The notes under the pieces: generated by a model | Told to the model about the DNA's origin: nothing | Seen by the model: the letters and a program-made list of their open reading frames with translations, nothing else | Databases searched by the model: none | Origin: Escherichia coli | GTDB lineage: Bacteria > Pseudomonadota > Gammaproteobacteria > Enterobacterales > Enterobacteriaceae | Reading direction: 5' to 3' (one strand) | Length of the DNA: 64,000 nt | Assembly (NCBI RefSeq): GCF_036507355.1 | Contig: NZ_AP027877.1 | In this document: in pieces, positions 1 through 64,000 of the stretch | How the letters are laid out: every line of letters begins with the position of its first letter | Position numbering within the stretch: position 1 is the stretch's first letter | Made by a program: the position numbers and the translations under genes

Positions 1-643
1 CGCTGGGTACGCCAGTCGCGTTTAGTGGTTTTTCCGAGTCAGGGTCACGCATACGTAGTGCCAGCGCCAGTTTGTTCAGCGGCGCGAGTTCACGACCCAG
101 TAGTACCATCATGATGATTAACATAATCGGCAGTGCGACCAACCACGGGATCAATTGCCCGGCAACAATCGCCAGCGCCATGTCTTCACGGTATTCCCAT
201 TCCTGACCAACAACGATGCGATATTTGCCATCAGGTGAGGTCATCCAGACAAAACGCCATTGATCTTTATCGCCCACCAGTTGCCCGTCAGCAAAACCTT
301 CCCGTTGATAGCTATAGGGAATATCTTCTCCGTTATCGCCATCGTTAAGGACCATTCTGCCGTCGTGGGTAAAGATGGCAAAGGTCAGCGCATCGTCATC
401 AACATGACCGTGTTTTAATTTATTTGGCGTCTGTGCCATGCGATCCGCCGCGTTGATTTCGTTGAGATCGAGCGTACTTAACCGCTTGGCAAACAGCATC
501 AGTTGGGTGTCGAACAATTCATCGACGTTATCCGTTGTTTGTTTCCAGGCGACAAAGCTGGAAAGCAGCCAGGTCACCGAGGCCAGAATTAAAAAGATTA
601 GCGTCAGCCTGACGCGCAGACTAAGACGTTGGGTAAATTTCAT
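1..643 (-). CDS. qseC: Sensor histidine kinase QseC, N-terminal part (gene continues beyond window start)
   Basis: Reverse-strand reading begins [13 protein letters not shown]... from the ATG at 641-643, overlapping the qseB stop (ATGA); matches the QseC N-terminus from memory. Confidence 0.9.
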
Positions 644-1299
644 TTCTCACCTAATGTGTAGCCAATACCATGCACGGTACGAATAAAATCACTACCGAGT
701 TTGCGTCGCAGATGATGCACATGCACTTCAACGGCATTACTGGTGACCTCTTCGTCCCAGGTATACAGTTTCTCTTCAATCAGTTTGCGCGGCAGTACCC
801 GACCAGCGTTACGCATCAGTAATTCCAGCAGGGCAAATTCTTTTGGTTTCAGTGTTAAGGGTTCGCCAGCCAGCGTGGCGATACGTTTGCCGGGGTCGAG
901 CATGACGTTACCGTGGCGCAGCTCGTTGCTGGCCTGGCCGTTGGTTCGGCGCATCAGAGCTTCCAGCCTGGCGGCGACTTCTATCAACGCAAAAGGTTTA
1001 CACAGATAATCGTCAGCTCCCAGACGCAGCCCTTCTACACGTTCCTCCAGCGCATCGCGCGCGGTCAGGATCAGTACCGGCTCACGCTGACCTTTTTCTC
1101 GCCATTCGCGCAAAATATCGCGACCATCCATGCCTGGTAAGGTTAAATCCAGGATCACCGCATCATAAGGTGCGCTATAAAGCGCCTCTTTTCCCTGACG
1201 ACCTTGTGTAAACCAGTCGACGCTAAAACCCATTTTACTAAGGCCCGTTTTGATGCCGTCGCCAATCAGCATGTCATCTTCTATCAGTAAAATTCGCAT
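640..1299 (-). CDS. qseB: Two-component response regulator QseB (OmpR family)
   Basis: 219-aa [18 protein letters not shown]... with receiver-domain aspartates and a winged-helix C-terminus; recognised as QseB. Confidence 0.95.
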
Positions 1300-1450
1300 T
1301 TTTTCATCCCTGCGATAACCGTATTTGCTGCCAGTAAACCGTGTTGTAACGCGCTCTGTACAGCACTAAATTTTATTTTTTTCCCTTAAGAAGTTGTTAA
1401 GGACTATCTTGTTAAATGCTCGGAAACAGACATTAAAGGGAGTAATAAAC

Positions 1451-1843
1451 ATGAAAAAATTCGCAGCAGTAATCGCAGTAATGGCCCTGTGCAGCGCACC
1501 GGTGATGGCAGCAGAGCAGGGCGGTTTTTCTGGCCCATCGGCAACGCAAAGTCAGGCCGGAGGATTCCAGGGGCCGAACGGCAGCGTAACGACTGTAGAA
1601 AGCGCAAAATCCCTGCGTGACGACACCTGGGTAACCCTGCGCGGCAATATCGTTGAACGCATCTCTGACGATCTCTACGTGTTCAAAGATGCCAGCGGTA
1701 CTATCAATGTTGATATCGACCACAAACGCTGGAACGGCGTGACGGTGACGCCGAAAGATACGGTTGAGATTCAGGGTGAAGTCGATAAAGACTGGAATTC
1801 TGTTGAAATTGACGTCAAACAGATCCGCAAAGTAAATCCGTAA
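1451..1843 (+). CDS. ygiW: BOF/YgiW-family periplasmic stress protein
   Basis: ORF 1394-1843 trimmed to internal ATG giving MKKFAAVIAVMALCSAPVMA signal peptide; recognised as YgiW. Confidence 0.9.
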   Translation: MKKFAAVIAVMALCSAPVMAAEQGGFSGPSATQSQAGGFQGPNGSVTTVESAKSLRDDTWVTLRGNIVERISDDLYVFKDASGTINVDIDHKRWNGVTVTPKDTVEIQGEVDKDWNSVEIDVKQIRKVNP

Positions 1844-1895
1844 TTGTTACCGCTCCCGGGATGCGTTCCCGGGAATAATTTCGCAGGGAGGCAAA

Positions 1896-2378
1896 ATGAC
1901 AAACCTGACACTGGATGTAAACATTATCGATTTCCCATCAATCCCTGTGGCGATGTTGCCGCACCGCTGTAGCCCTGAGTTGCTCAACTACAGTGTGGCG
2001 AAATTTATCATGTGGCGTAAAGAGACGGGGCTTTCTCCTGTTAACCAAAGCCAGACTTTTGGCGTCGCCTGGGACGACCCTGCCACCACCGCACCGGAAG
2101 CGTTTCGCTTTGATATCTGCGGCAGCGTTAGCGAACCGATTCCCGATAATCGTTATGGTGTGAGCAATGGTGAACTTACCGGTGGACGTTATGCCGTGGC
2201 CCGCCACGTTGGCGAGCTGGACGATATTTCACACACGATATGGGGCATTATTCGCCACTGGCTGCCTGCAAGCGGCGAGAAAATGCGTAAAGCACCGATT
2301 CTGTTTCACTACACCAATCTTGCCGAAGGGGTGACGGAGCAGCGACTGGAAACGAATGTTTATGTGCCGTTAGCGTGA
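1896..2378 (+). CDS. ygiV: GyrI-like small-molecule-binding domain protein YgiV
   Basis: 160-aa ORF MTNLTLDVNIIDFPSIPVAMLPHR...; recognised as YgiV. Confidence 0.85.
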   Translation: MTNLTLDVNIIDFPSIPVAMLPHRCSPELLNYSVAKFIMWRKETGLSPVNQSQTFGVAWDDPATTAPEAFRFDICGSVSEPIPDNRYGVSNGELTGGRYAVARHVGELDDISHTIWGIIRHWLPASGEKMRKAPILFHYTNLAEGVTEQRLETNVYVPLA

Positions 2379-2486
2379 TGGGGAATCTTTACCGGAGTGT
2401 GAGCCAAATCACTCGCGATAAGTTTGAGCGAACAATGCCACAGGCGTATTGTTGTTGGGCTTATAATTTCTCCGGTAAGGAATACC

Positions 2487-4094
2487 ATGTATACGCGAAA
2501 TTTATTATGGCTGGTCAGCCTGGTAAGTGCGGCTCCTCTCTACGCTGCTGACGTTCCCGCCAACACACAGCTCGCCCCGCAACAAGTCTTTCGTTACAAC
2601 AATCATAGCGACCCAGGTACGCTCGACCCGCAAAAGGTGGAGGAGAATACTGCTGCGCAGATTGTGCTGGATCTGTTTGAAGGTCTGGTATGGATGGACG
2701 GTGAAGGCCAGGTGCAGCCCGCTCAGGCTGAACGCTGGGAGATACTGGACGGCGGCAAGCGCTATATTTTCCATCTGCGTAGCGGTTTGCAGTGGTCCGA
2801 CGGTCAGCCTCTGACGGCAGAGGATTTTGTCCTCGGCTGGCAGCGCGCGGTTGACCCGAAAACGGCAAGCCCTTTTGCTGGCTATCTGGCACAGGCGCAC
2901 ATTAACAATGCCGCGGCTATTGTTGCGGGTAAAGCAGATGTTACATCGCAGGGTGTCAAAGCGACGGATGATCGTACTCTTGAAGTTACGCTTGAGCAGC
3001 CGGTTCCTTGGTTCACGACGATGCTCGCCTGGCCGACGCTGTTCCCGGTTCCTCATCATGTCATCGCTAAACATGGCGATAGCTGGAGTAAGCCAGAGAA
3101 CATGGTTTACAACGGTGCCTTTGTGCTTGATCAGTGGGTAGTTAACGAAAAGATTACTGCACGCAAAAATCCAAAGTACCGCGATGCGCAACATACAGTA
3201 TTGCAACAGGTTGAGTATCTGGCGCTGGATAATTCGGTCACCGGCTATAACCGCTATCGCGCGGGAGAGGTCGATCTCACCTGGGTTCCGGCGCAGCAAA
3301 TTCCCGCCATTGAAAAATCACTGCCTGGCGAGCTACGAATTATTCCGCGTCTGAACAGCGAATATTACAACTTCAACCTTGAGAAACCGCCATTTAACGA
3401 TGTGCGAGTGCGTCGGGCGCTATATCTTACGGTTGATCGACAGCTTATTGCGCAAAAGGTACTGGGGTTGAGAACGCCCGCAACCACGCTGACGCCGCCA
3501 GAGGTAAAAGGCTTTAGCGCGACGAGGTTCGATGAACTGCAAAAGCCAATGAGTGAGCGCGTCGCGATGGCAAAAGCCTTGCTGAAACAGGCGGGATACG
3601 ACGCCTCTCATCCGCTACGCTTTGAGCTGTTCTACAACAAGTACGATCTGCATGAAAAGACCGCGATAGCGTTGTCTTCCGAATGGAAAAAATGGCTGGG
3701 TGCACAGGTGACGCTGCGCACAATGGAGTGGAAAACCTATCTTGATGCCCGACGAGCCGGTGATTTCATGCTGTCTCGGCAGTCGTGGGATGCGACGTAC
3801 AATGATGCTTCCAGCTTCCTGAACACGCTCAAAAGCGATAGTGAAGAAAACGTCGGTCACTGGAAAAATGCGCAGTATGACGCCTTACTAAACCAGGCCA
3901 CGCAGATCACTGATGCGACAAAGCGTAATGCGTTGTATCAGCAGGCAGAAGTGATCATCAACCAGCAGGCACCGCTGATTCCTATCTACTATCAGCCGTT
4001 AATCAAACTGCTTAAACCCTACGTTGGCGGTTTTCCGCTGCATAATCCCCAGGATTATGTCTACAGCAAAGAGTTGTATATCAAGGCACATTGA
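2487..4094 (+). CDS. ygiS: Periplasmic solute-binding protein YgiS (oligopeptide-binding family)
   Basis: ORF 2424-4094 trimmed to ATG at 2487 (MYTRNLLWLVSLVSAAPLYA signal peptide, AAGGA RBS upstream); 535 aa family 5 SBP. Confidence 0.9.
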   Translation: MYTRNLLWLVSLVSAAPLYAADVPANTQLAPQQVFRYNNHSDPGTLDPQKVEENTAAQIVLDLFEGLVWMDGEGQVQPAQAERWEILDGGKRYIFHLRSGLQWSDGQPLTAEDFVLGWQRAVDPKTASPFAGYLAQAHINNAAAIVAGKADVTSQGVKATDDRTLEVTLEQPVPWFTTMLAWPTLFPVPHHVIAKHGDSWSKPENMVYNGAFVLDQWVVNEKITARKNPKYRDAQHTVLQQVEYLALDNSVTGYNRYRAGEVDLTWVPAQQIPAIEKSLPGELRIIPRLNSEYYNFNLEKPPFNDVRVRRALYLTVDRQLIAQKVLGLRTPATTLTPPEVKGFSATRFDELQKPMSERVAMAKALLKQAGYDASHPLRFELFYNKYDLHEKTAIALSSEWKKWLGAQVTLRTMEWKTYLDARRAGDFMLSRQSWDATYNDASSFLNTLKSDSEENVGHWKNAQYDALLNQATQITDATKRNALYQQAEVIINQQAPLIPIYYQPLIKLLKPYVGGFPLHNPQDYVYSKELYIKAH

Positions 4095-4231
4095 TGCCTT
4101 TATCGCCGTCGGAGCACGTCCGGCGGCGCTATTCACGCTGATCTCCTGTGACTCGACGCGGCAGATAATGTAGTATCTCCGGCAATATTGCCCCTTTGAA
4201 GGCTGGCGAATAAGTTGAGGAATCAGAATTA

Positions 4232-6490
4232 ATGAGCGATATGGCAGAGCGCCTTGCGCTACATGAATTTACGGAAAACGCCTACTTAAACTACTCCATG
4301 TACGTGATCATGGACCGTGCGTTGCCGTTTATTGGTGATGGTCTGAAACCTGTTCAGCGCCGCATTGTGTATGCGATGTCTGAACTGGGCCTGAATGCCA
4401 GCGCCAAATTTAAAAAATCGGCCCGTACCGTCGGTGACGTACTGGGTAAATACCATCCGCACGGCGATAGCGCCTGTTATGAAGCGATGGTCCTGATGGC
4501 GCAGCCGTTCTCTTACCGTTATCCGCTGGTTGATGGTCAGGGGAACTGGGGCGCGCCGGACGATCCGAAATCGTTCGCGGCAATGCGTTACACCGAATCC
4601 CGGTTGTCGAAATATTCCGAGCTGCTATTGAGCGAGCTGGGGCAGGGGACGGCTGACTGGGTGCCAAACTTTGACGGCACTTTGCAGGAGCCGAAAATGC
4701 TACCTGCCCGTCTGCCAAACATTTTGCTTAACGGCACCACCGGTATTGCCGTCGGCATGGCGACCGATATTCCACCGCATAACCTGCGTGAAGTGGCTCA
4801 GGCGGCAATCGCATTAATCGACCAGCCGAAAACCACGCTCGATCAGCTGCTGGATATCGTGCAGGGGCCGGATTATCCGACTGAAGCGGAAATTATCACT
4901 TCGCGCGCCGAGATCCGTAAAATCTACGAGAACGGACGTGGTTCAGTGCGTATGCGCGCGGTGTGGAAGAAAGAAGATGGCGCGGTGGTTATCAGCGCAT
5001 TGCCGCATCAGGTTTCAGGTGCGCGCGTACTGGAGCAAATTGCTGCGCAAATGCGCAACAAAAAGCTGCCGATGGTTGACGATCTGCGCGATGAATCTGA
5101 CCACGAGAACCCGACCCGTCTGGTGATTGTGCCGCGTTCCAACCGCGTGGATATGGATCAGGTGATGAACCACCTCTTCGCTACCACCGATCTGGAAAAG
5201 AGCTATCGCATTAACCTCAATATGATCGGTCTGGATGGTCGTCCGGCGGTGAAAAACCTGCTGGAAATCCTCTCCGAATGGCTGGTGTTCCGCCGCGATA
5301 CCGTGCGCCGCCGACTGAACTATCGTCTGGAGAAAGTCCTCAAGCGCCTGCATATCCTCGAAGGTTTGCTGGTGGCGTTTCTCAATATCGACGAAGTGAT
5401 TGAGATCATTCGTAATGAAGATGAACCGAAACCGGCGCTGATGTCGCGGTTTGGCCTTACGGAAACCCAGGCGGAAGCGATCCTCGAACTGAAACTCCGT
5501 CATCTTGCCAAACTGGAAGAGATGAAGATTCGCGGTGAGCAGAGTGAGCTGGAAAAAGAGCGCGACCAGTTGCAGGGCATTTTGGCTTCCGAGCGTAAAA
5601 TGAATAACCTGCTGAAGAAAGAACTGCAGGCAGACGCGCAAGCCTACGGTGACGATCGTCGTTCGCCGTTGCAGGAACGCGAAGAAGCGAAAGCGATGAG
5701 CGAGCACGACATGCTGCCGTCTGAACCTGTCACCATTGTGCTGTCGCAGATGGGCTGGGTACGCAGCGCTAAAGGCCATGATATCGACGCGCCGGGCCTG
5801 AATTATAAAGCGGGTGATAGCTTCAAAGCGGCGGTGAAAGGTAAGAGCAACCAACCGGTAGTGTTTGTTGATTCCACCGGTCGTAGCTATGCCATCGACC
5901 CGATTACGCTGCCGTCGGCGCGTGGTCAGGGCGAGCCGCTCACCGGCAAATTAACGTTGCCGCCTGGGGCGACCGTTGACCATATGCTGATGGAAAGCGA
6001 CGATCAGAAACTGCTGATGGCTTCCGATGCGGGTTACGGTTTCGTCTGCACCTTTAACGATCTGGTGGCGCGTAACCGTGCAGGTAAGGCTTTGATCACC
6101 TTACCGGAAAATGCCCATGTTATGCCGCCGGTGGTGATTGAAGATGCTTCCGATATGCTGCTGGCAATCACTCAGGCAGGCCGTATGTTGATGTTCCCGG
6201 TAAGTGATCTGCCGCAGCTGTCGAAGGGCAAAGGCAACAAGATTATCAACATTCCATCGGCAGAAGCCGCGCGTGGCGAGGATGGTCTGGCGCAACTGTA
6301 CGTTCTGCCGCCGCAAAGCACGCTGACCATTCATGTTGGGAAACGCAAAATTAAACTGCGTCCGGAAGAGCTACAGAAAGTCACTGGCGAACGTGGACGC
6401 CGCGGTACGTTGATGCGCGGTTTGCAGCGTATCGATCGTGTTGAGATCGACTCTCCTCGCCGTGCCAGCAGCGGTGATAGCGAAGAGTAA
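4232..6490 (+). CDS. parC: DNA topoisomerase IV subunit A
   Basis: 752-aa [35 protein letters not shown]... recognised as ParC; GyrA-like fold with catalytic Tyr region. Confidence 0.97.
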
Positions 6491-6723
6491 TATGCCGGGG
6501 AGGGCGCTGTTTCCTCCCGCTTGCAAGGAACGCCGGATGAAACGTTAAGTCGTCATCCGGCAGCGTATTCAACCCCCGGAAACGATAAAAATTCCCTTGA
6601 AACCGTTGTTTATTCATGCGTTGCGATTAACAATACGCTTTTCCAGAGAGCGGCTTTTAACAATGCCCTAACCTGATTTCAGGTGACGTACAATGCCAGT
6701 CTCTCAGACCTTCAGAGGGTGTT

Positions 6724-7461
6724 ATGCTATATATCTTTCGTCTTATTATTACCGTGATTTACAGCATCTTAGTCTGTGTATTCGGCTCCATTTACTGCCT
6801 TTTTAGCCCGCGTAACCCGAAACATGTGGCCACCTTTGGGCATATGTTTGGTCGTCTTGCGCCGCTGTTCGGCCTGAAAGTTGAGTGCCGCAAACCTGCA
6901 GATGCTGAAAGCTACGGCAATGCTATCTATATCGCTAACCACCAGAACAACTATGACATGGTGACAGCATCGAACATTGTGCAACCGCCGACGGTGACGG
7001 TAGGTAAAAAGAGCTTGCTGTGGATCCCCTTCTTCGGGCAGTTGTACTGGTTAACCGGCAACTTATTGATCGACAGAAACAATCGCACTAAAGCTCACGG
7101 CACTATTGCGGAAGTAGTGAATCATTTCAAAAAACGCCGTATTTCCATTTGGATGTTCCCGGAAGGAACCCGCAGCCGTGGTCGCGGCCTGCTACCGTTC
7201 AAGACTGGAGCATTTCACGCGGCAATTGCAGCAGGCGTCCCGATTATTCCCGTGTGCGTCTCTACAACTTCGAATAAGATTAATCTTAATCGACTGCACA
7301 ACGGTCTGGTGATTGTCGAAATGCTGCCGCCAATTGACGTCAGTCAGTATGGCAAAGATCAGGTTCGTGAGCTGGCTGCCCATTGTCGTTCGATAATGGA
7401 ACAAAAAATCGCCGAGCTCGATAAAGAAGTCGCAGAACGCGAAGCCGCCGGAAAAGTTTAA
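6724..7461 (+). CDS. plsC: 1-acyl-sn-glycerol-3-phosphate acyltransferase
   Basis: 245-aa ORF with NHQNNYD (HX4D acyltransferase motif) and FPEGTRS motif; recognised as PlsC. Confidence 0.95.
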   Translation: MLYIFRLIITVIYSILVCVFGSIYCLFSPRNPKHVATFGHMFGRLAPLFGLKVECRKPADAESYGNAIYIANHQNNYDMVTASNIVQPPTVTVGKKSLLWIPFFGQLYWLTGNLLIDRNNRTKAHGTIAEVVNHFKKRRISIWMFPEGTRSRGRGLLPFKTGAFHAAIAAGVPIIPVCVSTTSNKINLNRLHNGLVIVEMLPPIDVSQYGKDQVRELAAHCRSIMEQKIAELDKEVAEREAAGKV

Positions 7462-7535
7462 GTCGGCAATCTGTATTTTTGCGGGGAACACTTTCCTGCA
7501 CGGTATTACTTTAGCCAGTTTTACATGGAGCAAAT

Positions 7536-8948
7536 ATGTCACTCAGTCGGCGTCAGTTCATTCAGGCATCGGGGATTGCACTTTGTGCAGGCGCTGTTCC
7601 CCTGAAGGCCAGCGCAGCCGGGCAACAGCAACCGCTACCCGTTCCGCCGCTGCTTGAATCTCGCCGTGGGCAACCGCTGTTTATGACTGTACAACGTGCG
7701 CACTGGTCATTTACGCCAGGGACACGCGCGTCGGTCTGGGGAATCAATGGTCGTTACCTGGGGCCGACTATCCGCGTCTGGAAGGGCGACGATGTTAAGC
7801 TTATTTACAGCAACCGCCTGACAGAAAATGTCTCAATGACGGTGGCCGGGCTACAGGTACCAGGTCCGCTGATGGGCGGTCCGGCACGGATGATGTCGCC
7901 AAACGCTGACTGGGCACCCGTACTGCCTATTCGCCAGAACGCAGCTACTCTGTGGTATCACGCCAATACTCCCAACCGCACGGCTCAGCAGGTCTATAAC
8001 GGCCTTGCCGGAATGTGGCTGGTGGAAGATGAAGTCAGCAAGTCGCTGCCTATCCCCAACCATTATGGTGTGGATGATTTTCCGGTCATTATCCAGGATA
8101 AACGGCTGGATAACTTTGGTACGCCAGAATACAACGAACCGGGAAGCGGCGGCTTTGTTGGTGATACGCTGCTGGTTAACGGTGTACAAAGCCCGTACGT
8201 TGAAGTCTCGCGTGGCTGGGTGCGCTTGCGACTGCTGAACGCGTCGAACTCTCGTCGCTATCAACTACAGATGAGCGATGGTCGCCCGTTACATGTGATT
8301 TCTGGCGATCAGGGATTCCTGCCTGCTCCTGTATCGGTGAAGCAACTTTCGTTGGCACCGGGCGAGCGCCGCGAGATTCTGGTGGATATGAGCAACGGTG
8401 ATGAAGTGTCGATCACCTGTGGCGAAGCGGCGAGCATTGTTGATCGTATTCGTGGCTTCTTTGAGCCATCCAGCATTCTGGTTTCTACCCTGGTGCTAAC
8501 GCTGCGCCCAACCGGCCTTCTGCCGCTGGTCACAGACAGTCTTCCGATGCGCCTGCTGCCAACTGAAATCATGGCCGGTTCGCCGATTCGCAGTCGCGAT
8601 ATCAGTCTGGGTGATGACCCGGGTATTAATGGACAACTGTGGGACGTCAACCGTATTGATGTCACCGCGCAGCAAGGAACGTGGGAACGCTGGACGGTAC
8701 GCGCGGACGAGCCGCAAGCGTTCCATATTGAAGGCGTGATGTTCCAGATCCGTAACGTGAATGGTGCGATGCCGTTCCCGGAAGACAGAGGCTGGAAAGA
8801 TACCGTTTGGGTTGACGGACAAGTGGAGCTGCTTGTTTATTTCGGTCAGCCTTCCTGGGCGCACTTCCCGTTCTACTTCAACAGTCAGACGCTGGAAATG
8901 GCGGACCGTGGCTCGATTGGGCAACTGTTAGTCAATCCGGTACCGTAA
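7536..8948 (+). CDS. ftsP: Cell division protein FtsP (SufI), Tat-exported multicopper-oxidase-like
   Basis: 470-aa ORF starting MSLSRRQFIQASGIALCAGA (twin-arginine signal); recognised as FtsP/SufI. Confidence 0.95.
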   Translation: MSLSRRQFIQASGIALCAGAVPLKASAAGQQQPLPVPPLLESRRGQPLFMTVQRAHWSFTPGTRASVWGINGRYLGPTIRVWKGDDVKLIYSNRLTENVSMTVAGLQVPGPLMGGPARMMSPNADWAPVLPIRQNAATLWYHANTPNRTAQQVYNGLAGMWLVEDEVSKSLPIPNHYGVDDFPVIIQDKRLDNFGTPEYNEPGSGGFVGDTLLVNGVQSPYVEVSRGWVRLRLLNASNSRRYQLQMSDGRPLHVISGDQGFLPAPVSVKQLSLAPGERREILVDMSNGDEVSITCGEAASIVDRIRGFFEPSSILVSTLVLTLRPTGLLPLVTDSLPMRLLPTEIMAGSPIRSRDISLGDDPGINGQLWDVNRIDVTAQQGTWERWTVRADEPQAFHIEGVMFQIRNVNGAMPFPEDRGWKDTVWVDGQVELLVYFGQPSWAHFPFYFNSQTLEMADRGSIGQLLVNPVP

Positions 8949-8952
8949 TCTT

Positions 8953-8990
8953 CATACTCGCCCGAGGAGGGCGAGTATGGAATACTTTTC
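8953..8990 (+). terminator. Hairpin downstream of ftsP (putative intrinsic terminator)
   Basis: Inverted repeat CATACTCGCCC-GAGGAG-GGCGAGTATG followed by a moderately T-rich tract. Confidence 0.45.
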
Positions 8991-9058
8991 GATTTCTCTT
9001 TCGTTCCGGCTTATAATCCCCGGCCTTTGATTATTTTTTTATCATTTCTGGAAGCAAA

Positions 9059-11278
9059 ATGAGCTCTATCTCCCTGATCCAACCGGATCGCGACCTGTTC
9101 TCCTGGCCGCAGTACTGGGCCGCCTGTTTTGGACCGGCACCGTTTTTGCCGATGTCTCGTGAAGAGATGGATCAACTTGGCTGGGATAGCTGCGACATCA
9201 TTTTGGTTACTGGCGACGCGTATGTCGATCACCCAAGCTTCGGGATGGCGATTTGCGGTCGTATGCTGGAAGCGCAGGGCTTTCGCGTTGGGATCATCGC
9301 TCAGCCAGACTGGAGCAGCAAAGACGACTTTATGCGTCTGGGTAAACCGAATCTGTTTTTCGGTGTTACTGCTGGCAACATGGATTCGATGATCAACCGT
9401 TATACCGCCGATCGCCGTTTACGTCATGACGATGCCTACACGCCGGATAACGTCGCGGGTAAGCGCCCGGATCGCGCCACACTGGTTTATACCCAGCGTT
9501 GTAAAGAGGCGTGGAAAGATGTACCGGTGATCCTCGGTGGTATTGAGGCTAGTCTGCGCCGTACCGCGCATTATGATTACTGGTCCGATACCGTGCGCCG
9601 TTCCGTGCTGGTGGATTCGAAAGCCGACATGCTGATGTTTGGTAACGGTGAGCGTCCGCTGGTGGAGGTGGCGCACCGTCTGGCGATGGGCGAGCCAATT
9701 AGCGAAATCCGCGATGTGCGTAATACTGCGATTATCGTAAAAGAGGCGTTGCCAGGCTGGAGCGGTGTGGATTCTACTCGTCTTGATACCCCTGGGAAAA
9801 TCGACCCGATCCCGCATCCGTATGGCGAAGATTTGCCGTGTGCGGATAACAAACCGTTGGCCCCGAAAAAGCAGGAAGCTAAAGCTGTAACTGTGCAGCC
9901 GCCGCGCCCGAAACCGTGGGAAAAAACCTACGTATTGCTGCCTTCTTTCGAGAAAGTGAAGGGCGATAAAGTCCTGTACGCTCATGCTTCGCGCATTCTG
10001 CACCACGAAACCAACCCAGGCTGCGCCCGCGCATTGATGCAAAAACACGGTGACCGCTATGTGTGGATCAACCCGCCTGCTATCCCGCTTTCTACCGAAG
10101 AGATGGACTGCGTTTTTGCGCTGCCGTACAAGCGCGTGCCACATCCGGCCTATGGCAATGCCCGTATTCCGGCTTACGAAATGATCCGTTTTTCGGTCAA
10201 CATTATGCGCGGCTGCTTTGGCGGCTGCTCTTTCTGTTCTATCACCGAGCACGAAGGGCGCATTATTCAGAGCCGTTCCGAAGATTCGATCATTAATGAG
10301 ATCGAAGCGATCCGCGACACCGTTCCAGGTTTTACGGGCGTAATTTCCGATCTCGGTGGGCCAACTGCCAACATGTATATGTTGCGCTGCAAATCGCCAC
10401 GCGCTGAACAAACCTGCCGTCGTTTGTCCTGCGTTTACCCGGATATTTGTCCGCATATGGACACTAACCACGAACCGACGATCAACCTCTATCGCCGCGC
10501 TCGCGATCTGAAAGGCATTAAAAAGATTCTGATTGCCTCAGGCGTACGTTATGACATCGCCGTGGAAGATCCGCGCTATATCAAAGAACTGGCGACCCAT
10601 CACGTCGGCGGTTATCTGAAGATTGCTCCGGAACATACCGAAGAAGGGCCGTTGTCGAAGATGATGAAGCCGGGCATGGGCAGTTATGACCGCTTTAAAG
10701 AGCTGTTCGATACCTACTCGAAACAGGCAGGTAAAGAGCAGTATCTGATCCCGTATTTCATCTCTGCGCACCCCGGTACGCGTGATGAAGATATGGTGAA
10801 TTTGGCGCTGTGGCTGAAAAAGCATCGTTTCCGTCTCGACCAGGTACAGAACTTCTACCCATCGCCACTGGCTAACTCGACCACCATGTATTACACCGGG
10901 AAAAACCCGCTGGCGAAGATTGGTTATAAGAGTGAAGACGTCTTCGTACCGAAGGGCGACAAACAGCGTCGTTTGCATAAAGCGTTGTTGCGTTACCACG
11001 ATCCGGCAAACTGGCCGTTAATCCGTCAGGCGCTGGAAGCAATGGGTAAAAAGCATCTGATTGGCAGCCGTCGCGATTGCTTAGTGCCTGCGCCAACCAT
11101 TGAAGAGATGCGTGAGGCTCGTCGTCAGAACCGCAATACTCGTCCAGCGTTGACGAAACATACGCCGATGGCGACCCAGCGTCAGACGCCTGCTACGGCA
11201 AAAAAAGCGTCGTCTACGCAATCTCGTCCGGTGAATGCTGGGGCGAAGAAACGCCCTAAAGCGGCGGTTGGACGTTAA
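9059..11278 (+). CDS. ygiQ: Radical SAM protein YgiQ (UPF0313)
   Basis: 739-aa [23 protein letters not shown]...; contains CFGGCSFC radical-SAM cysteine cluster; lysine/alanine-rich C-terminal tail. Confidence 0.95.
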
Positions 11279-11320
11279 AAAAAATCCCCGGCAACTGACA
11301 TACTGCCGGGGATTTTTTTA
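11279..11320. terminator. Bidirectional rho-independent terminator between ygiQ and yqhH
   Basis: A-run, perfect hairpin ATCCCCGGCA...TGCCGGGGAT, then T-run (AAAAAAAATCCCCGGCAACTGACATACTGCCGGGGATTTTTTT). Confidence 0.65.
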
Positions 11321-11578
11321 TCATTCTGCGTACATACGCAAGCAGCGCAGGCAATCAAAATAGTCCTGTGCATCAAGACGCGTATTGGCTCTGTTAGCTT
11401 CGGATTTGGCAGCATAGATTTGTGGGCGTAGTGCTTTCATATCCTGCTCAAGCCGGGCGATTTTGGCATTTAATGTTTGTACATTGCTCGCCAGTTGATT
11501 GACCTTTTGCTCATTGACGCAGCCACTGAGCAAGCAGGTTGCCAGAACAACAGCTCCCACGGTGAAAATCGTTTTCAT
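11321..11578 (-). CDS. yqhH: Lipoprotein YqhH (Lpp-like)
   Basis: 85-aa [23 protein letters not shown] with lipobox LSGC; coiled-coil region; recognised as YqhH. Confidence 0.85.
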
Positions 11579-11628
11579 ATAGTGTTCCCTTTTATTTATT
11601 GTTCCGGCTAATTGTTATTTAATTCAGC

Positions 11629-12555
11629 TCATTGCTTTAATCTGGCGGCGGTTTTTGCCTCAATCTGCTTAAGTAGGCTGCCGCTGTTCGGGCGGATAAA
11701 ATCAGCGATTTCCCACTTACCTTCGCGCCGCTGTAAAACCAGTTCTTGTTCTTCGTTGTTGCCATTGGTCAGCGTAAAACGAACATGAATGCGGGCGGAA
11801 TCGGCGGTTTTCTCCAGGACACGAATTTCATCAACGCGTGAAAATAGCGACTCTTCGCCAAAACAGATCGGATTGTCGTAAATAAATTGCCGTTCTATTT
11901 GCATATCTTCTTCGGGATTGTTGGCCGTCTTGAAGGTGGTTTTATAGAAGGCGTTAACCGCCTGGCGGTAAGAGTCGGAAACCACCCACGTCCACGGCCA
12001 GCTATAATCGGCAATATGTTCAAAGAGTTCGGCAACAAAGGCTTCCGGCTGTTCTTTTTGCAACGAAGCTAAAGCGGCCAGCGTTTTTTCATTCTCGTTA
12101 TTAACTGCTTGTAAGACGCTGCCATGATTGCTGACAATATCGTCAATGACCCAACGACCATTTTCCGCCACCATTTTCAGTGTCTGCGTGGTCTTTTCTT
12201 TATCATCTTTAAAGATACGAAAGCGCACAACGGCATCGGCATGATCGGCGTCAGTTTGAGTTATCGCTACGCTTTCTAGCACCAGATCGCCAAAATCCTG
12301 ACAATCACAAACCGGATCATAATCCAGCCAGCCAATATTGCCCGGCAGCGTAAGATTGTCGTTCAGGGTAAGCGCCTGTTGAATACGCACAGAAGTTATC
12401 GCCCGCTCTCCGGTTTCACCAAAATAAGGGGCAGTGGCATCTGATTTATAGTTCTGATAAATATGCCGGACTGTTTGTTCTACGGTCTGTGAGGGGGGCT
12501 GTGCGTGTACGGTAAAACTTGCCAGGGCTGCTAAAAACAGAAGTATTATTTTCAT
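11629..12555 (-). CDS. yqhG: Periplasmic protein YqhG (DUF3828)
   Basis: 308-aa ORF with signal peptide MKIILLFLAALASFTVHA; recognised as YqhG. Confidence 0.85.
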   Translation of the reverse strand: MKIILLFLAALASFTVHAQPPSQTVEQTVRHIYQNYKSDATAPYFGETGERAITSVRIQQALTLNDNLTLPGNIGWLDYDPVCDCQDFGDLVLESVAITQTDADHADAVVRFRIFKDDKEKTTQTLKMVAENGRWVIDDIVSNHGSVLQAVNNENEKTLAALASLQKEQPEAFVAELFEHIADYSWPWTWVVSDSYRQAVNAFYKTTFKTANNPEEDMQIERQFIYDNPICFGEESLFSRVDEIRVLEKTADSARIHVRFTLTNGNNEEQELVLQRREGKWEIADFIRPNSGSLLKQIEAKTAARLKQ

Positions 12556-12754
12556 CTGTTTTTCACCTCTCCGTTGCGTTTATCCCGGATATAGATGAGT
12601 TGTTCTTTTAAGAGCTTCCGGCTCTGCATGATGATGTCCTTATATTTGGTATTCCTGAACAAGGAAGAGTAACAACGGGCGGGACGCGAGGGGAATAAAT
12701 GATTTCTGAAAAGTCCGGTAGCGGAACATTACCGCCACCGGGAGAATTTGCACG

Positions 12755-13582
12755 TTAGCCGCCGAACTGGTCAGGATCGGGACCGAGACGCTTGCCCTGA
12801 TCGAGTTTTGCAATTTCGCCGAGTTCGTCTTTGTCGAGACGGAAATCCCAGACATCAAAGTTTTCGGCAATACGTGAAGGTGTGACCGATTTCGGGATCA
12901 CCACCAGGCCGCTATCCAGATGCCAGCGGATAACAATCTGCGCCGGGGTTTTGCCGTATTTATCTGCCAGATCGCGAATGACTTTCTGATCGAAAACGCC
13001 TTTCCCTCCTTGCGCTAATGGGCTCCAGGATTCGGTCTGGATTTTGTGTGTCGCGTTCCAGGCGTGTAGCTGGCGTTGTTGCATCAGCGGATGAAGTTCG
13101 ATCTGGTTTATCACAGGCGTCACGCCAGTTTCATCAATCAGGCGTTGCAGGTGATGGATCTGGAAGTTGCACACGCCGATGCTTTTGATTAATCCCTCTT
13201 TTTGCAATTCGATCATGCCTTTCCATGCTTCGACATAATGGTCGATAGCGGGAACGGGCCAGTGCATTAAGTAGAGGTCGATATAATCAAGCTGTAGTTT
13301 TTTCAGGCTGTCGAGCAGGGCTTCGCGGGGGCGCTTGTGGTCGTCGTTCCACAGCTTAGTGGTGATGAACAGTTCTTCTCTGTTGACTGAGGCATTTTTC
13401 AGGGCTTTGCCGACACCTTCTTCGTTCTTATAGGCCGCGGCGGTATCAATCGAGCGATAACCCACTTCTAACGCTTTTTGAATGGCGGTGATTACTTCCT
13501 CATTACTTGCTTGCCAGACGCCCAGTCCCAACTGGGGCATGACATTGCCATCCTGTAGCTTAATAACGGTTGGATTAGCCAT
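12755..13582 (-). CDS. dkgA: 2,5-diketo-D-gluconate / methylglyoxal reductase A (aldo-keto reductase)
   Basis: 275-aa ORF MANPTVIKLQDGNVMPQLGLGVWQ...; recognised as DkgA. Confidence 0.95.
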   Translation of the reverse strand: MANPTVIKLQDGNVMPQLGLGVWQASNEEVITAIQKALEVGYRSIDTAAAYKNEEGVGKALKNASVNREELFITTKLWNDDHKRPREALLDSLKKLQLDYIDLYLMHWPVPAIDHYVEAWKGMIELQKEGLIKSIGVCNFQIHHLQRLIDETGVTPVINQIELHPLMQQRQLHAWNATHKIQTESWSPLAQGGKGVFDQKVIRDLADKYGKTPAQIVIRWHLDSGLVVIPKSVTPSRIAENFDVWDFRLDKDELGEIAKLDQGKRLGPDPDQFGG

Positions 13583-13686
13583 ACGTTCCTCCTTTATATG
13601 AACTCACCGGAGCAGGCTCCGGTGAGGTGTTGTGAACTTAAGTCTGGACGAAATGCCCGAAAACGAAAGTTTGAGGCGTAAAAAGC

Positions 13687-14850
13687 TTAGCGGGCGGCTT
13701 CGTATATACGGCGGCTGACATCCAGCGTAATGTCATGATTTTCGCCCAGTTGGGTCATGCCGTGCTCTTCCAGTTTTTTCAGCAAAGCCGGGATGGAGCT
13801 GCCGTCCAGACCGTAGTCGGAGAGGTGGGTCGGCACGCCTAATTGCTCAAAGAAATTGCGGGTTGCGGCAATCGCGGCGTCAATACGCTCATCGTCGGAA
13901 CCTTCAGTGATGTTCCAGACGCGTTCAGCATATTGCAGCAGCTTAGCGCGCTTGGTATCGCGTTTTTCATTCCACAGTGCAGGCAGGACGATAGCCAGTG
14001 TTTGCGCGTGATCCAGACCGTGCATCGCAGTCAGTTCGTGGCCCAGCATATGCGTTGCCCAGTCCTGCGGTACGCCAGCGCCAATCAAACCGTTCAGCGC
14101 CTGAGTCGCCGCCCACATGACGTTGGCGCGCACATCGTAGTTTTCTGGCTCTTTCAGGGCTTTCGGACCATCTTCGATCAGCGTCAGCAAAATGCCTTCT
14201 GCGAAACGGTCCTGAATTTTGGCATCAACCGGTTTGGTAACATACTGTTCCACGGTGTGTACAAAGGCGTCCACTACGCCGTTAGCCACCTGACGCGGCG
14301 GCAGGGTGTAGGTATAAACCGGATCGAGCACGGCAAATACGGGCTGAACATGGGCAGAATGGAACGCCTGCTTATCGCCTGTGGTTTTACGGGAGATCAC
14401 CGCACCGGCGTTGGATTCTGAACCGGTTGCTGGCAGCGTCAGCACACAGCCCATCGGGATGGCGCTTTTAATCTCTTTACCACCCGTTTGCAGAATGTGC
14501 CACGGATCGATATTTTCCGGATAGTTAGCCGCTGCGGCGATAAATTTGGTGCCGTCCAGTACAGAACCGCCGCCAACCGCCAGCAGGAAAGTCACTTTCT
14601 GTTCGCGAACCAGTTTCACGGCGTTCATCAGCGTTTCATAAGCCGGGTTTGGCTCAATACCGCCAAATTCCAGCACGTCCATGCCTTTCAGGGCATCCAG
14701 AACTTGATCGAGAACGCCGGTTTTTTTCACGCTGCCGCCACCGTAGGTAATCAATACGCGAGCATCGTGAGGAATTTGTTCGCGTAAACCAGCGATTGCG
14801 CCTTTACCAAACAGAATGCGGGTTGGGGTGTGCAGATTAAAGTTGTTCAT
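13687..14850 (-). CDS. yqhD: NADPH-dependent aldehyde reductase YqhD (iron-containing ADH family)
   Basis: ORF 13687-14874 trimmed to ATG at 14848-14850 giving [17 protein letters not shown]... (387 aa); recognised as YqhD. Confidence 0.95.
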
Positions 14851-14986
14851 TACTTGCTCCCTTTGCTGGGCCAATATGAGGGCAGAGAACGATCTGCCTG
14901 ATGTTTTTCATTGTGATCGCCAGCGCCCTGGCTCTCAATGCTCATTTCTGCCAATGTCTTGCCTATTTCTCCAGAGTGCTGGAGAA

Positions 14987-15943
14987 ATGCTACAAAATTG
15001 CGCACAATCAAATTGCCGCATTATTCCTAAGAAATTACGCGATATGAAACGTGAAGAGATTTGCCGCTTGCTGGCGGATAAAGTTAATAAACTGAAAAAT
15101 AAAGAAAATAGTTTGTCAGAACTGTTGCCCGATGTGCGTTTGTTGTATGGCGAGACGCCTTTCGCACGTACACCGGTGATGTACGAGCCTGGCATCATAA
15201 TTCTCTTTTCCGGACATAAAATCGGTTATATCAATGAACGCGTGTTTCGTTATGATGCCAATGAATACCTGCTGCTGACGGTGCCGTTGCCGTTTGAGTG
15301 CGAAACCTATGCCACGTCAGAGGTGCCGCTGGCAGGGTTGCGTCTCAATGTCGATATTTTGCAGTTACAGGAACTGTTGATGGACATTGGCGAAGATGAG
15401 CATTTCCAGCCGTCGATGGCAGCCAGCGGGATTAACTCCGCCACGTTATCAGAAGAGATTTTATGCGCGGCGGAGCGGTTACTCGACGTGATGGAGCGAC
15501 CACTGGATGCGCGTATTCTCGGCAAACAGATCATCCGCGAAATTCTGTACTACGTGCTGACCGGACCTTGCGGCGGCGCGTTACTGGCGCTGGTCAGTCG
15601 CCAGACTCACTTCAGTCTGATTAGCCGCGTGCTGAAACGGATTGAGAATAAATACACCGAAAACCTGAGCGTCGAGCAACTGGCGGCAGAAGCCAATATG
15701 AGCGTATCGGCGTTCCACCATAATTTTAAGTCTGTCACCAGCACCTCGCCGTTGCAGTATTTGAAGAATTACCGTCTGCATAAGGCGCGGATGATGATCA
15801 TCCATGACGGCATGAAGGCCAGCGCAGCAGCGATGCGCGTCGGCTATGAAAGCGCATCGCAATTTAGCCGTGAGTTTAAACGTTACTTCGGTGTGACGCC
15901 GGGGGAAGATGCGGCAAGAATGCGGGCGATGCAGGGGAATTAA
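14987..15943 (+). CDS. yqhC: AraC-family transcriptional activator YqhC
   Basis: ORF 14816-15943 trimmed to ATG 14987 ([13 protein letters not shown]..., 318 aa) to avoid overlap with divergent yqhD; C-terminal AraC HTH. Confidence 0.9.
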
Positions 15944-15982
15944 ATACGTTCCCGGTACAGCAGCCGGGAACGGGGAAAATCG

Positions 15983-16642
15983 TCAGGCGTTACAGTATTT
16001 TTTTTTAATCACCACAAACAGCGTGCCTAACAAGCCAGCGGTTAACAAGGCAATTGGCAGGATCATCAGGAACGTCATTACCTGATCTTCATGGCGTTTA
16101 ACGAACGGAATCATACTTAAGGCATAGCCGAAACTGGTTACCACGCTGACCCACAGCAATCCGCTTAACCAGTTGAAAAACTGGAAACGGCGGTTTGGCA
16201 GACCGGAAATTCCCGCCATGGTTGGCAGCAGCGTACGGACAAATGCAAGAAAACGTCCAGCCAGCAGCGCCAGCAGACCGTGGCGGTCAAACATGCAGGT
16301 GGCGCGCTGATGATATTTAGCAGGAAGCTGTGCCAGCCAGCCTTTCACCGTTTTGGTATTCCCTAACCAGCGCCCCTGAATATAACTTAGCCAGCAGCCC
16401 AGACTTGCTGCGGCGGTCAGAATCGCAATCGTAGGCAGAAAATCCATAACCCCCTGGGCAATCAATGCGCCTGCCAGTATCAACAAGCTGTCGCCTGGCA
16501 AAAATGAGGCGGGCAGCAGGCCGTTTTCTAAAAACAGCGTGGCAAACATGACAAAGTAAACAACGCTAACAATATGAGGATCCGCCAGCGCGGCAAAGTC
16601 GTGTTGCCAGAGAGCAGCGATGATATCTTGAATAACAGCCAT
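15983..16642 (-). CDS. yghB: DedA-family inner membrane protein YghB
   Basis: 219-aa hydrophobic [26 protein letters not shown]...; recognised as YghB. Confidence 0.9.
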
Positions 16643-16781
16643 GGACTTTCCTGTGGAACAGCGTTTAAGCCTTTATCTGCCTATTGTACTCCTGAATCGT
16701 CCGGGACGCCTTGATCCCGGACGCAACAATTTAAGACTTTTCACAATAAAATGTCTGCAAAATTGTCCAAAAGTGGCAATG

Positions 16782-17969
16782 TTATACAATCCGCGCAAAA
16801 CCGGCGTCCAGATCGGCAATCAGATCGTCGACATCTTCCAGACCAATATGCAGGCGAATCAAGGTCCCGCTAAAATCGATCTCGCCTTGTGGGCGAATGG
16901 CGGCGATATGTTCTGGTTGATTTGCCAGGATCAACGATTCATACCCGCCCCACGAGTAGGCCATGCTGAATAAACTGAAGTTATCCAGATAGTTCGCCAG
17001 CTCTTCATCATTGAGTTTTTTCTTAAGCACAAAGGAAAATAGCCCGCTGCTGCCTGTAAAGTCTCGTTTCCAGAATTCGTGTCCTTTACTGCCTGGCAGG
17101 GCAGGGTGGTTAACTCGCGCAACTTGCGGATGTTCTGCCAGCCATTCGGCCACTTTCAGACTGCTTTCATGATGTTGACGCAAACGCACACCTAATGTGC
17201 GCAGGCCACGGCTGGTTATATAGGCGGTATCAGCATCGACCATTTGGCCCATCAGATAGGCATTTTCCCGTAGCTGCTCCCAGCAACGGGCATTGCACAC
17301 CGCAGTGCCAATCATCGCATCTGAATGCCCAACCAGATATTTGGTGGCGGCCTGAATAGAAACATCGATGCCAAAATCCAGCGCCTTAAACAGCACACCG
17401 GCTGCCCAGGTGTTGTCGATCATAATGATGGCATCCGGCACCACACTGCGCACGGCGGCAACAATCGCCGGAACGTCGTGGACTTCCATAGTGATGGAAC
17501 CCGGCGATTCCAGAAATACGATTTTAGTGTTTGGCTGCAGATGCTTAACGATATCGGCACCAATCAGCGGATCAAACCATGATGTCGTTACGCCCAGTTT
17601 GCTGAGGATTTTGCTACAGAAATCCTGACTCGGTTCATAGGCGGTGTTGGTCATCAACACATGATCGCCCTGTTCGACAAAAGCAAGAATCGAATTAGCA
17701 ACCGCTGCCGCCCCGCAGGGAAATAGCGCGCAGCCTGCGCCACCTTCCAGTTCACACATCGCTTGTTGTAAGGAAAAATGGGTTAACGTTCCGCGCCGTC
17801 CATAGAACAACTCGCCATTGGCGCGATTGCGCGTCGCGTGCTTTTTGGCTTCCATACTGTCAAATACCAGCGAAGAAGCGCGCTGAATCACGCTATTTAC
17901 CGCGCCGAGAGTGTATTTTTTGCTGCGTCCTGCATTCACCAGTTGAGTATCAAGCTTTTTGTCCGCCAT
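16782..17969 (-). CDS. metC: Cystathionine beta-lyase
   Basis: ORF 16782-18104 trimmed to ATG 17967-17969 ([22 protein letters not shown]..., 395 aa); PLP-dependent fold; recognised as MetC. Confidence 0.95.
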
Positions 17970-18134
17970 GTCGGGATTCCTGTTTTTATACGTCTGGATG
18001 TCTAAACTAGCATGAATATTCGCGGGCGCATCCTGAAGAATTGGCATAAAGCAGAAAATTTTCGCAAATGGCGTGCTGGTGACTTTTTTACTGCGTAAAC
18101 GCAAGGAAAAGAAAGCAAAGGTACGGCAGTATGC

Positions 18135-18160
18135 AAATAGTAATGAGAACGACTATCAAT
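18135..18160 (+). promoter_or_regulatory. Fur-box-like sequence upstream of exbB
   Basis: AATAGTAATGAGAACGACTATCAATT resembles the GATAATGATAATCATTATC Fur consensus; exbBD is known to be iron-regulated. Confidence 0.35.
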
Positions 18161-18220
18161 TCGACGTCGTTTTGATATTATTATGCGCAGATTTTGTGAC
18201 TTGCGTCCTGGAGATACACA

Positions 18221-18955
18221 GTGGGTAATAATTTAATGCAGACGGACCTTTCCGTCTGGGGTATGTATCAGCACGCCGATATTGTCGTTAAGTGCGTGAT
18301 GATTGGGCTTATTTTGGCCTCCGTAGTCACCTGGGCAATCTTCTTCAGTAAGAGCGTAGAGTTCTTCAATCAGAAGCGTCGCCTTAAGCGCGAGCAGCAA
18401 CTGCTGGCTAAAGCGCGTTCCTTAAACCAGGCCAACGATATCGCCGCTGATTTTGGTAGCAAAAGCTTAAGCCTGCATTTGCTCAATGAAGCGCAGAATG
18501 AGCTGGAACTGTCAGAAGGCAGCGACGATAACGAAGGTATTAAAGAACGTACCAGCTTCCGTCTGGAGCGTCGGGTCGCCGCAGTAGGTCGTCAAATGGG
18601 CCGCGGTAACGGCTATCTGGCAACCATCGGCGCGATTTCGCCGTTCGTTGGGCTGTTTGGTACGGTCTGGGGCATCATGAACAGCTTTATTGGTATCGCG
18701 CAAACGCAGACCACTAACCTGGCAGTCGTTGCGCCGGGTATCGCAGAAGCTCTGTTAGCAACGGCAATCGGTCTGGTGGCAGCGATTCCGGCGGTCGTTA
18801 TCTATAACGTATTTGCACGCCAGATTGGCGGCTTTAAAGCGATGCTGGGTGATGTTGCAGCGCAGGTATTGTTGCTGCAAAGCCGTGACCTGGATCTGGA
18901 AGCCAGCGCCGCTGCGCATCCGGTTCGTGTCGCACAAAAATTACGCGCAGGATAA
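18221..18955 (+). CDS. exbB: TonB-system proton-channel protein ExbB
   Basis: 244-aa ORF from a GTG start, MGNNLMQTDLSVWGMYQHADIVV...; recognised as ExbB. Confidence 0.95.
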   Translation: MGNNLMQTDLSVWGMYQHADIVVKCVMIGLILASVVTWAIFFSKSVEFFNQKRRLKREQQLLAKARSLNQANDIAADFGSKSLSLHLLNEAQNELELSEGSDDNEGIKERTSFRLERRVAAVGRQMGRGNGYLATIGAISPFVGLFGTVWGIMNSFIGIAQTQTTNLAVVAPGIAEALLATAIGLVAAIPAVVIYNVFARQIGGFKAMLGDVAAQVLLLQSRDLDLEASAAAHPVRVAQKLRAG

Positions 18956-18961
18956 TGTCCG

Positions 18962-19387
18962 ATGGCAATGCATCTTAACGAAAACCTCGACGATAACGGC
19001 GAAATGCATGATATCAACGTGACGCCGTTTATCGACGTGATGTTGGTTCTGCTGATTATCTTTATGGTGGCGGCACCGTTAGCGACGGTAGATGTGAAGG
19101 TTAACTTGCCTGCTTCTACCAGCACGCCGCAGCCGCGCCCGGAAAAACCGGTTTATCTGTCGGTGAAGGCAGACAACTCGATGTTTATCGGTAACGATCC
19201 GGTCACCGATGAAACAATGATTACGGCGTTGAATGCGTTAACCGAAGGTAAGAAAGACACCACCATCTTCTTCCGAGCGGACAAAACCGTCGATTACGAG
19301 ACGTTGATGAAGGTAATGGATACGCTGCATCAGGCGGGTTATCTGAAGATAGGCCTGGTCGGCGAAGAAACCGCTAAAGCGAAGTAA
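18962..19387 (+). CDS. exbD: TonB-system protein ExbD
   Basis: 141-aa ORF MAMHLNENLDDNGEMHDINVTPFIDVMLVLLIIF...; recognised as ExbD. Confidence 0.95.
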   Translation: MAMHLNENLDDNGEMHDINVTPFIDVMLVLLIIFMVAAPLATVDVKVNLPASTSTPQPRPEKPVYLSVKADNSMFIGNDPVTDETMITALNALTEGKKDTTIFFRADKTVDYETLMKVMDTLHQAGYLKIGLVGEETAKAK

Positions 19388-19394
19388 AGTAGAA

Positions 19395-19610
19395 TTGCCT
19401 GATGCGCTACGCTCATCAGGCCTACAAAATCTATTGCAACATGTTGAATCTTCGTGCGTTTGTAGGCCGGATAAGGCGTTCACGCCGCATCCGGCATTAG
19501 GTGCTCAATGCCTGATGCGCTACGCTTATCAGGCCTACAAAATCTATTGCAACATGTTGAATCTTCATGCGTTTGTAGGCGGATAAGGCGTTTTCGCCAC
19601 ATCAGGTAAG
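19395..19610. repeat. Tandem REP (BIME-type) elements, two near-identical ~80-bp units
   Basis: GCCTGATGCGCTACGCT(C/T)ATCAGGCCTACAAAATCTATTGCAACATGTTGAATCTTC(G/A)TGCGTTTGTAGGC(C)GGATAAGGCG occurs twice (about 19397-19478 and 19510-19590); REP consensus palindromes. Confidence 0.8.
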
Positions 19611-19627
19611 AGTGAATTCACAATGAT

Positions 19628-19660
19628 GCCCGGTTGCTTTTCACAACCGGGCATTTTTTT
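19628..19660 (+). terminator. Rho-independent terminator (exbBD side) abutting the yghA stop
   Basis: Hairpin GCCCGGTTG-CTTTTCA-CAACCGGGC followed by TTTTTTT. Confidence 0.6.
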
Positions 19661-20543
19661 AACCTAAATGCTCGCCGCCGCACACGCCGTGCACTTCTGC
19701 GGTGACGTAGCTCGACTCCTGACTTGCCAGATAAACATATACAGGGGCCAGTTCCGCCGGTTGCCCCGCACGCTTCATCGGCGTTTTCTGACCAAACTGC
19801 GGGATCTTATCCTGCGTTTGTCCGCCGGAAATTTGCAGTGCTGTCCAGATCGGGCCTGGCGCGACAATATTCACCCGAATACCTTTCTCTGCGACCTGTT
19901 TTGCCAGGCCACGGCTGTAGTTCAGAATTGCCGCCTTCGTAGCTGCATAGTCCAGTAAATGCGGGCTTGGCTGGTATGCCTGGATTGACGAAGTGGTGAT
20001 GATACTTGCACCTTTCGGTAGCAGGGGTATCGCTTCCTGGGTTAGCCAGAACAGTGCGAAAACGTTAATGGCAAAGGTCTTTTGAAACTGTTCGCTGGTG
20101 AGGTCTGCAATATCAGGAATGGCAACCTGTTTCCCGGCGACCAGCGCCATAATATCCAGCCCACCTAAGGCCTTATGCGCTTCGTGAACCAGCGAACGGG
20201 CAAATTTCTCATCGCTTAAATCGCCTGGCAGCAGAACGGCTTTGCGTCCGCATTCTTCAATGATCTTTTTCACATCCTGAGCGTCTTCTTCTTCTACGGG
20301 AAGATAACTGATCGCCACGTCAGCCCCTTCACGCGCGTAAGCGATGGCGGCAGCGCGACCGATTCCGGAATCGCCCCCTGTCACCAGGGCTTTACGATCT
20401 TTCAGGCGACCGCTACCAACATAGGTTTTCTCGCCGCAATCCGGTACCGGTGTCATCTTCGCCTGGATGCCTGGCGTCGGTTGTTTCTGTTTGGGATATT
20501 CACCAGTGTAATACTGCGTGGTCGGGTCTTTTAAATGAGACAT
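19659..20543 (-). CDS. yghA: NADP-dependent short-chain dehydrogenase/reductase YghA
   Basis: 294-aa ORF with [10 protein letters not shown] Rossmann motif; recognised as YghA. Confidence 0.9.
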
Positions 20544-20664
20544 CGTTTTTCTCCCTTCAGGTTCAACGTCCTTTAAGGGTAGACGCTCTCGATGCGTTGA
20601 TAAGGGAACCAGGAAGATCCCTAACCCTCAGAATTATGCGACAAAGATTTAACGGATATGTTGA

Positions 20665-21228
<564 letters not shown>

Positions 21229-21267
21229 TCTGATTCGGGCGCGGTTCTCGCGCCCGTTATTAACAGG

Positions 21268-22308
21268 TCATTTATCGGAAGACGCCTGCCACAGATTCAG
21301 CTCGCCATCGGCGATATGCTGATCGATCTGCGCCAGCTCCTCGGTGCTAAATGTCAGATTATTCAGCGCCTGCACGTTCTCCTCAAGTTGCTCCGCGCGG
21401 CTGGCACCAACCAATACCGACGTCACTCGCTCATCTTTCAGCAACCAGCTTAACGCCATTTGCGCCATTGATTGTCCACGCTGCTGTGCCATGTCATTCA
21501 ATAATCGCAGGCTGTTGAGGTTGGCTTCGGTGAGCATTTTCGGCGTCAGACCACGAACTTTATTCCCTTCACGATGCATCCGTGAATCTTGCGGAATGCC
21601 GTTGAGATATTTTCCGGTCAGCAATCCCTGAGCCAGAGGAGTAAAGGCAATGCAGCCCACGCCGTTATTTTGCAGGGTATCCAGCAGGCCGCTTTTATCC
21701 ACCCAGCGGTTCAGTAAATTGTACGAAGGTTGATGAATTAACAGCGGAATTTTCCACTCGCGCAGTAACTCGACCATTTTTTGCGTCCGCTCTGGCGAGT
21801 AAGAGGAGATCCCGACATACAGCGCCTTACCGCTTTGTACCGCATGAGCCAGCGCAGAGGCGGTTTCTTCCATCGGCGTATTTTCATCGACGCGATGAGA
21901 GTAAAAGATATCGACATACTCAAGCCCCATACGCTTCAGGCTTTGGTCGAGGCTGGCGAGCAGGTATTTACGTGAACCGCCAGAGCCGTAAGGGCCGGGC
22001 CACATATCGTAGCCAGCCTTGGTAGAGATAATCAGTTCATCGCGATAAGCGGCAAAATCCTCCCGCAGCAGGCGACCAAAGTTCTCTTCTGCGCTTCCTG
22101 GAGGCGGCCCGTAATTGTTGGCTAAATCAAAGTGCGTAATGCCCAAATCAAACGCTTTGCGCAGGATCGCACGCTGTGGTTCCAGCGCGTTAACGTGACC
22201 GAAATTGTGCCATAAACCGAGCGATAACGCGGGCAGGCGTAAACCGCTTTTTCCGCAATAGCGGTATTGCATCTGCCCGTAACGTTCGGGATTCGCTAAC
22301 CAGACCAT
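21268..22308 (-). CDS. gpr: L-glyceraldehyde-3-phosphate reductase (aldo-keto reductase YghZ)
   Basis: 346-aa ORF MVWLANPERYGQMQYRYCGKSGLRLPALSLGLW...; recognised as Gpr/YghZ. Confidence 0.9.
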   Translation of the reverse strand: MVWLANPERYGQMQYRYCGKSGLRLPALSLGLWHNFGHVNALEPQRAILRKAFDLGITHFDLANNYGPPPGSAEENFGRLLREDFAAYRDELIISTKAGYDMWPGPYGSGGSRKYLLASLDQSLKRMGLEYVDIFYSHRVDENTPMEETASALAHAVQSGKALYVGISSYSPERTQKMVELLREWKIPLLIHQPSYNLLNRWVDKSGLLDTLQNNGVGCIAFTPLAQGLLTGKYLNGIPQDSRMHREGNKVRGLTPKMLTEANLNSLRLLNDMAQQRGQSMAQMALSWLLKDERVTSVLVGASRAEQLEENVQALNNLTFSTEELAQIDQHIADGELNLWQASSDK

Positions 22309-22464
22309 GACCTCTCCTTTCCACCGTTCAATTTCGAAACAATGTTTCTAGTTTAGCGATTCGCCAGCGCGTATCCCGTAGTCTGGCTCACAGAGTGACG
22401 AAAAACTGGGCAAAAACACGTGCTTATGCTTTGCTTAAAAAAACACCAACTGAGGAGTGCAACG

Positions 22465-23352
22465 ATGCCGCGTTTAACCGCCAAAGATTTCCCACAAGAG
22501 TTGTTGGATTACTACGACTATTACGCTCACGGGAAAATCTCGAAACGTGAGTTCCTCAACCTGGCGGCGAAGTATGCGGTGGGCGGGATGACGGCATTAG
22601 CGTTGTTTGATTTGCTCAAGCCAAATTATGCGCTGGCGACTCAGGTAGAGTTTACCGACCCGGAGATTGTTGCTGAGTACATCACGTATCCTTCGCCAAA
22701 TGGTCACGGCGAGGTACGGGGTTATCTGGTGAAACCCGCAAGGATGAGCGGCAAAACGCCAGCCGTGGTGGTGGTGCATGAGAATCGTGGACTGAATCCG
22801 TATATCGAAGATGTGGCACGGCGAGTGGCGAAGGCGGGGTATATCGCCCTGGCACCTGACGGCTTAAGTTCCGTTGGAGGTTATCCGGGAAATGATGATA
22901 AAGGTCGTGAGCTGCAACAGCAGGTTGATCCAACCAAACTGATGAATGATTTTTTTGCCGCAATTGAGTTTATGCAACGCTATCCGCAAGCGACAGGCAA
23001 AGTGGGTATTACCGGATTTTGCTATGGCGGTGGCGTATCGAACGCGGCGGCTGTCGCGTATCCGGAACTGGCCTGCGCGGTGCCGTTTTATGGTCGTCAG
23101 GCACCCACTGCCGATGTGGCGAAGATTGAAGCGCCTTTACTACTCCACTTCGCGGAACTGGACACCCGAATCAACGAGGGCTGGCCTGCTTACGAGGCGG
23201 CGTTGAAAGCCAATAATAAGGTTTATGAGGCGTATATCTATCCGGGGGTTAATCACGGATTCCATAATGATTCCACGCCCCGTTATGACAAATCTGCCGC
23301 CGATCTTGCCTGGCAAAGGACACTGAAATGGTTCGATAAATATCTCTCCTGA
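22465..23352 (+). CDS. yghX: Dienelactone-hydrolase-family protein YghX, apparently intact
   Basis: Uninterrupted ORF 22420-23352 (310 aa); likely start MPRLTAKDF at 22465; alpha/beta hydrolase with GFCYGG nucleophile-elbow-like motif. Confidence 0.8.
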   Translation: MPRLTAKDFPQELLDYYDYYAHGKISKREFLNLAAKYAVGGMTALALFDLLKPNYALATQVEFTDPEIVAEYITYPSPNGHGEVRGYLVKPARMSGKTPAVVVVHENRGLNPYIEDVARRVAKAGYIALAPDGLSSVGGYPGNDDKGRELQQQVDPTKLMNDFFAAIEFMQRYPQATGKVGITGFCYGGGVSNAAAVAYPELACAVPFYGRQAPTADVAKIEAPLLLHFAELDTRINEGWPAYEAALKANNKVYEAYIYPGVNHGFHNDSTPRYDKSAADLAWQRTLKWFDKYLS

Positions 23353-23470
23353 TAGGTTTATCTCTTACGGGATTACGTCTTAAACAAGCATGAAAAAATA
23401 GCGTGCGCAAAAGTCGTTCTTTGCCTAAAATATCGCTATATATGACAATATATAGTGAATGAGGTGAACG

Positions 23471-23758
23471 ATGAATAACCATTTTGGTAAAGGCTTAATG
23501 GCGGGATTAAAAGCAACGCATGCCGACAGTGCGGTTAATGTGACAAAATTCTGTGCCGATTATAAACGCGGTTTTGTATTAGGCTACTCACACCGGATGT
23601 ACGAAAAGACCGGAGATCGCCAGCTTAGCGCCTGGGAAGCGGGTATTCTGACGCGCCGCTATGGACTGGATAAAGAGATGGTAATGGATTTCTTTCGTGA
23701 GAATAATTCCTGTTCTACGTTGCGCTTTTTTATGGCCGGTTATCGCCTCGAAAATTGA
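23471..23758 (+). CDS. yghW: DUF2623 protein YghW
   Basis: 95-aa [30 protein letters not shown]...; recognised as YghW. Confidence 0.85.
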
Positions 23759-23946
23759 TCAAACATACGTATTATCTTGCTTTAATTAATTACACTAATG
23801 CTTCTTCCCTTCGTTTTAGCGCCCCGCCGCAGTATCATGATATCGATAACCATAATAAATGTGTGGTAAATGGCGCATCGATCGCATTATTGATTTTGCG
23901 ATTGAGGCAAAATATATGCCAGGTCTTCGCAACGGAATAACTATAA

Positions 23947-25065
23947 ATGACTGGAGATAACACCCTCATCCATTCTCACGGCATTAACCGTCGTGATTTC
24001 ATGAAGCTTTGTGCAGCATTAGCCGCCACCATGGGGTTAAGTAGCAAAGCCGCTGCAGAGATGGCCGAATCGGTTACTAACCCGCAGCGTCCGCCAGTTA
24101 TCTGGATTGGCGCTCAGGAGTGCACCGGTTGTACGGAATCTCTGCTTCGTGCAACGCATCCAACGGTAGAAAATCTCGTGCTGGAGACTATCTCTCTGGA
24201 ATATCACGAAGTGCTTTCCGCCGCCTTCGGTCATCAGGTCGAAGAGAACAAACATAACGCTCTCGAGAAGTACAAAGGGCAGTATGTGTTAGTGGTGGAT
24301 GGTTCCATCCCATTAAAAGATAACGGTATTTATTGCATGGTTGCCGGTGAGCCGATTGTGGATCACATCCGCAAAGCGGCGGAAGGCGCAGCAGCCATTA
24401 TCGCTATCGGTTCCTGCTCCGCGTGGGGCGGTGTTGCCGCAGCTGGAGTTAACCCAACTGGCGCAGTCAGCCTGCAAGAAGTTCTGCCAGGCAAAACCGT
24501 TATCAATATTCCGGGCTGCCCGCCGAACCCGCACAACTTCCTCGCGACCGTTGCGCACATCATCACTTACGGCAAACCGCCGAAACTGGATGACAAAAAC
24601 CGTCCGACCTTCGCCTATGGCCGTCTGATTCACGAACACTGCGAACGTCGCCCGCACTTCGATGCTGGTCGTTTTGCCAAAGAGTTCGGTGATGAAGGCC
24701 ACCGCGAAGGCTGGTGCCTGTACCACCTCGGCTGTAAAGGGCCAGAAACTTACGGCAACTGCTCAACGCTGCAATTCTGCGATGTTGGCGGTGTGTGGCC
24801 GGTGGCGATTGGTCACCCGTGCTATGGCTGTAACGAAGAAGGTATCGGCTTCCATAAAGGCATCCATCAGCTTGCCAACGTCGAAAATCAGACTCCGCGT
24901 TCACAGAAACCGGATGTTAACGCTAAAGAGGGCGGCAACGTCTCTGCAGGCGCTATTGGTTTGCTCGGCGGTGTGGTTGGGCTGGTTGCCGGTGTCAGCG
25001 TGATGGCGGTGCGTGAACTGGGTCGTCAGCAAAAGAAAGATAACGCTGACTCACGGGGAGAATAA
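23947..25065 (+). CDS. hybO: Hydrogenase 2 small subunit (Tat signal)
   Basis: 372-aa ORF with RRDFMK twin-arginine motif and Fe-S cysteine ligands; recognised as HybO. Confidence 0.95.
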
Positions 25066-25067
25066 CC

Positions 25068-26054
25068 GTGAACAGACGTAATTTTATTAAAGCAGCCTCC
25101 TGCGGGGCATTGCTGACGGGCGCGCTGCCGTCTGTCAGTCATGCGGCTGCTGAAAACCGCCCGCCAATTCCGGGATCGCTGGGGATGTTGTACGACTCGA
25201 CCTTGTGCGTAGGCTGCCAGGCTTGCGTCACCAAGTGTCAGGATATCAACTTCCCTGAACGTAACCCGCAAGGGGAACAGACCTGGTCGAACAACGACAA
25301 ACTGTCGCCGTATACCAATAACATCATTCAGGTGTGGACCAGCGGCACAGGGGTCAACAAAGACCAGGAGGAGAACGGCTACGCGTACATTAAGAAACAG
25401 TGTATGCACTGCGTCGATCCGAACTGTGTCTCTGTGTGCCCGGTCTCTGCACTGAAAAAAGATCCGAAAACCGGCATTGTCCATTACGACAAAGACGTGT
25501 GCACCGGTTGCCGTTACTGCATGGTCGCCTGTCCGTACAACGTGCCGAAGTACGACTACAACAACCCGTTTGGTGCGCTGCATAAGTGCGAGCTGTGCAA
25601 CCAGAAAGGTGTGGAACGTCTCGATAAAGGCGGTCTGCCTGGCTGCGTAGAAGTGTGCCCGGCGGGCGCGGTGATTTTCGGTACGCGTGAAGAGCTGATG
25701 GCGGAGGCGAAAAAACGTCTGGCGCTGAAGCCTGGCAGCGAATACCACTATCCGCGTCAGACGCTGAAATCTGGCGACACTTACCTGCATACGGTGCCGA
25801 AATATTATCCGCATCTGTACGGCGAGAAAGAGGGCGGCGGTACTCAGGTTCTGGTACTGACGGGTGTGCCTTATGAAAATCTCGACCTGCCGAAACTGGA
25901 CGATCTTTCTACCGGTGCGCGTTCCGAAAATATTCAACACACCCTGTATAAAGGCATGATGCTACCACTGGCTGTGCTGGCGGGCTTAACCGTGCTGGTT
26001 CGTCGCAACACCAAAAACGACCATCACGACGGAGGAGACGATCATGAGTCATGA
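25068..26054 (+). CDS. hybA: Hydrogenase 2 ferredoxin-type Fe-S subunit
   Basis: 328-aa ORF from GTG; RRNFIK Tat motif; multiple CxxCxxCxxxCP 4Fe-4S motifs; recognised as HybA. Confidence 0.95.
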
Positions 26055-27222
26055 TCCACAACCGCTGGGCGGCAAAATCATCAGTAAACCGGTCATGATT
26101 TTTGGACCGTTAATCGTCATCTGTATGCTCCTGATTGTGAAGCGTCTGGTGTTCGGTCTGGGCTCTGTCTCCGACCTGAACGGCGGCTTTCCGTGGGGCG
26201 TGTGGATCGCGTTTGACCTGCTGATCGGCACCGGCTTTGCCTGTGGCGGCTGGGCGCTGGCGTGGGCGGTATACGTCTTTAACCGTGGGCAATACCATCC
26301 GCTGGTGCGTCCGGCGCTGTTGGCGAGTCTGTTTGGTTACTCACTGGGTGGCTTGTCGATCACTATCGACGTGGGTCGCTACTGGAACCTGCCGTACTTC
26401 TACATTCCGGGTCACTTCAACGTGAACTCGGTACTGTTCGAGACGGCGGTCTGTATGACCATCTACATCGGCGTGATGGCTCTGGAGTTTGCTCCGGCAC
26501 TGTTTGAACGTCTGGGCTGGAAGGTGTCGCTACAGCGTCTGAACAAGGTGATGTTCTTCATCATCGCGCTCGGTGCGCTGCTGCCGACCATGCACCAGTC
26601 TTCAATGGGGTCGCTGATGATCTCGGCGGGCTACAAGGTGCATCCGCTGTGGCAGAGCTATGAAATGTTGCCGCTGTTCTCGCTGCTGACGGCGTTCATC
26701 ATGGGCTTCTCGATTGTCATCTTTGAAGGTTCACTGGTGCAGGCGGGTCTGCGTGGCAACGGTCCGGATGAAAAGAGCCTGTTCGTCAAGCTGACCAACA
26801 CCATCAGTGTGTTGCTGGCGATTTTCATCGTGCTGCGCTTTGGCGAGCTTATCTATCGCGACAAGCTGTCGTTAGCGTTTGCCGGTGACTTCTACTCCGT
26901 GATGTTCTGGATTGAAGTCCTGCTGATGCTCTTCCCGCTGGTCGTTCTGCGTGTGGCGAAGCTGCGTAATGATTCCCGCATGCTGTTCCTGTCAGCACTG
27001 AGCGCACTGTTAGGTTGTGCAACCTGGCGTCTGACCTATTCGCTGGTGGCATTCAACCCGGGCGGCGGTTACGCCTACTTCCCGACCTGGGAAGAACTGT
27101 TGATTTCTATTGGTTTTGTGGCTATTGAGATTTGCGCTTACATCGTACTCATTCGTCTACTGCCGATACTTCCTCCTTTAAAACAAAACGATCATAATCG
27201 TCATGAGGCGAGCAAAGCATGA
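26044..27222 (+). CDS. hybB: Hydrogenase 2 integral membrane subunit
   Basis: 392-aa polytopic membrane ORF overlapping the hybA end; recognised as HybB. Confidence 0.95.
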
Positions 27223-28922
27223 GCCAGAGAATTACTATTGATCCGGTAACCCGTATTGAGGGGCATTTACGCATCGATTGCGAAATCGAAAATGGCGTCG
27301 TTTCGAAAGCATGGGCTTCCGGTACCATGTGGCGCGGCATGGAAGAGATCGTGAAAAACCGCGATCCGCGCGATGCATGGATGATTGTGCAACGTATCTG
27401 TGGCGTATGTACTACCACTCACGCGCTGTCTTCCGTTCGTGCGGCAGAAAGTGCGCTGAATATCAACGTTCCGGTTAACGCGCAATACATCCGTAACATC
27501 ATTCTGGCTGCGCACACCACGCATGACCATATCGTTCATTTCTATCAGCTTTCGGCGCTGGACTGGGTGGACATCACTTCTGCACTGCAAGCTGACCCAA
27601 CCAAAGCCTCCGAAATGCTGAAAGGCGTTTCGACCTGGCATCTGAACAGTCCGGAAGAGTTCACTAAAGTTCAGAACAAGATCAAAGATCTGGTTGCCAG
27701 CGGTCAGTTGGGTATTTTCGCCAATGGCTACTGGGGTCACCCGGCGATGAAACTGCCGCCGGAAGTGAACCTGATTGCGGTAGCGCACTACCTGCAGGCG
27801 CTGGAGTGCCAGCGTGACGCTAACCGCGTCGTGGCGCTGCTGGGCGGTAAAACGCCGCACATTCAGAACCTGGCGGTAGGTGGTGTCGCGAACCCGATCA
27901 ACCTCGACGGTTTGGGCGTGCTGAACCTTGAGCGCCTGATGTACATCAAGTCTTTCATCGACAAGCTGAGCGACTTTGTTGAACAGGTTTATAAGGTTGA
28001 TACCGCAGTTATTGCCGCGTTCTACCCGGAATGGCTGACGCGCGGTAAAGGTGCGGTGAACTACCTGAGCGTGCCGGAATTCCCGACCGACAGTAAAAAC
28101 GGCAGCTTCCTGTTCCCGGGCGGCTACATTGAGAATGCGGATCTGTCCTCGTATCGTCCGATCACTTCTCATTCCGATGAATACCTGATCAAAGGCATTC
28201 AGGAAAGCGCGAAGCACTCCTGGTATAAAGACGAAGCGCCGCAGGCACCGTGGGAAGGTACCACCATTCCGGCTTATGATGGTTGGTCTGACGACGGGAA
28301 ATATTCCTGGGTGAAATCACCGACTTTCTACGGCAAAACGGTAGAAGTGGGTCCGCTGGCTAATATGCTGGTGAAACTGGCGGCAGGTCGCGAATCTACC
28401 CAGAACAAACTGAATGAAATCGTTGCGATTTATCAGAAACTGACTGGTAACACGCTGGAAGTGGAGCAACTGCACTCTACGCTGGGCCGTATTATTGGTC
28501 GTACCGTTCACTGCTGTGAATTGCAGGATATCCTGCAAAACCAATACAGTGCACTGATCACCAATATCGGCAAAGGCGATCACACCACCTTTGTGAAGCC
28601 GAACATTCCGGCAACGGGTGAGTTCAAAGGTGTTGGCTTCCTCGAAGCGCCGCGCGGTATGCTCTCTCACTGGATGGTTATTAAAGACGGTATCATCAGC
28701 AACTACCAGGCGGTTGTTCCATCAACCTGGAACTCTGGTCCGCGTAACTTCAATGATGACGTCGGTCCTTACGAGCAGTCGCTGGTGGGTACACCGGTTG
28801 CCGATCCGAATAAACCGCTGGAAGTGGTGCGTACCATTCACTCCTTCGACCCGTGCATGGCCTGTGCGGTACACGTAGTGGATGCTGACGGCAACGAAGT
28901 GGTTTCAGTGAAGGTTCTGTAA
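27219..28922 (+). CDS. hybC: Hydrogenase 2 large subunit ([NiFe])
   Basis: 567-aa ORF; N-terminal RICGVCTTTH and C-terminal DPCMACAVH Ni-binding motifs; start overlaps hybB stop (ATGA). Confidence 0.97.
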   Translation: MSQRITIDPVTRIEGHLRIDCEIENGVVSKAWASGTMWRGMEEIVKNRDPRDAWMIVQRICGVCTTTHALSSVRAAESALNINVPVNAQYIRNIILAAHTTHDHIVHFYQLSALDWVDITSALQADPTKASEMLKGVSTWHLNSPEEFTKVQNKIKDLVASGQLGIFANGYWGHPAMKLPPEVNLIAVAHYLQALECQRDANRVVALLGGKTPHIQNLAVGGVANPINLDGLGVLNLERLMYIKSFIDKLSDFVEQVYKVDTAVIAAFYPEWLTRGKGAVNYLSVPEFPTDSKNGSFLFPGGYIENADLSSYRPITSHSDEYLIKGIQESAKHSWYKDEAPQAPWEGTTIPAYDGWSDDGKYSWVKSPTFYGKTVEVGPLANMLVKLAAGRESTQNKLNEIVAIYQKLTGNTLEVEQLHSTLGRIIGRTVHCCELQDILQNQYSALITNIGKGDHTTFVKPNIPATGEFKGVGFLEAPRGMLSHWMVIKDGIISNYQAVVPSTWNSGPRNFNDDVGPYEQSLVGTPVADPNKPLEVVRTIHSFDPCMACAVHVVDADGNEVVSVKVL

Positions 28923-29416
28923 TGCGTATTTTAGTCTTAGGGGTCGGCAATATTTTGCTGACCGATGAAGCCATCGGTGTGCGGATTGTCGAAGCGTTAG
29001 AGCAACGATACATTCTGCCGGATTATGTTGAGATCCTCGATGGCGGCACGGCGGGAATGGAGCTGCTTGGCGACATGGCAAATCGCGATCATCTGATTAT
29101 TGCGGATGCCATTGTGTCGAAGAAGAGCGCGCCGGGAACGATGATGATCCTGCGGGATGAAGAAGTTCCGGCGTTGTTTACCAACAAAATCTCTCCGCAT
29201 CAGCTTGGCCTGGCCGACGTCTTGTCGGCCCTGCGCTTCACCGGCGAGTTTCCGAAAAAGCTGACCCTGGTCGGCGTAATTCCGGAATCGCTGGAGCCAC
29301 ACATCGGCTTAACGCCGACGGTTGAAGCAATGATTGAACCTGCGCTTGAGCAGGTTCTGGCTGCGCTGCGCGAATCAGGCGTGGAAGCCATCCCACGGGA
29401 GGAAGCTCATGACTGA
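28922..29416 (+). CDS. hybD: Hydrogenase 2 maturation endopeptidase
   Basis: 164-aa ORF MRILVLGVGNILLTDEAIGVRIVE...; recognised as HybD. Confidence 0.95.
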   Translation: MRILVLGVGNILLTDEAIGVRIVEALEQRYILPDYVEILDGGTAGMELLGDMANRDHLIIADAIVSKKSAPGTMMILRDEEVPALFTNKISPHQLGLADVLSALRFTGEFPKKLTLVGVIPESLEPHIGLTPTVEAMIEPALEQVLAALRESGVEAIPREEAHD

Positions 29417-29897
29417 AGAGATAGCAGGCTTCCAGACCTCCCCGAAGGCGCAAGTACAGGCAGCATTTGAAGAAATTGCCCGGCGTTCGATGCACGATCT
29501 CTCTTTTCTGCATCCTTCAATGCCGGTGTATGTTTCTGATTTTACGCTGTTCGAAGGTCAGTGGACGGGGTGTGTGATCACCCCGTGGATGCTGAGTGCG
29601 GTTATCTTCCCCGGCCCGGATCAACTCTGGCCGCTGCGCAAAGTGAGTGAAAAAATTGGTCTGCAACTGCCGTATGGCACCATGACCTTTACCGTTGGCG
29701 AACTGGACGGTGTTTCGCAATACCTCTCCTGTTCGCTGATGTCACCGCTTTCGCACAGTATGTCGATTGAAGAGGGCCAACGCCTGACGGATGACTGCGC
29801 ACGAATGATCCTTTCACTGCCAGTCACGAATCCGGATGTACCACACGCAGGGCGTCGCGCCCTGCTGTTTGGTCGCAGGAGTGGCGAAAATGCATGA
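29409..29897 (+). CDS. hybE: Hydrogenase 2-specific chaperone
   Basis: ORF 29334-29897 trimmed to ATG 29409 (MTEEIAGFQTSPKAQ..., 162 aa); recognised as HybE. Confidence 0.9.
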   Translation: MTEEIAGFQTSPKAQVQAAFEEIARRSMHDLSFLHPSMPVYVSDFTLFEGQWTGCVITPWMLSAVIFPGPDQLWPLRKVSEKIGLQLPYGTMTFTVGELDGVSQYLSCSLMSPLSHSMSIEEGQRLTDDCARMILSLPVTNPDVPHAGRRALLFGRRSGENA

Positions 29898-30231
29898 GTT
29901 GTCGCTTTGCCAGAGTGCCGTTGAAATTATCCAACGGCAGGCGGAGCAGCACGATGTTAAGCGCGTCACCGCCGTGTGGCTGGAAATTGGCGCGCTCTCC
30001 TGCGTTGAGGAGAGCGCCGTCCGTTTTAGTTTTGAAATTGTCTGCCACGGAACGGTGGCGCAAGGGTGCGATTTACATATCGTCTATAAACCCGCCCAGG
30101 CCTGGTGCTGGGATTGCAGCCAGGTGGTGGAGATTCATCAGCACGATGCGCAGTGTCCGCTCTGTCACGGCGAGCGGTTGCGTGTCGATACCGGCGATTC
30201 GCTGATCGTCAAAAGTATTGAAGTTGAATAA
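29890..30231 (+). CDS. hybF: Hydrogenase nickel-incorporation protein (HypA paralog)
   Basis: ORF 29836-30231 trimmed to ATG 29890 (MHELSLCQSAVEII..., 113 aa); CxxC...CxxC zinc motif. Confidence 0.9.
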   Translation: MHELSLCQSAVEIIQRQAEQHDVKRVTAVWLEIGALSCVEESAVRFSFEIVCHGTVAQGCDLHIVYKPAQAWCWDCSQVVEIHQHDAQCPLCHGERLRVDTGDSLIVKSIEVE

Positions 30232-30243
30232 CCGGAGTTAACA

Positions 30244-30492
30244 ATGTGTATTGGCGTTCCAGGCCAGGTGCTGGCTGTCGGTGAAGATATTCACCAGCTT
30301 GCGCAGGTTGAAGTATGTGGTATCAAGCGCGACGTGAATATCGCCCTGATTTGTGAAGGTAACCCTGCCGATCTACTGGGCCAGTGGGTGCTGGTACACG
30401 TCGGATTTGCCATGAGCATCATCGACGAAGATGAAGCCAAAGCCACATTAGACGCACTGCGCCAAATGGATTACGACATTACCAGCGCGTGA
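30244..30492 (+). CDS. hybG: Hydrogenase maturation factor (HypC paralog)
   Basis: 82-aa [35 protein letters not shown]...; N-terminal MC motif typical of HypC/HybG. Confidence 0.9.
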
Positions 30493-30494
30493 TG

Positions 30495-30612
30495 ATTAGC
30501 TTTCGTAGGTCTGATAAGACGCGGCAGCGTCGCATCAGGCATTGTGCTCGATTGCCGGATGCGGCGTGAACGCCTTATCCGGCCTGGATGGCTTGCTGCG
30601 ACGAACGCTAAC
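30495..30612. repeat. REP element pair between hybG and yghU
   Basis: GTAGGTCTGATAAGACGCGGCAGCGTCGCATCAGGC ... GCCGGATGCGGCGTGAACGCCTTATCCGGCCTGGA are REP-consensus palindromes. Confidence 0.7.
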
Positions 30613-30614
30613 CC

Positions 30615-31481
30615 TTACCCCTGACGCTTATCTTCCGTATTCGTCTCAAAATCACTGGCGTCATGGCGCTCATGCAACTGCTCGTTCAGCGGCCCGTTGG
30701 TGCGGTTAACAATACGCCCACGTTTCACCGCCGGACGTTCGCCCACTTCTTTTGCCCAGCGTTGCACATGCTTATAACTGCCCGCATCAAGAAACTCTGC
30801 GGCATCATATACGCCGCCTAATACCACATTGCCAAACCACGGCCAAATCGCCATATCCGCAATGGTGTACTCATCGCCCGCAACAAACTTATGCTGCGCC
30901 AGTTGCTTATCCAGCACGTCGAGCAGACGTTTGGCTTCCATGGTAAAGCGATTGATGGCGTACTCAATTTTCACCGGCGCGTAATGGTAAAAGTGACCAA
31001 AACCACCGCCGAGGAACGGCGCGGCACCCTGTAGCCAGAACAGCCAGTTCATTGCTTCAGTACGTTTAGCCAGATCCTGCGGCAAGAAGTAGCCAAATTT
31101 TTCTGCCAGATAAAGCAGGATCGAACCAGACTCAAACACGCGGATCGGCGGATTATGCGTATGATCGCGCAGCGCCGGGATCTTCGAGTTTGGGTTCACT
31201 TCGACAAAGCCGCTGGAGAATTGATCGCCATCGCCTATGCGTATCAGCCAGGCGTCGTACTCTGCACCAGTAACGCCCAGCGCCAGCAGCTCCTCAAGCA
31301 TAATCGTTACTTTCTGACCGTTCGGCGTTCCCAGCGAATAAAGTTGCAATGGATGTTTGCCAACGGGCAGCGTTTTTTCATGCGTCGGACCAGAAACCGG
31401 GCGATTGATATTGGCGAACGCGCCGCCAGCGGATTTATCCCACGTCCAGACTTTCGCGGGCTGATAAGTATTGTCTGTCAT
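30615..31481 (-). CDS. yghU: Glutathione S-transferase-like protein YghU
   Basis: ORF 30615-31529 trimmed to ATG 31479-31481 (MTDNTYQPAKVWTWDKS..., 288 aa); recognised as YghU. Confidence 0.9.
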   Translation of the reverse strand: MTDNTYQPAKVWTWDKSAGGAFANINRPVSGPTHEKTLPVGKHPLQLYSLGTPNGQKVTIMLEELLALGVTGAEYDAWLIRIGDGDQFSSGFVEVNPNSKIPALRDHTHNPPIRVFESGSILLYLAEKFGYFLPQDLAKRTEAMNWLFWLQGAAPFLGGGFGHFYHYAPVKIEYAINRFTMEAKRLLDVLDKQLAQHKFVAGDEYTIADMAIWPWFGNVVLGGVYDAAEFLDAGSYKHVQRWAKEVGERPAVKRGRIVNRTNGPLNEQLHERHDASDFETNTEDKRQG

Positions 31482-31685
31482 AGTGAGTTGCCTTCTGAGT
31501 GGTAGTGTTGAAGCAGTGTAGCAGGTCACTTGCTGTACAGAATGTGAATTTTTTAACCCTTTGCGCCAGCCGCTGCGATGAGGTGTATGATTAGTCTGAC
31601 CTCTGTCCGGTTAATGTCGCTGAGCAGGTAATCAGAGCACAACAATTACGCCAACTGCTTAGGTTGTATTGTTAAAGGTAAAGTG

Positions 31686-33545
31686 ATGAGCAAAGGAACG
31701 ACCAGCCAGGATGCCCCGTTCGGGACATTATTGGGCTACGCCCCAGGTGGGGTAGCAATCTACTCTTCAGATTACAGTTCTCTCGATCCGCAGGAATACG
31801 AAGATGACGCCGTATTCCGTAGCTATATCGACGACGAATATATGGGCCACAAATGGCAATGCGTTGAATTTGCTCGCCGTTTTCTCTTTCTGAACTACGG
31901 TGTGGTCTTTACTGACGTGGGTATGGCGTGGGAGATTTTCTCGCTGCGCTTCCTGCGTGAAGTGGTTAATGACAACATCCTGCCATTGCAGGCATTTCCT
32001 AACGGCTCGCCGCGTGCGCCGGTCGCGGGTGCGCTTCTTATCTGGGATAAAGGCGGTGAATTTAAAGACACTGGCCATGTCGCCATCATTACCCAATTAC
32101 ATGGCAACAAAGTCCGTATTGCGGAACAGAACGTGATTCATTCCCCGTTGCCGCAAGGGCAACAGTGGACGCGCGAACTGGAGATGGTGGTCGAAAACGG
32201 CTGCTATACCCTTAAAGATACTTTTGATGATACCACCATTCTGGGCTGGATGATCCAGACGGAAGATACTGAATACAGCTTACCGCAGCCGGAAATTGCA
32301 GGCGAGCTGCTGAAAATCAGCGGAGCGCGCCTGGAAAACAAAGGCCAGTTTGACGGTAAATGGCTGGATGAAAAAGATCCGCTACAAAACGCCTATGTGC
32401 AGGCCAACGGTCAGGTGATCAATCAGGATCCGTATCATTATTACACCATTACCGAGAGCGCCGAGCAGGAGCTGATTAAAGCCACCAACGAGCTGCACCT
32501 GATGTATCTTCACGCAACCGACAAGGTGCTGAAAGATGACAACCTGCTGGCGCTGTTCGACATTCCGAAAATCCTCTGGCCACGTTTGCGTCTCTCCTGG
32601 CAGCGTCGCCGTCACCATATGATCACCGGTCGTATGGATTTCTGCATGGATGAGCGTGGTCTGAAGGTTTACGAGTACAACGCCGACTCCGCCTCATGTC
32701 ATACCGAAGCGGGCTTGATCCTCGAACGTTGGGCGGAGCAGGGCTATAAAGGCAACGGCTTCAATCCGGCGGAAGGGCTGATTAACGAACTGGCTGGTGC
32801 CTGGAAACACAGTCGTGCACGTCCGTTTGTCCATATCATGCAGGACAAAGATATCGAGGAAAACTATCACGCGCAGTTTATGGAGCAGGCGCTGCACCAG
32901 GCGGGCTTTGAAACGCGTATCTTGCGCGGGCTGGATGAACTGGGCTGGGATGCTGCCGGGCAACTGATTGATGGGGAAGGGCGACTGGTTAACTGCGTGT
33001 GGAAAACCTGGGCGTGGGAAACCGCGTTTGATCAGATTCGTGAAGTTAGCGACCGTGAGTTTGCTGCGGTGCCAATCCGTACCGGTCATCCGCAAAACGA
33101 AGTGCGTCTTATCGACGTATTGCTGCGCCCGGAAGTGCTGGTCTTTGAGCCGCTGTGGACGGTGATCCCCGGCAACAAAGCGATTCTGCCGATCCTCTGG
33201 TCGCTGTTCCCGCACCATCGTTACCTGCTGGATACCGATTTCACTGTTAATGATGAATTGGTGAAAACAGGTTACGCAGTGAAACCGATTGCCGGTCGCT
33301 GTGGTAGCAATATCGACCTGGTCAGCCATCATGAAGAGGTGCTGGACAAAACCAGCGGTAAATTTGCCGAGCAGAAAAACATCTATCAGCAACTGTGGTG
33401 TTTGCCGAAAGTGGACGGGAAATACATTCAGGTATGTACCTTCACCGTTGGCGGCAACTACGGTGGGACGTGTTTGCGCGGTGATGAATCACTGGTTATT
33501 AAAAAAGAGAGTGATATTGAACCGTTAATTGTGGTGAAAGAGTAA
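31686..33545 (+). CDS. gss: Bifunctional glutathionylspermidine synthetase/amidase
   Basis: ORF 31683-33545; ATG at 31686 gives MSKGTTSQDAPFGTLLGYAP... (619 aa); CHAP amidase N-domain with Cys, ATP-grasp C-domain. Confidence 0.95.
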   Translation: MSKGTTSQDAPFGTLLGYAPGGVAIYSSDYSSLDPQEYEDDAVFRSYIDDEYMGHKWQCVEFARRFLFLNYGVVFTDVGMAWEIFSLRFLREVVNDNILPLQAFPNGSPRAPVAGALLIWDKGGEFKDTGHVAIITQLHGNKVRIAEQNVIHSPLPQGQQWTRELEMVVENGCYTLKDTFDDTTILGWMIQTEDTEYSLPQPEIAGELLKISGARLENKGQFDGKWLDEKDPLQNAYVQANGQVINQDPYHYYTITESAEQELIKATNELHLMYLHATDKVLKDDNLLALFDIPKILWPRLRLSWQRRRHHMITGRMDFCMDERGLKVYEYNADSASCHTEAGLILERWAEQGYKGNGFNPAEGLINELAGAWKHSRARPFVHIMQDKDIEENYHAQFMEQALHQAGFETRILRGLDELGWDAAGQLIDGEGRLVNCVWKTWAWETAFDQIREVSDREFAAVPIRTGHPQNEVRLIDVLLRPEVLVFEPLWTVIPGNKAILPILWSLFPHHRYLLDTDFTVNDELVKTGYAVKPIAGRCGSNIDLVSHHEEVLDKTSGKFAEQKNIYQQLWCLPKVDGKYIQVCTFTVGGNYGGTCLRGDESLVIKKESDIEPLIVVKE

Positions 33546-33558
33546 TACATGTTGTAGC

Positions 33559-33598
33559 AATCCCGTACTGATTATGAAGAATAGTCAGTACGGGGATT
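33559..33598. terminator. Stem-loop downstream of gss
   Basis: Near-perfect inverted repeat AATCCCGTACTGA ... TCAGTACGGGGATT; no strong T-run, so terminator function is uncertain. Confidence 0.35.
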
Positions 33599-33836
33599 AA
33601 TCAAAATATTCAATATTTATATATTCAAATATTTATTCATTTCATATGTGAATACATTAACCAGCAGAATGCCTGTGTTCTAATTATTTCTAAAGATTTT
33701 TAATGAATGCTTATTGTCTGATACACAAGAAATAACACTCTTTTTATCGTTAAAAAATGATATTTCACTTTGCCCACACCGTTAAAGTCACTGATAATGC
33801 GTCCGTTCGTAAATTCAAAATGGCGTAATCTAATAT

Positions 33837-35336
33837 ATGCTAAATTTATTTGTTGGCCTTGATATATACACAGGGCTTTTGTTATTACTTGCTCTGGCAT
33901 TTGTGTTGTTCTACGAAGCAATCAATGGTTTTCATGACACGGCGAATGCGGTGGCAACCGTTATTTATACTCGTGCCATGCAGCCACAGCTTGCCGTGGT
34001 GATGGCGGCATTTTTTAACTTTTTTGGCGTGTTATTGGGCGGACTTAGCGTTGCCTATGCCATTGTCCATATGTTGCCAACCGATTTGTTGCTGAATATG
34101 GGGTCAACCCACGGCCTGGCGATGGTCTTTTCCATGCTGCTGGCGGCGATTATCTGGAACCTGGGAACGTGGTTCTTCGGTTTACCGGCCTCCAGTTCGC
34201 ACACCTTGATTGGTGCGATTATCGGCATCGGTTTAACCAACGCGCTGTTAACCGGCTCATCGGTGATGGATGCGTTAAACCTGCGTGAAGTGACCAAAAT
34301 TTTCTCCTCGCTGATTGTTTCCCCTATCATCGGCCTGGTCATTGCGGGAGGCCTGATATTCCTGCTGCGCCGTTTCTGGAGCGGAACGAAAAAGCGTGAC
34401 CGTATTCACCGCATTCCGGAAGATCGCAAAAAGAAAAAAGGCAAACGTAAGCCGCCATTCTGGACGCGTATTGCGCTGATTGTTTCCGCTGCGGGCGTGG
34501 CGTTTTCGCACGGCGCTAACGACGGGCAGAAAGGGATCGGCCTGGTGATGCTGGTACTGGTGGGGATTGCCCCTGCTGGCTTCGTCGTCAATATGAACGC
34601 GTCCGGCTATGAAATTACCCGTACCCGCGATGCCGTTACCAACTTCGAACACTACCTGCAACAGCATCCTGAACTGCCGCAGAAGTTGATTGCGATGGAA
34701 CCTCCATTGCCTGCGGCATCGTCTGATGGCATGCAAGTAACGGAGTTTCACTGTCATCCGGCAAATACCTTTGATGCGATTGCGCGCGTTAAAACGATGC
34801 TGCCAGGCAATATGGAAAGTTACGAGCCGTTAAGCGTGAGTCAGCGCAGCCAGCTGCGCCGCATTATGCTGTGCATCTCTGATACCTCCGCGAAGCTGGC
34901 GAAACTGCCAGGCGTCAGTAAAGAAGACCAGAACCTGCTGAAAAAACTTCGCAGCGATATGTTAAGCACCATTGAGTACGCTCCGGTGTGGATCATCATG
35001 GCAGTAGCACTGGCGCTCGGCATTGGCACCATGATTGGCTGGCGTCGTGTTGCGATGACCATCGGTGAGAAGATTGGTAAGCGCGGCATGACGTATGCGC
35101 AAGGCATGGCGGCACAAATGACGGCGGCAGTGTCTATCGGTCTTGCCAGTTATATTGGGATGCCCGTCTCCACAACACACGTCCTCTCGTCTGCAGTTGC
35201 AGGGACGATGGTGGTGGACGGCGGTGGGTTACAGCGTAAAACGGTAACCAGCATCCTGATGGCGTGGGTATTTACTTTACCGGCGGCGATTTTTCTTTCT
35301 GGTGGGCTGTACTGGATAGCATTGCAGTTGATTTAA
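33837..35336 (+). CDS. pitB: Low-affinity inorganic phosphate transporter PitB
   Basis: 499-aa polytopic [42 protein letters not shown]...; recognised as PitB. Confidence 0.95.
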
Positions 35337-35384
35337 CCTTCCTGAAAATGCCCGGTCCTGGCGATCGGGCATTTCCATTTTTGG

Positions 35385-36077
35385 CTAGTGATAACCACGC
35401 GCGGTCATAAAATCCGTAATCGCTTTTTCTGCATCAACCAACACCTGTTCCAGTGGCTGATTGGCATCGATATCAACCAGTTGTGCACCACCAAAGGTTA
35501 ACTGTGGCGTTATGGCAATCTTCCTCGCCAGCGATTCCCGTTTATGGTCGGGTTTACGCATGCAGGCAACTTCAAGGTCAACATTGAGTTTGATGACCAG
35601 ATCAGGCTTATGGCTCGCCATCCAGTGAAACGCTTTACGTTCCTGGCTTGCCAGCCATGAGACAAAACGACCACCTTCAACGTTAGGTGGGAACACCGTA
35701 CCATCGTAAGCGCCAGGAATTTGGTCCTGAGGATAACGGTCGGTTAGAACAATTAACCCGCGACGACGACAGGCAAGCATATGACGAAAGCGCAGTAAGC
35801 GACGGGCGACAAACGCTGTAATTACCAGCGCCGGAACTGGTCCAGGCAATTTTTTTGCTGTTTTCACCTGATTTCGTTCAATTGTTTTATGTAAGGATTT
35901 TCCCATCAACGGTAATTTTGTCACTGCACGACCGACATTTCCGGCCTGTTTTCCTAAATGAACTCTTTCGGCAGCACCATATTTTTCGACAACGGTAATG
36001 AGATGTTCACACACCGTTGACTTGCCTGAACCATCGCTACCAATAACGGCAATTAATGGAGGTGTTATTGACTGCAT
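35385..36077 (-). CDS. yghT: P-loop kinase-like protein YghT (thymidylate/nucleoside-kinase-like fold)
   Basis: 230-aa ORF; Walker [13 protein letters not shown]-type motif LTDRYPQ, C-terminal RKPDH motif shared with YghS/YghR. Confidence 0.85.
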
Positions 36078-36155
36078 GAATATATCCTTTAATTTAAATA
36101 TCCATTAAAAATATTTATTTGGTTAATATGTTTTTATGAAAGCGTAATTCAGGTC

Positions 36156-36183
36156 AATGTCACAATTAACCATTGTCACAATA
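36156..36183. promoter_or_regulatory. Candidate operator in the yghT/yghS divergent promoter region
   Basis: AATGTCACAATT and the perfect 11-bp palindrome ATTGT-C-ACAAT lie 16 bp apart in an AT-rich 173-bp divergent intergenic region. Confidence 0.3.
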
Positions 36184-36250
36184 AGGTTGAACGGATATTC
36201 TGAGCACGGACCACGTAATATTCAATACATTATTTGCTGCCGGGTTTTTC

Positions 36251-36964
36251 GTGAATCAACGTAATATGTCAATAATTAATTCCACGCCAGTGCGTGTTAT
36301 TGCCATTGTAGGATGTGATGGTTCAGGTAAATCGACCCTCACGGCAAGCCTGGTAAATGAACTGGCAGCAAGAATACCAGCAGAACACATTTATCTCGGG
36401 CAATCGTCCGGGCGAATTGGCGAATGGATTTCACAGCTCCCTGTTATTGGCGCACCTTTTGGGCGTTATCTGCGAAGTAAAGCGGCACATGTGCACGAAA
36501 AGCCCTCAACACCGCCTGGCAATATTACTGCGCTGGTTATCTATCTGCTTTCCTGCTGGCGGGCGTACAAGTTTCGCAAAATGTTGTGTAGAAGCCAGCA
36601 AGGCCATCTGCTCATCACCGACCGCTACCCGCAGGTTGAAGTGCCGGGTTTTCGCTTTGATGGCCCGCAATTGGCAAAAACCACGGGCGGTAACGGTTGG
36701 ATAAAAATGTTAAGGCAGCGCGAGTTGAAGCTGTACCAATGGATGGCGTCTTATTTACCCGTATTGTTGATTCGTCTTGGCATTGATGAACAAACCGCGT
36801 TTGCGCGTAAACCTGACCACCAACTGGCAGCGTTACAGGAAAAAATCGCCGTTACGCCGCAACTGACATTCAATGGCGCAAAGATCCTTGAACTGGATGG
36901 TCGGCAACCAGCCGATGAAATTCTGCAAGCGTCACTACGCGCAATTCACGCCGCGCTTTCCTGA
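36251..36964 (+). CDS. yghS: P-loop kinase-like protein YghS (paralog of YghT/YghR)
   Basis: 237-aa ORF; Walker A GCDGSGKST, ITDRYPQ, ARKPDH motifs. Confidence 0.85.
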   Translation: MNQRNMSIINSTPVRVIAIVGCDGSGKSTLTASLVNELAARIPAEHIYLGQSSGRIGEWISQLPVIGAPFGRYLRSKAAHVHEKPSTPPGNITALVIYLLSCWRAYKFRKMLCRSQQGHLLITDRYPQVEVPGFRFDGPQLAKTTGGNGWIKMLRQRELKLYQWMASYLPVLLIRLGIDEQTAFARKPDHQLAALQEKIAVTPQLTFNGAKILELDGRQPADEILQASLRAIHAALS

Positions 36965-36995
36965 TCACCAAAATGGATAGGGGATGATTTAACGA

Positions 36996-37754
36996 ATGGA
37001 TGCACTACAAACACAAACTGTTATTAGTACAACCGCGCCGCAGCCCAACTACATTCCGGGGCTGATTGCGGTGGTCGGGTGTGATGGCACCGGTAAATCC
37101 ACACTGACCACCGACCTGGTGAAATCGCTGCAACAACACTGGCAAACCGAGCGGCGCTATCTGGGGCTGCTCTCCGGCGAAGACGGCGACAAAATCAAAC
37201 GATTGCCGTTGGTTGGCGTCTGGCTGGAACGGCGACTGGCGGCCAAATCCTCGAAAACCCAAAGCATGAAAACCAAATCTCCGGCGCTATGGGCGGCGGT
37301 GATTATGTACTGCTTCTCGCTGCGAAGAATGGCGAATCTACGCAAGGTTCAGCGACTGGCGCAAAGTGGCGTTCTGGTGGTCAGCGATCGCTTCCCGCAG
37401 GCTGAAATTTCGGGCTTTTATTATGATGGACCGGGGATTGGCGTCGAACGTGCGACCGGGAAAATAAGCATGTTTCTGGCGCAGCGCGAACGGCGTTTAT
37501 ACCAACAAATGGCGCAATATCGCCCGGAATTAATTATTCGCTTGGGCATTGATATTGAGACTGCCATCTCCCGCAAGCCTGACCATGACTATGCCGAGCT
37601 GCAGGACAAAATCGGTGTTATGTCGACGATTGGCTATAACGGCACAAAAATTCTTGAGATTGATTCCAGAGCGCCCTACAGCGAAGTGCTGGAACAGGCA
37701 CAGAAGGCGGTTTCTCTGGTTGCCATCGTTTCTGACCGCCGAAGTTTAACTTAA
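36996..37754 (+). CDS. yghR: P-loop kinase-like protein YghR (paralog of YghT/YghS)
   Basis: 252-aa ORF; Walker A GCDGTGKST, VSDRFPQ, SRKPDH motifs. Confidence 0.85.
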   Translation: MDALQTQTVISTTAPQPNYIPGLIAVVGCDGTGKSTLTTDLVKSLQQHWQTERRYLGLLSGEDGDKIKRLPLVGVWLERRLAAKSSKTQSMKTKSPALWAAVIMYCFSLRRMANLRKVQRLAQSGVLVVSDRFPQAEISGFYYDGPGIGVERATGKISMFLAQRERRLYQQMAQYRPELIIRLGIDIETAISRKPDHDYAELQDKIGVMSTIGYNGTKILEIDSRAPYSEVLEQAQKAVSLVAIVSDRRSLT

Positions 37755-37799
37755 GGCTGGCGGGATACTTTTTACTATCAACGATAAGGTCAGGCTGAA

Positions 37800-39149
37800 T
37801 TGGCGGGTTTTAACATCAAACATTGGTTTGCAGATGGCGCGTTTCGCACCATTATTCGCAATAGCGCCTGGTTAGGCTCCAGTAATGTCGTGAGCGCCTT
37901 GCTGGGTCTGTTGGCGCTCTCGTGTGCCGGTAAAGGGATGACGCCCGCCATGTTTGGCGTACTGGTGATTGTGCAATCGTACGCCAAGTCGATCAGCGAT
38001 TTTATTAAGTTTCAGACATGGCAGCTGGTGGTTCAGTACGGAACACCAGCATTAACCAACAATAATCCGCAGCAATTTCGCAATGTCGTCTCATTTTCCT
38101 TCTCGCTGGATATCGTCAGCGGCGCGGTGGCGATTGTCGGCGGCATTGCCTTACTGCCATTCCTTTCCCATTCATTAGGTCTGGATGACCAAAGCTTTTG
38201 GCTGGCGGCGCTGTATTGCACGTTCATTCCTTCAATGGCTTCCTCCACGCCGACCGGCATTCTGCGTGCGGTAGATCGCTTTGATTTGATTGCTGTACAG
38301 CAGGCGACGAAACCTTTTCTGCGCGCAGCGGGGAGCGTCGCAGCCTGGTATTTTGACTTTGGTTTTGCGGGTTTTGTTATTGCCTGGTACGTGTCGAATC
38401 TGGTTGGCGGCACCATGTACTGGTGGTTTGCCGCGCACGAATTACGCCGCAGAAATATCCATAACGCCTTCAAATTGAATCTGTTTGAGTCTGCCCGACA
38501 CATTAAAGGCGCGTGGAGTTTTGTCTGGTCAACCAACATTGCCCACTCCATCTGGTCGGCGCGTAACTCGTGCAGCACAGTGTTGGTGGGGATCGTGTTA
38601 GGACCCGCTGCCGCCGGGTTATTTAAAATCGCCATGACATTCTTCGATGCCGCCGGAACGCCAGCGGGTTTGCTGGGTAAAAGTTTTTACCCAGAGGTGA
38701 TGCGTTTAGATCCGCGCACCACCAGACCGTGGTTGTTAGGCGTGAAGTCCGGTTTACTGGCGGGCGGAATCGGTATTCTGGTGGCGCTCGCGGTGTTGAT
38801 CGTCGGCAAGCCGCTCATTTCGCTGGTGTTTGGCGTTAAGTATCTCGAAGCGTATGACCTGATTCAGGTGATGCTGGGCGCAATTGTGATCTCGATGCTG
38901 GGTTTCCCGCAGGAGTCATTGCTATTGATGGCGGGAAAACAGCGCGCTTTTCTCGTGGCGCAAACCATCGCCTCAATCGGCTACATCGTATTGCTGTTCA
39001 TGTTCTGTCATCTGTTTGGTGTGCTGGGAGCAGCGTTTGCTTACTTCGGTGGGCAATGTCTGGACGTGGCGCTCTCGTTAATTCCAACCTTAAAGGCATT
39101 TTTTCAGCGCCATTCCTTGCTTTATAACGCAGCCGGAGAGAAATCCTGA
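37800..39149 (+). CDS. yghQ: Polysaccharide-biosynthesis/MOP-flippase-family inner membrane protein YghQ (apparently full length)
   Basis: 449-codon ORF from a TTG at 37800 (true start may be an internal ATG); highly hydrophobic multi-TM protein; I recall K-12 YghQ as shorter. Confidence 0.8.
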   Translation: MAGFNIKHWFADGAFRTIIRNSAWLGSSNVVSALLGLLALSCAGKGMTPAMFGVLVIVQSYAKSISDFIKFQTWQLVVQYGTPALTNNNPQQFRNVVSFSFSLDIVSGAVAIVGGIALLPFLSHSLGLDDQSFWLAALYCTFIPSMASSTPTGILRAVDRFDLIAVQQATKPFLRAAGSVAAWYFDFGFAGFVIAWYVSNLVGGTMYWWFAAHELRRRNIHNAFKLNLFESARHIKGAWSFVWSTNIAHSIWSARNSCSTVLVGIVLGPAAAGLFKIAMTFFDAAGTPAGLLGKSFYPEVMRLDPRTTRPWLLGVKSGLLAGGIGILVALAVLIVGKPLISLVFGVKYLEAYDLIQVMLGAIVISMLGFPQESLLLMAGKQRAFLVAQTIASIGYIVLLFMFCHLFGVLGAAFAYFGGQCLDVALSLIPTLKAFFQRHSLLYNAAGEKS

Positions 39150-39973
39150 TGATGAGAAAATATTTCCCGCTTGAGGCGAGCGAGCATCTATTTGTTGCGA
39201 TTGAGGAAGATGATGTTGTTGATGCCCAGGTCAGTTTGCCGCCGACTATCGCACTAAGTTGTACCACCGAAATCATCCATGATAATTACGCGTTATGCCT
39301 GCAATTCTGGCTCAATGGCGTTGATCGTCAGGAATTACTTCGTTTAATTCGCAAACAAGCCAAAGGCGATGAGCTGACGACAGACGAGCGTAAACAGTTT
39401 AAATACATGCGAGCGCGCTACAAGCATCTACGTTTTGCACAACGGCTGTATTTAAAAAAGCATCAGGCCAGATTTTTATTCGGCAAAACGACCGTTTTTC
39501 TGGGACGTTTTCAGGACGGATTTCGTAACGGTAAGAAAAATATTGTGTCGTATTACGGCAACCTGTTACGAATTTATTTAAGCTCTCCGGTCTGGTCGTT
39601 GGTGAACTATTCATTACGCCATAGCCAGTTAGAAAGCGTAAGCGGTTTTATTGCCTATCGGCAAAAGCAAATGCATACCCTGAAAGAGATTATTGCCAAA
39701 CCGCGACTAACCGGCAGGGAATTTCATGATGTGCGAAAAATCATCAGCCAGCAGGTTTCTTATTACGACACCTTAAGATCGCTTGATCCTGAAAATAAAG
39801 AGGCGTTACAGATTTCCCGTTTCCTCGCCGCCATTAATGGCCTGATGGGGGATCAACACGACGACATGGTGGCGGATGATATGGAAAACCGCCAGTCGTA
39901 TGATGCACCGGTGGCGCTGGATAGCGATATTCGCCAGCGCTTAGAGCTGCTGATTTCGCGTTTTCCGCTATAA
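39149..39973 (+). CDS. Hypothetical basic protein (274 aa), no family recognised
   Basis: ATG overlaps the yghQ stop (TGATG), implying translational coupling; ORF MMRKYFPLEASEHLFVAIEEDDVV...; within a same-strand gene array. Confidence 0.65.
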   Translation: MMRKYFPLEASEHLFVAIEEDDVVDAQVSLPPTIALSCTTEIIHDNYALCLQFWLNGVDRQELLRLIRKQAKGDELTTDERKQFKYMRARYKHLRFAQRLYLKKHQARFLFGKTTVFLGRFQDGFRNGKKNIVSYYGNLLRIYLSSPVWSLVNYSLRHSQLESVSGFIAYRQKQMHTLKEIIAKPRLTGREFHDVRKIISQQVSYYDTLRSLDPENKEALQISRFLAAINGLMGDQHDDMVADDMENRQSYDAPVALDSDIRQRLELLISRFPL

Positions 39974-39981
39974 CCGGAGCA

Positions 39982-40545
39982 ATGATGTCATCTCGTTTGA
40001 TTATTGCGCTGATTATCATGCTCTTAGCCCCGGGTGTGCAGGCACACAATTTCGTCACTGGCAAAACGGTTACCCCTGTTTATATTCAGGAAGGCGGCGA
40101 GCTGCTTCTGAATAGCGACGACGAAATTCACTACCAAAAGTGGAACAGCACACAATTGGCGGGAAAAGTCCGAATTATCCAGTATATCGCCGGGCGTAAG
40201 TCGGCGAAGAAAAAGAACTCACTGTTAATTAAAGCGGTTGAAGCGGCAAACTTTCCGCAGGATCGTTTTCAGCCCACCACCATTGTGAACACCGATGATG
40301 CCATCTTTGGTACTGGCTATTTTGTTGTTGGCAAAATCGAAAAAAATAAACGCCACTATCCGTGGGCGCAATTCGTTATTGACGGCAATGGACAGGGACG
40401 CGTTGCCTGGCGCTTGCCGGAGCAGAGTTCAACCATTCTGGTGCTGAATAAAGCCGGGCAAATTCAGTGGGCAAAGGACGGCAGCCTGACGCCGGAAGAG
40501 GTAGATCATGTTATTGCGCTGGCGCAGAAACTGATCAATGAATAA
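39982..40545 (+). CDS. YtfJ-family periplasmic protein (paralog of E. coli YtfJ)
   Basis: 187-aa ORF with signal peptide; HNFVTGKTVTPVYIQEGGELLLNSDDEIHYQKWNSTQLAGKVRIIQYIAGR closely parallels my recollection of the YtfJ sequence. Confidence 0.7.
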   Translation: MMSSRLIIALIIMLLAPGVQAHNFVTGKTVTPVYIQEGGELLLNSDDEIHYQKWNSTQLAGKVRIIQYIAGRKSAKKKNSLLIKAVEAANFPQDRFQPTTIVNTDDAIFGTGYFVVGKIEKNKRHYPWAQFVIDGNGQGRVAWRLPEQSSTILVLNKAGQIQWAKDGSLTPEEVDHVIALAQKLINE

Positions 40546-40575
40546 AAAATTCAAAGGATTGAGGGCGTTAGTGAG

Positions 40576-41646
40576 ATGAAGCTGGTTGAACACTACATCA
40601 TGCGTGGTACGCGCCGTCTGGTGCTGATTATCGTCGGTTTTCTGATCTTTATTTTCGCCAGCTACTCCGCACAGCGTTATCTGACCGAAGCGGCAAATGG
40701 GACATTAGCTCTTGATGTTGTGCTGGATATCGTTTTCTACAAAGTGCTGATTGCACTGGAGATGTTGTTACCTGTTGGTCTGTATGTGTCAGTTGGCGTG
40801 ACGCTAGGGCAGATGTATACCGACTCGGAAATTACCGCTATCTCTGCGGCGGGGGGCAGTCCGGGACGCTTGTACAAAGCCGTTCTTTATCTGGCGATAC
40901 CGCTAAGTATTTTTGTCACCCTTCTGTCGATGTATGGTCGTCCGTGGGCTTATGCGCAGATTTATCAACTGGAGCAGCAGTCGCAGTCGGAGCTGGATGT
41001 TCGCCAGTTGCGGGCAAAGAAATTTAACACTAACGATAACGGACGAATGATCCTTTCGCAGACGGTTGATCAGGATAATAATCGCCTGACTGACGCGCTG
41101 ATTTATACTTCTACTGCCAATCGAACCCGCATTTTCCGCGCCCGTTCGGTTGATGTGGTTGACCCATCACCCGAGAAACCGACCGTTATGTTGCACAACG
41201 GCACTGCCTATCTTCTCGATCATCAGGGGCGTGACGACAACGAACAGATCTACCGTAATCTGCAATTACATCTGAATCCGCTGGATCAAAGCCCTAACGT
41301 CAAACGCAAAGCGAAATCGGTCACGGAGCTGGCGCGCTCCGTCTTTCCAGCCGATCATGCCGAACTGCAATGGCGACAAAGCCGTGGCCTGACCGCATTG
41401 TTGATGGCGCTGCTGGCCATTTCATTAAGTCGGGTAAAACCGCGGCAAGGGCGATTTTCAACATTATTGCCACTGACGTTGCTGTTTATTGCCATTTTTT
41501 ATGGCGGCGACGTCTGCCGTACGCTGGTGGCTAACGGCGCGATTCCCCTCATTCCTGGTTTGTGGTTAGTACCCGGACTCATGCTAATGGGCCTGCTGAT
41601 GCTGGTCGCACGCGACTTCTCTTTGCTGCAGAAATTTTCCCGATGA
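40576..41646 (+). CDS. LptF/LptG-family (YjgP/YjgQ) permease paralog 1
   Basis: 356-aa ORF; N-terminal TM segments; region LEMLLPVGLYVSVGVTLGQMYTDSEITAISAAG parallels the LptF motif [29 protein letters not shown] recalled from memory. Confidence 0.8.
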   Translation: MKLVEHYIMRGTRRLVLIIVGFLIFIFASYSAQRYLTEAANGTLALDVVLDIVFYKVLIALEMLLPVGLYVSVGVTLGQMYTDSEITAISAAGGSPGRLYKAVLYLAIPLSIFVTLLSMYGRPWAYAQIYQLEQQSQSELDVRQLRAKKFNTNDNGRMILSQTVDQDNNRLTDALIYTSTANRTRIFRARSVDVVDPSPEKPTVMLHNGTAYLLDHQGRDDNEQIYRNLQLHLNPLDQSPNVKRKAKSVTELARSVFPADHAELQWRQSRGLTALLMALLAISLSRVKPRQGRFSTLLPLTLLFIAIFYGGDVCRTLVANGAIPLIPGLWLVPGLMLMGLLMLVARDFSLLQKFSR

Positions 41647-42722
41647 ATGTTTTCAGTCGCTATTTAATCCGTCATCTCTTTCTCGGTTTTGCCGCCGCCG
41701 CAGGGCTATTGCTGCCGCTTTTTACCACCTTCAACCTGATTAACGAACTGGATGATGTCAGCCCGGGCGGTTATCGCTGGACTCAGGCGGTGCTGGTGGT
41801 GCTAATGACCTTACCGCGCACACTTGTCGAACTTTCGCCATTTATCGCCTTATTGGGAGGGATTGTCGGCCTGGGGCAGCTATCGAAAAACAGTGAGCTT
41901 ACCGCCATTCGCAGCACGGGGTTTTCTATCTTCCGTATTGCACTGGTGGCGCTGGTTGCCGGGATATTGTGGACTGTTTCGTTAGGCGCGATAGATGAGC
42001 GGGTAGCGTCGCCATTGCAGCAACAGGCGCTGCAAATCAAATCGACCGCCACCGCGTTGGGGGAGGACGATGACATTACCGGCAATATGCTGTGGGCCAG
42101 GCGCGGCAATGAATTTGTGACGGTGAAATCGCTGAATGAGCAGGGCCAGCCTGTGGGCGTGGAGATTTTTCATTATCGTGACGATCTCTCGCTCGAATCC
42201 TACATTTATGCACGCAGTGCCACCATTGAAGACGACAAAACGTGGATCCTGCATGGTGTGAATCATAAAAAATGGCTGAATGGCAAAGAAACGCTGGAAA
42301 CATTAGATAATCTTGCCTGGCAATCGGCCTTCACCAGTATGGATCTTGAAGAGCTATCGATGCCGGGGAATACTTTTTCTGTCCGTCAGCTTAATCATTA
42401 CATCCATTATTTGCAGGAAACCGGGCAACCCAGCAGCGAATACCGCCTTGCACTGTGGGAAAAACTGGGGCAACCCATCCTGACCCTGGCGATGATTTTG
42501 CTGGCTGTGCCGTTTACCTTTAGCGCCCCGCGCTCGCCAGGGATGGGTAGCCGTCTCGCTGTAGGCGTCATCGTTGGCTTACTCACCTGGATCAGCTATC
42601 AAATCATGGTCAATTTGGGATTGCTATTTGCGTTAAGCGCACCTGTTACCGCGCTCGGTTTACCGATAGCGTTTGTGCTGGTGGCGTTGAGCCTGGTGTA
42701 TTGGTATGACAGACAACATTAA
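41643..42722 (+). CDS. LptF/LptG-family (YjgP/YjgQ) permease paralog 2
   Basis: ORF 41562-42722 trimmed to ATG 41643 (MNVFSRYLIRHLFLGF..., 359 aa) overlapping the upstream stop (ATGA); same architecture as paralog 1. Confidence 0.8.
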   Translation: MNVFSRYLIRHLFLGFAAAAGLLLPLFTTFNLINELDDVSPGGYRWTQAVLVVLMTLPRTLVELSPFIALLGGIVGLGQLSKNSELTAIRSTGFSIFRIALVALVAGILWTVSLGAIDERVASPLQQQALQIKSTATALGEDDDITGNMLWARRGNEFVTVKSLNEQGQPVGVEIFHYRDDLSLESYIYARSATIEDDKTWILHGVNHKKWLNGKETLETLDNLAWQSAFTSMDLEELSMPGNTFSVRQLNHYIHYLQETGQPSSEYRLALWEKLGQPILTLAMILLAVPFTFSAPRSPGMGSRLAVGVIVGLLTWISYQIMVNLGLLFALSAPVTALGLPIAFVLVALSLVYWYDRQH

Positions 42723-42723
42723 A

Positions 42724-42750
42724 CCCGCCGTGGCGCAACACCACGGCGGG
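42724..42750. terminator. Hairpin between convergent operons (putative bidirectional terminator)
   Basis: CCCGCCGTGG-CGCAACA-CCACGGCGGG perfect 10-bp stem in the 34-bp gap between the two convergent stops. Confidence 0.5.
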
Positions 42751-42756
42751 CTCACA

Positions 42757-43929
42757 TTACTGCTTCAGAGTAGCAAATGCCTGAATGATGGCATCGATTT
42801 GCTCACGACTGTGGGCAGCGTTTACGCTACAGCGCAGCAGCGTGATGCCTGCAGGCGCGGCAGGTGGCAGGATAAGATTCACATAAACGCCCAGCGAAAT
42901 AAGCTCGCGCCAGATGCGTAAACCTTCCTCTTTCGAACCGATTATTACCGGCACTACCGGACTAATATGTGAACTTAACTCATAACTCAGCTTTTGCAGC
43001 CCGTCATACAGATGGTTGGCATTATCCATCAGTTTTTGCCGCAACTCTGGTTGAGTGGCAATGGTTCTTAACGACGAGCGCACGGTTGCAATGCAGGAAG
43101 GAGAAGGGGAGGCGGTAAAAATATACGGACGACTGCCGTAGCGCAGCACTTCCATCGCTTCCGAACCCACGGCAAAACCACCAATAGAAGCCAGGCTTTT
43201 ACTGAAGGTGCCAACGATAATATCCACATCATCTTCAACGCCAACGGCTTCAACCAGCCCGCGCCCCGTTGCGCCTAACACGCCAAACGAGTGAGCTTCA
43301 TCGACAATTAAATATCCGCCGAGACGACGTTTGATATCAACAATTTCCGCCAGCGGCGCAACGTCACCGAGCATACTGTAGATGCCCTCAACGATGATAA
43401 TCGCCTCTTTCGCCCGTTCACCGAGGCGAACCATGCGCCGTTCCAGATCTTTAGCATCGTTATGGCGGAAACGAATAATTTCCGCGCCACCGAGAGAACA
43501 GGCGTCATAAATACTGGCGTGGCTGTCAGCATCCAGTAACACCACGGCGTTATGGTCGGCAAGTGCGCTGATGACGCCTAAATTAGCGGTATAACCGGTT
43601 GAAAAAACGATAGCGGTAGGGCGATTGAAAAACTCAGCAATCTCTTTCTCTAACGCCAGATGCGGCGCATAACTGCCGTTTGCCATACGAGAACCGGTGG
43701 TGCCGGTGCCTTGGGCCGCTAACGCTGCCTGACCTTCGGCGATGGCATCATGATTGAAGGTTAATCCGAGATAATTATTGGTCCCGGCCAGAATCACTTT
43801 TTTATTGCCGATCCGGCCTTCGGTGGCGGAATACACTTCATCAATACAGGTGCCAAACGGTGTTAACCCGTTGTCACTAAATTGCAGACGCTCGCCAGCA
43901 AGGCGCGCATATTTATCGTATAGCCCCAT
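42757..43929 (-). CDS. PLP-dependent alpha-oxoamine synthase, serine-palmitoyltransferase-like
   Basis: 390-aa ORF; DEAHSFGVLG and GTFSKSLASIGGF (PLP-lysine motif of the AONS/SPT/KBL family); ATG overlaps the stop of the upstream ACP gene. Confidence 0.85.
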   Translation of the reverse strand: MGLYDKYARLAGERLQFSDNGLTPFGTCIDEVYSATEGRIGNKKVILAGTNNYLGLTFNHDAIAEGQAALAAQGTGTTGSRMANGSYAPHLALEKEIAEFFNRPTAIVFSTGYTANLGVISALADHNAVVLLDADSHASIYDACSLGGAEIIRFRHNDAKDLERRMVRLGERAKEAIIIVEGIYSMLGDVAPLAEIVDIKRRLGGYLIVDEAHSFGVLGATGRGLVEAVGVEDDVDIIVGTFSKSLASIGGFAVGSEAMEVLRYGSRPYIFTASPSPSCIATVRSSLRTIATQPELRQKLMDNANHLYDGLQKLSYELSSHISPVVPVIIGSKEEGLRIWRELISLGVYVNLILPPAAPAGITLLRCSVNAAHSREQIDAIIQAFATLKQ

Positions 43930-44177
43930 TATTTATTCTCCAGCCATGGAAGTAGAGTTTCCATTAATTGCGCAGGGGTTTTGACATCCAGCAGAATATT
44001 AATAGGAATGGAAATATCGAATCTGTCTTCCAGCATCATTAAGAGATCCATCACTTTGATCGACTCCAGGCCAAGATCGTTGACGAGATCGCTGTCGGGC
44101 TTAATTTCCACACCGTTTTCGACCAAATCCTGTAAACAGGAAAGGATGTAATCCATTACTATTTCACGATTTACCAT
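43929..44177 (-). CDS. Acyl carrier protein (dedicated, non-AcpP)
   Basis: 82-aa acidic ORF with DLGLESIKVMDL phosphopantetheine-attachment-type serine motif. Confidence 0.8.
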   Translation of the reverse strand: MVNREIVMDYILSCLQDLVENGVEIKPDSDLVNDLGLESIKVMDLLMMLEDRFDISIPINILLDVKTPAQLMETLLPWLENK

Positions 44178-44208
44178 AGAAACGTTAACACACCTTTAAA
44201 CAAGACAA

Positions 44209-45123
44209 TCAAAATAGCCCGTTGCGTAATGCGTGTTCCAGGCTAATCCCGGGAAACCAATTAATATCTTCAGAAATACGGTTATTACTTGCCGACCAGT
44301 CGGCGTGGGTTAATTCACGAATTTTCGAGCGGGTCAGCATAGGTTCTTTACCTGCCAGGCGACTCAACGCGGTACTGATATCCGCAAGGCAGGTGAGTAC
44401 CGGCAGAGGAATGCCAACCATTCGCACGGAACCACAACGGGCGTCGGCGGCAAGTTGCTGTACGCGTTGCCAGTCATAGCCGCCAGCGACGCCATCGCAT
44501 AATTCATAGGTTTGCGTCTGTACAGTTTCGGCGCTTAACCACTGACCCACTGCTTGCGCAAAATCGGTGACATGCAGGAAAGAGAGCTGTGTATCTGGTG
44601 CACCAAGTCGTGGCAGCAGGCCGCGCAGCATCCAGTCAAACAGCGGTTTTAACTCTTTATCGCCGGGACCATACACGGCTGTCGGGCGAAAAACGCCCAG
44701 CGTAATTTCGTCAGCCATTGCCGTCAGCCGTTGTTCGGCGACGTGTTTGGAATTTGCGTACCAGGAGAGCTCGGGATGGCGCGCCGCCAGCGAAGAGATA
44801 AACAGAAAACGTTGGCAAAAGCCGCTCTCTTTTGCTGCTTGCATCAGGCGCAGGCTGCCGTCAACGTTACAGTGGGTAAAAATCTCTTCTTTGTGTCCGC
44901 GCACTTGCCCGGCGCAATGGACCACCGCGCTGGCTCCGGCAACCAGTTCGCTAAGCGAATGTGTATCTTCCAGCGAACCGCGCACCCAAGTAAGATTATC
45001 ATTGACGTGAGCGCGGGCAGTACGCGTCAATGCGCGAACGTGAAAGCCGCGGGCGAGCAGGTTATCGATAATATATTTACCGATAAAACCGGTAGCGCCC
45101 GTCACCGCGACAGTTTGATTCAT
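44209..45123 (-). CDS. NAD(P)-dependent epimerase/dehydratase-family (extended SDR) reductase
   Basis: 304-aa ORF; N-terminal VTGATGFIGKYI Rossmann motif; YANSK (YxxxK) catalytic motif; start overlaps the upstream stop (ATGA). Confidence 0.8.
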   Translation of the reverse strand: MNQTVAVTGATGFIGKYIIDNLLARGFHVRALTRTARAHVNDNLTWVRGSLEDTHSLSELVAGASAVVHCAGQVRGHKEEIFTHCNVDGSLRLMQAAKESGFCQRFLFISSLAARHPELSWYANSKHVAEQRLTAMADEITLGVFRPTAVYGPGDKELKPLFDWMLRGLLPRLGAPDTQLSFLHVTDFAQAVGQWLSAETVQTQTYELCDGVAGGYDWQRVQQLAADARCGSVRMVGIPLPVLTCLADISTALSRLAGKEPMLTRSKIRELTHADWSASNNRISEDINWFPGISLEHALRNGLF

Positions 45124-46841
45124 GCCAGGGATTCCTGCACATGAAGGCTTGCAGCATAAGCCTTCTGATAACGTTTTTTCGCTTCCGCACGGGCAGGCTT
45201 GCCGGAGGACGTTCGGGGAATGCTGTGGGGCGGCAACAGATCGATAGCCGCGGTCACGCCAAATTCGCTTTGGATCCGTGCTGCCAGCGCGTGGATAAGC
45301 TGCCCGCGACGTTCTTCATCGCTGATCCGACACTGGATCTGCAAAATGATTTTTTCCTGGACGGTAACAAAAGCAATCGCATCGCCAGAATGAATTTCCG
45401 GTTCCTGTTCCGCTATATATTCAATATCCTGCGGCCAGATATTACGGCCACGAATAATAATCAGATCTTTAATGCGTCCGGTGACATACAGATAACCATC
45501 CAGCAGATAACCGAGGTCGCCAGTGTCTAACCAGCCCGTCGCGGCAATCTCGTCTTGCGAAGCCTGGTCGCCAAAGTAACCGCTCATCAGACTGGGACCG
45601 GAGATGCAAATATGGCCTACCACACGTTCCGCGACCGGCATACCTGCTTGATTGCGGATTTCAATACCATGTTCCGGCAACGCTTTGCCGCAGTTGACGA
45701 AAGTCGATACGGCGCGTGTCTCTGCACCCGGCGCGACGGCTTTACCCTGATATTCGAGGATGTCGCGATCCACTTCGTTAACTACAACCCCGGAGGCTTC
45801 ATCAGAGAAGCTGACAGCCAGCGCATTTTCTGCCAGGCCGTAGCACGGCATGAAAGTTTTATCGTCAAAGTTAACCTGACGGAAACATTCAGCGAATTGA
45901 TGGAGTTGTTCTGCGGAGATGGGTTCTGCACCAATACCAGCGACGCGCCAGCAGGAAAGATCCAGTTCAGCGAGATCTTTTTCATTCACGCGGCGCTGGC
46001 ACAATTCATAGCCAAACGGCGGCGCAACGGAAACGGTGCCGCGATTTTTACTGATCAATTTAAGCCATTGCAGAGGACGCATGGCAAAATCCTGAGTGCG
46101 CAAATAATCTACTGAAAGTTGCGTGGCGACGGGGGTCAGGAGAAAGCCGACCAGTCCCATATCATGGTAGAAAGGCAGCCAGGAGACGCAGCGGTCGCCA
46201 GGGCGTAATTTAATGCCGTCGTGGCTTATAGCACGTAGATTAGCCATCACTTCGCGATGGGTGATAATGACGCCACGGGGAAAACGGGTGCTGCCGGAGG
46301 TGTACTGGAGGTAGGCGATATCGTTCGGAACTGGACGCTGGAGCGCAACATCGGCTTCCGGTAATGCCTTAAACCAGGCGTGGCTTAAAACATGTAATTC
46401 GGGGTTGTCATGCGTCGCGGCATTGACCAGTGGCAACCACTCATCACCAGTGATAATGGCTGCGGGCTGGCAACTTGTCAGTAAACCCTGCAATTTGGCG
46501 CTCCAGGAATCCCGCTGACCAACGCCCATTGGAATCGCCAACGGGACGGCGACTAAGCCGGCATACTGGCAGGCAAAAAAAGCCTCTACGAACCCGCTAC
46601 TTGTTTCGGCAATCAGTGCCACGCGATCGCCTTTTTTCAGGTTCAGCGATAACAACCGCTTCGCACCAGCTTCGGCACGCGCTTTTAACGTCTGATATTC
46701 CAGTTGATCTTCAAGTTGGCAACGTCTGTCATAAAAATTCATTCCAGCGCTACTCAGAGCGGCGTAGTCCAAAGCATCAACCAGCGTTGGAAAATCGGCA
46801 TAGCGTATAGGTAGGGAATGCGTAAAGATTTTATTAGACAT
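45120..46841 (-). CDS. Fatty acyl-AMP ligase / acyl-ACP synthetase (adenylate-forming enzyme)
   Basis: ORF 45120-46850 (GTG) trimmed to ATG 46839-46841 (MSNKIFTHSL...); AMP-binding core motifs YTSGSTRFPRGV and TGDLGY...GRIKDLIIIRGRNI. Confidence 0.85.
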   Translation of the reverse strand: MSNKIFTHSLPIRYADFPTLVDALDYAALSSAGMNFYDRRCQLEDQLEYQTLKARAEAGAKRLLSLNLKKGDRVALIAETSSGFVEAFFACQYAGLVAVPLAIPMGVGQRDSWSAKLQGLLTSCQPAAIITGDEWLPLVNAATHDNPELHVLSHAWFKALPEADVALQRPVPNDIAYLQYTSGSTRFPRGVIITHREVMANLRAISHDGIKLRPGDRCVSWLPFYHDMGLVGFLLTPVATQLSVDYLRTQDFAMRPLQWLKLISKNRGTVSVAPPFGYELCQRRVNEKDLAELDLSCWRVAGIGAEPISAEQLHQFAECFRQVNFDDKTFMPCYGLAENALAVSFSDEASGVVVNEVDRDILEYQGKAVAPGAETRAVSTFVNCGKALPEHGIEIRNQAGMPVAERVVGHICISGPSLMSGYFGDQASQDEIAATGWLDTGDLGYLLDGYLYVTGRIKDLIIIRGRNIWPQDIEYIAEQEPEIHSGDAIAFVTVQEKIILQIQCRISDEERRGQLIHALAARIQSEFGVTAAIDLLPPHSIPRTSSGKPARAEAKKRYQKAYAASLHVQESLA

Positions 46842-46850
46842 ATACACCAC

Positions 46851-47211
46851 GAAAAAATTGGATATCCAAAATAAAATGACAATAATGCGGTGGATTATAT
46901 AGGCATAAAAGATAAATGAGATAGTATTTTCATCGGTGTGAAAATGAACATTGATTTAAATAATGAGTTTAAGTTTTTTGTTTTTATTGTGAATGATATT
47001 TAATTTATGAATATATTAAGAAGAAGCCTTGTCCGGTCGCCTTAAATCGACAAAAGGCATTGTGGCGCTTCTGCGTAGTCGCTGACCCTATCGTAATCAT
47101 TAATAAATACTATTTATTCGTCGTTTGTATTCATTGGGTTGATTATTAAGATGCCGTTCGTTGCTGTTGCAACCTGTTTTTCACCGTTAATTATTTGTTA
47201 TCCACAGAACT
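46851..47211. promoter_or_regulatory. AT-rich divergent promoter region between the FAAL operon and yghO
   Basis: 361-bp noncoding stretch, visibly AT-rich with A/T tracts (e.g. TTTAAATAATGAGTTTAAGTTTTTTGTTTTTATTGTGAATGATATTTAATTTATGAATATATTAAG), flanked by divergent starts. Confidence 0.4.
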
Positions 47212-48354
47212 ATGGAATGCGATCTGCTGATGATCAAAATTGAAAAAGTAATTAATAAAAATGACCTTAAGGCATTTATTGCTTTTCCGTCATCACTTTA
47301 TCCCGATGATCCAAACTGGATACCCCCTTTATTCATTGAACGCAGCGAGCATTTGTCTGCGAAGAATCCGGGGACGGACCATATCATCTGGCAGGCGTGG
47401 GTGGCAAAAAAAGCGGGGCAGATAGTTGGGCGTATTACCGCGCAAATAGATACCTTACACCGCGAGTGTTACGGCGAAGATACCGGTCATTTCGGCATGA
47501 TTGACGCCATTGATGATCCGCAGGTTTTTGCCGCGTTGTTTGGCGCAGCGGAAGCGTGGTTGAAGTCACAAGGTGCAAGTAAGATCAGCGGGCCTTTCAG
47601 CCTGAATATCAATCAGGAAAGCGGATTACTGATTGAAGGTTTTGACACACCACCCTGTGCGATGATGCCACACGGCAAACCGTGGTATGCCGCGCATATT
47701 GAACAACTGGGTTATCACAAAGGCATTGATTTACTGGCGTGGTGGATGCAGCGAACCGATCTCACTTTCTCTCCGGCGCTAAAAAAACTGATGGTTCAGG
47801 TGCGCAAAAAGGTGACCATTCGCTGCATCAATCGCCAGCGGTTTGCCGAAGAGATGCAGATCCTGCGTGAGATTTTCAACTCTGGCTGGCAGCACAACTG
47901 GGGATTTGTGCCGTTTACCGAACATGAATTCGCGACCATGGGCGACCAACTTAAATATCTGGTGCCGGACGATATGATCTACATCGCTGAGATTGATTCT
48001 GCACCTTGCGCGTTTATTGTCGGCTTGCCAAACATCAACGAGGCGATTGCCGATCTGAACGGATCGCTCTTTCCCTTCGGCTGGGCAAAATTGCTGTGGC
48101 GTTTGAAAGTCAGCGGTGTGCGAACTGCGCGAGTACCGCTGATGGGCGTGCGCGACGAGTATCAGTTCAGCCGCATCGGCCCGGTGATTGCGCTGTTATT
48201 GATTGAAGCCTTACGCGATCCGTTTGCCCGCCGGAAGATCGATGCGCTGGAGATGTCATGGATCCTCGAAACCAATACAGGCATGAATAACATGCTGGAA
48301 CGCATTGGGGCGGAGCCGTACAAGCGTTACCGATTGTATGAAAAGCAGATTTAA
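47212..48354 (+). CDS. yghO: YghO-family protein, putative GNAT-like N-acyltransferase, intact
   Basis: 380-aa ORF MECDLLMIKIEKVINKNDLKAFIAFPSSLYPDDPNWIPPLF...; recognised as YghO family, which I recall as a disrupted pseudogene in K-12; acyltransferase assignment is from family knowledge, not from motifs I can verify. Confidence 0.7.
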   Translation: MECDLLMIKIEKVINKNDLKAFIAFPSSLYPDDPNWIPPLFIERSEHLSAKNPGTDHIIWQAWVAKKAGQIVGRITAQIDTLHRECYGEDTGHFGMIDAIDDPQVFAALFGAAEAWLKSQGASKISGPFSLNINQESGLLIEGFDTPPCAMMPHGKPWYAAHIEQLGYHKGIDLLAWWMQRTDLTFSPALKKLMVQVRKKVTIRCINRQRFAEEMQILREIFNSGWQHNWGFVPFTEHEFATMGDQLKYLVPDDMIYIAEIDSAPCAFIVGLPNINEAIADLNGSLFPFGWAKLLWRLKVSGVRTARVPLMGVRDEYQFSRIGPVIALLLIEALRDPFARRKIDALEMSWILETNTGMNNMLERIGAEPYKRYRLYEKQI

Positions 48355-48360
48355 TACCAG

Positions 48361-49125
48361 CTAACTCAGGTTCATCTCCAGCGGCACCGCCGAGCGAATC
48401 AAATGGTGGCCTTCCAGCTCGATATCGTGGAGATTCTTTTTCACGGTCCGCACATGATCGCGTGCTGCGCGCTGGGCGACGTGCGGCAGCCGCTGCAACA
48501 CCGCGTTGTAGATCCGCGCATGCTGGCGATCGATCTGCTTTTTTTGCTGTGGTCGATGGTAGAGATTATTTACGCTGGCAAACACTGAATTAAACATCAG
48601 ATCGGTCAATGATTGCAGCGTAAACACCAACACCTGATTGTGAGAAGCCTGACAAATGGCGAGATGGAAAGCGTGATCCAACTGCGCATGTTCGATCAGC
48701 GAAATCTCTTTGTTGTTCTCACTGGCGGCGAGCATTTTTTCATAACAGCGGGTTATCACAACAAAATCAGCCTGGGTTCCCAGCGTTGCCGCAAGCCTTG
48801 CCGATTCGCCCTCCAGCAATGCGCGAACGTCGAGCAGATCATACAGCGTTCGCGGCTGCGTACTGAACAGATGGATCAGCGGGCTGGTGTCCTGCACCCG
48901 ATTAAGCCGTGCGACACGAGAATCGCGACCCTGCGCCGTTTCAATAATCCCGCGCCCGCGCAGCACGGTCAGCCCTTCACGCAGTGCGGAGCGTGAGAAC
49001 CCGAGCTTTTCACACAGTCGACGTTCCGAGGGAAGCGGCTGACCGACCTTCAGTACGCCGTCGATAATTAACCGTTCGATACTCTCTGCAACCACTTCGC
49101 AAATAGGGCGACGTTCATCTTTCAT
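48361..49125 (-). CDS. glcC: GntR/FadR-family transcriptional activator of the glc operon
   Basis: ORF 48361-49185 trimmed to ATG (MKDERRPICEVVAESIERLIIDG..., 254 aa); recognised as GlcC. Confidence 0.9.
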   Translation of the reverse strand: MKDERRPICEVVAESIERLIIDGVLKVGQPLPSERRLCEKLGFSRSALREGLTVLRGRGIIETAQGRDSRVARLNRVQDTSPLIHLFSTQPRTLYDLLDVRALLEGESARLAATLGTQADFVVITRCYEKMLAASENNKEISLIEHAQLDHAFHLAICQASHNQVLVFTLQSLTDLMFNSVFASVNNLYHRPQQKKQIDRQHARIYNAVLQRLPHVAQRAARDHVRTVKKNLHDIELEGHHLIRSAVPLEMNLS

Positions 49126-49375
49126 TCCCGGACCTCGTGCACAGGTAGGACCAATTTTTCTGTTCTTAACTCGCAAAACACGCACATCACGTAAGTGATT
49201 ATGTTACATCAATTTAACATTAAGTTAACCAAGACAAGGTCACAGAGCTGGAAAAAAAATGGTCTGACCGGTAGCTAAAGAGATAGACGAAAACGAAAAG
49301 CCCGCTTAATAACTGTTCACAGAAGCAGCGCGCAAAAATCAGCTGCCACACAACACAACAAAGCGAAGCCTACTC

Positions 49376-50875
49376 ATGAGCATCTTGTACGAAGAGCGTC
49401 TTGATGGCGCTTTACCCGATGTCGACCGCACATCGGTACTGATGGCACTGCGTGAGCATGTCCCTGGACTTGAGATCCTGCATACCGATGAGGAGATCAT
49501 TCCTTACGAGTGTGACGGGTTGAGCGCGTATCGCACGCGTCCATTACTGGTTGTTCTGCCTAAGCAAATGGAACAGGTGACAGCGATTCTGGCTGTCTGC
49601 CATCGCCTGCGTGTACCGGTGGTGACCCGTGGTGCAGGCACCGGGCTTTCTGGTGGCGCGCTGCCGCTGGAAAAAGGTGTGTTGTTGGTGATGGCGCGCT
49701 TTAAAGAGATCCTCGACATTAATCCCGTTGGTCGCCGCGCGCGCGTGCAGCCAGGCGTGCGTAACCTGGCGATCTCCCAGGCCGTTGCACCGCATAATCT
49801 CTACTACGCACCGGATCCTTCCTCACAAATCGCCTGTTCCATTGGCGGCAACGTGGCGGAAAATGCCGGTGGCGTCCACTGCCTGAAATATGGTCTGACC
49901 GTACATAACCTGCTGAAAATTGAAGTGCAAACGCTGGATGGCGAGGCACTGACGCTGGGATCGGATGCGCTGGATTCGCCTGGTTTTGACCTGCTGGCGT
50001 TGTTCACCGGATCGGAAGGTATGCTCGGCGTGACCACCGAAGTGACGGTAAAACTGCTGCCGAAGCCGCCCGTGGCGCGGGTTCTGTTAGCAAGCTTTGA
50101 CTCGGTAGAAAAAGCCGGACTTGCGGTTGGTGACATCATCGCCAATGGCATTATCCCCGGCGGGCTGGAGATGATGGATAACCTGTCGATCCGCGCGGCG
50201 GAAGATTTTATTCATGCCGGTTATCCCGTCGACGCCGAAGCGATTTTGTTATGCGAGCTGGACGGCGTGGAGTCTGACGTACAGGAAGACTGCGAGCGGG
50301 TTAACGACATCTTGTTGAAAGCGGGCGCGACTGACGTCCGTCTGGCACAGGACGAAGCAGAGCGCGTACGTTTCTGGGCCGGTCGCAAAAATGCGTTCCC
50401 GGCGGTAGGACGTATCTCCCCGGATTACTACTGCATGGATGGCACCATCCCGCGTCGCGCCCTGCCTGGCGTACTGGAAGGCATTGCTCGTTTATCGCAG
50501 CAATATGATTTACGTGTTGCCAACGTCTTTCATGCCGGAGATGGCAACATGCACCCGTTAATCCTTTTCGATGCCAACGAACCCGGTGAATTTGCCCGCG
50601 CGGAAGAGCTGGGCGGGAAGATCCTCGAACTCTGCGTTGAAGTTGGCGGCAGCATCAGTGGGGAACATGGCATCGGGCGAGAAAAAATCAATCAAATGTG
50701 CGCCCAGTTCAATAGCGATGAAATCACGACCTTCCATGCGGTCAAGGCGGCGTTTGACCCCGATGGTTTGCTGAACCCTGGGAAAAACATTCCCACGCTA
50801 CACCGCTGTGCTGAATTTGGTGCCATGCATGTGCATCACGGTCATTTACCTTTTCCTGAACTGGAGCGCTTCTGA
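49376..50875 (+). CDS. glcD: Glycolate oxidase FAD-binding subunit
   Basis: 499-aa ORF MSILYEERLDGALPDVDRTSVLMALREH...; recognised as GlcD. Confidence 0.95.
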   Translation: MSILYEERLDGALPDVDRTSVLMALREHVPGLEILHTDEEIIPYECDGLSAYRTRPLLVVLPKQMEQVTAILAVCHRLRVPVVTRGAGTGLSGGALPLEKGVLLVMARFKEILDINPVGRRARVQPGVRNLAISQAVAPHNLYYAPDPSSQIACSIGGNVAENAGGVHCLKYGLTVHNLLKIEVQTLDGEALTLGSDALDSPGFDLLALFTGSEGMLGVTTEVTVKLLPKPPVARVLLASFDSVEKAGLAVGDIIANGIIPGGLEMMDNLSIRAAEDFIHAGYPVDAEAILLCELDGVESDVQEDCERVNDILLKAGATDVRLAQDEAERVRFWAGRKNAFPAVGRISPDYYCMDGTIPRRALPGVLEGIARLSQQYDLRVANVFHAGDGNMHPLILFDANEPGEFARAEELGGKILELCVEVGGSISGEHGIGREKINQMCAQFNSDEITTFHAVKAAFDPDGLLNPGKNIPTLHRCAEFGAMHVHHGHLPFPELERF

Positions 50876-51927
50876 TGCTACGCGAGTGTGATTACAGTCA
50901 GGCGCTGCTGGAGCAGGTGAATCAGGCAATTAGCGATAAAACGCCGCTGGTGATTCAGGGCAGCAATAGCAAAGCCTTTTTAGGTCGCCCAGTCACCGGG
51001 CAAACGCTGGATGTGCGTTGTCATCGCGGCATTGTTAATTACGACCCGACCGAGCTGGTGATAACCGCTCGTGCCGGAACGCCGCTGGTGGCGATTGAAG
51101 CGGCGCTGGAGAGCGCCGGGCAAATGCTTCCCTGCGAGCCGCCGCATTATGGTGAAGAAGCCACCTGGGGCGGGATGGTCGCCTGCGGGCTGGCGGGGCC
51201 GCGTCGCCCGTGGAGCGGTTCGGTCCGCGATTTTGTCCTCGGCACGCGCATCATTACCGGCGCTGGAAAACATCTGCGTTTTGGTGGTGAAGTGATGAAA
51301 AACGTTGCCGGATACGATCTCTCACGGTTAATGGCCGGAAGCTACGGTTGTCTTGGCGTGCTCACTGAAATCTCAATGAAAGTGTTACCGCGACCGCGCG
51401 CCTCCCTGAGCCTGCGTCGGGAAATCAGCCTGCAAGAAGCCATGAGTGAAATCGCCGAGTGGCAACTCCAGCCATTACCCATTAGTGGCTTATGTTACTT
51501 CGACAATGCGTTGTGGATCCGCCTTGAGGGCGGCGAAGGATCGGTAAAAGCAGCGCGTGAACTGCTGGGTGGCGAAGAGGTTGCGGGTCAGTTCTGGCAG
51601 CAATTGCGTGAACAACAACTGCCGTTCTTCTCGTTACCAGGTACCTTATGGCGCATTTCATTACCCAGCGATGCGCCGATGATGGATTTACCCGGCGAGC
51701 AACTGATCGACTGGGGCGGGGCGTTACGCTGGCTGAAATCGACAGCCGAGGACAATCAAATCCATCGCATCGCCCGCAACGCTGGCGGTCATGCGACCCG
51801 CTTTAGTGCCGGAGATGGTGGCTTTGCCCCGCTATCGGCTCCTTTATTCCGCTATCACCAGCAGCTTAAACAGCAGCTCGACCCTTGCGGCGTGTTTAAC
51901 CCCGGTCGCATGTACGCGGAACTTTGA
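50875..51927 (+). CDS. glcE: Glycolate oxidase FAD-binding subunit GlcE
   Basis: 350-aa ORF MLRECDYSQALLEQVNQAISDK...; start overlaps the glcD stop. Confidence 0.95.
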   Translation: MLRECDYSQALLEQVNQAISDKTPLVIQGSNSKAFLGRPVTGQTLDVRCHRGIVNYDPTELVITARAGTPLVAIEAALESAGQMLPCEPPHYGEEATWGGMVACGLAGPRRPWSGSVRDFVLGTRIITGAGKHLRFGGEVMKNVAGYDLSRLMAGSYGCLGVLTEISMKVLPRPRASLSLRREISLQEAMSEIAEWQLQPLPISGLCYFDNALWIRLEGGEGSVKAARELLGGEEVAGQFWQQLREQQLPFFSLPGTLWRISLPSDAPMMDLPGEQLIDWGGALRWLKSTAEDNQIHRIARNAGGHATRFSAGDGGFAPLSAPLFRYHQQLKQQLDPCGVFNPGRMYAEL

Positions 51928-51937
51928 GGAGCAGGCT

Positions 51938-53161
51938 ATGCAAACCCAATTAACTGAAGAGATGCGGCAGAACGCGCGCGCGCTGGAAGCCGACAGCATC
52001 CTGCGCGCCTGTGTTCACTGCGGATTTTGTACCGCAACCTGCCCAACCTATCAGCTTCTGGGCGATGAACTGGACGGGCCGCGCGGGCGCATCTATCTGA
52101 TTAAACAGGTGCTGGAAGGCAACGAAGTCACGCTTAAAACACAGGAGCATCTCGATCGCTGCCTCACTTGCCGCAATTGTGAAACCACCTGTCCTTCTGG
52201 TGTGCGCTATCACAATTTGCTGGATATCGGGCGTGATATTGTCGAGCAGAAAGTGAAACGCCCACTGCCGGAGCGAATACTGCGCGAAGGATTGCGCCAG
52301 GTAGTGCCGCGTCCGGCGGTCTTCCGTGCGCTGACGCAGGTAGGGCTGGTGCTGCGACCGTTTTTACCGGAACAGGTCAGAGCAAAACTGCCTGCTGAAA
52401 CGGTGAAAGCTAAACCGCGTCCGCCGCTGCGCCATAAGCGTCGGGTTTTAATGCTGGAAGGCTGCGCCCAGCCTACGCTTTCGCCCAACACCAACGCGGC
52501 AACTGCGCGAGTGCTGGATCGTCTGGGGATCAGCGTCATGCCAGCTAACGAAGCAGGCTGTTGTGGCGCGGTAGACTATCACCTTAATGCGCAGGAGAAA
52601 GGGCTGGCACGGGCGCGCAATAATATTGATGCCTGGTGGCCCGCGATTGAAGCAGGTGCCGAGGCAATTTTGCAAACCGCCAGCGGTTGCGGCGCGTTTG
52701 TCAAAGAGTATGGGCAGATGCTGAAAAACGATGCGTTATATGCCGATAAAGCGCGTCAGGTCAGTGAACTGGCGGTCGATTTAGTCGAACTTCTGCGCAA
52801 GGAACCGCTGGAAAAACTGGCAATTCGCGGGGATAAAAAACTGGCCTTCCACTGCCCGTGTACCCTACAACATGCGCAAAAGCTGAACGGCGAAGTGGAA
52901 AAAGTGTTGCTTCGTCTTGGATTTACCTTAACGGACGTTCCCGACAGCCATCTGTGCTGCGGTTCAGCGGGAACATATGCGTTAACGCATCCCGATCTGG
53001 CACGCCAGCTGCGGGATAACAAAATGAATGCGCTGGAAAGCGGCAAACCGGAAATGATCGTCACCGCCAACATTGGTTGCCAGACGCATCTGGCGAGCGC
53101 CGGTCGTACCTCTGTGCGCCACTGGATTGAAATTGTAGAACAAGCCCTTGAAAAGGAATAA
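51938..53161 (+). CDS. glcF: Glycolate oxidase iron-sulfur subunit
   Basis: ORF 51791-53161 trimmed to ATG 51938 (MQTQLTEEMRQNARALEADSILRACVHCGFCTATCP, 407 aa); two CxxCxxCxxxCP clusters. Confidence 0.95.
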   Translation: MQTQLTEEMRQNARALEADSILRACVHCGFCTATCPTYQLLGDELDGPRGRIYLIKQVLEGNEVTLKTQEHLDRCLTCRNCETTCPSGVRYHNLLDIGRDIVEQKVKRPLPERILREGLRQVVPRPAVFRALTQVGLVLRPFLPEQVRAKLPAETVKAKPRPPLRHKRRVLMLEGCAQPTLSPNTNAATARVLDRLGISVMPANEAGCCGAVDYHLNAQEKGLARARNNIDAWWPAIEAGAEAILQTASGCGAFVKEYGQMLKNDALYADKARQVSELAVDLVELLRKEPLEKLAIRGDKKLAFHCPCTLQHAQKLNGEVEKVLLRLGFTLTDVPDSHLCCGSAGTYALTHPDLARQLRDNKMNALESGKPEMIVTANIGCQTHLASAGRTSVRHWIEIVEQALEKE

Positions 53162-53165
53162 AAAA

Positions 53166-53570
53166 ATGAAAACTAAAGTCATTCTTAGCCAGCAAATGGC
53201 GAGTGCAATTATTGCCGCAGGTCAGGAAGAGGCGCAGAAAAATAACTGGTCTGTTTCCATTGCTGTTGCCGATGACGGCGGTCATCTGCTGGCGTTAAGT
53301 CGCATGGACGATTGCGCGCCGATTGCGGCTTACATCTCCCAGGAGAAAGCGCGTACCGCCGCGCTGGGGCGTCGTGAAACTAAGGGCTATGAAGAGATGG
53401 TGAACAACGGACGTACCGCGTTCGTGACTGCGCCGTTATTAACGTCGCTGGAAGGCGGCGTACCGGTTGTTGTTGATGGGCAAATTATTGGTGCCGTGGG
53501 CGTTTCTGGTTTAACCGGAGCACAGGATGCGCAGGTCGCGAAAGCGGCAGCAGCGGTGTTGGCGAAATAA
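53166..53570 (+). CDS. glcG: GlcG (heme-degrading-like domain protein of the glc operon)
   Basis: ORF 53148-53570 trimmed to ATG 53166 (MKTKVILSQQMASAIIAAG..., 134 aa). Confidence 0.9.
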   Translation: MKTKVILSQQMASAIIAAGQEEAQKNNWSVSIAVADDGGHLLALSRMDDCAPIAAYISQEKARTAALGRRETKGYEEMVNNGRTAFVTAPLLTSLEGGVPVVVDGQIIGAVGVSGLTGAQDAQVAKAAAAVLAK

Positions 53571-53591
53571 GCGAAAACGAGGAGATAAACA

Positions 53592-55763
53592 ATGAGTCAA
53601 ACCATAACCCAGGGCCGTTTACGCATTGACGCCAATTTTAAACGTTTTGTGGATGAAGAAGTTTTGCCGGGAACAGGGCTGGACGCTGCGGCGTTCTGGC
53701 GCAATTTTGATGAGATCGTTCACGATCTGGCGCCAGAAAATCGTCAATTACTGGCAGAACGCGATCGCATTCAGGCGGCGCTGGACGATTGGCATCGCAG
53801 CAATCCGGGTCCGGTAAAAGACAAAGCGGCCTATAAATCTTTCCTGCGTGAACTGGGCTACCTGGTGCCGCAACCGGAGCGCGTGACGGTGGAAACCACG
53901 GGCATTGACAGCGAAATCACCAGTCAGGCGGGGCCACAGCTGGTGGTTCCGGCAATGAACGCCCGCTACGCGCTGAACGCGGCGAACGCTCGCTGGGGCT
54001 CACTGTACGATGCGTTATACGGCAGCGACATCATTCCGCAGGAAGGGGCGATGGTCAGCGGCTACGATCCGCAGCGCGGTGAGCAGGTTATCGCCTGGGT
54101 TCGGCGTTTCCTCGATGAATCACTACCGCTGGAAAACGGCAGCTATCAGGATGTGGTGGCGTTTAAGGTAGTTGATAAACAATTACGCATCCAGTTGAAA
54201 AATGGTAAAGAAACCACGTTACGTACCCCGGCGCAGTTTGTCGGTTACCGTGGCAATGCCGCTGCGCCGTCCTGCATTTTGCTGAAAAATAACGGCCTGC
54301 ATATTGAGCTGCAAATCGATGCCAACGGGCGGATTGGCAAAGACGATCCGGCGCACATCAACGATGTTATCGTCGAAGCGGCCATCAGTACCATTCTCGA
54401 CTGCGAAGATTCGGTCGCGGCGGTTGATGCGGAAGATAAAATCCTGCTGTACCGCAATCTGCTGGGCCTGATGCAGGGGACTCTGCAAGAGAAAATGGAG
54501 AAAAACGGTCGACAAATCGTGCGTAAACTGAATGACGATCGTCATTACACCGCCGCCGATGGCTCTGAAATTTCTCTGCACGGACGCTCGCTGCTGTTTA
54601 TCCGCAACGTGGGTCATTTGATGACCATTCCTGTGATTTGGGACAGCGAAGGCAATGAAATCCCGGAAGGCATTCTTGATGGCGTCATGACTGGCGCGAT
54701 TGCCCTCTATGATTTAAAAGTGCAGAAAAACTCGCGCACTGGCAGCGTCTATATTGTGAAACCGAAAATGCACGGTCCGCAGGAAGTGGCGTTCGCCAAC
54801 AAACTGTTTACCCGCATTGAGACAATGCTCGGTATGGCACCGAATACCCTGAAAATGGGCATTATGGATGAAGAACGTCGGACCTCGCTGAACTTGCGTA
54901 GCTGTATCGCTCAGGCGCGCAACCGCGTGGCGTTCATCAATACAGGTTTCCTCGACCGTACCGGCGATGAAATGCATTCGGTGATGGAAGCTGGCCCGAT
55001 GCTGCGTAAAAAACAGATGAAATCGACGCCGTGGATCAAAGCCTACGAGCGCAATAACGTGCTTTCCGGTCTGTTCTGTGGGCTGCGCGGTAAAGCGCAA
55101 ATCGGCAAAGGCATGTGGGCAATGCCGGATCTGATGGCGGACATGTACAGCCAGAAGGGCGATCAGTTGCGTGCCGGGGCGAACACGGCCTGGGTTCCGT
55201 CACCAACCGCCGCCACGCTGCATGCGCTGCATTACCACCAAACCAACGTACAGAGCGTGCAAGCTAACATTGCTCAGACCGAGTTCAATGCTGAATTTGA
55301 ACCGCTGCTGGACGATCTGCTGACCATTCCGGTTGCTGAAAACGCTAACTGGTCGGCGCAAGAGATCCAACAAGAGCTGGATAACAACGTGCAGGGGATT
55401 CTGGGTTACGTAGTGCGTTGGGTAGAGCAGGGGATTGGTTGTTCAAAAGTGCCGGACATTCACAACGTGGCGCTGATGGAAGACCGCGCAACGCTGCGCA
55501 TCTCCAGCCAGCATATCGCCAACTGGTTACGCCACGGCATTCTGACCAAAGAACAGGTGCAGGCATCGCTGGAGAACATGGCGAAAGTGGTTGATCAGCA
55601 AAACGCTGGCGATCCGGCTTATCGTCCAATGGTGGGGAATTTCGCTAACTCGTGTGCCTTTAAAGCTGCCAGTGATTTAATCTTCCTCGGTGTGAAACAG
55701 CCAAACGGCTATACCGAACCGTTATTACACGCCTGGCGTTTACGCGAAAAAGAAAGTCATTAA
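53592..55763 (+). CDS. glcB: Malate synthase G
   Basis: 723-aa [34 protein letters not shown]...; recognised as GlcB. Confidence 0.97.
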
Positions 55764-56118
55764 TAGCGTCAAAAAAAGCCCCGGCAAGTTTTATTGTCGG
55801 GGCTATTATAGTAACTGCGGTAGTACATTTATCCCGGAAATAACCGGAGCGATTATCAGGGTTTAACAATATTAAATACCCGTAGCGCATCACTAGCGGG
55901 ATTAAAACAATAATATGGACATCTTAACGATACTCTGCGCCTGCGTGTGCGGAACAGAAACCCTTACCCGATATACTTGTTATGCCAAAGGTAGCAATTG
56001 CGTTAGCAGCGTACTGTTGCTGTAAAGTATAACGCCTATATTTTACAGTTCAGTCCTCTTTTGCTTATTACAACCTTAATCATATCAAGCATATAAAGAT
56101 AATAAGAGACTGAACAAT

Positions 56119-57801
56119 ATGGTTACCTGGACCCAAATGTATATGCCGATGGGAGGACTGGGGCTATCCGCTCTGGTTGCCCTGATCCCAATAATATTCT
56201 TCTTCGTTGCACTTGCGGTATTACGTCTGAAAGGACATGTCGCCGGAGCGATAACCCTTATATTATCTATCCTGATTGCGATATTCGCCTTTAAAATGCC
56301 GATTGATATGGCATTTGCTGCTGCGGGCTATGGCTTTATTTATGGTTTATGGCCAATTGCGTGGATTATTGTCGCGGCGGTGTTCCTGTATAAATTAACC
56401 GTTGCCAGCGGACAGTTCGATATTATCCGCAGCTCGGTTATCTCCATCACCGACGATCAGCGTTTGCAGGTGTTACTGATTGGTTTCTCCTTTGGTGCGT
56501 TGCTGGAAGGAGCGGCTGGCTTTGGTGCGCCGGTGGCGATTACCGGTGCGCTGCTGGTGGGCCTGGGCTTCAAACCGTTATACGCGGCGGGGCTGTGTCT
56601 GATTGCCAATACTGCGCCGGTGGCGTTTGGTGCGTTGGGCGTGCCGATTCTGGTCGCCGGTCAGGTAACGGGAATCGATCCGTTCCACATTGGCGCAATG
56701 GCGGGACGTCAGTTACCGTTCCTGTCGGTTCTTGTGCCGTTCTGGCTGGTAGCAATGATGGACGGCTGGAAAGGGGTGAAAGAGACGTGGCCAGCGGCGC
56801 TGGTTGCTGGGGGAAGCTTCGCTGTCACTCAGTTCTTTACCTCTAATTATATTGGTCCGGAACTGCCGGATATTACTTCGGCGCTGGTGAGTATCGTCTC
56901 ACTCGCTTTATTCCTTAAAGTCTGGCGGCCGAAAAATACCGAAACGGCAATCAGCATGGGACAATCCGCAGGTGCGATGGTGGTAAATAAGCCATCTTCT
57001 GGCGGTCCCGTACCTTCAGAATATAGTCTGGGGCAAATCATTCGAGCGTGGTCACCGTTTTTAATCTTAACGGTGCTGGTCACCATCTGGACCATGAAGC
57101 CGTTTAAAGCGTTATTTGCTCCGGGCGGCGTGTTTTATTCACTGGTGATTAATTTCCAGATCCCTCATTTGCATCAACAAGTGTTGAAAGCGGCACCCAT
57201 TGTCGCCCAACCAACGCCAATGGATGCGGTGTTTAAATTCGACCCCCTCTCGGCTGGCGGCACCGCTATTTTTATTGCGGCGATTATCTCTATCTTCATC
57301 CTCGGCGTGGGCATCAAGAAAGGGATTGGCGTCTTTGCCGAAACGCTAATTAGTCTGAAGTGGCCGATATTGTCGATTGGCATGGTGCTGGCGTTCGCCT
57401 TCGTCACCAACTATTCCGGCATGTCCACCACGCTGGCGCTGGTACTGGCAGGTACAGGCGTGATGTTCCCGTTCTTCTCACCGTTCCTCGGTTGGCTGGG
57501 GGTATTCCTTACCGGCTCGGACACTTCTTCAAACGCCCTGTTTGGTTCACTGCAATCGACCACGGCGCAGCAAATCAACGTCTCTGACACTCTGCTGGTG
57601 GCAGCAAATACCAGCGGCGGCGTAACTGGCAAGATGATCTCCCCGCAATCTATCGCCGTGGCCTGCGCCGCGACGGGCATGGTGGGCCGAGAATCTGAAC
57701 TGTTCCGCTACACCGTGAAGCACAGTCTGATTTTTGCCAGCGTTATCGGCATTATCACGCTGCTGCAGGCGTATGTGTTTACTGGAATGTTAGTCTCGTA
57801 A
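56119..57801 (+). CDS. glcA: Glycolate/lactate permease (LctP family)
   Basis: 560-aa polytopic [37 protein letters not shown]...; recognised as GlcA. Confidence 0.95.
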
Positions 57802-57810
57802 GTCAATAAT

Positions 57811-57850
57811 GCCGGATGAAGGTAAATATCATCCGGCTTTCCATTTGTTT
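57811..57850 (+). terminator. Rho-independent terminator after glcA
   Basis: Hairpin GCCGGATGA-AGGTAAATA-TCATCCGGC followed by TTTCCATTTGTTTG. Confidence 0.6.
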
Positions 57851-58170
57851 GTCGTTTATCTCGCCAGGGAACCGTTTTTACGATTGGCTTCTTAATACAT
57901 AGTCTCCGTTTTACAATGCAAATTGTTTAATATTTATACGTCTGAGCTTCTGTGCTGGTTATAAAGCACCCACTTTCATGAGATCAATTTTAGTATGTTA
58001 TTACATTGCTACGTCTGTTCTTTTCATGACGAATGGCGTTTTTTCTCTTGTTTGTATTTTTCACGAGAGCAATGAGCAGATCAAAATTCCCAAAAACATA
58101 AGATTATTCGCAATGAATCGCCACGGGTTTAACAGACACCTCAGAGTCATTTAAGATGGCTTAAAGAGAG

Positions 58171-58455
58171 GTGCCCATGAGCGGTAAGCGTTATCCCGAA
58201 GAGTTTAAAATTGAAGCAGTCAAACAGGTTGTTGATCGCGGTTATTCTGTTGCCAGCGTTGCAACACGTCTCGATATCACCACCCACAGCCTTTACGCCT
58301 GGATAAAGAAGTACGGTCCGGATTCTTCCGCTAATAAAGAACAGTCAGATGCTCAGGCCGAGATCCGCCGTCTCCAGAAAGAGCTGAAGCGGGTTACCGA
58401 CGAACGGGACATATTAAAAAAAGCCGCGGCGTACTTCGCAAAGCTGTCCGACTGA
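58171..58455 (+). CDS. IS3-family transposase OrfA (HTH domain)
   Basis: 94-aa ORF MPMSGKRYPEEFKIEAVKQVVDRGYSVASVATRLDITTHSLYAWIKKYG... with leucine-zipper-like C-terminus typical of IS3 OrfA. Confidence 0.9.
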   Translation: MPMSGKRYPEEFKIEAVKQVVDRGYSVASVATRLDITTHSLYAWIKKYGPDSSANKEQSDAQAEIRRLQKELKRVTDERDILKKAAAYFAKLSD

Positions 58456-59324
58456 GGTACGCCTTTATCCGTGACAACACCTGTTGCTGGCCTGTTCGCC
58501 TGCTCTGTCGGGTGCTGGATGTTCATCCCAGTGGTTTTTACGCCTGGCTTCAGCAGCCGCATTCACAACGCCATCAGGCAGACCTGAGGCTGACAGGGCA
58601 GATTAAACAGTTCTGGCTGGAATCGGGATGCGTCTATGGTTATCGCAAAATCCATCTGGATCTGCGGGACAGCGGGCAACAGTGCGGAGTGAACAGAGTC
58701 TGGCGACTGATGAAACGTGTCGGGATAAAGGCTCAGGTCGGATACCGGAGCCCGCGGGCACGTAAAGGCGAGGCCAGTATCGTGTCGCCCAACAGGCTCC
58801 AGCGACAGTTCAATCCGGATGCTCCGGATAAGCGTTGGGTAACGGACATAACCTACATCAGGACCCACGAAGGCTGGCTGTATCTTGCCGTGGTTGTTGA
58901 TCTGTTCTCACGCAAAATTATCGGCTGGTCCATGCAATCCCGGATGACAAAGGACATTGTCCTGAACGCACTGCTGATGGCTGTATGGCGCCGTAATCCC
59001 CAAAAACAGGTGCTGGTTCATTCGGATCAGGGCAGTCAGTACACAAGCCATGAGTGGCAGTCGTTCCTGAAATCACACGGCCTGGAGGGCAGCATGAGCC
59101 GTCGCGGTAACTGCCATGATAATGCGGTTGCAGAAAGCTTTTTCCAGTTGTTGAAACGCGAACGGATAAAGAAAAAGATCTACGGAACGCGGGAAGAAGC
59201 CCGCAGCGATATTTTTGATTACATCGAAATGTTTTATAACAGTAAGCGTCGGCATGGTTCCAGCGATCAGATGTCACCGACAGAATATGAAAACCAGTAT
59301 TATCAACGGCTCGGAAGTGTCTAG
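58416..59324 (+). CDS. IS3-family transposase OrfB (DDE integrase core), expressed as OrfAB fusion by -1 frameshift
   Basis: -1 frame is open from the slippery site; contains WVTDITYIRTHEGWLYLAVVVDLFSRKIIGWSM, HSDQGSQYTS and CHDNAVAESFF DDE-core motifs; the first in-frame ATG is at 58512. Confidence 0.85.
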   Translation, partial: KKSRGVLRKAVRLRYAFIRDNTCCWPVRLLCRVLDVHPSGFYAWLQQPHSQRHQADLRLTGQIKQFWLESGCVYGYRKIHLDLRDSGQQCGVNRVWRLMKRVGIKAQVGYRSPRARKGEASIVSPNRLQRQFNPDAPDKRWVTDITYIRTHEGWLYLAVVVDLFSRKIIGWSMQSRMTKDIVLNALLMAVWRRNPQKQVLVHSDQGSQYTSHEWQSFLKSHGLEGSMSRRGNCHDNAVAESFFQLLKRERIKKKIYGTREEARSDIFDYIEMFYNSKRRHGSSDQMSPTEYENQYYQRLGSV

Positions 59325-59339
59325 ATTACCCGTGGCGAT

Positions 59340-59555
59340 TCAGTCATCAGTAATTACGCTGTCATCCAGTTTCGCATAACAGATACTGTCATCACCGGCT
59401 TCAATATAGCTGGAAAAATTCTCACTGATGAAGCGGTAGAAAAGGGCACCGAGTACATACTGTTTAAAATCCCATCCATCTACGGAGCCTCTGACATCAT
59501 TGGCAATGGCCCAGATTTGGCGGTGTAGCTCTGCACGCTGCTGAAGGCTTGTCAT
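59340..59555 (-). pseudogene. hsdM: Truncated type I restriction-modification methyltransferase (hsdM) N-terminal remnant
   Basis: 71-codon ORF MTSLQQRAELHRQIWAIANDVRGSVDGWDFKQYVLGALFYRFISENFSSYIEAGDDSI... matches the N-terminus of type IC HsdM (EcoR124-like) as I recall it, then runs directly into the IS right end. Confidence 0.7.
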
Positions 59556-59758
59556 TTTGTATCCTGTTGTATGATTCTTAAGTACTGTTATTGGCCCGAT
59601 TTTATCGTAATTTCATATTGATGACAGGCTTTGTATGTCATACGTTGCACTGAGAGTTCGTTTGCCCGGTTGTGTAGGCAGCGCTCTTTCAGCCAGGTCA
59701 GTAGAAACGTTGCGCTGACGATAAATACTGAAGCCCCAATACCATCGGGGCTGAACGT

Positions 59759-61636
59759 TCAGTCGGTGAGAATTTCTTCATCCGTATCCATTGTGGATGG
59801 TGATGAATCTATTTTTGTTGTAAGAAATACCCGATTCAGTAGTCTTTGCTTCAGGGCGTTTCTTCGCTCATTGTAGAACTCCGGGAAGCGACTGAACTCA
59901 ATATTTTCATCTGAAACTAACAGCATTGATGGCGAATAGTTGTTTGATGGCTGAGATAGCCATTGTTTCAGGGAAGTATCCTGTTTACTTATATTCTGAG
60001 AGTGATTCAGTAAATGAAGATTAGGTATGGTGTCCCAGTGCTCCGGATTTTCATAAAAGCTGAGGTTCTCTGGTGTATTCGCAACATAATCTAATTTTTC
60101 AAGATATTTCTTTGAAAAATGATTTCTTGGGTGAAGGTGATCAATATGAAACACCTCGGTCGGATTCATTTCAGGGAACAGAAGATGCAATAGTGCGCGG
60201 CAACGACCTTCGCCATATCTGATATTGAGAAGGCTTTCGATGTATTCGTCGTCAAATCTGAGGTCTTTATTCGAGCCTTTATATCTGTCAATAATCTTCT
60301 CAAGAGGAAAGTGAATATCTGAAAGACTATTTTTCATTACATCTCTGATACTCGTGAGTAGCGCATCTGCCTGGCTTCCAAAGATCCCTTTCAGAAGTAC
60401 CATGTAAAACCACTGGCTAATTACTGAGCGTTCATTGTGGTTTTTATTCAGGAGATTAATCGTTGTATATAATGGATGTCCACTGGTTTGCTTTTTGTAA
60501 AGCCAGTAGACCACAGGAATGACTGCATTTTTAGATATCAAAGACTGTGGATTGATGCCGAATCGCCTGATAAGAATAAAGGTCTCCTTGATACAGGATT
60601 TTATTTCAGACCATTGTTGTTGTATCTTACCGACCTCCTCTGAAGTGAAGTTTTTTACTTTGAACCGGACGTCAGAGTCAATAAGCATCAGGCTGGTTTT
60701 TAAGAACCAGTCTCTTTCAATATAAAAACCCATTTCATTATTCTGATAAATGTTTTTTGTCAGTTCATCCAGTTCTTTTCTGAAATCACCCTGCCAGTGC
60801 GCTACCGCTATTGACATCAGTAAGTCTGAAAACTCAAGTTTTGTCCCCCCGCTGTTCGTGCGGATGAAAACATCCAGCACATGATCAATGTCCTGACTGC
60901 TCTCATTGAAGTAGTGGATAAGATTCTCAGTTCTTATCTTGGTATAAAGTTTAAGCAGAGTTTTTCTGGAAAATTCACTGGAAATGAGATCTCTTTTTTC
61001 AAGTTCTGGTACGACAACGTTAAATAAAATATCATCAGGCGAATCATGTTGCTCGTATTTGAATATTTCGTGCAGGCAGAACCAGTGATGTTTGTTATCG
61101 GCAAGTGAATCAGTATATTGCTTCTCGGTCAGGAACCTGAAGTTATACTTCATCATGAGCTCATCGTCTGACTTAAGTGGCGCGGTTAAATCGACGTAAA
61201 GCTTTCTGGGTGGCAGGATGCGATCATCCTGTGCCGAAGGCCACCACATCCGGGGCTGTTTATACGCATACGTTCCACACAATCCAATATATAATGATGT
61301 GAGACGCTGCTGACCATCAATCACGGCCTTGAAATCATGAAACCCAGCATTTGTTGCTACGCAGGGGTTTTCTTCATTAAATCGCTGACAGTATTCTTTC
61401 AGGAACTCATAGAATTTGTAATCATTTTTAATACTGGCACTACGGATATCCCACATCATGAAAGAGTTTATCGGGTAGTCTCGCATGATGGAATCAAACA
61501 GCAAACATATCTGACTGCTGCTCCAGACGAACTTCCTCTGAATTGCAGGCAGAAGATAGTGGCGTAAATTAATTGAATCTATCGCTTGTTTTATCGTTAT
61601 TGCTTTTTCATACTGGCCAGCCATCATAAACCTCAT
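59759..61636 (-). CDS. DUF262/DUF1524 (GmrSD-like) putative type IV restriction / defence nuclease
   Basis: 625-aa ORF; N-terminal DUF262 signatures (LPAIQRKFVW, LFDSIMRDYPINSF, VIDGQQRLTSLYIGL); C-terminal His-Me/HNH-like DUF1524 region (HIDHLHPRNHF ... NLHLLNHSQN). Confidence 0.8.
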   Translation of the reverse strand: MRFMMAGQYEKAITIKQAIDSINLRHYLLPAIQRKFVWSSSQICLLFDSIMRDYPINSFMMWDIRSASIKNDYKFYEFLKEYCQRFNEENPCVATNAGFHDFKAVIDGQQRLTSLYIGLCGTYAYKQPRMWWPSAQDDRILPPRKLYVDLTAPLKSDDELMMKYNFRFLTEKQYTDSLADNKHHWFCLHEIFKYEQHDSPDDILFNVVVPELEKRDLISSEFSRKTLLKLYTKIRTENLIHYFNESSQDIDHVLDVFIRTNSGGTKLEFSDLLMSIAVAHWQGDFRKELDELTKNIYQNNEMGFYIERDWFLKTSLMLIDSDVRFKVKNFTSEEVGKIQQQWSEIKSCIKETFILIRRFGINPQSLISKNAVIPVVYWLYKKQTSGHPLYTTINLLNKNHNERSVISQWFYMVLLKGIFGSQADALLTSIRDVMKNSLSDIHFPLEKIIDRYKGSNKDLRFDDEYIESLLNIRYGEGRCRALLHLLFPEMNPTEVFHIDHLHPRNHFSKKYLEKLDYVANTPENLSFYENPEHWDTIPNLHLLNHSQNISKQDTSLKQWLSQPSNNYSPSMLLVSDENIEFSRFPEFYNERRNALKQRLLNRVFLTTKIDSSPSTMDTDEEILTD

Positions 61637-61697
61637 ATGTTATATTAGCTGGCCTATTTTAATTTATTGCGTGTCGGTAGTACAGTCTTTGCACAAA

Positions 61698-62027
61698 CTA
61701 ATTTATGCAATGGAAAAGCTGACGGCTCGGTTTGTGTTTTTCATTCGGGTAGACTCGCATTGCGGATGCACAAAGTGATGAAACCTGTCTTGCTATATTT
61801 TTACCGAAGTTAACAAGTAGGCCGTGCTTTATTTTTTCACCCTCTGCCCTGATGCTGATGACAAAGCTGAACTGATATACGATTACCTCAATGAGGTCAT
61901 TGCCAAATGTTATGATGGCGGCGTTGTTTATTTCATATTCATAATCCCTCAGGTCAGTGTTAAGTCTTGCTGTTGCATTTACAAGTGCGTATTCTTTATC
62001 GATAATCATAACTTTCTCACTTATCAT
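61698..62027 (-). CDS. Hypothetical small protein (109 aa)
   Basis: ORF with ATG start between the WYL regulator and the DUF262/DUF1524 gene on the same strand; no recognisable motif. Confidence 0.45.
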   Translation of the reverse strand: MISEKVMIIDKEYALVNATARLNTDLRDYEYEINNAAIITFGNDLIEVIVYQFSFVISIRAEGEKIKHGLLVNFGKNIARQVSSLCASAMRVYPNEKHKPSRQLFHCIN

Positions 62028-62067
62028 GTTAATGTGATTTAATCATCACTAATAATATGTTGTGATT

Positions 62068-62781
62068 TTAATTACGATTATTCGTCTGTTTACTCCCGTA
62101 ATGCATTATCTGATGAATAATGTTCATGTGGGGTAAGGCTTCCATAAAGTCAGACTGTTCAATCAGCGAAATGAGTGTGTTATCGATCTCAAACGTTGTA
62201 TCCGGTAATACCTCAACCAGCCTGATTCGGGACAGGGAAATAACGAACACGCCCGATGACGTACATCCGGCAAGAAACCACTCCGCATGGCTGCAAAGCA
62301 GACGATAGGGATGAACGGTATGGCTGACGTTTTCGTCGGTTCTGATACGCACCTTGGTCTGGTTAAGTATGGCGAGCGTTAGTCTGCTGAAATCACCGAA
62401 CAGCGTGGGTTTCTGGCGCGGCTCCGGGAGCATAATCCGGTAGGGTGAAGGGTGCTCCCCGTCAAGCAGAAGGCTCAGCAGTTTGGCATCCATCGCGGGT
62501 AACAGACGGTCAAGATGCAGCAGTCTCGCCAGTATCTTCATATCTCGTTCCGTGCGGCGACGAAAGTAATGTGAGGCAAGCTGATACACGCCGTTGCTCT
62601 GTTCAATATCAAGGTAGGTCAGACGGACGTTGAAATCCCGCCGCAGCGTTCGCGTTGTCACTCCAAATTCTTCTGCCAGCGTCCCGATATGCAGCTTTTC
62701 ACCCTGAAACAAACGGCTCAGGATGATGGAAAGGCGGGTTGCCAGTCTGTCATGTTCGTTTTCTTGTGTTATCAGCGTCAT
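62068..62781 (-). CDS. WYL-domain transcriptional regulator (HTH + WYL), BrxR/CapW-like
   Basis: 237-aa ORF; N-terminal HTH (IGTLAEEFGVTTRTLRRDF); central W[YF]L-type region (HPYRLLCSHAEWFLAGCTSSGVFVISLSRIRLVEVL). Confidence 0.7.
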   Translation of the reverse strand: MTLITQENEHDRLATRLSIILSRLFQGEKLHIGTLAEEFGVTTRTLRRDFNVRLTYLDIEQSNGVYQLASHYFRRRTERDMKILARLLHLDRLLPAMDAKLLSLLLDGEHPSPYRIMLPEPRQKPTLFGDFSRLTLAILNQTKVRIRTDENVSHTVHPYRLLCSHAEWFLAGCTSSGVFVISLSRIRLVEVLPDTTFEIDNTLISLIEQSDFMEALPHMNIIHQIMHYGSKQTNNRN

Positions 62782-62883
62782 ACATCATTTCCGAATTTAG
62801 CCGGGAAATGATGCCAGCAGTAGCGGACAGGATTTGTCCACCCTCTGAAGTTTTTTAAAGTCTGAATACCTTAAATGTAAGTG

Positions 62884-63633
62884 CTAAACGTCAGTATTCT
62901 CAGGTGAATAAAGATGCTTCTGGCGCATGTAGGCAATAAAAATGCAGGATGGTAGCGTCACCCGGTATGCGGGACCGGCTAAATCAATCAGCAGCCAGAG
63001 AGAACTGAGCACCCAGCCCACAGGACCGGCAAAAGCGCCCATGGTACGCGTCAGCATGGCATTTCCTGCAACGGTCAGCCCTCTGCCTAACAGGGCTTTC
63101 GCCACACCATTTGTGACAACAAGTGCCATCTGATAGGCCGCAAACCCGGATGTTTTTATCCCCGCCTGGATTGCCATGGTCAGCAACTCCGGCGTGGGGT
63201 TGCTGTAGCCTGTCTGCAATTCTTCCGCCACGGTCTTTAACTGATCGGGCGTCATCTTCTCAAGGCTTTTCTCCAGGATCTTCATCAGCAGATTCATTTC
63301 AATGGTTTCAACACTGGATTTGTTGTTGTAGTTCACCTTCATTTTATCGCAGGCATCGGTGAGAATTTCCCGGTACGGCACCCCTTTACCCCAGCGGAGC
63401 AGCGTGGCAAAGCTGTTCGCCCCAAACGTCTGAACCTCGGCGGCAATGGCATCCCAGTAGCGCGGGTGGTTGGGCTTGTGTTTTTTATACTGAGGATCAT
63501 AGGTCAGCGTTTCCGTGATGCGTGCCAGTCCGTCTTTCGGATCGCAGATAAGCACAGAAACCAGTAAATCCAGATCGTCACGATGGCAGTGGCGCAGAAA
63601 CTCAAGGTCGGGGTCGTGTCGGTAGGTAGCCAT
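62884..63633 (-). CDS. Hypothetical protein, possibly YaaW-like (UPF0174/DUF3944)
   Basis: 249-aa ORF; acidic N-terminal DDLDLLVSVL region and glycine-rich hydrophobic C-terminus (GAFAGPVGWVLSSLWLLIDLAGPAY); family assignment from memory, low certainty. Confidence 0.4.
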   Translation of the reverse strand: MATYRHDPDLEFLRHCHRDDLDLLVSVLICDPKDGLARITETLTYDPQYKKHKPNHPRYWDAIAAEVQTFGANSFATLLRWGKGVPYREILTDACDKMKVNYNNKSSVETIEMNLLMKILEKSLEKMTPDQLKTVAEELQTGYSNPTPELLTMAIQAGIKTSGFAAYQMALVVTNGVAKALLGRGLTVAGNAMLTRTMGAFAGPVGWVLSSLWLLIDLAGPAYRVTLPSCIFIAYMRQKHLYSPENTDV

Positions 63634-63707
63634 ATTTCACCTCATTGCAGATATTGGACCTGACAGTTTAAGGAAGCCACCGGACAGGGCTTGTCCGCCT
63701 GAAAAAC

Positions 63708-63745
63708 AAAAAAGTAAAAAAAACCTGCCGAAAGCAGGTTTCTGT
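63708..63745 (-). terminator. Rho-independent terminator for the partial minus-strand gene at the window end
   Basis: Hairpin AACCTGC-CGAAA-GCAGGTT; on the minus strand it is followed by a T-rich run (plus-strand AAAAAACAAAAAAGTAAAAAAA). Confidence 0.55.
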
Positions 63746-63776
63746 TCACCGGATGGAGGTATAACGCGTCGGGATT

Positions 63777-64000
63777 ACTTTCCGCGCCATTCCTTTTCCA
63801 CTTTATCCGCAAAAGCATCGCACTGCCGGGCATATTCCGGGTTATAGAGCAGCTCCGACTGCGAAAGCTGCATGGCGGTCATGCTGCCGTTACGGGCATT
63901 TGATTCGAGCCAGGTTCTGCCATAGGTTTTGTTCATCACCTGAAGTACCCGGTTGAATACCGGTCCGTTGAAGCGGGCATTGAGATTAACGCCTTTTACC
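63777..64000 (-). CDS. Partial CDS (C-terminal 74 codons), unknown product; gene continues beyond window end
   Basis: Open minus-strand frame ending ...VLQVMNKTYGRTWLESNARNGSMTAMQLSQSELLYNPEYARQCDAFADKVEKEWRGK then TAA at 63777-63779, followed by the terminator. Confidence 0.55.

Follow-up and report, generated by a model that had tools for sequence, protein, structure and literature searches.

A candidate -35 box within the paired palindromic sites of the yghT/yghS spacer of Escherichia coli

The divergent yghT/yghS spacer of E. coli carries two similar palindromic sites. Both are real, but related bacteria keep only half of one of them, and this half is most likely a -35 box rather than one of two operators. 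Strong constraint is confined to the left 8 bp of site 2, ATTGTCAC, to which we assign a probability of roughly one half (0.52) of holding the -35 hexamer of an ordinary sigma-70-type yghS promoter (Pa), with a predicted start near 36208. As read from the sequence, the motif is ordinary promoter DNA ahead of an uncharacterised operon.

Genomic setting

The window (the whole stretch of DNA analyzed, 64,000 nucleotides) is a segment of the E. coli chromosome in the reverse of the K-12 orientation. The genes of interest follow each other as pitB (+), yghT (-), a 173-bp spacer, yghS (+), yghR and yghQ, yghS being the first gene of a yghS-yghR-yghQ unit. A preliminary description of this DNA had noted paired motifs, one of them a perfect 11-bp palindrome, in an AT-rich divergent region between yghT and yghS, and had taken them for the operator of a dimeric repressor or activator controlling both transcription units. 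The setting is as described (173 bp, 30% GC, divergent), the two motifs are found at the place indicated (AATGTCACAATT and ATTGTCACAAT, Table 1), and site 2 is indeed a perfect palindrome. The GTG start codon of yghS and the AGTCAA that follows are kept across all the genera compared, Pseudocitrobacter having ATG instead. YghS proteins are 90-96% identical within Escherichia, and 62-77% identical in other genera.

The three paralogous P-loop kinase-like genes yghT, yghS and yghR lie at one end of a gene cluster (window 35385-48354). After yghR the cluster continues with yghQ (flippase-like), a 274-aa protein without Pfam match, a YtfJ-family protein, and LptF- and LptG-like permeases. Serine palmitoyltransferase, acyl carrier protein, a NAD-dependent epimerase/dehydratase-family protein and fatty acyl-AMP ligase are encoded on the opposite strand, yghO coming last. 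We take this gene content to resemble that of bacterial sphingolipid synthesis and export. The cluster is present in most E. coli; in the K-12 lineage an IS5 interrupts yghQ, and all genes from there to yghO are absent. In Serratia, Klebsiella and Mangrovibacter, genes for an aminotransferase and a carrier protein directly follow yghT. The distribution of the locus across genera is patchy, which suggests horizontal transfer. A 262-bp contig (coverage 0.79) in an assembly of Nocardioides malaquae codes for the last 80 residues of YghT, 99% identical to E. coli; contamination by E. coli DNA is almost certain in this case.

The yghS gene belongs to the H-NS regulon, and SlyA overexpression raises its expression only 3.1-fold (PMC5797941), which points to a K-12 promoter that is weak or silenced. 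For FlhDC, a weak gSELEX peak (intensity 11) has been assigned to the yghT/yghS spacer (PMC9962212); the FlhDC box predicted in that study is a different sequence, located at about 35905-35950 inside yghT. Beyond this peak, no binding evidence or regulator site for the spacer was found in the literature searched, and searches with sequence strings of the motif retrieved primers and unrelated sequences only. Start sites of yghS, yghT or yghR do not figure among the entries listed in five genome-wide supplements (PMC3415461, PMC4782308, PMC7132871, PMC6131387, PMC4161252).

Table 1. Features of the yghT/yghS region, in window coordinates.
Feature	Coordinates	Strand	Remarks
yghT	35385-36077	-	P-loop kinase-like protein, 230 aa
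TATTTT, yghT proximal -10	36108-36113	-	likely; ends 30 nt before the yghT ATG
Site 1, AATGTCACAATT	36156-36167		imperfect palindrome around C36161; direct-repeat copy 1
Dyad core, ACAAT-TAACC-ATTGT	36162-36176		sole exact ACAAT-N5-ATTGT match in the window; candidate operator core in the alternative reading
Site 2, ATTGTCACAAT	36172-36182		perfect 5+1+5 palindrome; direct-repeat copy 2
ATTGTCAC	36172-36179	+	left 8 bp of site 2; only strongly constrained part
Pa -35, TTGTCA	36173-36178	+	proposed; 5/6 to TTGACA; within ATTGTCAC
GTGACA	36174-36179	-	reverse complement of the site 2 core; -35-like, 5/6 to TTGACA, toward yghT
Pa -10, TATTCT	36196-36201	+	proposed; 4/6 to TATAAT, including A2 and T6; ends 49 nt before the GTG
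Pb	36198-36226	+	candidate; TTCTGA (36198-36203), 17 bp, TTCAAT (36221-36226); predicted start near 36233
yghS	36251-36964	+	GTG start at 36251; P-loop kinase-like protein, 237 aa, paralogous to YghT

Sequence and geometry of the paired sites

The distance of 16 bp given for the two motifs in the preliminary description holds from start to start, but the strings quoted there are separated by just 4 bp (AACC); the A at 36183 trails behind site 2 and is not part of it. The window has just two exact copies of the 9-mer TGTCACAAT, starting at 36158 and 36174. A 12-nt repeat with 11/12 identity is made up by CAATGTCACAAT at 36155-36166 and CATTGTCACAAT at 36171-36182. Sites 1 and 2 can also be read together as a 23-bp near-dyad, TGTCACAAT-TAACC-ATTGTCACA, in which 8/9 positions are complementary. 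Origin of the pair by recent tandem duplication of a 16-bp unit was rejected, the units being unrelated outside the shared 12 nt. The sites do not look like a structured RNA. Rfam returned no match to a known family (best scores 19-22 bits against gathering thresholds of 50-91, E-values 0.25-0.69), and the hairpin potential of the pair is no better than that of shuffled sequences (z = -0.31). A hairpin was discarded also on account of the change T36160C found in E. whittamii and E. albertii, which would break the outer stem and is uncompensated.

Exact 9-mer direct repeats within 30 bp number 13 in the window, against 6.9 +/- 3.3 in shuffles; 5+1+5 palindromes are 66 (69 expected), and 12-nt repeats with at most one mismatch are 2 (2.4 expected). 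In this one spacer the 9-mer repeat would arise by chance with a probability of 0.043, the 12-mer with 0.023, the palindrome with 0.35, and repeat and palindrome together with 0.015. As there are dozens of spacers in a 64-kb window, about one such case is expected, and the direct repeat, taken alone, is within chance.

Searches of the window for TGTCACAAT, ATTGTNACAAT and ACAATN5ATTGT gave no matches in other promoter regions, and near-matches across the window are at or below chance (17 vs. 15.8 expected, 18 vs. 32.7, and 17 vs. 33.3). A search for the motif upstream of the FAAL operon and of yghO, suggested in the preliminary description, was negative, neither a copy nor a near-copy being found in the FAAL/yghO spacer (about 46851-47211). 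GlcC adjoins yghO but is part of the glc operon, and no DNA-binding domain was detected by a Pfam scan of nine cluster proteins.

Repeats with the same period were observed elsewhere. A second direct repeat in the same spacer is formed by ATATCCTTTAA at 36082 and ATATCCATTAA at 36098, likewise spaced 16 bp; its inverse, GGATAT, is found at 36193 beside the yghS -10. The copy at 36098 is present only in Escherichia and Pseudocitrobacter, and the copy at 36082 overlaps the ribosome-binding site of yghT. The gss-pitB spacer features an exact 9-mer direct repeat, AATATTTAT (33612-33636), with copies also 16 bp apart.

Conservation of the spacer

The 60-mer 36140-36199, which holds both sites, is identical in 4393/4684 of the E. 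coli genomes in which it is present (94%), K-12 derivatives, Nissle and O55:H7 included. The flanking 60-mers are identical in 2673/4544 (59%) and 1515/4644 (33%) genomes. In three E. coli variants sampled, changes fall at 36150 or 36155, just outside the motif. In strain PCP06171 (NZ_CM129872.1) an IS1 ends exactly at 36155/36156, abutting AATGTCAC, and replaces the yghT side of the spacer. In five Escherichia lineages the motif is variable at 1/28 positions, and the remainder of the spacer at 4/67 positions on the yghS-proximal and 19/78 on the yghT-proximal side. The motif sits in the quiet half of the spacer, without standing out inside that half.

The comparison was extended to 23 orthologous spacers from about 11 genera, all with the divergent yghT / yghS-yghR arrangement. 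These were taken from Escherichia (five species-level lineages and E. albertii), Citrobacter, Pseudocitrobacter, Hafnia, Shimwellia, Pluralibacter, Erwinia, Sodalis, Klebsiella, Serratia, Mangrovibacter, and three metagenomic relatives. ATTGTCAC is identical in 15/15 sequences from Escherichia, Citrobacter, Pseudocitrobacter (including unk82), Hafnia (including unk76) and Shimwellia. No other invariant run in the spacer is as long, a result with P = 0.007 (one sequence per genus) or 0.001 (nine sequences) by column shuffling, and P = 0.004-0.023 when the run is tested inside the conserved half of the spacer. ATTGTCAC is absent from Sodalis, Klebsiella, Serratia and Pluralibacter.

The rest of the pair is less well kept. 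Over the five genera, 8/11 positions of site 2 are invariant, none of them outside the left 8 bp. In the right arm of the palindrome 2/5 positions are constant; beyond Escherichia, ACAAT gives way to ACAAC, ACGAC or ACGGC. Of the positions of site 1, 3/9 are constant in the five genera and 1/9 in the nine sequences, against a background of 40/101 in this half of the spacer. The sequence of site 1 is TGCCACAAT in E. whittamii and E. albertii; Hafnia shows GCCACAAT or GCCACATT, Citrobacter CGACAAT or CGCTAAT, and Pseudocitrobacter CTGACATT. In C. farmeri the dyad has a perfect 6-bp left arm, GACAAT, where Pseudocitrobacter has ACATT, C. amalonaticus CTAAT and Shimwellia ACAAA. With site 1 and the right arm changing as fast as the background, both the direct repeat and the perfect palindrome are Escherichia-specific. 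An operator of a dimeric regulator with both sites kept in orthologues, as implied by the preliminary description, does not emerge from these figures. The part of that proposal which stands is that the DNA is probably functional and cis-regulatory, as the invariance of ATTGTCAC suggests.

Three conserved islands start about 23 bp apart, ATTGTCAC at 36172, ATATyCTGA at 36195 and AATATwCAA at 36216. Between them, stretches of 12 bp (e.g. 36183-36194) have 0-1/12 invariant positions, and in the yghT-proximal half of the spacer the sequences can hardly be aligned at all (13/72 positions invariant). Conserved islands with freely varying gaps are, to all appearances, promoter geometry.

More divergent spacers show further variation. 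In Pluralibacter gergoviae a 17-bp insertion with a small palindrome, GGGCAGTTGCCC, is found at the place of the E. coli site 1, and AGGGCCAC replaces ATTGTCAC. Sodalis has a site-1-like sequence, CGTCACAACTGACC, matching at 12/15 positions in a hand alignment and lying at the same distance from the -10. An alignment of E. coli CACAATAAGGTTGAAC with Serratia CACAATAAATACCTTGAAC was set aside, preference being given to an alignment through ATATyyTGAAC, which holds in all genera. The Serratia spacer is much longer (356 bp), and contains a palindrome, TTGATAATTATCGA, which we presume to resemble a Fur box. Serratia, Klebsiella and Mangrovibacter share a block, ACAATTAGCAC(A/G)AA (GTAATTAGCACGAA in Mangrovibacter), similar to the E. 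coli ACAATTA...CACAA minus 7 bp.

Candidate yghS and yghT promoters

TTGTCA and TATTCT are separated by a 17-bp gap, are correctly oriented toward yghS, and match the consensus at 9/12 positions in total. The combination TTGTCA-17-TATTCT is the sole sigma-70-like match on either strand in the interval 35900-36450; the promoter-like matches expected by chance in a region of this size are 1.6 +/- 1.3, as estimated from shuffles. Each orthologous spacer was scanned for sigma-70-type promoters with a simple PWM. Pa is the top yghS-directed match in Escherichia, Citrobacter, Pseudocitrobacter, Shimwellia (with a 16-bp gap) and a Hafnia-like contig, scoring 8.2-9.3 bits; the exception is Hafnia paralvei, in which it comes second (8.2 vs. 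8.7 bits). In all five genera the Pa -10 ends 47-51 nt ahead of the yghS start codon. It is kept as TATNNT (TATTCT, TATCCT, TATGTT, TATCTT), positions 1, 2, 3 and 6 being constant and positions 4-5 variable, which is the pattern expected of a -10 element.

The conservation of ATTGTCAC may thus be explained without a regulator, because a -35 hexamer would lie in it at canonical spacing from a conserved -10. RNA polymerase with sigma-70 would use TTGTCA and TATTCT and start near 36208, giving a leader of about 43 nt up to the GTG at 36251. Relative to this start, site 2 would span -36 to -26, and site 1 -52 to -41. Site 1, the right arm and the 16-bp repeat would be features of the Escherichia lineage without detectable constraint, most simply chance resemblances in AT-rich DNA. 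Pa is like a sigma-70-type promoter (TTGACA, 17 bp, TATAAT) in having conserved hexamers, a variable gap and a distance of 49 nt to the start codon. It is unlike a typical one in that both hexamers are imperfect, that it is overlapped by a second promoter, and that it is predicted from sequence; a further difference is that its gene is H-NS-silenced in K-12 (PMC5797941). Against Pa stands the length of the invariant run, which is 8 bp and not 6, along with the non-consensus T of TTGTCA, which has never changed in any lineage even though one substitution would suffice for TTGACA. The longer run and the kept T hint at a further constraint, from a bound protein or from a reading of GTGACA on the minus strand.

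The second yghS promoter, Pb, probably the ancestral one, would be located 25 bp downstream of Pa, so that the ATATTCTGA block is proposed to serve both. The conservation of ATATTCTGA is no proof of a -10 role, because a role as -35 region of the downstream promoter accounts for it as well. In Sodalis, Klebsiella and Serratia the best promoter found by the PWM is TTGAAC-16-TACAAT, at the place homologous to Pb (9.6-10 bits). In the genera bearing ATTGTCAC the Pb -35 has decayed to CTGAGC or CTGAAT; Pluralibacter is an exception, having a decayed Pb -35 (CTGAAC) yet no ATTGTCAC. That ATTGTCAC occurs only alongside a weak older -35 is consistent with an upstream promoter that compensates, and equally well with an activator site. 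The conserved block TAATATACAAT (36216-36226), which holds the TACAAT -10, reads TAATATTCAAT in all Escherichia sequences. Escherichia alone has TTCAAT for TACAAT, and T in place of A as the second base of the Pb -10 would be expected to weaken Pb.

For yghT, a promoter close to the gene is most likely, with the -10 predicted at 36113-36108 and the start near 36101. In record NZ_CP083410.1, where the yghS GTG is at 3133819, the predicted Pa, Pb and yghT starts correspond to 3133862, 3133837 and 3133969. The AAATA block of this -10 is nearly invariant in all clades, and Shimwellia, Pluralibacter and Erwinia feature TTGAGG or TTGAAG, 17 bp and TATTTT at the same distance from yghT. As no good -35 is present in E. 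coli, the proximal promoter is assigned there by homology.

Alternative readings

A dimeric regulator may bind the dyad ACAAT-N5-ATTGT, centred at 36169, or both TGTCACA palindromes, which we regard as unlikely. Such a protein would repress by covering the -35 at 36173-36178, or would activate both Pb, from a position at about -56 to -71, and the yghT promoter, from about -61 to -76. In favour of this reading, the window has a single exact copy of the dyad, the element is midway between the two core promoters, and the invariant run goes one base past the hexamer on each side, the non-consensus T being constant. All near relatives retain part of the left arm, which in C. farmeri completes a perfect GACAAT-N5-ATTGTC; Sodalis has the site-1-like CGTCACAACTGACC, and within E. 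coli no part of the spacer is less polymorphic than the motif segment (94% identical vs. 59% and 33% for the flanks). Yet site 1 and the left arm are conserved no more than the background, and the motif does not recur above chance in the FAAL/yghO spacer or in the rest of the window. The nine cluster proteins scanned lack a Pfam DNA-binding domain, and the only published binding evidence is the weak FlhDC gSELEX peak, whose predicted box is elsewhere (PMC9962212). Covariation between the dyad arms is impossible, because the right dyad arm never varies. It is rather unlikely that ATTGTCAC and the partly kept arm are the operator of a regulator encoded outside the cluster, coordinating yghT and yghS-yghR-yghQ. 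If they were, an outside regulator would control a horizontally mobile cluster, resembling one for sphingolipid synthesis and export, via both units. Consensus sites of CRP, FNR, PhoB/Pho box, ArcA, DnaA, the MarA/SoxS/Rob marbox, RcsAB, SlyA, CusR, MlrA, GlrR, matS, IHF, sigma-54 and sigma-E were compared by hand with the motif, and none matched convincingly.

The palindromic core might instead consist of back-to-back -35 boxes, TTGTCA (+) for yghS and GTGACA (-) for a distal yghT promoter, an arrangement that we consider improbable. Constraint on both strands would explain the invariance of all 8 bp. Exactly 17 bp after GTGACA, both Hafnia-type spacers have TATTTT and both Citrobacter spacers TAGTAT (7.2-8.5 bits), and in Sodalis the site-1 homologue, GTGACG-17-TATATT, is the best yghT promoter (9.1 bits). 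The better-conserved yghT -10 block is however the one nearer the gene, at 36108-36113, and the yghT-side reading cannot explain the conservation in Escherichia, because at 17 bp from GTGACA the window and all Escherichia have TGACCT, which is not a -10.

Absence of any function, the pair being a chance repeat in AT-rich DNA conserved through slow divergence or recent horizontal spread, agrees with repeat statistics within chance at window level and with the patchy distribution that suggests horizontal transfer, but is very improbable, as ATTGTCAC never changes though the adjoining 12-bp stretches (0-1/12) and the yghT-proximal half (13/72) do, the run having P = 0.001-0.007 in the whole spacer and 0.004-0.023 in the conserved half.

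Resemblance to known operators

The phage 434 operator has the form ACAA-N6-TTGT. ACAAT-N5-ATTGT, being an ACAA-N7-TTGT inverted repeat, is like the operators of 434-type dimeric helix-turn-helix proteins, and like a classic repressor operator it overlaps a candidate -35 box. It is unlike the 434 operator in its spacing, one base longer, and unlike dimeric operators in general in having one arm conserved, no cognate gene among the cluster proteins scanned and no second copy in neighbouring promoters.

The CRP consensus is TGTGA-N6-TCACA. Each of the two sites contains a perfect TCACA half-site (36160, 36176), TGTGA on the other strand, but the partner positions at 6-bp spacing read TCAGG and ATTAA, and the two half-sites share one orientation, at a distance of 16 bp. 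The Pho box, considered since pitB is the next gene, is made up by two CTGTCAT-like direct 7-bp repeats with an 11-bp period. The repeats described here are similar in that they are direct and contain TGTCA; they differ in the period, which is 16 bp and not 11, and in facing yghS/yghT, the upstream region of pitB being at about 33550-33836. The MlrA site of csgD is AAAATTGTACA-N12-TGTACAATTTT, and ATTGT-ACA and TGT-ACAAT look like its half-sites, a resemblance only: each core has an extra C (TGTCACA vs. TGTACA), and the cores start 16 bp apart, not 18.

Significance

In itself the motif matters little, and the surrounding gene cluster is of more interest. The paired-palindrome pattern is unfit as a motif for regulon searches, because just 8/27 bases are under detectable constraint. 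The value of the analysis lies in a map of the control region, made up by three conserved islands, two candidate tandem yghS promoters and a likely proximal yghT -10. The map shows which bases to mutate or replace for switching on the H-NS-silenced cluster.

What the first reader, a model, noticed from the sequence alone, without database searches (positions are those of the whole stretch)
39149..39973. Uncharacterised 274-aa basic protein translationally coupled to the yghQ flippase-like gene
The start codon overlaps the yghQ stop (TGATG) and the ORF sits between the flippase-like gene and the YtfJ/LptFG-like genes. No recognisable motifs; Arg/Lys-rich. Position suggests a role in the same membrane lipid handling pathway.
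Basis: seen in the sequence. Interest (0 to 1): 0.4.

Follow-up and report, generated by a model that had tools for sequence, protein, structure and literature searches.

The report
Divergent CHAD-like protein in sphingolipid operon
The unnamed 274-residue E. coli protein is a real, strongly conserved, highly diverged member of the polyphosphate-binding CHAD fold, always encoded with thymidylate-kinase-like kinases and usually coupled to the YghQ flippase, which points to unexplored phosphate chemistry on a sphingolipid-type membrane lipid that lab strain K-12 has lost.

Summary
The ORF at 39149-39973 (274 aa, pI 9.2) starts inside the yghQ stop codon (TGATG).

**It is a real gene**
- It is present in 4165 of 5426 complete E. 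coli genomes.
- dN/dS is about 0.075.
- Homologs occur in Enterobacterales, Rhodanobacteraceae, Sphingomonadales and Acetobacteraceae.

**"No recognisable motifs" is wrong**
- 26 of 83 family members hit Pfam CHAD individually.
- The invariant residues lie in CHAD's duplicated basic motif.

**Conserved partners**
- The constant partners are not LptFG or YtfJ, which accompany it almost only in Enterobacterales.
- They are thymidylate-kinase-like P-loop kinases (YghR/S/T; 74 of 80 loci, plus distant metagenomic loci) and the YghQ MOP flippase (71 of 80 loci).
- The stop/start overlap with yghQ is conserved across three orders.
- The kinase-plus-CHAD layout mirrors the archaeal PPK3 polyphosphate-kinase operon.

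**Best reading**
It is a non-catalytic phosphate/polyanion-binding partner of the kinases and flippase. In E. coli it sits in the sphingolipid (spt) locus that K-12 lost through an IS5-linked deletion. Ligand, substrate and product are inferred, not shown.

The parts
39149..39973 (+). ORF274: a divergent CHAD-fold protein (274 aa, soluble, basic, all-helical). This is the subject of the finding.
39147..39151 (+). TGATG junction where the yghQ stop codon overlaps the ORF274 start codon by one base.
   Evidence: Tight junctions (4-nt overlap, 1-nt overlap or no gap) occur in 50 of 66 adjacent pairs across Enterobacterales, Rhodanobacteraceae and Sphingomonadales.
39401..39433 (+). Codons for K85-R95 (FKYMRARYKHLRF), the basic stripe of the first four-helix bundle. 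R88 is invariant; K92 and R95 are nearly invariant.
   Evidence: Conservation. HMMER aligns this stretch to the H-x2-R-x3-RR-x-R motif of the Ricinus CHAD domain 6qv5. Motifs of this type were shown to bind polyphosphate in CtCHAD and SsCHAD (PMC6537752).
39725..39739 (+). Codons for H193-K197 (FHDVRK), the matching motif in the second bundle. H193 and R196 are invariant.
   Evidence: A half-versus-half hhalign puts K85/R88 in register with H193/R196.
39836..39862 (+). Codons for N230-D238 (NGLMGDQHD), the nearly invariant 'MG..HD' signature. Its first-bundle counterpart is G119..Q122-D123.
   Evidence: The pattern [IL]NGLMGxxHD retrieved 122 relatives from the genome collection.
37800..39149 (+). 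yghQ, full length (449 aa): a MOP/Wzx-type flippase-like membrane protein immediately upstream and coupled to ORF274.
   Evidence: Pfam PF01943 and PF13440, NCBIfam 'MOP flippase family'. Present within about 1 kb upstream on the same strand in 71 of 80 loci. Truncated to 355 aa in K-12.
36996..37754 (+). yghR: thymidylate-kinase-like P-loop kinase.
36251..36964 (+). yghS: thymidylate-kinase-like P-loop kinase, a paralog of yghR, and first gene of the + strand operon.
   Evidence: A promoter-like site lies at 36173-36201.
35385..36077 (-). yghT: the third thymidylate-kinase-like paralog, divergently transcribed. It is the type that stays most distinct from the others across taxa.
39982..40545 (+). 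YtfJ-family periplasmic protein, 8 nt downstream of ORF274.
   Evidence: PF09695 at 1.5e-59 and TIGR01626. Found with the module only in Enterobacterales (37 loci).
40576..42722 (+). LptF-like (40576-41646) and LptG-like (41643-42722) permeases, the last genes of the operon.
   Evidence: PF03739 at 8e-54 and 1e-68. Caulobacter LptF2/G2 are required for sphingolipid transport (bioRxiv 10.64898/2026.04.12.717747).
42720..42754 (-). 16-bp GC-rich hairpin between the convergent lptG-like gene and spt; probably a bidirectional terminator.
42757..46850 (-). Convergent ceramide-core operon aasR-cerR-acpR-spt: acyl-AMP ligase, NAD-dependent reductase, acyl carrier protein and serine palmitoyltransferase.
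   Evidence: PGAP annotation. Pfam. spt is present in 4134 of 5426 E. coli genomes against 4165 for ORF274.
47212..48354 (+). yghO (380 aa), the last gene of the island. It is a candidate N-acyltransferase, but its function was not tested here.
   Evidence: No Pfam hit. It was included in a screen for E. coli lysine acetyltransferases (PMC6199490).

Best explanation
ORF274 is a highly diverged, stand-alone CHAD-fold protein: two four-helix bundles carrying a duplicated stripe of invariant Arg/Lys/His residues. I propose it is a cytoplasmic, non-catalytic binder of a phosphate-rich polyanion, either polyphosphate/oligophosphate or a multiply phosphorylated lipid head group. It would work as an accessory subunit of the thymidylate-kinase-like kinases YghR/S/T. 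It is made in fixed proportion with the YghQ MOP flippase through a conserved stop/start overlap.

In E. coli and other Enterobacterales the module sits inside the sphingolipid locus. The only candidate head-group enzymes there are the three kinases. The most likely job is therefore to hold or present the phosphorylated ceramide head group, or a polyphosphate donor, to the kinases and then to YghQ for flipping. The LptF/G-like permeases would then extract the lipid for the outer membrane.

Shown here: the fold, homology to CHAD, purifying selection, the conserved gene partnership, and the conserved coupling to yghQ.

Inferred: the ligand, the lack of catalysis, the lipid substrate, and the order of steps.
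For: Fold:
- The AlphaFold2 model has pLDDT 97.2.

Sequence:
- 26 of 83 relatives hit Pfam CHAD individually, best 1.7e-8.
- Four longer relatives exceed the Pfam gathering score.
- The family profile's best match in the whole PDB is CHAD 6qv5, E 0.002, aligned on both basic motifs.
- Three of the four invariant residues (R88, H193, R196) lie in those motifs.
- Motifs of this type bind polyphosphate in CtCHAD and SsCHAD (PMC6537752).

Partnership:
- YghRST-like kinases are present in 74 of 80 genome loci. The six without are loci cut short by a contig or storage end, or with the kinases expected beyond the available sequence.
- Kinases are also present in distant metagenomic loci (hmmsearch E 3.5e-97 and 5.8e-106).
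- Some relatives are fused to APH-type kinase domains.
- Unbiased clustering of neighbouring genes finds only ORF274, YghQ and the kinases in all five taxon groups.

Precedent:
- In Sulfolobus, two dTMP-kinase paralogs plus a CHAD protein in one operon make up the PPK3 polyphosphate kinase system (PMC12995831).
- In Streptomyces, ppk is co-transcribed with the CHAD gene pptA (PMC8003754).

Coupling to YghQ.

Sphingolipid link:
- The gene is in-locus with spt, acpR, cerR and aasR in 40-42 of 80 loci.
- ORF274 and spt have nearly the same genome counts in E. coli, and both are missing from K-12.
- The taxa carrying the family include the classic sphingolipid producers.
- The Caulobacter MOP flippase CC_1166 lies in the sphingolipid locus and shows cofitness with lptF2.
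Against: - The E. coli sequence itself has no Pfam or NCBIfam hit.
- Foldseek against PDB gave no significant E-value; the best sensible hit was 6qv5 at probability 0.90 and TM 0.48.
- hhalign against E. coli YgiF's CHAD domain found nothing.
- None of the usual polyphosphate genes (ppk1, ppk2, ppx, CYTH, sixA, pst) is a conserved neighbour.
- In Sphingomonadales and Acetobacteraceae the module is not within 10 kb of spt.
- Caulobacter's well-studied sphingolipid locus has no described CHAD-like or thymidylate-kinase-like gene.
- The second-bundle motif is partly degenerate in E. coli (S200-Q201 where the family consensus has S-R).
- The nearly invariant His/Asp pairs would also fit a metal or catalytic site.
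- No phosphorylated sphingolipid, and no function for yghQ or yghRST, turned up in the literature searches.
Confidence: 0.55

Rival explanations
1. The module is a free-polyphosphate system of the PPK3 type. YghR/S/T form a hetero-oligomeric polyphosphate kinase or polyphosphate-dependent nucleotide kinase, and ORF274 is its 'phosin', tethering polyphosphate. The lipid genes next to it are neighbours only, or merely consume the ATP or polyphosphate.
Against: All three kinases keep the catalytic DR(Y/F) arginine, so no regulatory-type subunit is evident. No ppx, sixA, pst or nudix gene is a conserved neighbour. By sequence the kinase profile matches ordinary thymidylate kinases (7.8e-8) much better than 2plr (0.0037, P-loop region only). 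The overlap with a membrane flippase gene is conserved in three orders. The kinases carry a hydrophobic helix insert that suggests a membrane or lipid substrate. E. coli already has PPK1 and PPX (background knowledge).
Confidence: 0.15
2. ORF274 is itself an enzyme. It would be a metal-dependent phosphotransferase or phosphohydrolase that uses the nearly invariant His/Asp residues (H105, D123, H193, H237-D238) to add, trim or transfer a phosphate-containing head group.
For: His and Asp are among the most conserved positions. CHAD was first proposed to chelate metals or accept phosphate, and Zn was seen in the Ricinus CHAD crystal. [quoted passage not shown] Apart from the kinases, the E. coli locus has no obvious head-group transferase.
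Confidence: 0.12
3. ORF274 is a dedicated cytoplasmic partner of the YghQ flippase only, acting as an assembly factor, gate or regulator. Its CHAD ancestry would be irrelevant to any ligand.
For: The stop/start overlap with yghQ is conserved. YghQ is directly upstream in 71 of 80 loci.
Against: The kinases are a more constant partner than YghQ: they are present in loci that lack YghQ, and kinase fusions exist. The residues under strongest constraint are the CHAD ligand-binding positions.
Confidence: 0.1
4. The ORF is a chance or decaying reading frame with no function.
For: It is annotated only as 'hypothetical protein' and has no direct Pfam or NCBIfam hit. It is absent from K-12.
Against: dN/dS is about 0.075. 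Length is constant and residues are invariant across four orders. The structure prediction is highly confident. Its absence from K-12 is explained by an IS5-linked deletion of the whole island.
Confidence: 0.01

Closest known systems
CHAD domain proteins ('phosins'; Pfam PF05235), for example Chlorobium CtCHAD (3e0s), Ricinus RcCHAD (6qv5) and Streptomyces PptA (6rn5)
   Different: The sequence is too diverged for the Pfam model to detect. The neighbours are not PPK1, PPK2, PPX or CYTH; they are thymidylate-kinase-like kinases, a MOP flippase and, in several lineages, ceramide synthesis and LptFG-like genes. Polyphosphate binding has not been tested.
Archaeal/bacterial PPK3 polyphosphate kinase operon (Sulfolobus saci_2017-2021; PMC12995831)
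   Same: Paralogous dTMP-kinase-fold proteins are encoded together with a CHAD protein. YghR is structurally as close to 2plr, the cluster containing the solved cPPK3 homolog 5h70, as it is to true thymidylate kinases.
   Different: There are one to three kinases per locus (three in E. coli), and all keep the DRX arginine, whereas the regulatory PPK3 subunit has lost it. There are no ppx or sixA neighbours. A flippase and lipid genes are present instead. Placement in the PPK3 clade was not tested.
Caulobacter crescentus sphingolipid locus (CC_1152-CC_1168: spt, acpR, cerR, aasR, bcerS, cpgABC, lptF2/G2, flippase CC_1166)
   Same: The two loci share ceramide-core genes, LptF/G paralogs and a PF01943-type flippase. 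Both appear geared to making and exporting an anionic sphingolipid.
   Different: Caulobacter's head-group enzymes are an LCB5-type ceramide kinase, a Tam41-like protein, a PgsA-like protein and nucleotidyltransferases. None is CHAD-like or thymidylate-kinase-like. The E. coli locus has none of those and has YghR/S/T plus ORF274 instead.
E. coli YgiF (CYTH triphosphatase fused to a CHAD domain; 5a60/5a61)
   Different: YgiF has the 'short' CHAD type without the central pore. It is fused to an enzyme domain. It shows no detectable profile similarity to the ORF274 family and sits in an unrelated genomic context.

Membership tests
CHAD domain (PF05235) | Two four-helix bundles related by pseudo-twofold symmetry, about 200-300 aa, all-helical | tested here: met
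CHAD domain (PF05235) | Detection by the Pfam CHAD profile at or above its gathering score | tested here: inconclusive
   The E. coli protein gets no CHAD hit even at E<=1. 26 of 83 family members hit at E<=0.01, best 1.7e-8. P0183, P0248, P0261 and P0265 score 30.7-40.9 bits against a cut-off of 25.6. The family profile's best match in the whole PDB is CHAD 6qv5 at E 0.002. Homology is therefore supported through intermediates, not directly.
CHAD domain (PF05235) | Conserved basic/His motif (H-x2-R-x3-R type) in each bundle, lining the ligand-binding surface | tested here: met
   K85-x2-R88-x3-K92-x2-R95 and H193-x2-R196-K197 align to the two RcCHAD motifs. R88, H193 and R196 are invariant. 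The equivalent residues were mutated in CtCHAD and SsCHAD and reduced or abolished polyphosphate binding. The second motif is partly degenerate in E. coli (Q201 where the consensus has R).
CHAD domain (PF05235) | Specific binding of inorganic polyphosphate | not testable with these tools
   This needs purified protein and a binding assay.
CHAD domain (PF05235) | Genomic association with polyphosphate enzymes (PPK, PPX or a CYTH/TTM fusion) | tested here: not met
   No ppk, ppx or CYTH gene appears among the conserved neighbours in 80 loci. The conserved neighbours are thymidylate-kinase-like kinases, which resemble PPK3 in architecture only.
PPK3 polyphosphate kinase system | Two or more dTMP-kinase-fold paralogs encoded together with a CHAD protein | tested here: met
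   YghR, YghS and YghT have the thymidylate kinase fold and motifs. Kinases are next to ORF274 homologs in 74 of 80 loci and in distant loci; copy number is three in Enterobacterales, mostly two in Sphingomonadales, and only one detected in some loci.
PPK3 polyphosphate kinase system | One catalytic subunit plus one regulatory subunit that lacks the DRX arginine | tested here: not met
   D131 and R132 of the DR(Y/F)PQ motif and the P-loop GxDGxGK(S/T) are invariant across all 18 aligned R-, S- and T-type kinases. The PPK3 criterion comes from PMC12995831.
PPK3 polyphosphate kinase system | Membership of the PPK3 clade of the dTMP-kinase superfamily; operon with ppx, sixA or pst | not tested
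   No PPK3 sequences were available for a tree. As a crude indicator, the kinase profile matches 2plr at E 0.0037 (P-loop only) against 7.8e-8 for a canonical thymidylate kinase. No ppx, sixA or pst neighbours were found.
Bacterial sphingolipid synthesis/transport locus | Encoded in one locus with spt, acpR, cerR, aasR and LptF/G paralogs | tested here: met
   This holds in the window and in 40-42 of 80 loci, covering Enterobacterales, Rhodanobacteraceae and one MAG. It does not hold within 10 kb in Sphingomonadales or Acetobacteraceae. ORF274 (4165 genomes) and spt (4134 genomes) have nearly the same counts in E. coli.
Bacterial sphingolipid synthesis/transport locus | Loss of the gene changes sphingolipid composition or localisation | not testable with these tools
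   This needs genetics and lipidomics in a strain with the intact locus.

The most novel reading that the evidence does not exclude
YghR/S/T plus ORF274 form a membrane-directed, PPK3-like machine that builds a pyrophosphate, oligophosphate or polyphosphate chain directly on a ceramide (or other lipid) anchor. The CHAD-like protein would hold the growing phosphate chain. YghQ, a relative of flippases that handle lipid-diphosphate-linked cargo, would flip the product, and LptB with the LptF/G paralogs would export it. Most natural E. coli strains, but not K-12, and many Enterobacterales, sphingomonads and acetic-acid bacteria would then carry a previously unseen polyphosphorylated sphingolipid in the outer membrane.
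Probability: 0.12. Interest if true: 0.9.

Novelty: new variant of a known kind. Interest (0 to 1): 0.6.

Why it matters
Bacterial sphingolipid biology is a young field, and E. coli's own locus has no known product. This result gives the unnamed gene a fold and a concrete, testable role. It also defines a conserved three-part module of thymidylate-kinase-like kinases, a CHAD-like protein and a MOP flippase that is absent from the Caulobacter model. That implies a second, different route to an anionic head group.

It offers the first functional handle on yghQ, yghR, yghS and yghT, four long-standing E. coli genes of unknown function. It also explains why they went unstudied: K-12 carries only a stump of the operon.

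It extends CHAD proteins, so far tied only to free polyphosphate granules and polyphosphate enzymes, into a membrane-lipid setting. Because the LptF/G paralogs are thought to share LptB with LPS export, the pathway may matter for outer-membrane barrier function and polymyxin susceptibility in clinical E. coli.

Tried and rejected
1. Direct Pfam and NCBIfam scans of ORF274 found nothing useful. The only hit, MRP-L51 at E 0.16, is noise.

2. I tested whether ORF274 is the equivalent of Caulobacter CpgC (CCNA_01219/CC_1161), which one paper described as having no conserved domains. This is rejected. The later analysis shows CpgC is Tam41-like, and none of CC_1152, 1153, 1158, 1159, 1160 or 1161 is CHAD-like.

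5. hhalign of the family against the E. coli YgiF CHAD domain gave probability 0.3%, so it is uninformative.

6. The search for related loci with the full 83-sequence alignment failed because no stretch was conserved enough. A closer 19-sequence alignment worked.

7. I first read the distant metagenomic loci as lacking the module. That was wrong: their unannotated neighbours are YghRST-type kinases.

8. Literature searches for yghQ, yghR/S/T and yghO found no functional study. 'CHAD domain' together with 'sphingolipid' found no paper.

9. Rfam found no RNA family in 35-48 kb. Promoter and terminator counts match shuffled sequence apart from the lptG/spt hairpin.

10. The small reverse-strand ORFs inside ORF274 (38998-39276, 39399-39614 and 39834-40064) were treated as by-products of the coding frame.

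11. The source name 'GspM' on P0032 is rejected: that protein is a chimera.
Full report
**1. The observation**

The window is E. coli chromosome. The gene order is hyb, gss, pitB, yghT, yghS, yghR, yghQ, then an island that K-12 lacks, then yghO, glcC and the glc operon.

The ORF at 39149-39973 (+) encodes 274 aa. Its ATG shares a base with the yghQ TGA stop, giving TGATG. NCBI's PGAP pipeline calls the same ORF 'hypothetical protein'. The protein is moderately basic: 24 R and 16 K against 19 D and 15 E, pI 9.18. It has no hydrophobic segment or signal peptide, so it should be a soluble cytoplasmic protein.

It is clearly a real gene:
- It is present in 4165 of 5426 complete E. coli genomes.
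- There are 343 word-indexed homologs of constant length across Enterobacterales.
- There are 209 cluster representatives among 1.84 billion proteins.
- dN/dS within Escherichia is 0.073-0.083.

**2. What the protein is**

Direct Pfam and NCBIfam scans are empty. Three independent lines nevertheless identify a CHAD fold (conserved histidine alpha-helical domain).

(a) *Longer relatives.* Longer, distant relatives found by phmmer score above Pfam's CHAD gathering threshold: P0183 40.9, P0248 36.8, P0265 32.7 and P0261 30.7 bits against a cut-off of 25.6. In addition, 26 of 83 full-length family members hit CHAD individually, best 1.7e-8.

(b) *PDB profile search.* A profile of the family finds the Ricinus CHAD domain 6qv5 as its best match in the entire PDB (E 0.002). 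The alignment falls on both basic motifs.

Foldseek was not significant, although 6qv5 was its only sensible full-length hit.

The family's invariant residues are R88, D123, H193 and R196. The nearly invariant ones are K92, R95, H105, G119, K197, N230, M233, G234, H237, D238 and Y251. These form two copies of one pattern: F-K85-x2-R88-x3-K92-x2-R95 followed by G119-x2-Q-D123, and F-H193-x2-R196-K197 followed by G234-x2-H237-D238. The two halves align in that register (hhalign P 0.0013, weak).

In CtCHAD and SsCHAD the H-x2-R-x3-R residues contact polyphosphate, and mutating them lowers or abolishes binding (PMC6537752). ORF274 is therefore a divergent member of the CHAD fold that has kept the ligand-contacting positions. 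Whether it binds polyphosphate is untested.

**3. Who it travels with**

A scan of one genome per species returned 122 relatives, of which 80 loci were analysed. They come from Enterobacterales, Rhodanobacteraceae, Sphingomonadales, Acetobacteraceae and a few beta- and gammaproteobacterial MAGs.

Using tblastn with the E. coli cluster proteins, the neighbours are:

| Neighbour | Loci out of 80 |
|---|---|
| YghR/S/T-like kinases | 74 |
| YghQ | 71 (typically about 1 kb upstream, same strand) |
| Spt, AcpR, CerR, AasR | 40-42 |
| YtfJ | 41 |
| LptF-like / LptG-like | 38 / 40 |

The six loci without kinases are cut short by a contig or storage end, or have the kinases expected beyond the available sequence.

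An unbiased all-against-all clustering of neighbouring ORFs gives the same answer. Only ORF274, YghQ and the kinases occur in all five taxon groups. YtfJ occurs only in Enterobacterales, and LptFG almost only there.

Distant metagenomic members (25-32% identity) that I first thought were isolated are in fact next to YghRST-type kinases (hmmsearch E 3.5e-97 and 5.8e-106). Some relatives have two tandem copies of the domain (P0123), and others are fused to an APH/choline-kinase-type phosphotransferase domain (P0248, P0265). The most constant partner is therefore a kinase.

The junction with yghQ is also conserved. Of 66 same-strand adjacent pairs, 36 overlap by 4 nt (ATGA/GTGA), 8 overlap by 1 nt and 6 abut with no gap. 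This argues for co-translation in fixed proportion.

In the window the operon reads yghS-yghR-yghQ-ORF274-ytfJ-lptF-lptG, with gaps of at most 45 nt. A promoter-like site lies upstream of yghS, and a 16-bp hairpin separates the operon from the convergent aasR-cerR-acpR-spt operon. No Rfam family matches in 35-48 kb.

**4. What the kinases are**

Relative to thymidylate kinase they carry an inserted hydrophobic helix followed by an Arg-rich stretch. This hints at a membrane or lipid substrate, which is inference only.

Copy number is three in Enterobacterales and some MAGs, usually two in Sphingomonadales (a distinct T-type plus an R/S-type), and one or two in Acetobacteraceae. ORF calling in the high-GC genomes was crude, so these counts may be low.

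**5. The closest precedent**

So 'thymidylate-kinase-like paralogs plus CHAD' is a known architecture for phosphoanhydride chemistry on a phosphate polymer.

The differences here are these:
- All the kinases keep the catalytic arginine that the regulatory PPK3 subunit has lost.
- There are no ppx, sixA or pst neighbours.
- The sequence match to 2plr is weak (E 0.0037, P-loop only).
- The module is welded to a membrane flippase gene.

**6. The lipid context**

The island encodes serine palmitoyltransferase, its dedicated ACP, an acyl-AMP ligase (putative acyl-ACP synthetase) and the CerR-type reductase. E. coli spt has been used experimentally as a rhodobacterial SPT (PMC9386255). The E. coli UTI89 locus is drawn as a sphingolipid locus beside Caulobacter and Sphingomonas (bioRxiv 10.64898/2026.04.12.717747). 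In Caulobacter, LptF2/G2 are needed for sphingolipid export and bind LptB. A PF01943-type flippase, CC_1166, lies in the Caulobacter locus and shows cofitness with lptF2.

Caulobacter's head-group enzymes are an LCB5-type ceramide kinase, a Tam41-like CpgC, a PgsA-like CpgA and nucleotidyltransferases. E. coli has none of them. The only candidate head-group enzymes in its locus are YghR/S/T, with ORF274 alongside.

In E. coli, ORF274 (4165 genomes) and spt (4134 genomes) have nearly the same counts, while yghR persists in 4624 genomes. K-12 MG1655 has an IS5 between yghO and a yghQ truncated to 355 aa, and has lost ORF274 through aasR. That explains why the gene has no K-12 name and no literature.

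**7. Most likely mechanism**

ORF274 is a non-catalytic CHAD-type binder of a phosphate-rich polyanion. It serves the thymidylate-kinase-like kinases and is produced together with YghQ.

Thymidylate-kinase-type enzymes phosphorylate a phosphate monoester to make a diphosphate (established chemistry). CHAD domains hold linear phosphate chains. MOP flippases typically move lipid-diphosphate-linked cargo (background knowledge). Taken together, the simplest pathway has three steps:
- The kinases phosphorylate the ceramide head group, possibly repeatedly, or draw on polyphosphate as the donor.
- ORF274 holds the anionic head group or the polymer at the membrane surface and passes the lipid to YghQ.
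- After flipping, the LptF/G paralogs extract it.

The fold, the conserved motif, the gene partnerships and the coupling are shown. The ligand, the substrate, the step order and the absence of catalysis are inferred. I put 0.55 on this general role and about 0.12 on the specific idea of a lipid-anchored oligo- or polyphosphate.

**8. Rivals**

- A free-polyphosphate PPK3-like system with ORF274 as its phosin (0.15).
- ORF274 as a metal-dependent enzyme using the conserved His/Asp pairs (0.12).
- A YghQ-only adaptor (0.10).
- A non-functional ORF (0.01).

Evidence for and against each is given in the rival-explanations section.

**9. Novelty and verdict**

The fold is known, and the sphingolipid locus of E. 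coli is already recognised. What I could not find described is the assignment of this gene to CHAD, the definition of the conserved kinase/CHAD-like/flippase module, and its parallel with PPK3. It is a new variant of a known kind, in a new context, with a clear experimental path.

Noticed in passing
K-12 MG1655 NC_000913.3 3129043-3132408 (locus L087 5044-8409); corresponds to window 38868-47212: In K-12 an IS5 element (insH9) lies between yghO and a 3'-truncated yghQ (355 aa against 449 aa here). ORF274, the ytfJ-like gene, the lptF/G-like genes, spt, acpR, cerR and aasR are all missing. About 460 complete E. coli genomes keep yghR but lack ORF274 and spt.
   Followed up: partly
Protein P0032 (not in the window): A database protein named 'type II secretion system protein GspM' is a chimera: residues 1-222 are ORF274, fused to about 58 residues of a GspM C-terminus. 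It probably comes from a strain-specific deletion joining the two loci. The name should not be transferred to ORF274.
   Followed up: partly
window 42720-42754: A 16-bp GC-rich hairpin sits exactly between the convergent lptG-like gene and spt. It is probably a bidirectional terminator closing both operons.
   Followed up: no
window 36996-37754 (YghR residues 95-109) and 35385-36077 (YghT residues 77-91): Each thymidylate-kinase-like kinase has an inserted hydrophobic helix (for example SPALWAAVIMYCFSL) followed by an Arg-rich stretch that ordinary thymidylate kinases lack. This may be a membrane- or lipid-binding element.
   Followed up: partly
Proteins P0248, P0265 (locus L088 1082-4033) and P0123 (locus L089 1488-3182): Some distant relatives are fusions. 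P0248 and P0265 have an APH/choline-kinase-type domain followed by two tandem ORF274-like domains. P0123 has two tandem domains and is flanked by three YghRST-type kinases and a GT4 glycosyltransferase.
   Followed up: partly
window 39982-40545: The YtfJ-family periplasmic protein, 8 nt downstream of ORF274, accompanies the module only in Enterobacterales (37 loci). Its function is unknown. It could be a periplasmic component of the export route.
   Followed up: no
window 47212-48354: YghO (380 aa), the last gene of the island, has no Pfam hit at all and is annotated inconsistently: 'DNA-binding regulator' in K-12 and 'protein YghO' by PGAP. Its position makes it the candidate ceramide synthase of the locus. 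Homology to Caulobacter bCerS was not tested.
   Followed up: partly
window 58512-63633: Downstream of glcA the window carries an IS3-type transposase (rve), a GmrSD-family type IV restriction endonuclease, a DeoR-HTH/WYL regulator and a DUF3944 protein. The 99.6% identical reference strain has sslE at about this position, so this looks like an inserted defence islet.
   Followed up: partly
window 39149-39973 compared with other E. coli: Only 39 of 4165 E. coli genomes are at least 99% identical to the window over this gene. Most are 95-99% identical and 525 are 90-95% identical, so the window seems to come from a less commonly sequenced lineage.
   Followed up: no

Follow-up and report, generated by a model that had tools for sequence, protein, structure and literature searches.

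A second LptF–LptG pair beside the sphingolipid genes of Escherichia coli, probably the membrane half of an Lpt-type lipid extractor

In this work we analysed an lptF–lptG pair, here called lptF2–lptG2, which in Escherichia coli accompanies the housekeeping pair and lies next to sphingolipid synthesis genes. We propose that LptF2 and LptG2 are probably the membrane subunits of an additional ABC extractor of the Lpt type, which is powered by LptB and serves specifically the sphingolipid produced by the neighbouring genes. This core finding is correct but already known, because a recent preprint characterizes LptF2/G2 of Caulobacter and, in its Figure 2B, depicts the locus of E. coli UTI89 as a homologous one (10.64898/2026.04.12.717747). 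An LptC2/F2/G2 system has also been proposed for the Caulobacter sphingolipid locus (PMC11324152). What is new here is the description of YtfJ2 as an Enterobacterales-only, cysteine-free accessory with a predicted thioredoxin fold, the predicted CHAD fold of a 274-aa protein of the locus, and the presence in LptF2 of A/S/G at the position that corresponds to LptF R212.

The locus and its LptF and LptG paralogs

The features found in the window, i.e. the whole 64-kb stretch of DNA that was analysed, are summarized in Table 1. The FAAL-AOS operon of the original prediction corresponds to aasR-cerR-acpR-spt, a sphingolipid operon with published biochemistry (PMC9386255), and yghO (bCerS) lies beside it; YghO has no Pfam or NCBIfam match. 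The conserved start of lptG2, which is also that of RefSeq, is the ATG at 41643 (359 aa), and the mechanical open reading frame begins at a GTG at 41562. In Escherichia and in most Enterobacterales ytfJ2 precedes lptF2 within one gene string, here with 30 nt between them. Judging from its sequence, the hairpin between lptG2 and spt is a likely bidirectional terminator. The yghT gene is divergent from the plus-strand operon, and most Enterobacterales loci have conserved this gene.

Table 1. Positions of the genes and sites of the sphingolipid locus in the window
Feature	Coordinates	Strand	Description and source
yghT	35385..36077	-	P-loop protein, dTMP-kinase-like; Walker A only, without ABC signature; weak NCBIfam dTMP-kinase match; RefSeq name
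Promoter-like site	36173-36201		Near yghS start
yghS	36251..36964	+	P-loop, kinase-like; opens the plus-strand gene string
yghR	36996..37754	+	P-loop, kinase-like
YghQ-type MOP-family flippase	37800..39149	+	Full-length, 449 aa; weak NCBIfam MOP flippase match; multiple hydrophobic segments
274-aa protein	39149..39973	+	Soluble, all-helical, CHAD-like fold; start overlaps flippase stop
ytfJ2	39982 (RefSeq start 39985)..40545	+	Secreted YtfJ-family protein, 186-187 aa; TIGR01626
lptF2	40576..41646	+	356 aa; TIGR04407, PF03739
lptG2	41643..42722	+	359 aa; TIGR04408, PF03739
GC-rich hairpin, 16-bp	42720..42754	.	Inside the 34-nt gap of convergent lptG2 and spt; consensus scan
spt	42757..43929	-	Serine palmitoyltransferase ('AOS' of the original prediction); RefSeq; BL21 ortholog ECD_02854 assayed in PMC9386255
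acpR	43929..44177	-	Specialised acyl carrier protein; PMC9386255
cerR/epi	44209..45123	-	NAD-dependent epimerase/dehydratase-family reductase; PMC9386255
aasR	45120..46850	-	Acyl-AcpR synthetase ('FAAL' of the original prediction); shorter start in RefSeq; PMC9386255
yghO	47212..48354	+	N-acyltransferase, bCerS/aca ortholog; RefSeq name; aca/cerS per PMC9386255

The region 39982-42722 had been read as a secreted YtfJ-family protein followed by an LptF and an LptG paralog, and this assignment was borne out, all three proteins scoring above the NCBIfam curated cut-offs. LptF2 reaches 318 bits against the LptF model (TIGR04407, cut-off 230) and 65 bits against the LptG model, and LptG2 reaches 305 bits against the LptG model (TIGR04408, cut-off 240) and 82 bits against the LptF model. 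Both match PF03739 over the full model length (E 9e-54 for LptF2, 1e-68 for LptG2) and align full-length with the solved chains (LptF2 with 6mhu_F, E 1e-25; LptG2 with 6mhu_G, E 1e-39), so that both the profiles and the PDB-chain alignments place the two proteins, over their full length, in the YjgP/YjgQ (LptF/LptG) family. Their hydropathy profiles show three transmembrane (TM) segments, about 160 hydrophilic residues and two to three further TM segments, a pattern equal to that of K-12 LptF and LptG. In a neighbour-joining phylogeny the F and G families split cleanly, but the sphingolipid-linked pairs are not monophyletic with respect to the canonical gammaproteobacterial LptF/G.

Translational coupling of the pair had also been predicted, and the lptF2 stop and the lptG2 start do share 4 nt (ATGA), an overlap kept in 66 of 79 related loci; lptG2 adjoins lptF2 in 79 of the 80 loci that were compared. 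The conservation of both the F2–G2 pairing and the ATGA overlap argues for a dedicated heterodimer. The housekeeping lptFG genes lie elsewhere, as originally stated: they adjoin pepA in K-12 and are present in 5425 of 5426 complete E. coli genomes. The second pair has in common with E. coli LptB2FG(C) the Pfam and NCBIfam families, the predicted 6-TM plus beta-jellyroll layout, the F-then-G order, the overlapping stop and start codons and the coupling-helix glutamate, but it differs by its low identity to the K-12 housekeeping proteins (24-29% for LptF2, 27-28% for LptG2), by not being universal, by adjoining sphingolipid genes rather than pepA and by a residue other than Arg at the R212 position.

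Linkage to sphingolipid genes and distribution in E. coli

The original prediction tied the pair to the neighbouring lipid operon, and this association holds across genomes. Among 51 species with close homologs, sphingolipid genes are found within 10 kb (<=10 kb) of the pair in 47, and in the remaining four the contig ends on the side where the sphingolipid genes are expected. The more distant homologs are linked to sphingolipid genes in 21 of 29 cases. Neither of the two outcomes that would have contradicted the original prediction, a placement outside the YjgP/YjgQ family or a lack of co-occurrence with the operon, was thus obtained. The 80 loci come from Enterobacterales, Pseudomonas, Azotobacter, Nitrosomonas, Salinisphaera and Desulfobacteraceae, and a flippase is always near the pair, of MOP type in Enterobacterales and MsbA-like in Pseudomonas.

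Within E. coli, the lptF2G2 pair is present in 4149 of the 5426 complete genomes and the spt operon in 4183, while ytfJ2, lptF2 and lptG2 are found together at >=80% coverage in 4109. K-12 lacks the second pair owing to an IS5-associated deletion, and its yghQ gene abuts IS5 and is shortened to 355 aa. In strain AR436 an IS is inserted in lptG2, with spt, acpR, cerR, aasR and yghO annotated intact. The pair therefore does not share the essentiality of the LPS-extracting LptF and LptG: it is not essential, as about 23% of the complete E. coli genomes lack it, K-12 among them, and an IS disrupts it in AR436.

These observations bear on the idea that the pair is an alternative LPS extractor, acting on modified or stress-specific LPS or as a backup of LptFG, and that its adjacency to sphingolipid genes is a legacy of co-transfer. 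Such a role would agree with the scores of both proteins above the NCBIfam 'equivalog' cut-offs, with their RefSeq name of LPS export permeases and with the retention of the coupling helices. However, of the two pairs only the housekeeping one is universal in E. coli, identity between them is only that given above, and in the 47 informative close loci the pair is never apart from sphingolipid genes despite many gene-order rearrangements; moreover, the homologous Caulobacter pair is essential only when the anionic sphingolipid is made. We consider a function in LPS extraction very unlikely, and the 'equivalog' name given to lptF2G2 is probably an over-annotation.

The deletion in K-12 and the insertion in AR436, together with the lack of any report of an E. 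coli sphingolipid in the literature searched, might also be taken to mean that the E. coli locus is a decaying and functionally silent remnant. This is most improbable, as dN/dS is 0.13-0.18 for ytfJ2, 0.07-0.10 for lptF2 and 0.05-0.10 for lptG2, the three genes are kept in the large number of genomes given above, and the E. coli AasR, AcpR and Spt proteins (from BL21) are biochemically active (PMC9386255). The lptF2G2 pair is under strong purifying selection. The locus may nevertheless be silent under many conditions.

LptB docking and comparison with known systems

The prediction that the locus encodes no LptB-like ATPase proved right. In a six-frame scan of the whole 64 kb no ORF has an ABC signature motif, Walker A motifs being confined to the three dTMP-kinase-like YghR/S/T proteins, and K-12 LptB gave no tblastn match in the window. 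No dedicated LptB paralog or stand-alone NBD gene was found near the pair in the 80 loci, where the LptB-like matches are about 30% identical and correspond to MsbA-like fused exporters or unrelated ABC genes. Neither the window nor the 80 loci contain an LptA or LptC homolog.

LptF2 and LptG2 keep the glutamates that dock LptB in the canonical proteins. E85 of LptF2 corresponds to the coupling-helix glutamate E84 of LptF, and E85 of LptG2 to E88 of LptG; this glutamate is kept in 80 of 80 LptF2 and 79 of 80 LptG2 sequences, and the coupling-helix glutamates are needed for LptB2FG assembly (PMC5082905). The coupling helix of LptF2 is identical to that of K-12 at 9 of 16 positions, against 24% identity overall, and ranks 5th of 338 windows by conservation relative to K-12 LptF; that of LptG2 is identical at 6 of 16 positions. 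The possibility that LptF2G2 uses another energy source or an ATPase encoded elsewhere, or forms mixed dimers with the housekeeping LptF/G, could account for the absence of an ATPase gene from the locus and for the modest similarity of the LptG2 coupling helix, and the evidence for LptB sharing comes from Caulobacter alone, where the pair has a highly divergent sequence. The strict conservation of the glutamates, the rank of the LptF2 coupling helix, the conserved F2–G2 pairing and ATGA overlap, and the lack of a stand-alone NBD gene in 80 loci speak against this explanation, which we consider very unlikely. Use of LptB in trans, as first suggested for this locus, is supported by analogy with Caulobacter, where LptF2/G2 formed a complex, LptB co-purified with it, and the pair was essential only when the anionic sphingolipid was made (10.64898/2026.04.12.717747).

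The Caulobacter crescentus proteins (CCNA_01214/CCNA_01213; CC_1156/CC_1155) constitute, as in E. coli, an extra pair beside the housekeeping one, and in both organisms the pair lies inside an spt/acpR/cerR/aasR/bcerS locus, near a putative flippase and without an lptB paralog. Sequence similarity between these systems is low: in published BLAST comparisons the Azotobacter vinelandii and P. luteola homologs are 24-25% identical to the Caulobacter pair (24%, with E 1e-6 and 9e-13, for A. vinelandii), and the A. vinelandii homologs, which are 52-53% identical to E. coli LptF2, are no closer to the Caulobacter pair than to canonical LptF/G. Several components also differ. LptC2 is found in Caulobacter but not in the E. 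coli locus, and since the preprint limits lptC2 to Caulobacter (10.64898/2026.04.12.717747) it is not a general requirement of such loci. The E. coli head-group genes encode the YghR/S/T P-loop kinases and not the CpgB-type kinase of Caulobacter, so the E. coli substrate is probably a different sphingolipid, and the E. coli MOP flippase, CHAD-fold protein and YtfJ2 are accessories undescribed for Caulobacter. Finally, deletions of the Caulobacter pair are lethal when CPG2 is made, whereas AR436 is a natural lptG2 knockout whose synthesis genes are annotated intact, which suggests that loss of the pair is not always lethal in E. coli. The Swit_3905/3906 pair of Sphingomonas wittichii provides a further comparison. 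This organism makes sphingolipids but no LPS, and its sole LptFG pair, which is not an extra one as in E. coli, is encoded in the region of the sphingolipid genes, a location that supports the idea that Lpt-type extractors can move sphingolipids.

In E. coli, the R212G/S/C substitutions in LptF allow survival without LptC (PMC4986956, PMC9972910). This position is occupied by A211 in LptF2, and the homologs carry A, S, G or T, not Arg. LptF2 would be naturally 'pre-suppressed' (A/S/G) at the R212 checkpoint and may therefore dock directly onto LptA, independently of LptC.

YtfJ2 and the putative export route

YtfJ2 scores 212 bits against the NCBIfam YtfJ model (TIGR01626, cut-off 151). It is free of cysteine and has an N-terminal hydrophobic signal sequence that ends VQA|HNF. 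With 54% identity to the periplasmic K-12 YtfJ (b4216, PF09695/TIGR01626), it also shares with this protein its length, a signal peptide and an invariant IAGRxSAKxxN motif; however, the housekeeping ytfJ is a solitary gene located between ytfI and ytfK, far from lptFG, whereas ytfJ2 belongs to the sphingolipid locus and is restricted to strains and species that carry this locus. The AF2 model (pLDDT 86) has an alpha/beta thioredoxin/peroxiredoxin-like fold, the top Foldseek matches being thioredoxins, TlpA/CcmG proteins and peroxiredoxins. A role of YtfJ2 as an Lpt-bridge protein of the LptC/LptA type, with an OstA-like beta-jellyroll, is ruled out by this predicted fold.

The original view of a YtfJ-like partner of the permease pair stands in part. 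In Enterobacterales YtfJ2 goes with the sphingolipid locus, as all fully captured loci have it, but the loci of Pseudomonas, Azotobacter and more distant groups lack it. Its neighbours also vary by genus: the gene is downstream of spt in Sodalis, and on the opposite strand after the flippase and CHAD genes in Rosenbergiella and others. In its strong form, this view would have LptF2G2 pass the lipid to soluble YtfJ2, which would receive or carry it much as LolA does for LolCDE, without use of the shared Lpt bridge. In favour of this, YtfJ2 is secreted, under purifying selection and encoded just upstream of lptF2, in a locus that has no LptA or LptC homolog. However, none of the loci with LptF2G2 and spt from Pseudomonas, Azotobacter and more distant groups encodes YtfJ2, its gene position is variable, its predicted fold matches neither a known lipid carrier nor the Lpt beta-jellyroll, and its close relative YtfJ is itself encoded far from lptFG. 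We find the carrier function unlikely and conclude that YtfJ2 is a locus-specific periplasmic accessory of Enterobacterales only, not a core partner of the extractor.

The preferred reading, a sphingolipid extractor powered by LptB, leads to the following route. AasR, AcpR, Spt, CerR and YghO/bCerS would synthesize a (dihydro)ceramide on the cytoplasmic side of the inner membrane; a head group would be added, probably with the involvement of the YghR/S/T P-loop kinases; the full-length YghQ-type MOP flippase would bring the lipid to the periplasmic leaflet; and the LptF2–LptG2 heterodimer, with the cell's only LptB dimer, would extract it from the inner membrane. For E. coli we infer the substrate of LptF2G2, its use of LptB and of the Lpt bridge, and the roles of the kinases and of the flippase. 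Several points weigh against this reading: the literature searched describes no sphingolipid product of E. coli, no transport phenotype and no interaction with LptB, and to this are added the low similarity to the Caulobacter pair, the phylogeny, the insertion in AR436 and the different head-group genes. A bolder version, which we consider rather unlikely, is that Enterobacterales rebuilt export around a lineage-specific module composed of the MOP flippase, a cytoplasmic CHAD-fold protein (polyphosphate/anion-binding-like), the cysteine-free YtfJ2 and up to three P-loop kinases, with LptF2 docking LptA directly in a machine of six proteins that needs no LptC and has to compete with LptFG for both LptB and the bridge. 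Such a module would imply an undescribed, probably heavily phosphorylated, head group on the E. coli sphingolipid.

As the concept has been published for Caulobacter, the remaining value of this work lies in what is particular to E. coli, namely the lipid product, YtfJ2, the protein with the CHAD fold and a possible independence from LptC. In no organism is the Lpt machine better understood than in E. coli, yet the laboratory strain K-12 has lost the second LptFG pair found in most natural isolates. If LptB, and possibly LptA/LptDE, are indeed shared, antibiotics that target Lpt and mutations in LptB would also affect sphingolipid export in clinical strains, and competition for LptB could couple two outer-membrane lipid pathways.

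The permease pair and its surroundings

The two adjacent LptF/LptG-like ORFs of the original prediction, lptF2 and lptG2, both encode full-length members of this family. LptF2 scores 318 bits against the NCBIfam LptF model (cut-off 230) and LptG2 scores 305 bits against the LptG model (cut-off 240), each of them scoring far lower against the other subfamily, and both match the entire Pfam model PF03739 (E values of 9e-54 for LptF2 and 1e-68 for LptG2). They align end to end with the solved E. coli chains (LptF2 with 6mhu_F, 1e-25; LptG2 with 6mhu_G, 1e-39) and with the solved P. aeruginosa 5x5y (9e-32 and 2e-41, respectively), and their hydropathy profile, with three TM segments, about 160 hydrophilic residues and two or three more TM segments, matches that of K-12 LptF/G. 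The essential lptFG genes are indeed elsewhere, adjoining pepA in K-12, and the identity of 24–29% between the two pairs makes those of the window paralogs. The dN/dS values, calculated against E. whittamii and Pseudocitrobacter, are 0.07–0.10 for lptF2, 0.05–0.10 for lptG2 and 0.13–0.18 for the adjoining ytfJ2, which indicates that all three are working genes.

In a neighbour-joining tree based on MAFFT identities the F and G proteins are cleanly split, and the canonical gammaproteobacterial LptF/G are nested among the distant F2/G2 proteins with no sphingolipid-specific clade. The idea of a clean phylogenetic split between sphingolipid-linked and canonical pairs was dropped, as this tree, with two canonical sequences per family, speaks neither way. 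An argument from the substrate site was also abandoned: LptG residues K34, K40 and K41 are N/D, D/E and P/A/S in LptG2, but the canonical LptG of P. aeruginosa has A, N and S in place of the three lysines, so no substrate can be deduced from this.

In the E. coli chromosome the window is located between hyb/gss/pitB on one side and the glc operon on the other. The plus-strand genes from yghS to lptG2 are tightly packed, neighbouring genes overlapping by up to 4 nt or lying up to 45 nt apart. The lptG2 start is the conserved, RefSeq-annotated ATG at 41643, which forms an ATGA overlap with the lptF2 stop codon (a mechanical ORF list gave a GTG at 41562). A scan for promoters and terminators gave the same site counts as shuffled sequences, with a sole standout, a GC-rich hairpin at 42720-42754 (16-bp stem with 10 GC pairs, 3-nt loop) that occupies the 34-nt gap between lptG2 and spt and is probably a bidirectional terminator. 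The 274-aa protein and YghO had no match in Pfam or NCBIfam.

Features of the sphingolipid locus and its permease pair
Feature	Coordinates	Strand	Description
yghT, yghS, yghR	35385-37754		three paralogous dTMP-kinase-like P-loop proteins; yghT divergent, upstream
yghS	36251-36964	+
yghR	36996-37754	+
flippase gene	37800-39149	+	MOP-type flippase, 449 aa
274-aa protein gene	39149-39973	+	CHAD-fold protein
ytfJ2	39982/39985-40545	+	YtfJ-family protein
lptF2	40576-41646	+	LptF paralog, 356 aa
lptG2	41643-42722	+	LptG paralog, 359 aa
spt, ACP gene, epimerase-family reductase gene, fatty-acyl-AMP-ligase-type gene		-	spt convergent with lptG2
yghO		+	beyond the minus-strand operon

Further along, the region 58512-63633 holds an IS3-family transposase fragment and, behind it, a minus-strand islet of low GC content (0.40) encoding a PADLOC HEC-05 protein (624 aa, 766 bits), an unknown 108-aa protein, a WYL-domain protein and a JukA-like protein. 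Located next to the glc operon, it has the look of a small anti-phage defence islet and is unrelated to lptF2/lptG2.

Linkage to sphingolipid genes and the place of YtfJ2

The neighbouring operon, originally described as FAAL-AOS, is the sphingolipid operon. The proteins ECD_02851 (AasR), ECD_02853 (AcpR) and ECD_02854 (Spt) of E. coli BL21 were shown to load a dedicated ACP with an acyl chain and to produce 3-oxo-sphinganine, and the reduction and N-acylation steps towards dihydroceramide were assigned to ECD_02852 and yghO (ECD_02850), respectively (Padilla-Gomez et al., PMC9386255). A genome scan using an alignment of eight sequences and one genome per species yielded 80 loci with LptF2 relatives, and each was searched with the complete set of thirteen proteins of the E. 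coli locus. An lptG2 homolog adjoins lptF2 in 79 of the 80, with a 4-nt overlap in 66 of these 79. Among the 51 close loci (LptF2 identity of at least 48%; Enterobacterales, Pseudomonas and Azotobacter), 47 carry at least four of spt, acpR, cerR, aasR and yghO within 10 kb, and in the other four (L015, L022, L030 and L040) the contig ends 0.4–5.5 kb upstream, on the side that holds the sphingolipid genes in relatives. Some sphingolipid genes are also present in 21 of the 29 distant loci (LptF2 identity 31–43%), including those of Salinisphaera, Thiotrichales, Desulfobacteraceae, Nitrosomonas and Acidobacteriota. The predicted co-occurrence of the pair with this operon is thus found in other genomes, and the linkage persists despite repeated rearrangement of gene order.

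The composition of the loci varies. Most sphingolipid loci of Enterobacterales retain proteins of the YghT/S/R type, and some Pseudomonas loci have one or two copies. In Pseudomonas marginalis (L024, 287-14892) a 676-aa MsbA-like fused ABC exporter beside spt replaces the MOP flippase, a substitution seen across the Pseudomonas and Azotobacter loci. This P. marginalis locus has an IspD-like nucleotidyltransferase upstream of lptF2 and, past lptG2, a YegS/DAGK-like lipid kinase, which E. coli lacks at this place, an unknown 321-aa protein and an OlsC/LpxO-like hydroxylase.

The protein encoded upstream of the pair was correctly recognized as a secreted member of the YtfJ family: it scores 212 bits against the NCBIfam YtfJ model (cut-off 151), starts with a signal sequence ending VQA|HNF, and is 54% identical to the housekeeping YtfJ. 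Its predicted fold is thioredoxin/peroxiredoxin-like (pLDDT 86) rather than an LptC/LptA-type beta-jellyroll. YtfJ2 contains no cysteine, and in the model an invariant IAGRxSAKxxN motif would occupy the CxxC site of redox members of the family. A sequence search against solved structures gave no match, and the YtfJ literature gives no function. Among the 80 loci YtfJ2 is confined to those of Enterobacterales, where it is nearly always accompanied by the MOP flippase and the 274-aa protein. In Escherichia, Hafnia, Pantoea and other genera its gene immediately precedes lptF2; in Sodalis it lies on the other side, downstream of spt; and in Rosenbergiella and several MAGs it occupies the opposite strand, behind the flippase and 274-aa genes. 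This shifting position, the restriction to Enterobacterales, and the presence of LptF2G2 without YtfJ2 in Pseudomonas and Azotobacter argue for a lineage-specific accessory. The proposed periplasmic partner therefore stands as an accessory of the sphingolipid pathway in Enterobacterales loci, but not as a general partner of the extractor.

Energy source and connection to the Lpt machinery

As predicted, no LptB-like ATPase is encoded in the locus. None of the ORFs of at least 100 aa, in all frames of the 64 kb, contains an ABC signature motif; Walker A motifs in the window are found solely in the dTMP-kinase-like YghR/S/T; and tblastn with K-12 LptA, LptB and LptC gave no match in the window. 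Likewise, in the 80 loci no LptA or LptC homolog was found and no stand-alone LptB-like gene adjoins the pair. The LptB-like matches in these loci, all at about 30% identity, come either from unrelated ABC genes at a distance of about 9 kb or, in Pseudomonas, Azotobacter and two MAGs, from the nucleotide-binding domain of the MsbA-like fused exporter beside spt.

The coupling-helix glutamates LptF E84 and LptG E88 are needed for LptB2FG assembly and function (PMC5082905). This glutamate is kept in 80 of 80 LptF2 and in 79 of 80 LptG2 proteins. The coupling helix of LptF2 is identical to that of K-12 LptF at 9 of 16 positions, compared with 24% overall (5th of 338 windows), and that of LptG2 is weaker (6/16). 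This conservation is compatible with a pair that uses the single LptB of the cell.

In E. coli, the LptF substitutions R212G, R212S and R212C bypass the need for LptC, and LptF then connects to LptA (PMC4986956, PMC9972910). The motif around R212 aligns well (LNQGTRF in LptF, LHNGYRY in P. aeruginosa, LHNGTAY in LptF2), and the equivalent residue in 51 LptF2 proteins of Enterobacterales and Pseudomonas is A (27), S (16), G (4), T (3) or P (1). Such residues would suit an extractor devoid of its own LptC, which we take as a lead rather than a result since only two canonical sequences were compared.

Distribution in E. coli and comparison with Caulobacter

The housekeeping lptFG genes are present in 5425 of 5426 complete E. 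coli genomes, the ytfJ2-lptF2-lptG2 stretch in 4149 (4109 with coverage of at least 80%), and the spt-aasR stretch in 4183. In K-12 (L084; NC_000913.3 3130146-3132408), IS5 (insH9) lies between a truncated yghQ (355 instead of 449 aa) and yghO, and the CHAD-fold gene, ytfJ2, lptF2, lptG2, spt, acpR, cerR and aasR, present within 37800-47200 of the window, are missing; owing to this IS5-associated deletion, the system is absent from the standard laboratory strain. In E. coli AR436 (L086; NZ_CP029111.1 3816729-3819146) lptG2 is disrupted by an insertion of ISVsa5, an IS4-family element, while spt, acpR, cerR, aasR and yghO are all annotated intact. AR436 is thus a natural extractor knockout with apparently intact synthesis genes, so E. 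coli can do without the pair, at least when or if the locus is quiet.

A transport role of this kind was already proposed in 2024 for LptC2/F2/G2 (Olea-Ozuna et al., PMC11324152). In Caulobacter, LptF2 and LptG2 co-purify together and with LptB, and lptF2 or lptG2 can be deleted only if spt or the ceramide kinase gene cpgB is absent; the same work presents the locus of E. coli UTI89 as a homologous one (Figure 2B) and reports lptF2/G2 from many sphingolipid loci of alpha- and gammaproteobacteria, with lptC2 confined to Caulobacter (Uchendu, Isom and Klein, bioRxiv 10.64898/2026.04.12.717747). The original observation is accurate and its interpretation agrees with current evidence; the concept is already known from the literature, where a figure includes the E. 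coli locus. The A. vinelandii and P. luteola homologs are 52–54% identical to E. coli LptF2, but in a published BLAST they show 24–25% identity to Caulobacter CC_1156/CC_1155 (E values 1e-6 to 8e-14), and are no closer to these than the housekeeping pair is. The link between the extra pairs of E. coli and Caulobacter is therefore one of synteny plus family, with common descent no more than a possibility. The head-group kinases also differ, as Caulobacter CpgB is of the DAGK type and E. coli has instead the three P-loop kinases YghR/S/T, which we rejected as CpgB homologs, CpgB being a DAGK/GGDG-type kinase. Since these proteins are unrelated, the head-group chemistry in E. coli is probably different.

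Follow-up and report, generated by a model that had tools for sequence, protein, structure and literature searches.

The window analysed here, 64,000 nucleotides of an E. coli-type chromosome, carries on its minus strand four tightly packed genes, aasR, cerR (epi), acpR and spt, with lptG2 on one side and yghO and glcC on the other (Table 1). In the first-pass annotation, two of the junctions between four minus-strand genes were overlaps (ATGA and TAATG) and the third a gap of 31 nt, and the ORF coordinates bear all of this out: the TGA of aasR (45122-45120) overlaps the ATG of the SDR gene cerR (45123-45121) in the ATGA at 45120-45123, the TAA of acpR (43931-43929) has one base in common with the ATG of spt (43929-43927) in the TAATG at 43927-43931, and the spacer between the cerR stop and the acpR start occupies 44178-44208. 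SD-like cores precede the starts of cerR (AGGA, spacing 9 nt) and spt (GGAG, spacing 8 nt); the sole one upstream of acpR is a distant AGGTG, 13 nt away. Stop/start codon overlaps are frequent in bacterial operons and, taken alone, are statistically unremarkable, but here they gain weight because the tight junctions and the gene order are conserved in six other loci. The order FAAL-SDR-ACP-SPT recurs in all six, at protein identities of only 31-84%, with FAAL-SDR junctions of -4 to +7 nt and ACP-SPT junctions of -14 to -1 nt; in one of them (L008) SDR and SPT are called as a single ORF, so that no separate ACP-SPT junction is counted there. The codon overlaps point to translational coupling at two junctions out of three, and such tight packing may favour translation of SDR along with FAAL and of Spt along with ACP; the stoichiometric co-expression that had also been proposed is not implied by overlaps. 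Right behind the spt stop, and overlapping that of lptG2, lies a hairpin with a 16-pair stem (10 GC pairs). At the other end, yghO and the operon are transcribed divergently out of one intergenic region of 370 bp with a GC content of 32% (51% in the whole window), in which a search for sigma-70-like promoters gave weak matches only, none beyond shuffle expectation, and an Rfam search gave no match.

Table 1. Features of the aasR-spt locus and its neighbouring island in the window
Feature	Position	Strand	Basis
yghT, P-loop protein	35385-36077	-	
yghS, P-loop protein	36251-36964	+	
yghR, P-loop protein	36996-37754	+	
yghQ, full-length, MOP-superfamily flippase	37800-39149	+	NCBIfam
274-aa protein, no known family	39149-39973	+	
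Periplasmic YtfJ-family protein	39985-40545	+	NCBIfam
lptF2, second LPS-export permease copy	40576-41646	+	TIGR04407 LptF, 318 bits, over cut-off
lptG2, second LPS-export permease copy	41643-42722	+	TIGR04408 LptG, 305 bits, over cut-off
GC-rich hairpin, probably bidirectional terminator	42720-42754	.	between convergent spt and lptG2
spt, serine palmitoyltransferase, PLP-dependent alpha-oxoamine synthase	42757-43929	-	equivalog, PDB, BL21 match
acpR, specialised acyl carrier protein	43929-44177	-	BL21 match, DLGLES
cerR / epi, extended-SDR reductase	44209-45123	-	Pfam, motifs, synteny, BL21 match
aasR / EcFAAL, fatty acyl-AMP ligase (dedicated acyl-ACP synthetase)	45120-46841	-	profile, PDB, BL21 match
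AT-rich divergent intergenic region aasR/yghO, presumed promoter/regulatory	46842-47211	.	composition
yghO (aca / bCerS homologue), presumed N-acyltransferase	47212-48354	+	fold model, literature identity

All motifs cited in the first-pass annotation are present: the adenylation motif LQYTSGSTRFPRGV in FAAL, GATGFIG and YxxxK (Y122-A-N-S-K126) in SDR, the serine-containing ACP motif (DLGLES, with Ser39 as the phosphopantetheine site) and GTFSKS in SPT. FAAL scores 873 bits against the NCBIfam model PRK09192 'fatty acyl-AMP ligase' (cut-off 600) and aligns without gaps over its full length to PDB 3PBK (1291 bits). The span proposed for the operon, 42757-46850, contains the four ORFs, but its upper end depends on the start codon: aasR may begin at GTG 46850 (576 aa) or at ATG 46841 (573 aa), the latter being more likely, because it has a GGTG 3 nt in front of it and because gene calls in Hafnia and Serratia begin at the corresponding ATG, which is followed there by the conserved stretch MRYADFPTL. 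GTG 46850 appears to fit the residue numbering of the EcFAAL paper. The RefSeq start of other strains including BL21, an ATG, is unusable in the window strain, as this codon 12 is ATA (Ile). The mycobacterial FAALs FadD32 and FadD28 and the Legionella FAAL 3KXW have family and mechanism in common with AasR (acyl-adenylate, CoA rejected, phosphopantetheinyl carrier), but feed PKS/NRPS carrier domains, whereas the E. coli acceptor is a stand-alone ACP from which the acyl group passes to a condensing enzyme that depends on PLP; the neighbourhood of the operon contains no PKS or NRPS gene. Holo-EcACP, presumably the ACP neighbouring EcFAAL, receives acyl groups from EcFAAL and its Ser-to-Ala variant does not (PMC8460268); Caulobacter AcpR is not acylated by E. 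coli AasR (PMC9386255).

Matches of acpR to ACP profile models are weak and all under cut-off, as one would expect of a specialised ACP. Spt exceeds the cut-off of the serine palmitoyltransferase equivalog NF047599 (595.6 bits, cut-off 500). The bioF, Kbl, CqsA-type and ALAS models were considered and rejected, all scoring below cut-off (334/426, 295/460, 221/428 and 215/338 bits, respectively). The Sphingomonas paucimobilis and S. wittichii enzymes (PDB 2JG2, 2X8U) are, like E. coli Spt, soluble bacterial SPTs of the homodimer type. Against 2JG2, Spt scores 375 bits, its GTFSKS lysine aligns with the PLP-lysine K265, and the equivalents of H159, D231, H234, K265 and R390 are kept; in place of Arg378 E. 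coli Spt has Leu, and Leu, Phe or Ile stands there in all ACP-operon SPTs sampled. In the external aldimine of the S. paucimobilis enzyme, R378 contacts the carboxylate of serine. Genomic arrangement differs as well, since in Sphingomonadaceae aasR lies far from acpR-spt, whereas E. coli has one operon. The SPT and the cysteate-C-fatty acyltransferase (sulfonolipid) of Bacteroidetes are also alpha-oxoamine synthases and produce long-chain bases for membrane lipids; E. coli Spt scores 260 bits against Sphingobacterium SPT, 202 bits against the cysteate acyltransferase and 335 bits with the CFB-type model, whose cut-off of 640 it does not reach. These Bacteroidetes systems are not known to have a linked FAAL and ACP. 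Their enzymes have been studied with acyl-CoA substrates.

The same locus is known from another strain, BL21(DE3), as ECD_02851-ECD_02854 (aasR, epi, acpR, spt) together with yghO, ECD_02850 (Padilla-Gomez et al. 2022, PMC9386255). AasR, SDR, AcpR and Spt of the window are 98.1, 97.7, 100 and 99.0% identical to their BL21(DE3) counterparts (11, 7, 0 and 4 substitutions), YghO is 98.9% identical, and the locus DNA 97.6%. The two strains also agree fully in the order of the genes, in their overlaps and in what adjoins them (lptG/lptF paralogues, YtfJ-like, yghQRST, glcC); downstream of glcA the window has an IS3 element and a defence island, whereas BL21 has sslE and the T2SS. BL21 AcpR (ECD_02853) carries 4'-phosphopantetheine, co-expression of the BL21 AasR, AcpR and Spt yields 3-oxo-sphinganine, identified for this all-E. 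coli trio by TLC co-migration, and L-[14C]serine is incorporated by Spt, whose preferred acyl donor is acyl-AcpR rather than acyl-CoA (PMC9386255). The biochemical checks suggested in the first-pass annotation, FAAL-to-ACP loading and amino-acid-dependent condensation, have thus largely been done already, being published for EcFAAL and for BL21 proteins 97.7-100% identical to those of the window. In Caulobacter crescentus, the locus-tag order CC_1165-CC_1162 (aasR, cerR/epi, acpR, spt) corresponds to that of the E. coli four, a separate N-acyltransferase gene, CC_1154 (aca/bCerS), lies close by as yghO does, and the cluster also includes a flippase and LptF2/LptG2 (PMC11324152). Reported identities between BL21 and Caulobacter proteins are 53% (Spt), 42% (AasR), 34% (Epi) and 44% (YghO and Aca). 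Both LptC2 and the ceramide phosphoglycerate head-group genes of Caulobacter are absent from the E. coli island, which instead contains YghR/S/T (thymidylate-kinase-like P-loop), the YtfJ-like periplasmic protein and the 274-aa orphan. We consider it very probable that aasR-cerR-acpR-spt is the known chromosomal E. coli operon forming the core of the proteobacterial sphingolipid (dihydroceramide) pathway. The first-pass reading is essentially correct, yet the operon has already been described (RefSeq annotation uses the gene name spt) and is not a new finding.

The chemistry first proposed, acyl loading onto the ACP, serine condensation to 3-oxo-sphinganine and keto reduction, holds in its first two steps for the near-identical BL21 proteins, but N-acylation was missing from it, and published models disagree on whether reduction precedes acylation. 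The pathway does not seem complete in four genes, the divergent yghO presumably supplying the N-acyl chain. YghO gave no match in Pfam and NCBIfam; its AF2 model (pLDDT 72.8) matches tandem-GNAT acyltransferases (Foldseek E 1e-13), and in Hafnia, Serratia and two further loci (L007, L008) its gene is likewise transcribed away from the operon. Fold, synteny and the identity to the Caulobacter gene point to YghO as the presumed enzyme adding an amide-linked N-acyl chain. The SDR matches the Pfam families Epimerase, NmrA and NAD_binding_10, complex-I NDUFA9 subunits are among its best PDB sequence relatives (ranks 2, 3 and 6), a likeness also reported for Caulobacter CerR, and all four distant homologues sampled (36-45% identity) sit between FAAL and ACP-SPT. 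Synteny, fold and 34% identity to the Caulobacter gene make it a presumed ceramide or 3-oxo-sphinganine keto-reductase. Its substrate is disputed and may be either free 3-oxo-sphinganine (Olea-Ozuna) or N-acylated oxo-ceramide (Stankeviciute/Klein; PMC11087976). We favour acylation before reduction: Caulobacter without cerR accumulates oxidised ceramide, and CerR behaves there as a periplasmic, peripherally membrane-bound protein, whereas Spt and bCerS are cytoplasmic (PMC11087976). The eukaryote-like order of the first-pass annotation, in which a cytoplasmic SDR reduces free 3-oxo-sphinganine to sphinganine before YghO N-acylates it, seems a possible but less likely course. Olea-Ozuna et al. 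proposed this order (summarised in PMC9386255), which is consistent with an SDR that opens straight into its Rossmann motif (MNQTVAVTGATGFIG), lacks a signal peptide and appears to be coupled in translation to cytoplasmic enzymes; reduction with NAD(P)H in the cytoplasm would also require no further electron donor. Since the E. coli SDR has no signal peptide, the periplasmic-reduction model of Caulobacter may not transfer to E. coli.

The operon is present in 4061 of 5426 complete E. coli genomes and missing from about one quarter, and K-12, which grows normally, has lost the whole region through an IS5-associated deletion. Sphingolipids are seen natively in Caulobacter but not in E. coli, our literature search found no report of a native E. 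coli sphingolipid, and extracts and lipid profiles of empty-vector BL21(DE3), which has the cluster, show neither detectable SPT activity nor 3-oxo-sphinganine (PMC9386255). The native operon appears silent or weakly expressed under laboratory conditions. These observations, together with the AT-rich promoter region devoid of a good sigma-70 match, could also describe a cryptic relic, whose enzymes act if over-expressed but whose native expression is never physiologically meaningful and leaves no native product. We regard this as improbable: all ten genes compared with BL21 are intact and under purifying selection (dN/dS 0.04-0.24), Hafnia and Serratia keep the entire gene set at 61-84% protein identity despite rearrangement and different flanks, and homologues of YghO and SDR occur in many Enterobacterales genera. 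Less probable still is a native use of another amino acid or a short acyl chain by Spt to give a non-sphingolipid amino-ketone (a CAI-1-like signal, an alanine-derived 1-deoxy base, or a biotin or threonine-pathway intermediate, for example), for although Leu replaces R378, the EcFAAL crystal held C12 and C14 adenylates, not C16, and AOS enzymes are known as promiscuous (PMC10196870), the SPT equivalog passes its cut-off where the bioF, Kbl, CqsA-type and ALAS models fail theirs, the 99%-identical BL21 enzyme put labelled serine into a product co-migrating with 3-oxo-sphinganine, the hydrophobic residue is common to all ACP-operon SPTs sampled, and the adjacent bCerS and CerR homologues make sense only for ceramide.

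In the favoured acylation-first pathway, AasR, unable to use CoA, would adenylate a free long-chain fatty acid and load its acyl chain onto the phosphopantetheine arm carried by AcpR, as near-identical proteins do; palmitate is active in assays, and the crystal structure contains C12/C14 adenylates. Spt, with PLP on the GTFSK lysine, would condense acyl-AcpR and L-serine to 3-oxo-sphinganine, CO2 and holo-AcpR, a reaction known from the 99%-identical BL21 enzyme. YghO would then N-acylate the long-chain base, as its Caulobacter Aca/bCerS homology and tandem-GNAT model suggest, and CerR would reduce the 3-keto group to give dihydroceramide. An island of roughly 13 genes, including lptF2/lptG2, the flippase gene and yghRST, is conserved in Enterobacterales. 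The lptF2/lptG2 pair, a candidate exporter of the lipid product, adjoins spt operons in Hafnia, Serratia and two other loci (L007, L010); a further one (L009) has one LptF/LptG-family gene, at a contig end. The genes for YghQ, the 274-aa protein and the YtfJ-family protein (dN/dS 0.04-0.07 against BL21) accompany the cluster in Hafnia and Serratia too, in unchanged order. YghR, YghS and YghT, which share a Walker A motif (GxDGxGKST), a DRYPQ motif and a weak thymidylate-kinase-like fold match, are paralogues; their identity to one another is 36-40% within the window and 32-46% when all three species are compared. Hafnia also has their genes beside its spt operon, as does Serratia, whose locus is rearranged; from synteny, the three may belong to the sphingolipid system. 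Judging by this conserved synteny, the MOP flippase, LptF2/LptG2, the YtfJ-like protein, the 274-aa protein and YghR/S/T would probably be responsible for modifying the lipid and for its export to the outer membrane.

The four genes investigated here are part of an Escherichia coli-type chromosome segment (pitB-yghTSRQ ... glcC-glcDEFGB-glcA) and form an operon belonging to the characterised proteobacterial system of sphingolipid synthesis, which the first-pass annotation had read correctly and which is already known. Four consecutive minus-strand open reading frames were found at the coordinates it had given, all gene positions being correct and only the upper end of the FAAL gene depending on the choice of start codon (46841 vs 46850). 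Reading the minus strand, we also observed the ATGA overlap at 45120-45123, the TAATG overlap at 43927-43931, in which the acpR stop and the spt start have one base in common, and the gap of 31 nt between the SDR and ACP genes. Every motif it had quoted is present, and the lysine of GTFSKS aligns with the PLP lysine K265 of the Sphingomonas paucimobilis SPT.

Coordinates of the operon, the surrounding island and the genes downstream of glcA
Feature	Coordinates	Strand	Remarks
Island of about 13 genes	35385-48354		yghT; yghS-yghR-yghQ (flippase)-orf274-ytfJ-like-lptF2-lptG2; spt-acpR-cerR-aasR; yghO
yghT, yghS, yghR (paralogous P-loop proteins)	35385-37754		36-40% identity in the window, 32-46% across three species
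274-aa protein	39149-39973		61-63% identity in the Hafnia and Serratia islands; dN/dS 0.06 (purifying selection)
Alpha-oxoamine synthase (spt)	42757-43929	minus	390 aa
ACP (acpR)	43929-44177	minus	82 aa
SDR (cerR)	44209-45123	minus	304 aa
Adenylate-forming enzyme (aasR)	45120-46841/46850	minus	573/576 aa
IS3-family transposase	58512-59324
DUF262/GmrSD-like protein	59759-61636	minus	625 aa; PADLOC HEC-05, 766 bits; in a 40%-GC stretch
WYL/HTH regulator	62068-62781
JukA-like protein	62884-63633

SD-like cores are located 8-9 nt 5' of the SDR and SPT starts, within the preceding genes, which is the usual arrangement in translational coupling. Stoichiometric co-expression, as had been deduced from the overlapping codons, is nevertheless an overreach: such overlaps do not imply stoichiometry, and acpR, which follows the 31-nt gap, is preceded by a poor SD. 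Scans for sigma-70 promoters and terminators gave counts not above those of shuffled sequences, a strong hairpin 3' of spt being the sole convincing element, and an Rfam scan of 42400-47400 (E up to 1) revealed no recognisable riboswitch or leader. The operon is separated from the divergent yghO by an intergenic region of 370 bp with 32% GC. The composition of the cluster (50% GC vs 51% for the window) does not suggest a recent horizontal acquisition.

The first gene of the operon, aasR, encodes a protein scoring 873 bits against PRK09192 (fatty acyl-AMP ligase; cut-off 600), and its alignment with the E. coli FAAL structure 3PBK, which holds lauroyl- and myristoyl-adenylate, is gapless and of full length, so that the FAAL-specific insertion is included. 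Three different start codons have been used for it (46808-46850). The ATG at 46841 (573 aa) is preceded by a conserved GGTG and is close to the 3PBK construct, and the gene calls for the FAAL in Hafnia and Serratia begin with an ATG at the equivalent site; from residues T83 and P107 we infer that the GTG at 46850 (576 aa) agrees with how residues are numbered in the EcFAAL literature. In other strains RefSeq uses an internal ATG (562 aa), but this codon is ATA (Ile) in the window and that gene model therefore cannot apply here. A FAAL feeding a PKS or NRPS was ruled out, as the neighbourhood contains no such genes.

EcFAAL was shown to form acyl-AMP, not acyl-CoA, and to move radiolabelled acyl chains to holo-EcACP, a transfer absent without ATP or with a Ser-to-Ala ACP (Patil et al. 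2021, PMC8460268). This EcACP, whose genomic position is not given in that paper, is presumably the neighbouring ACP of the operon. BL21(DE3) carries the same locus, whose genes were named aasR, epi, acpR, spt and aca (yghO) by Padilla-Gomez et al. (2022, PMC9386255); the proteins of the window are 98.1, 97.7, 100 and 99.0% identical to ECD_02851-02854, respectively, and YghO is 98.9% identical to its BL21 counterpart. E. coli AcpR bears 4'-phosphopantetheine, and co-expression of the cognate E. coli AasR, AcpR and Spt yielded a compound migrating as 3-oxo-sphinganine, from which the acylation of AcpREc by E. coli AasR was deduced; with the Caulobacter AasR, measurements showed a selectivity for AcpR over CoA (PMC9386255). 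E. coli Spt incorporates L-[14C]serine and strongly prefers palmitoyl-AcpR over palmitoyl-CoA or palmitoyl-AcpP (PMC9386255). Thus, the reconstitution that the first-pass annotation had put forward as a check exists in the literature (PMC9386255, PMC8460268) and supports its reading.

In the window, all components of the proteobacterial ('rhodobacterial') AasR-AcpR-Spt module were found: a match of Spt to the SPT model together with the catalytic residues, an ACP gene directly upstream of spt, and aasR in the same operon. Spt scores 595.6 bits against NF047599 (serine palmitoyltransferase; cut-off 500) and 375 bits against the S. paucimobilis SPT, with the equivalents of H159, D231, H234, K265 and R390 kept. 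Other alpha-oxoamine synthase activities were considered and rejected, since each of the corresponding models stays below its cut-off and serine incorporation has been published: BioF (biotin) reaches 334 bits vs a cut-off of 426, Kbl (threonine) 295 vs 460 and a CqsA-type model (CAI-1) 221 vs 428, while ALAS (haem) is dismissed with 215 vs 338. From their sequences, the AasR, AcpR and Spt variants of the window are predicted to form 3-oxo-sphinganine as reported for the BL21 orthologues.

E. coli Spt has Leu where the Sphingomonas enzyme has R378, and this residue is Leu, Phe or Ile across E. coli, Hafnia, Serratia and three distant SPTs encoded in ACP-containing operons, all of which keep Arg390 and the other catalytic residues. 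In the S. paucimobilis enzyme we take Arg378 to be a contact to the serine carboxylate; its absence from the other SPTs may be an adaptation to an acyl-ACP instead of an acyl-CoA substrate.

Up to 3-oxo-sphinganine, the chemistry proposed by the first-pass annotation is borne out by published work on near-identical E. coli proteins. AasR would convert fatty acid and ATP to acyl-AMP and pass the acyl chain to AcpR, and Spt would condense acyl-AcpR with L-serine to 3-oxo-sphinganine, CO2 and holo-AcpR, both steps having been shown for the near-identical proteins. YghO would add an amide-linked acyl chain and the SDR would reduce the 3-keto group, giving dihydroceramide. To regard the four genes as the whole pathway was going too far, as the putative N-acylation gene yghO lies outside them.

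The AF2 model of YghO (mean pLDDT 72.8, moderate confidence) found tandem-GNAT acyltransferases as its top matches in the PDB (Foldseek, E ~1e-13, TM 0.5-0.6). PDB sequence searches gave no significant match for YghO, YghS or the 274-aa protein. The match of the predicted fold fits the published assignment of YghO as the Aca/bCerS homologue and does not support the K-12 annotation as a putative DNA-binding regulator. Some YghO homologues carry PF00583, and an identity of 44% between YghO and CC_1154 is given in the literature. Divergent and adjacent to the operon, yghO was observed in the window, in Hafnia alvei and Serratia entomophila, and in two distant loci (L007 and L008), with 47-80% identity over these four other loci. 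In the Hafnia locus, yghO is adjoined by a gene for an Sfp-type 4'-phosphopantetheinyl transferase (PF01648, 6011-6736), which could be the AcpR-activating enzyme; the E. coli island contains no such gene.

The SDR, of the extended type, matches the Pfam families Epimerase and NmrA and contains GATGFIG as its GxxGxxG nucleotide site as well as Y122-K126 as the catalytic YxxxK. NDUFA9 subunits of complex I are among its best PDB sequence matches (E ~1e-11, ranks 2, 3 and 6), and NDUFA9 homology is stated for Caulobacter CerR (PMC11087976); the BL21 orthologue is 34% identical to Caulobacter CC_1164/CCNA_01222 (E 7e-38, 94% coverage). The order of N-acylation and keto reduction is disputed, one group placing the reduction first, as in eukaryotes, and the other the acylation (the model of Stankeviciute et al., Nat Chem Biol 2022, as cited in PMC11087976). 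Acylation first is supported by the oxidised ceramide accumulating in a Caulobacter cerR mutant and by the periplasmic location of Caulobacter CerR, Spt and bCerS being cytoplasmic (PMC11087976). As the SDR of E. coli lacks a signal peptide, our preference for acylation before reduction is a modest one.

Among 1.84 billion cluster representatives searched, 473 relatives of the SDR were found at E < 1e-30. In two separate homologue searches, with YghO and with the SDR, nearly all of the best 120 matches each came from Escherichia or other Enterobacterales where the source was named. To test whether the SDR, as the least certain of the four genes, belongs to the pathway, we used the contigs of four 50%-cluster representatives (ranks 3, 24, 85 and 149; 36-45% identity), and the order FAAL-SDR-ACP-SPT surrounds the SDR homologue in all four. 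A YghO homologue lies divergently upstream in two (L007, L008), LptF/LptG-family genes are nearby in three (L007, L009, L010), and all four of these non-enterobacterial loci have a DAGK-type kinase gene nearby instead of yghR/S/T. PP-binding genes precede spt in the Hafnia and Serratia loci as well as in L007, L009 and L010, and in L008, from a metagenome-assembled genome, an ACP-like match lies inside a single ORF of 794 aa (10001-12385) as which SDR and SPT were called. We did not take this SDR-SPT fusion as real, because the ACP-like match between the two parts sits in a different reading frame; the ORF could be a real fusion or a recoding, or else an assembly frameshift.

H. alvei and S. 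entomophila keep the whole E. coli gene set with 61-84% protein identity: yghO, the operon, lptG2-lptF2, the YtfJ-like gene, the 274-aa orphan, the MOP flippase and yghR/S/T. The transport block of Serratia still adjoins spt, although its orientation relative to that gene is reversed. Outside this set the flanking genes are different on most sides, but Hafnia and E. coli both have a gene for a PHO4-type phosphate transporter past yghT. Compared with BL21, nine of ten genes have a dN/dS of 0.04-0.24, indicating that they are maintained by selection; the tenth, the ACP gene, has the same DNA sequence in both.

Spacing among the plus-strand neighbours (37800-42722) is as tight as in the spt operon: the yghQ stop overlaps the orf274 start at 39149, the ytfJ-like gene follows after 11 nt and lptF2 after a further 30 nt, and lptF2 shares 4 nt with lptG2 (41643-41646). 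This arrangement suggests one operon for transport and modification that is convergent with spt. The synteny, together with an analogous proposal for Caulobacter, whose sphingolipid cluster contains CC_1155/1156/1166/1168 (PMC11324152), would argue for export by the adjacent flippase and LptF2/G2. YghR, YghS and YghT share the motifs GxDGxGKST, DRYPQ and RKPDH, have a predicted fold weakly resembling thymidylate kinase (low model confidence), and are still neighbours of the spt operon in Hafnia and, despite the rearrangement, in Serratia. The 274-aa protein had no sequence match in Pfam, NCBIfam, PHROG, PADLOC or the PDB, and PHROGs and PADLOC gave nothing useful for the proteins of the cluster.

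Downstream of glcA (58512-63633) the window departs from BL21 and K-12, in which sslE and the type II secretion genes follow; what is found there has the look of a small island for anti-phage defence. At least 80% of the 8 kb is covered by just one complete E. coli genome.

Of 5426 complete E. coli genomes, 4061 contain the 4.5-kb operon stretch with 95-99% identity, and in these RefSeq names the genes fatty acyl-AMP ligase, NAD-dependent epimerase, acyl carrier protein and spt, with yghO adjacent. In K-12 MG1655 (NC_000913, 3130146-3132408), an IS5 element (insH9) is flanked by yghO and a truncated yghQ, and aasR, cerR, acpR and spt are missing along with four neighbours (lptG2, lptF2, the ytfJ-like gene and the 274-aa ORF). 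No report of a native sphingolipid of E. coli or other Enterobacterales was found in our literature search. BL21 with empty vectors only displayed neither 3-oxo-sphinganine nor SPT activity, so under laboratory conditions the chromosomal operon seems to be silent or expressed at a low level.

As a whole, we regard it as a tentative and rather unlikely proposition that the operon is the biosynthetic core of a unit of about 13 genes conserved across Enterobacterales, in most natural E. coli and relatives such as Serratia, Hafnia and Citrobacter, which would make an exported ceramide-type lipid in some condition. The lipid would be flipped and, by an LptF2G2 machine dedicated to it, taken to the outer membrane; YghR/S/T might modify its head group, replacing the DAGK-type kinase of the four other bacteria sampled. 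In K-12 all this would be hidden, since the region was lost there by the IS5-associated deletion.

As a discovery the operon matters little, its genes being named in RefSeq, a crystal structure of the ligase being available and three of the four proteins having been reconstituted from a strain with 98-100% identity. Most natural E. coli strains, however, carry intact sphingolipid-synthesis genes under purifying selection, which the K-12 laboratory lineage lacks, and the presence of these genes in BL21(DE3) is relevant to SPT expression or lipid analysis in that host.
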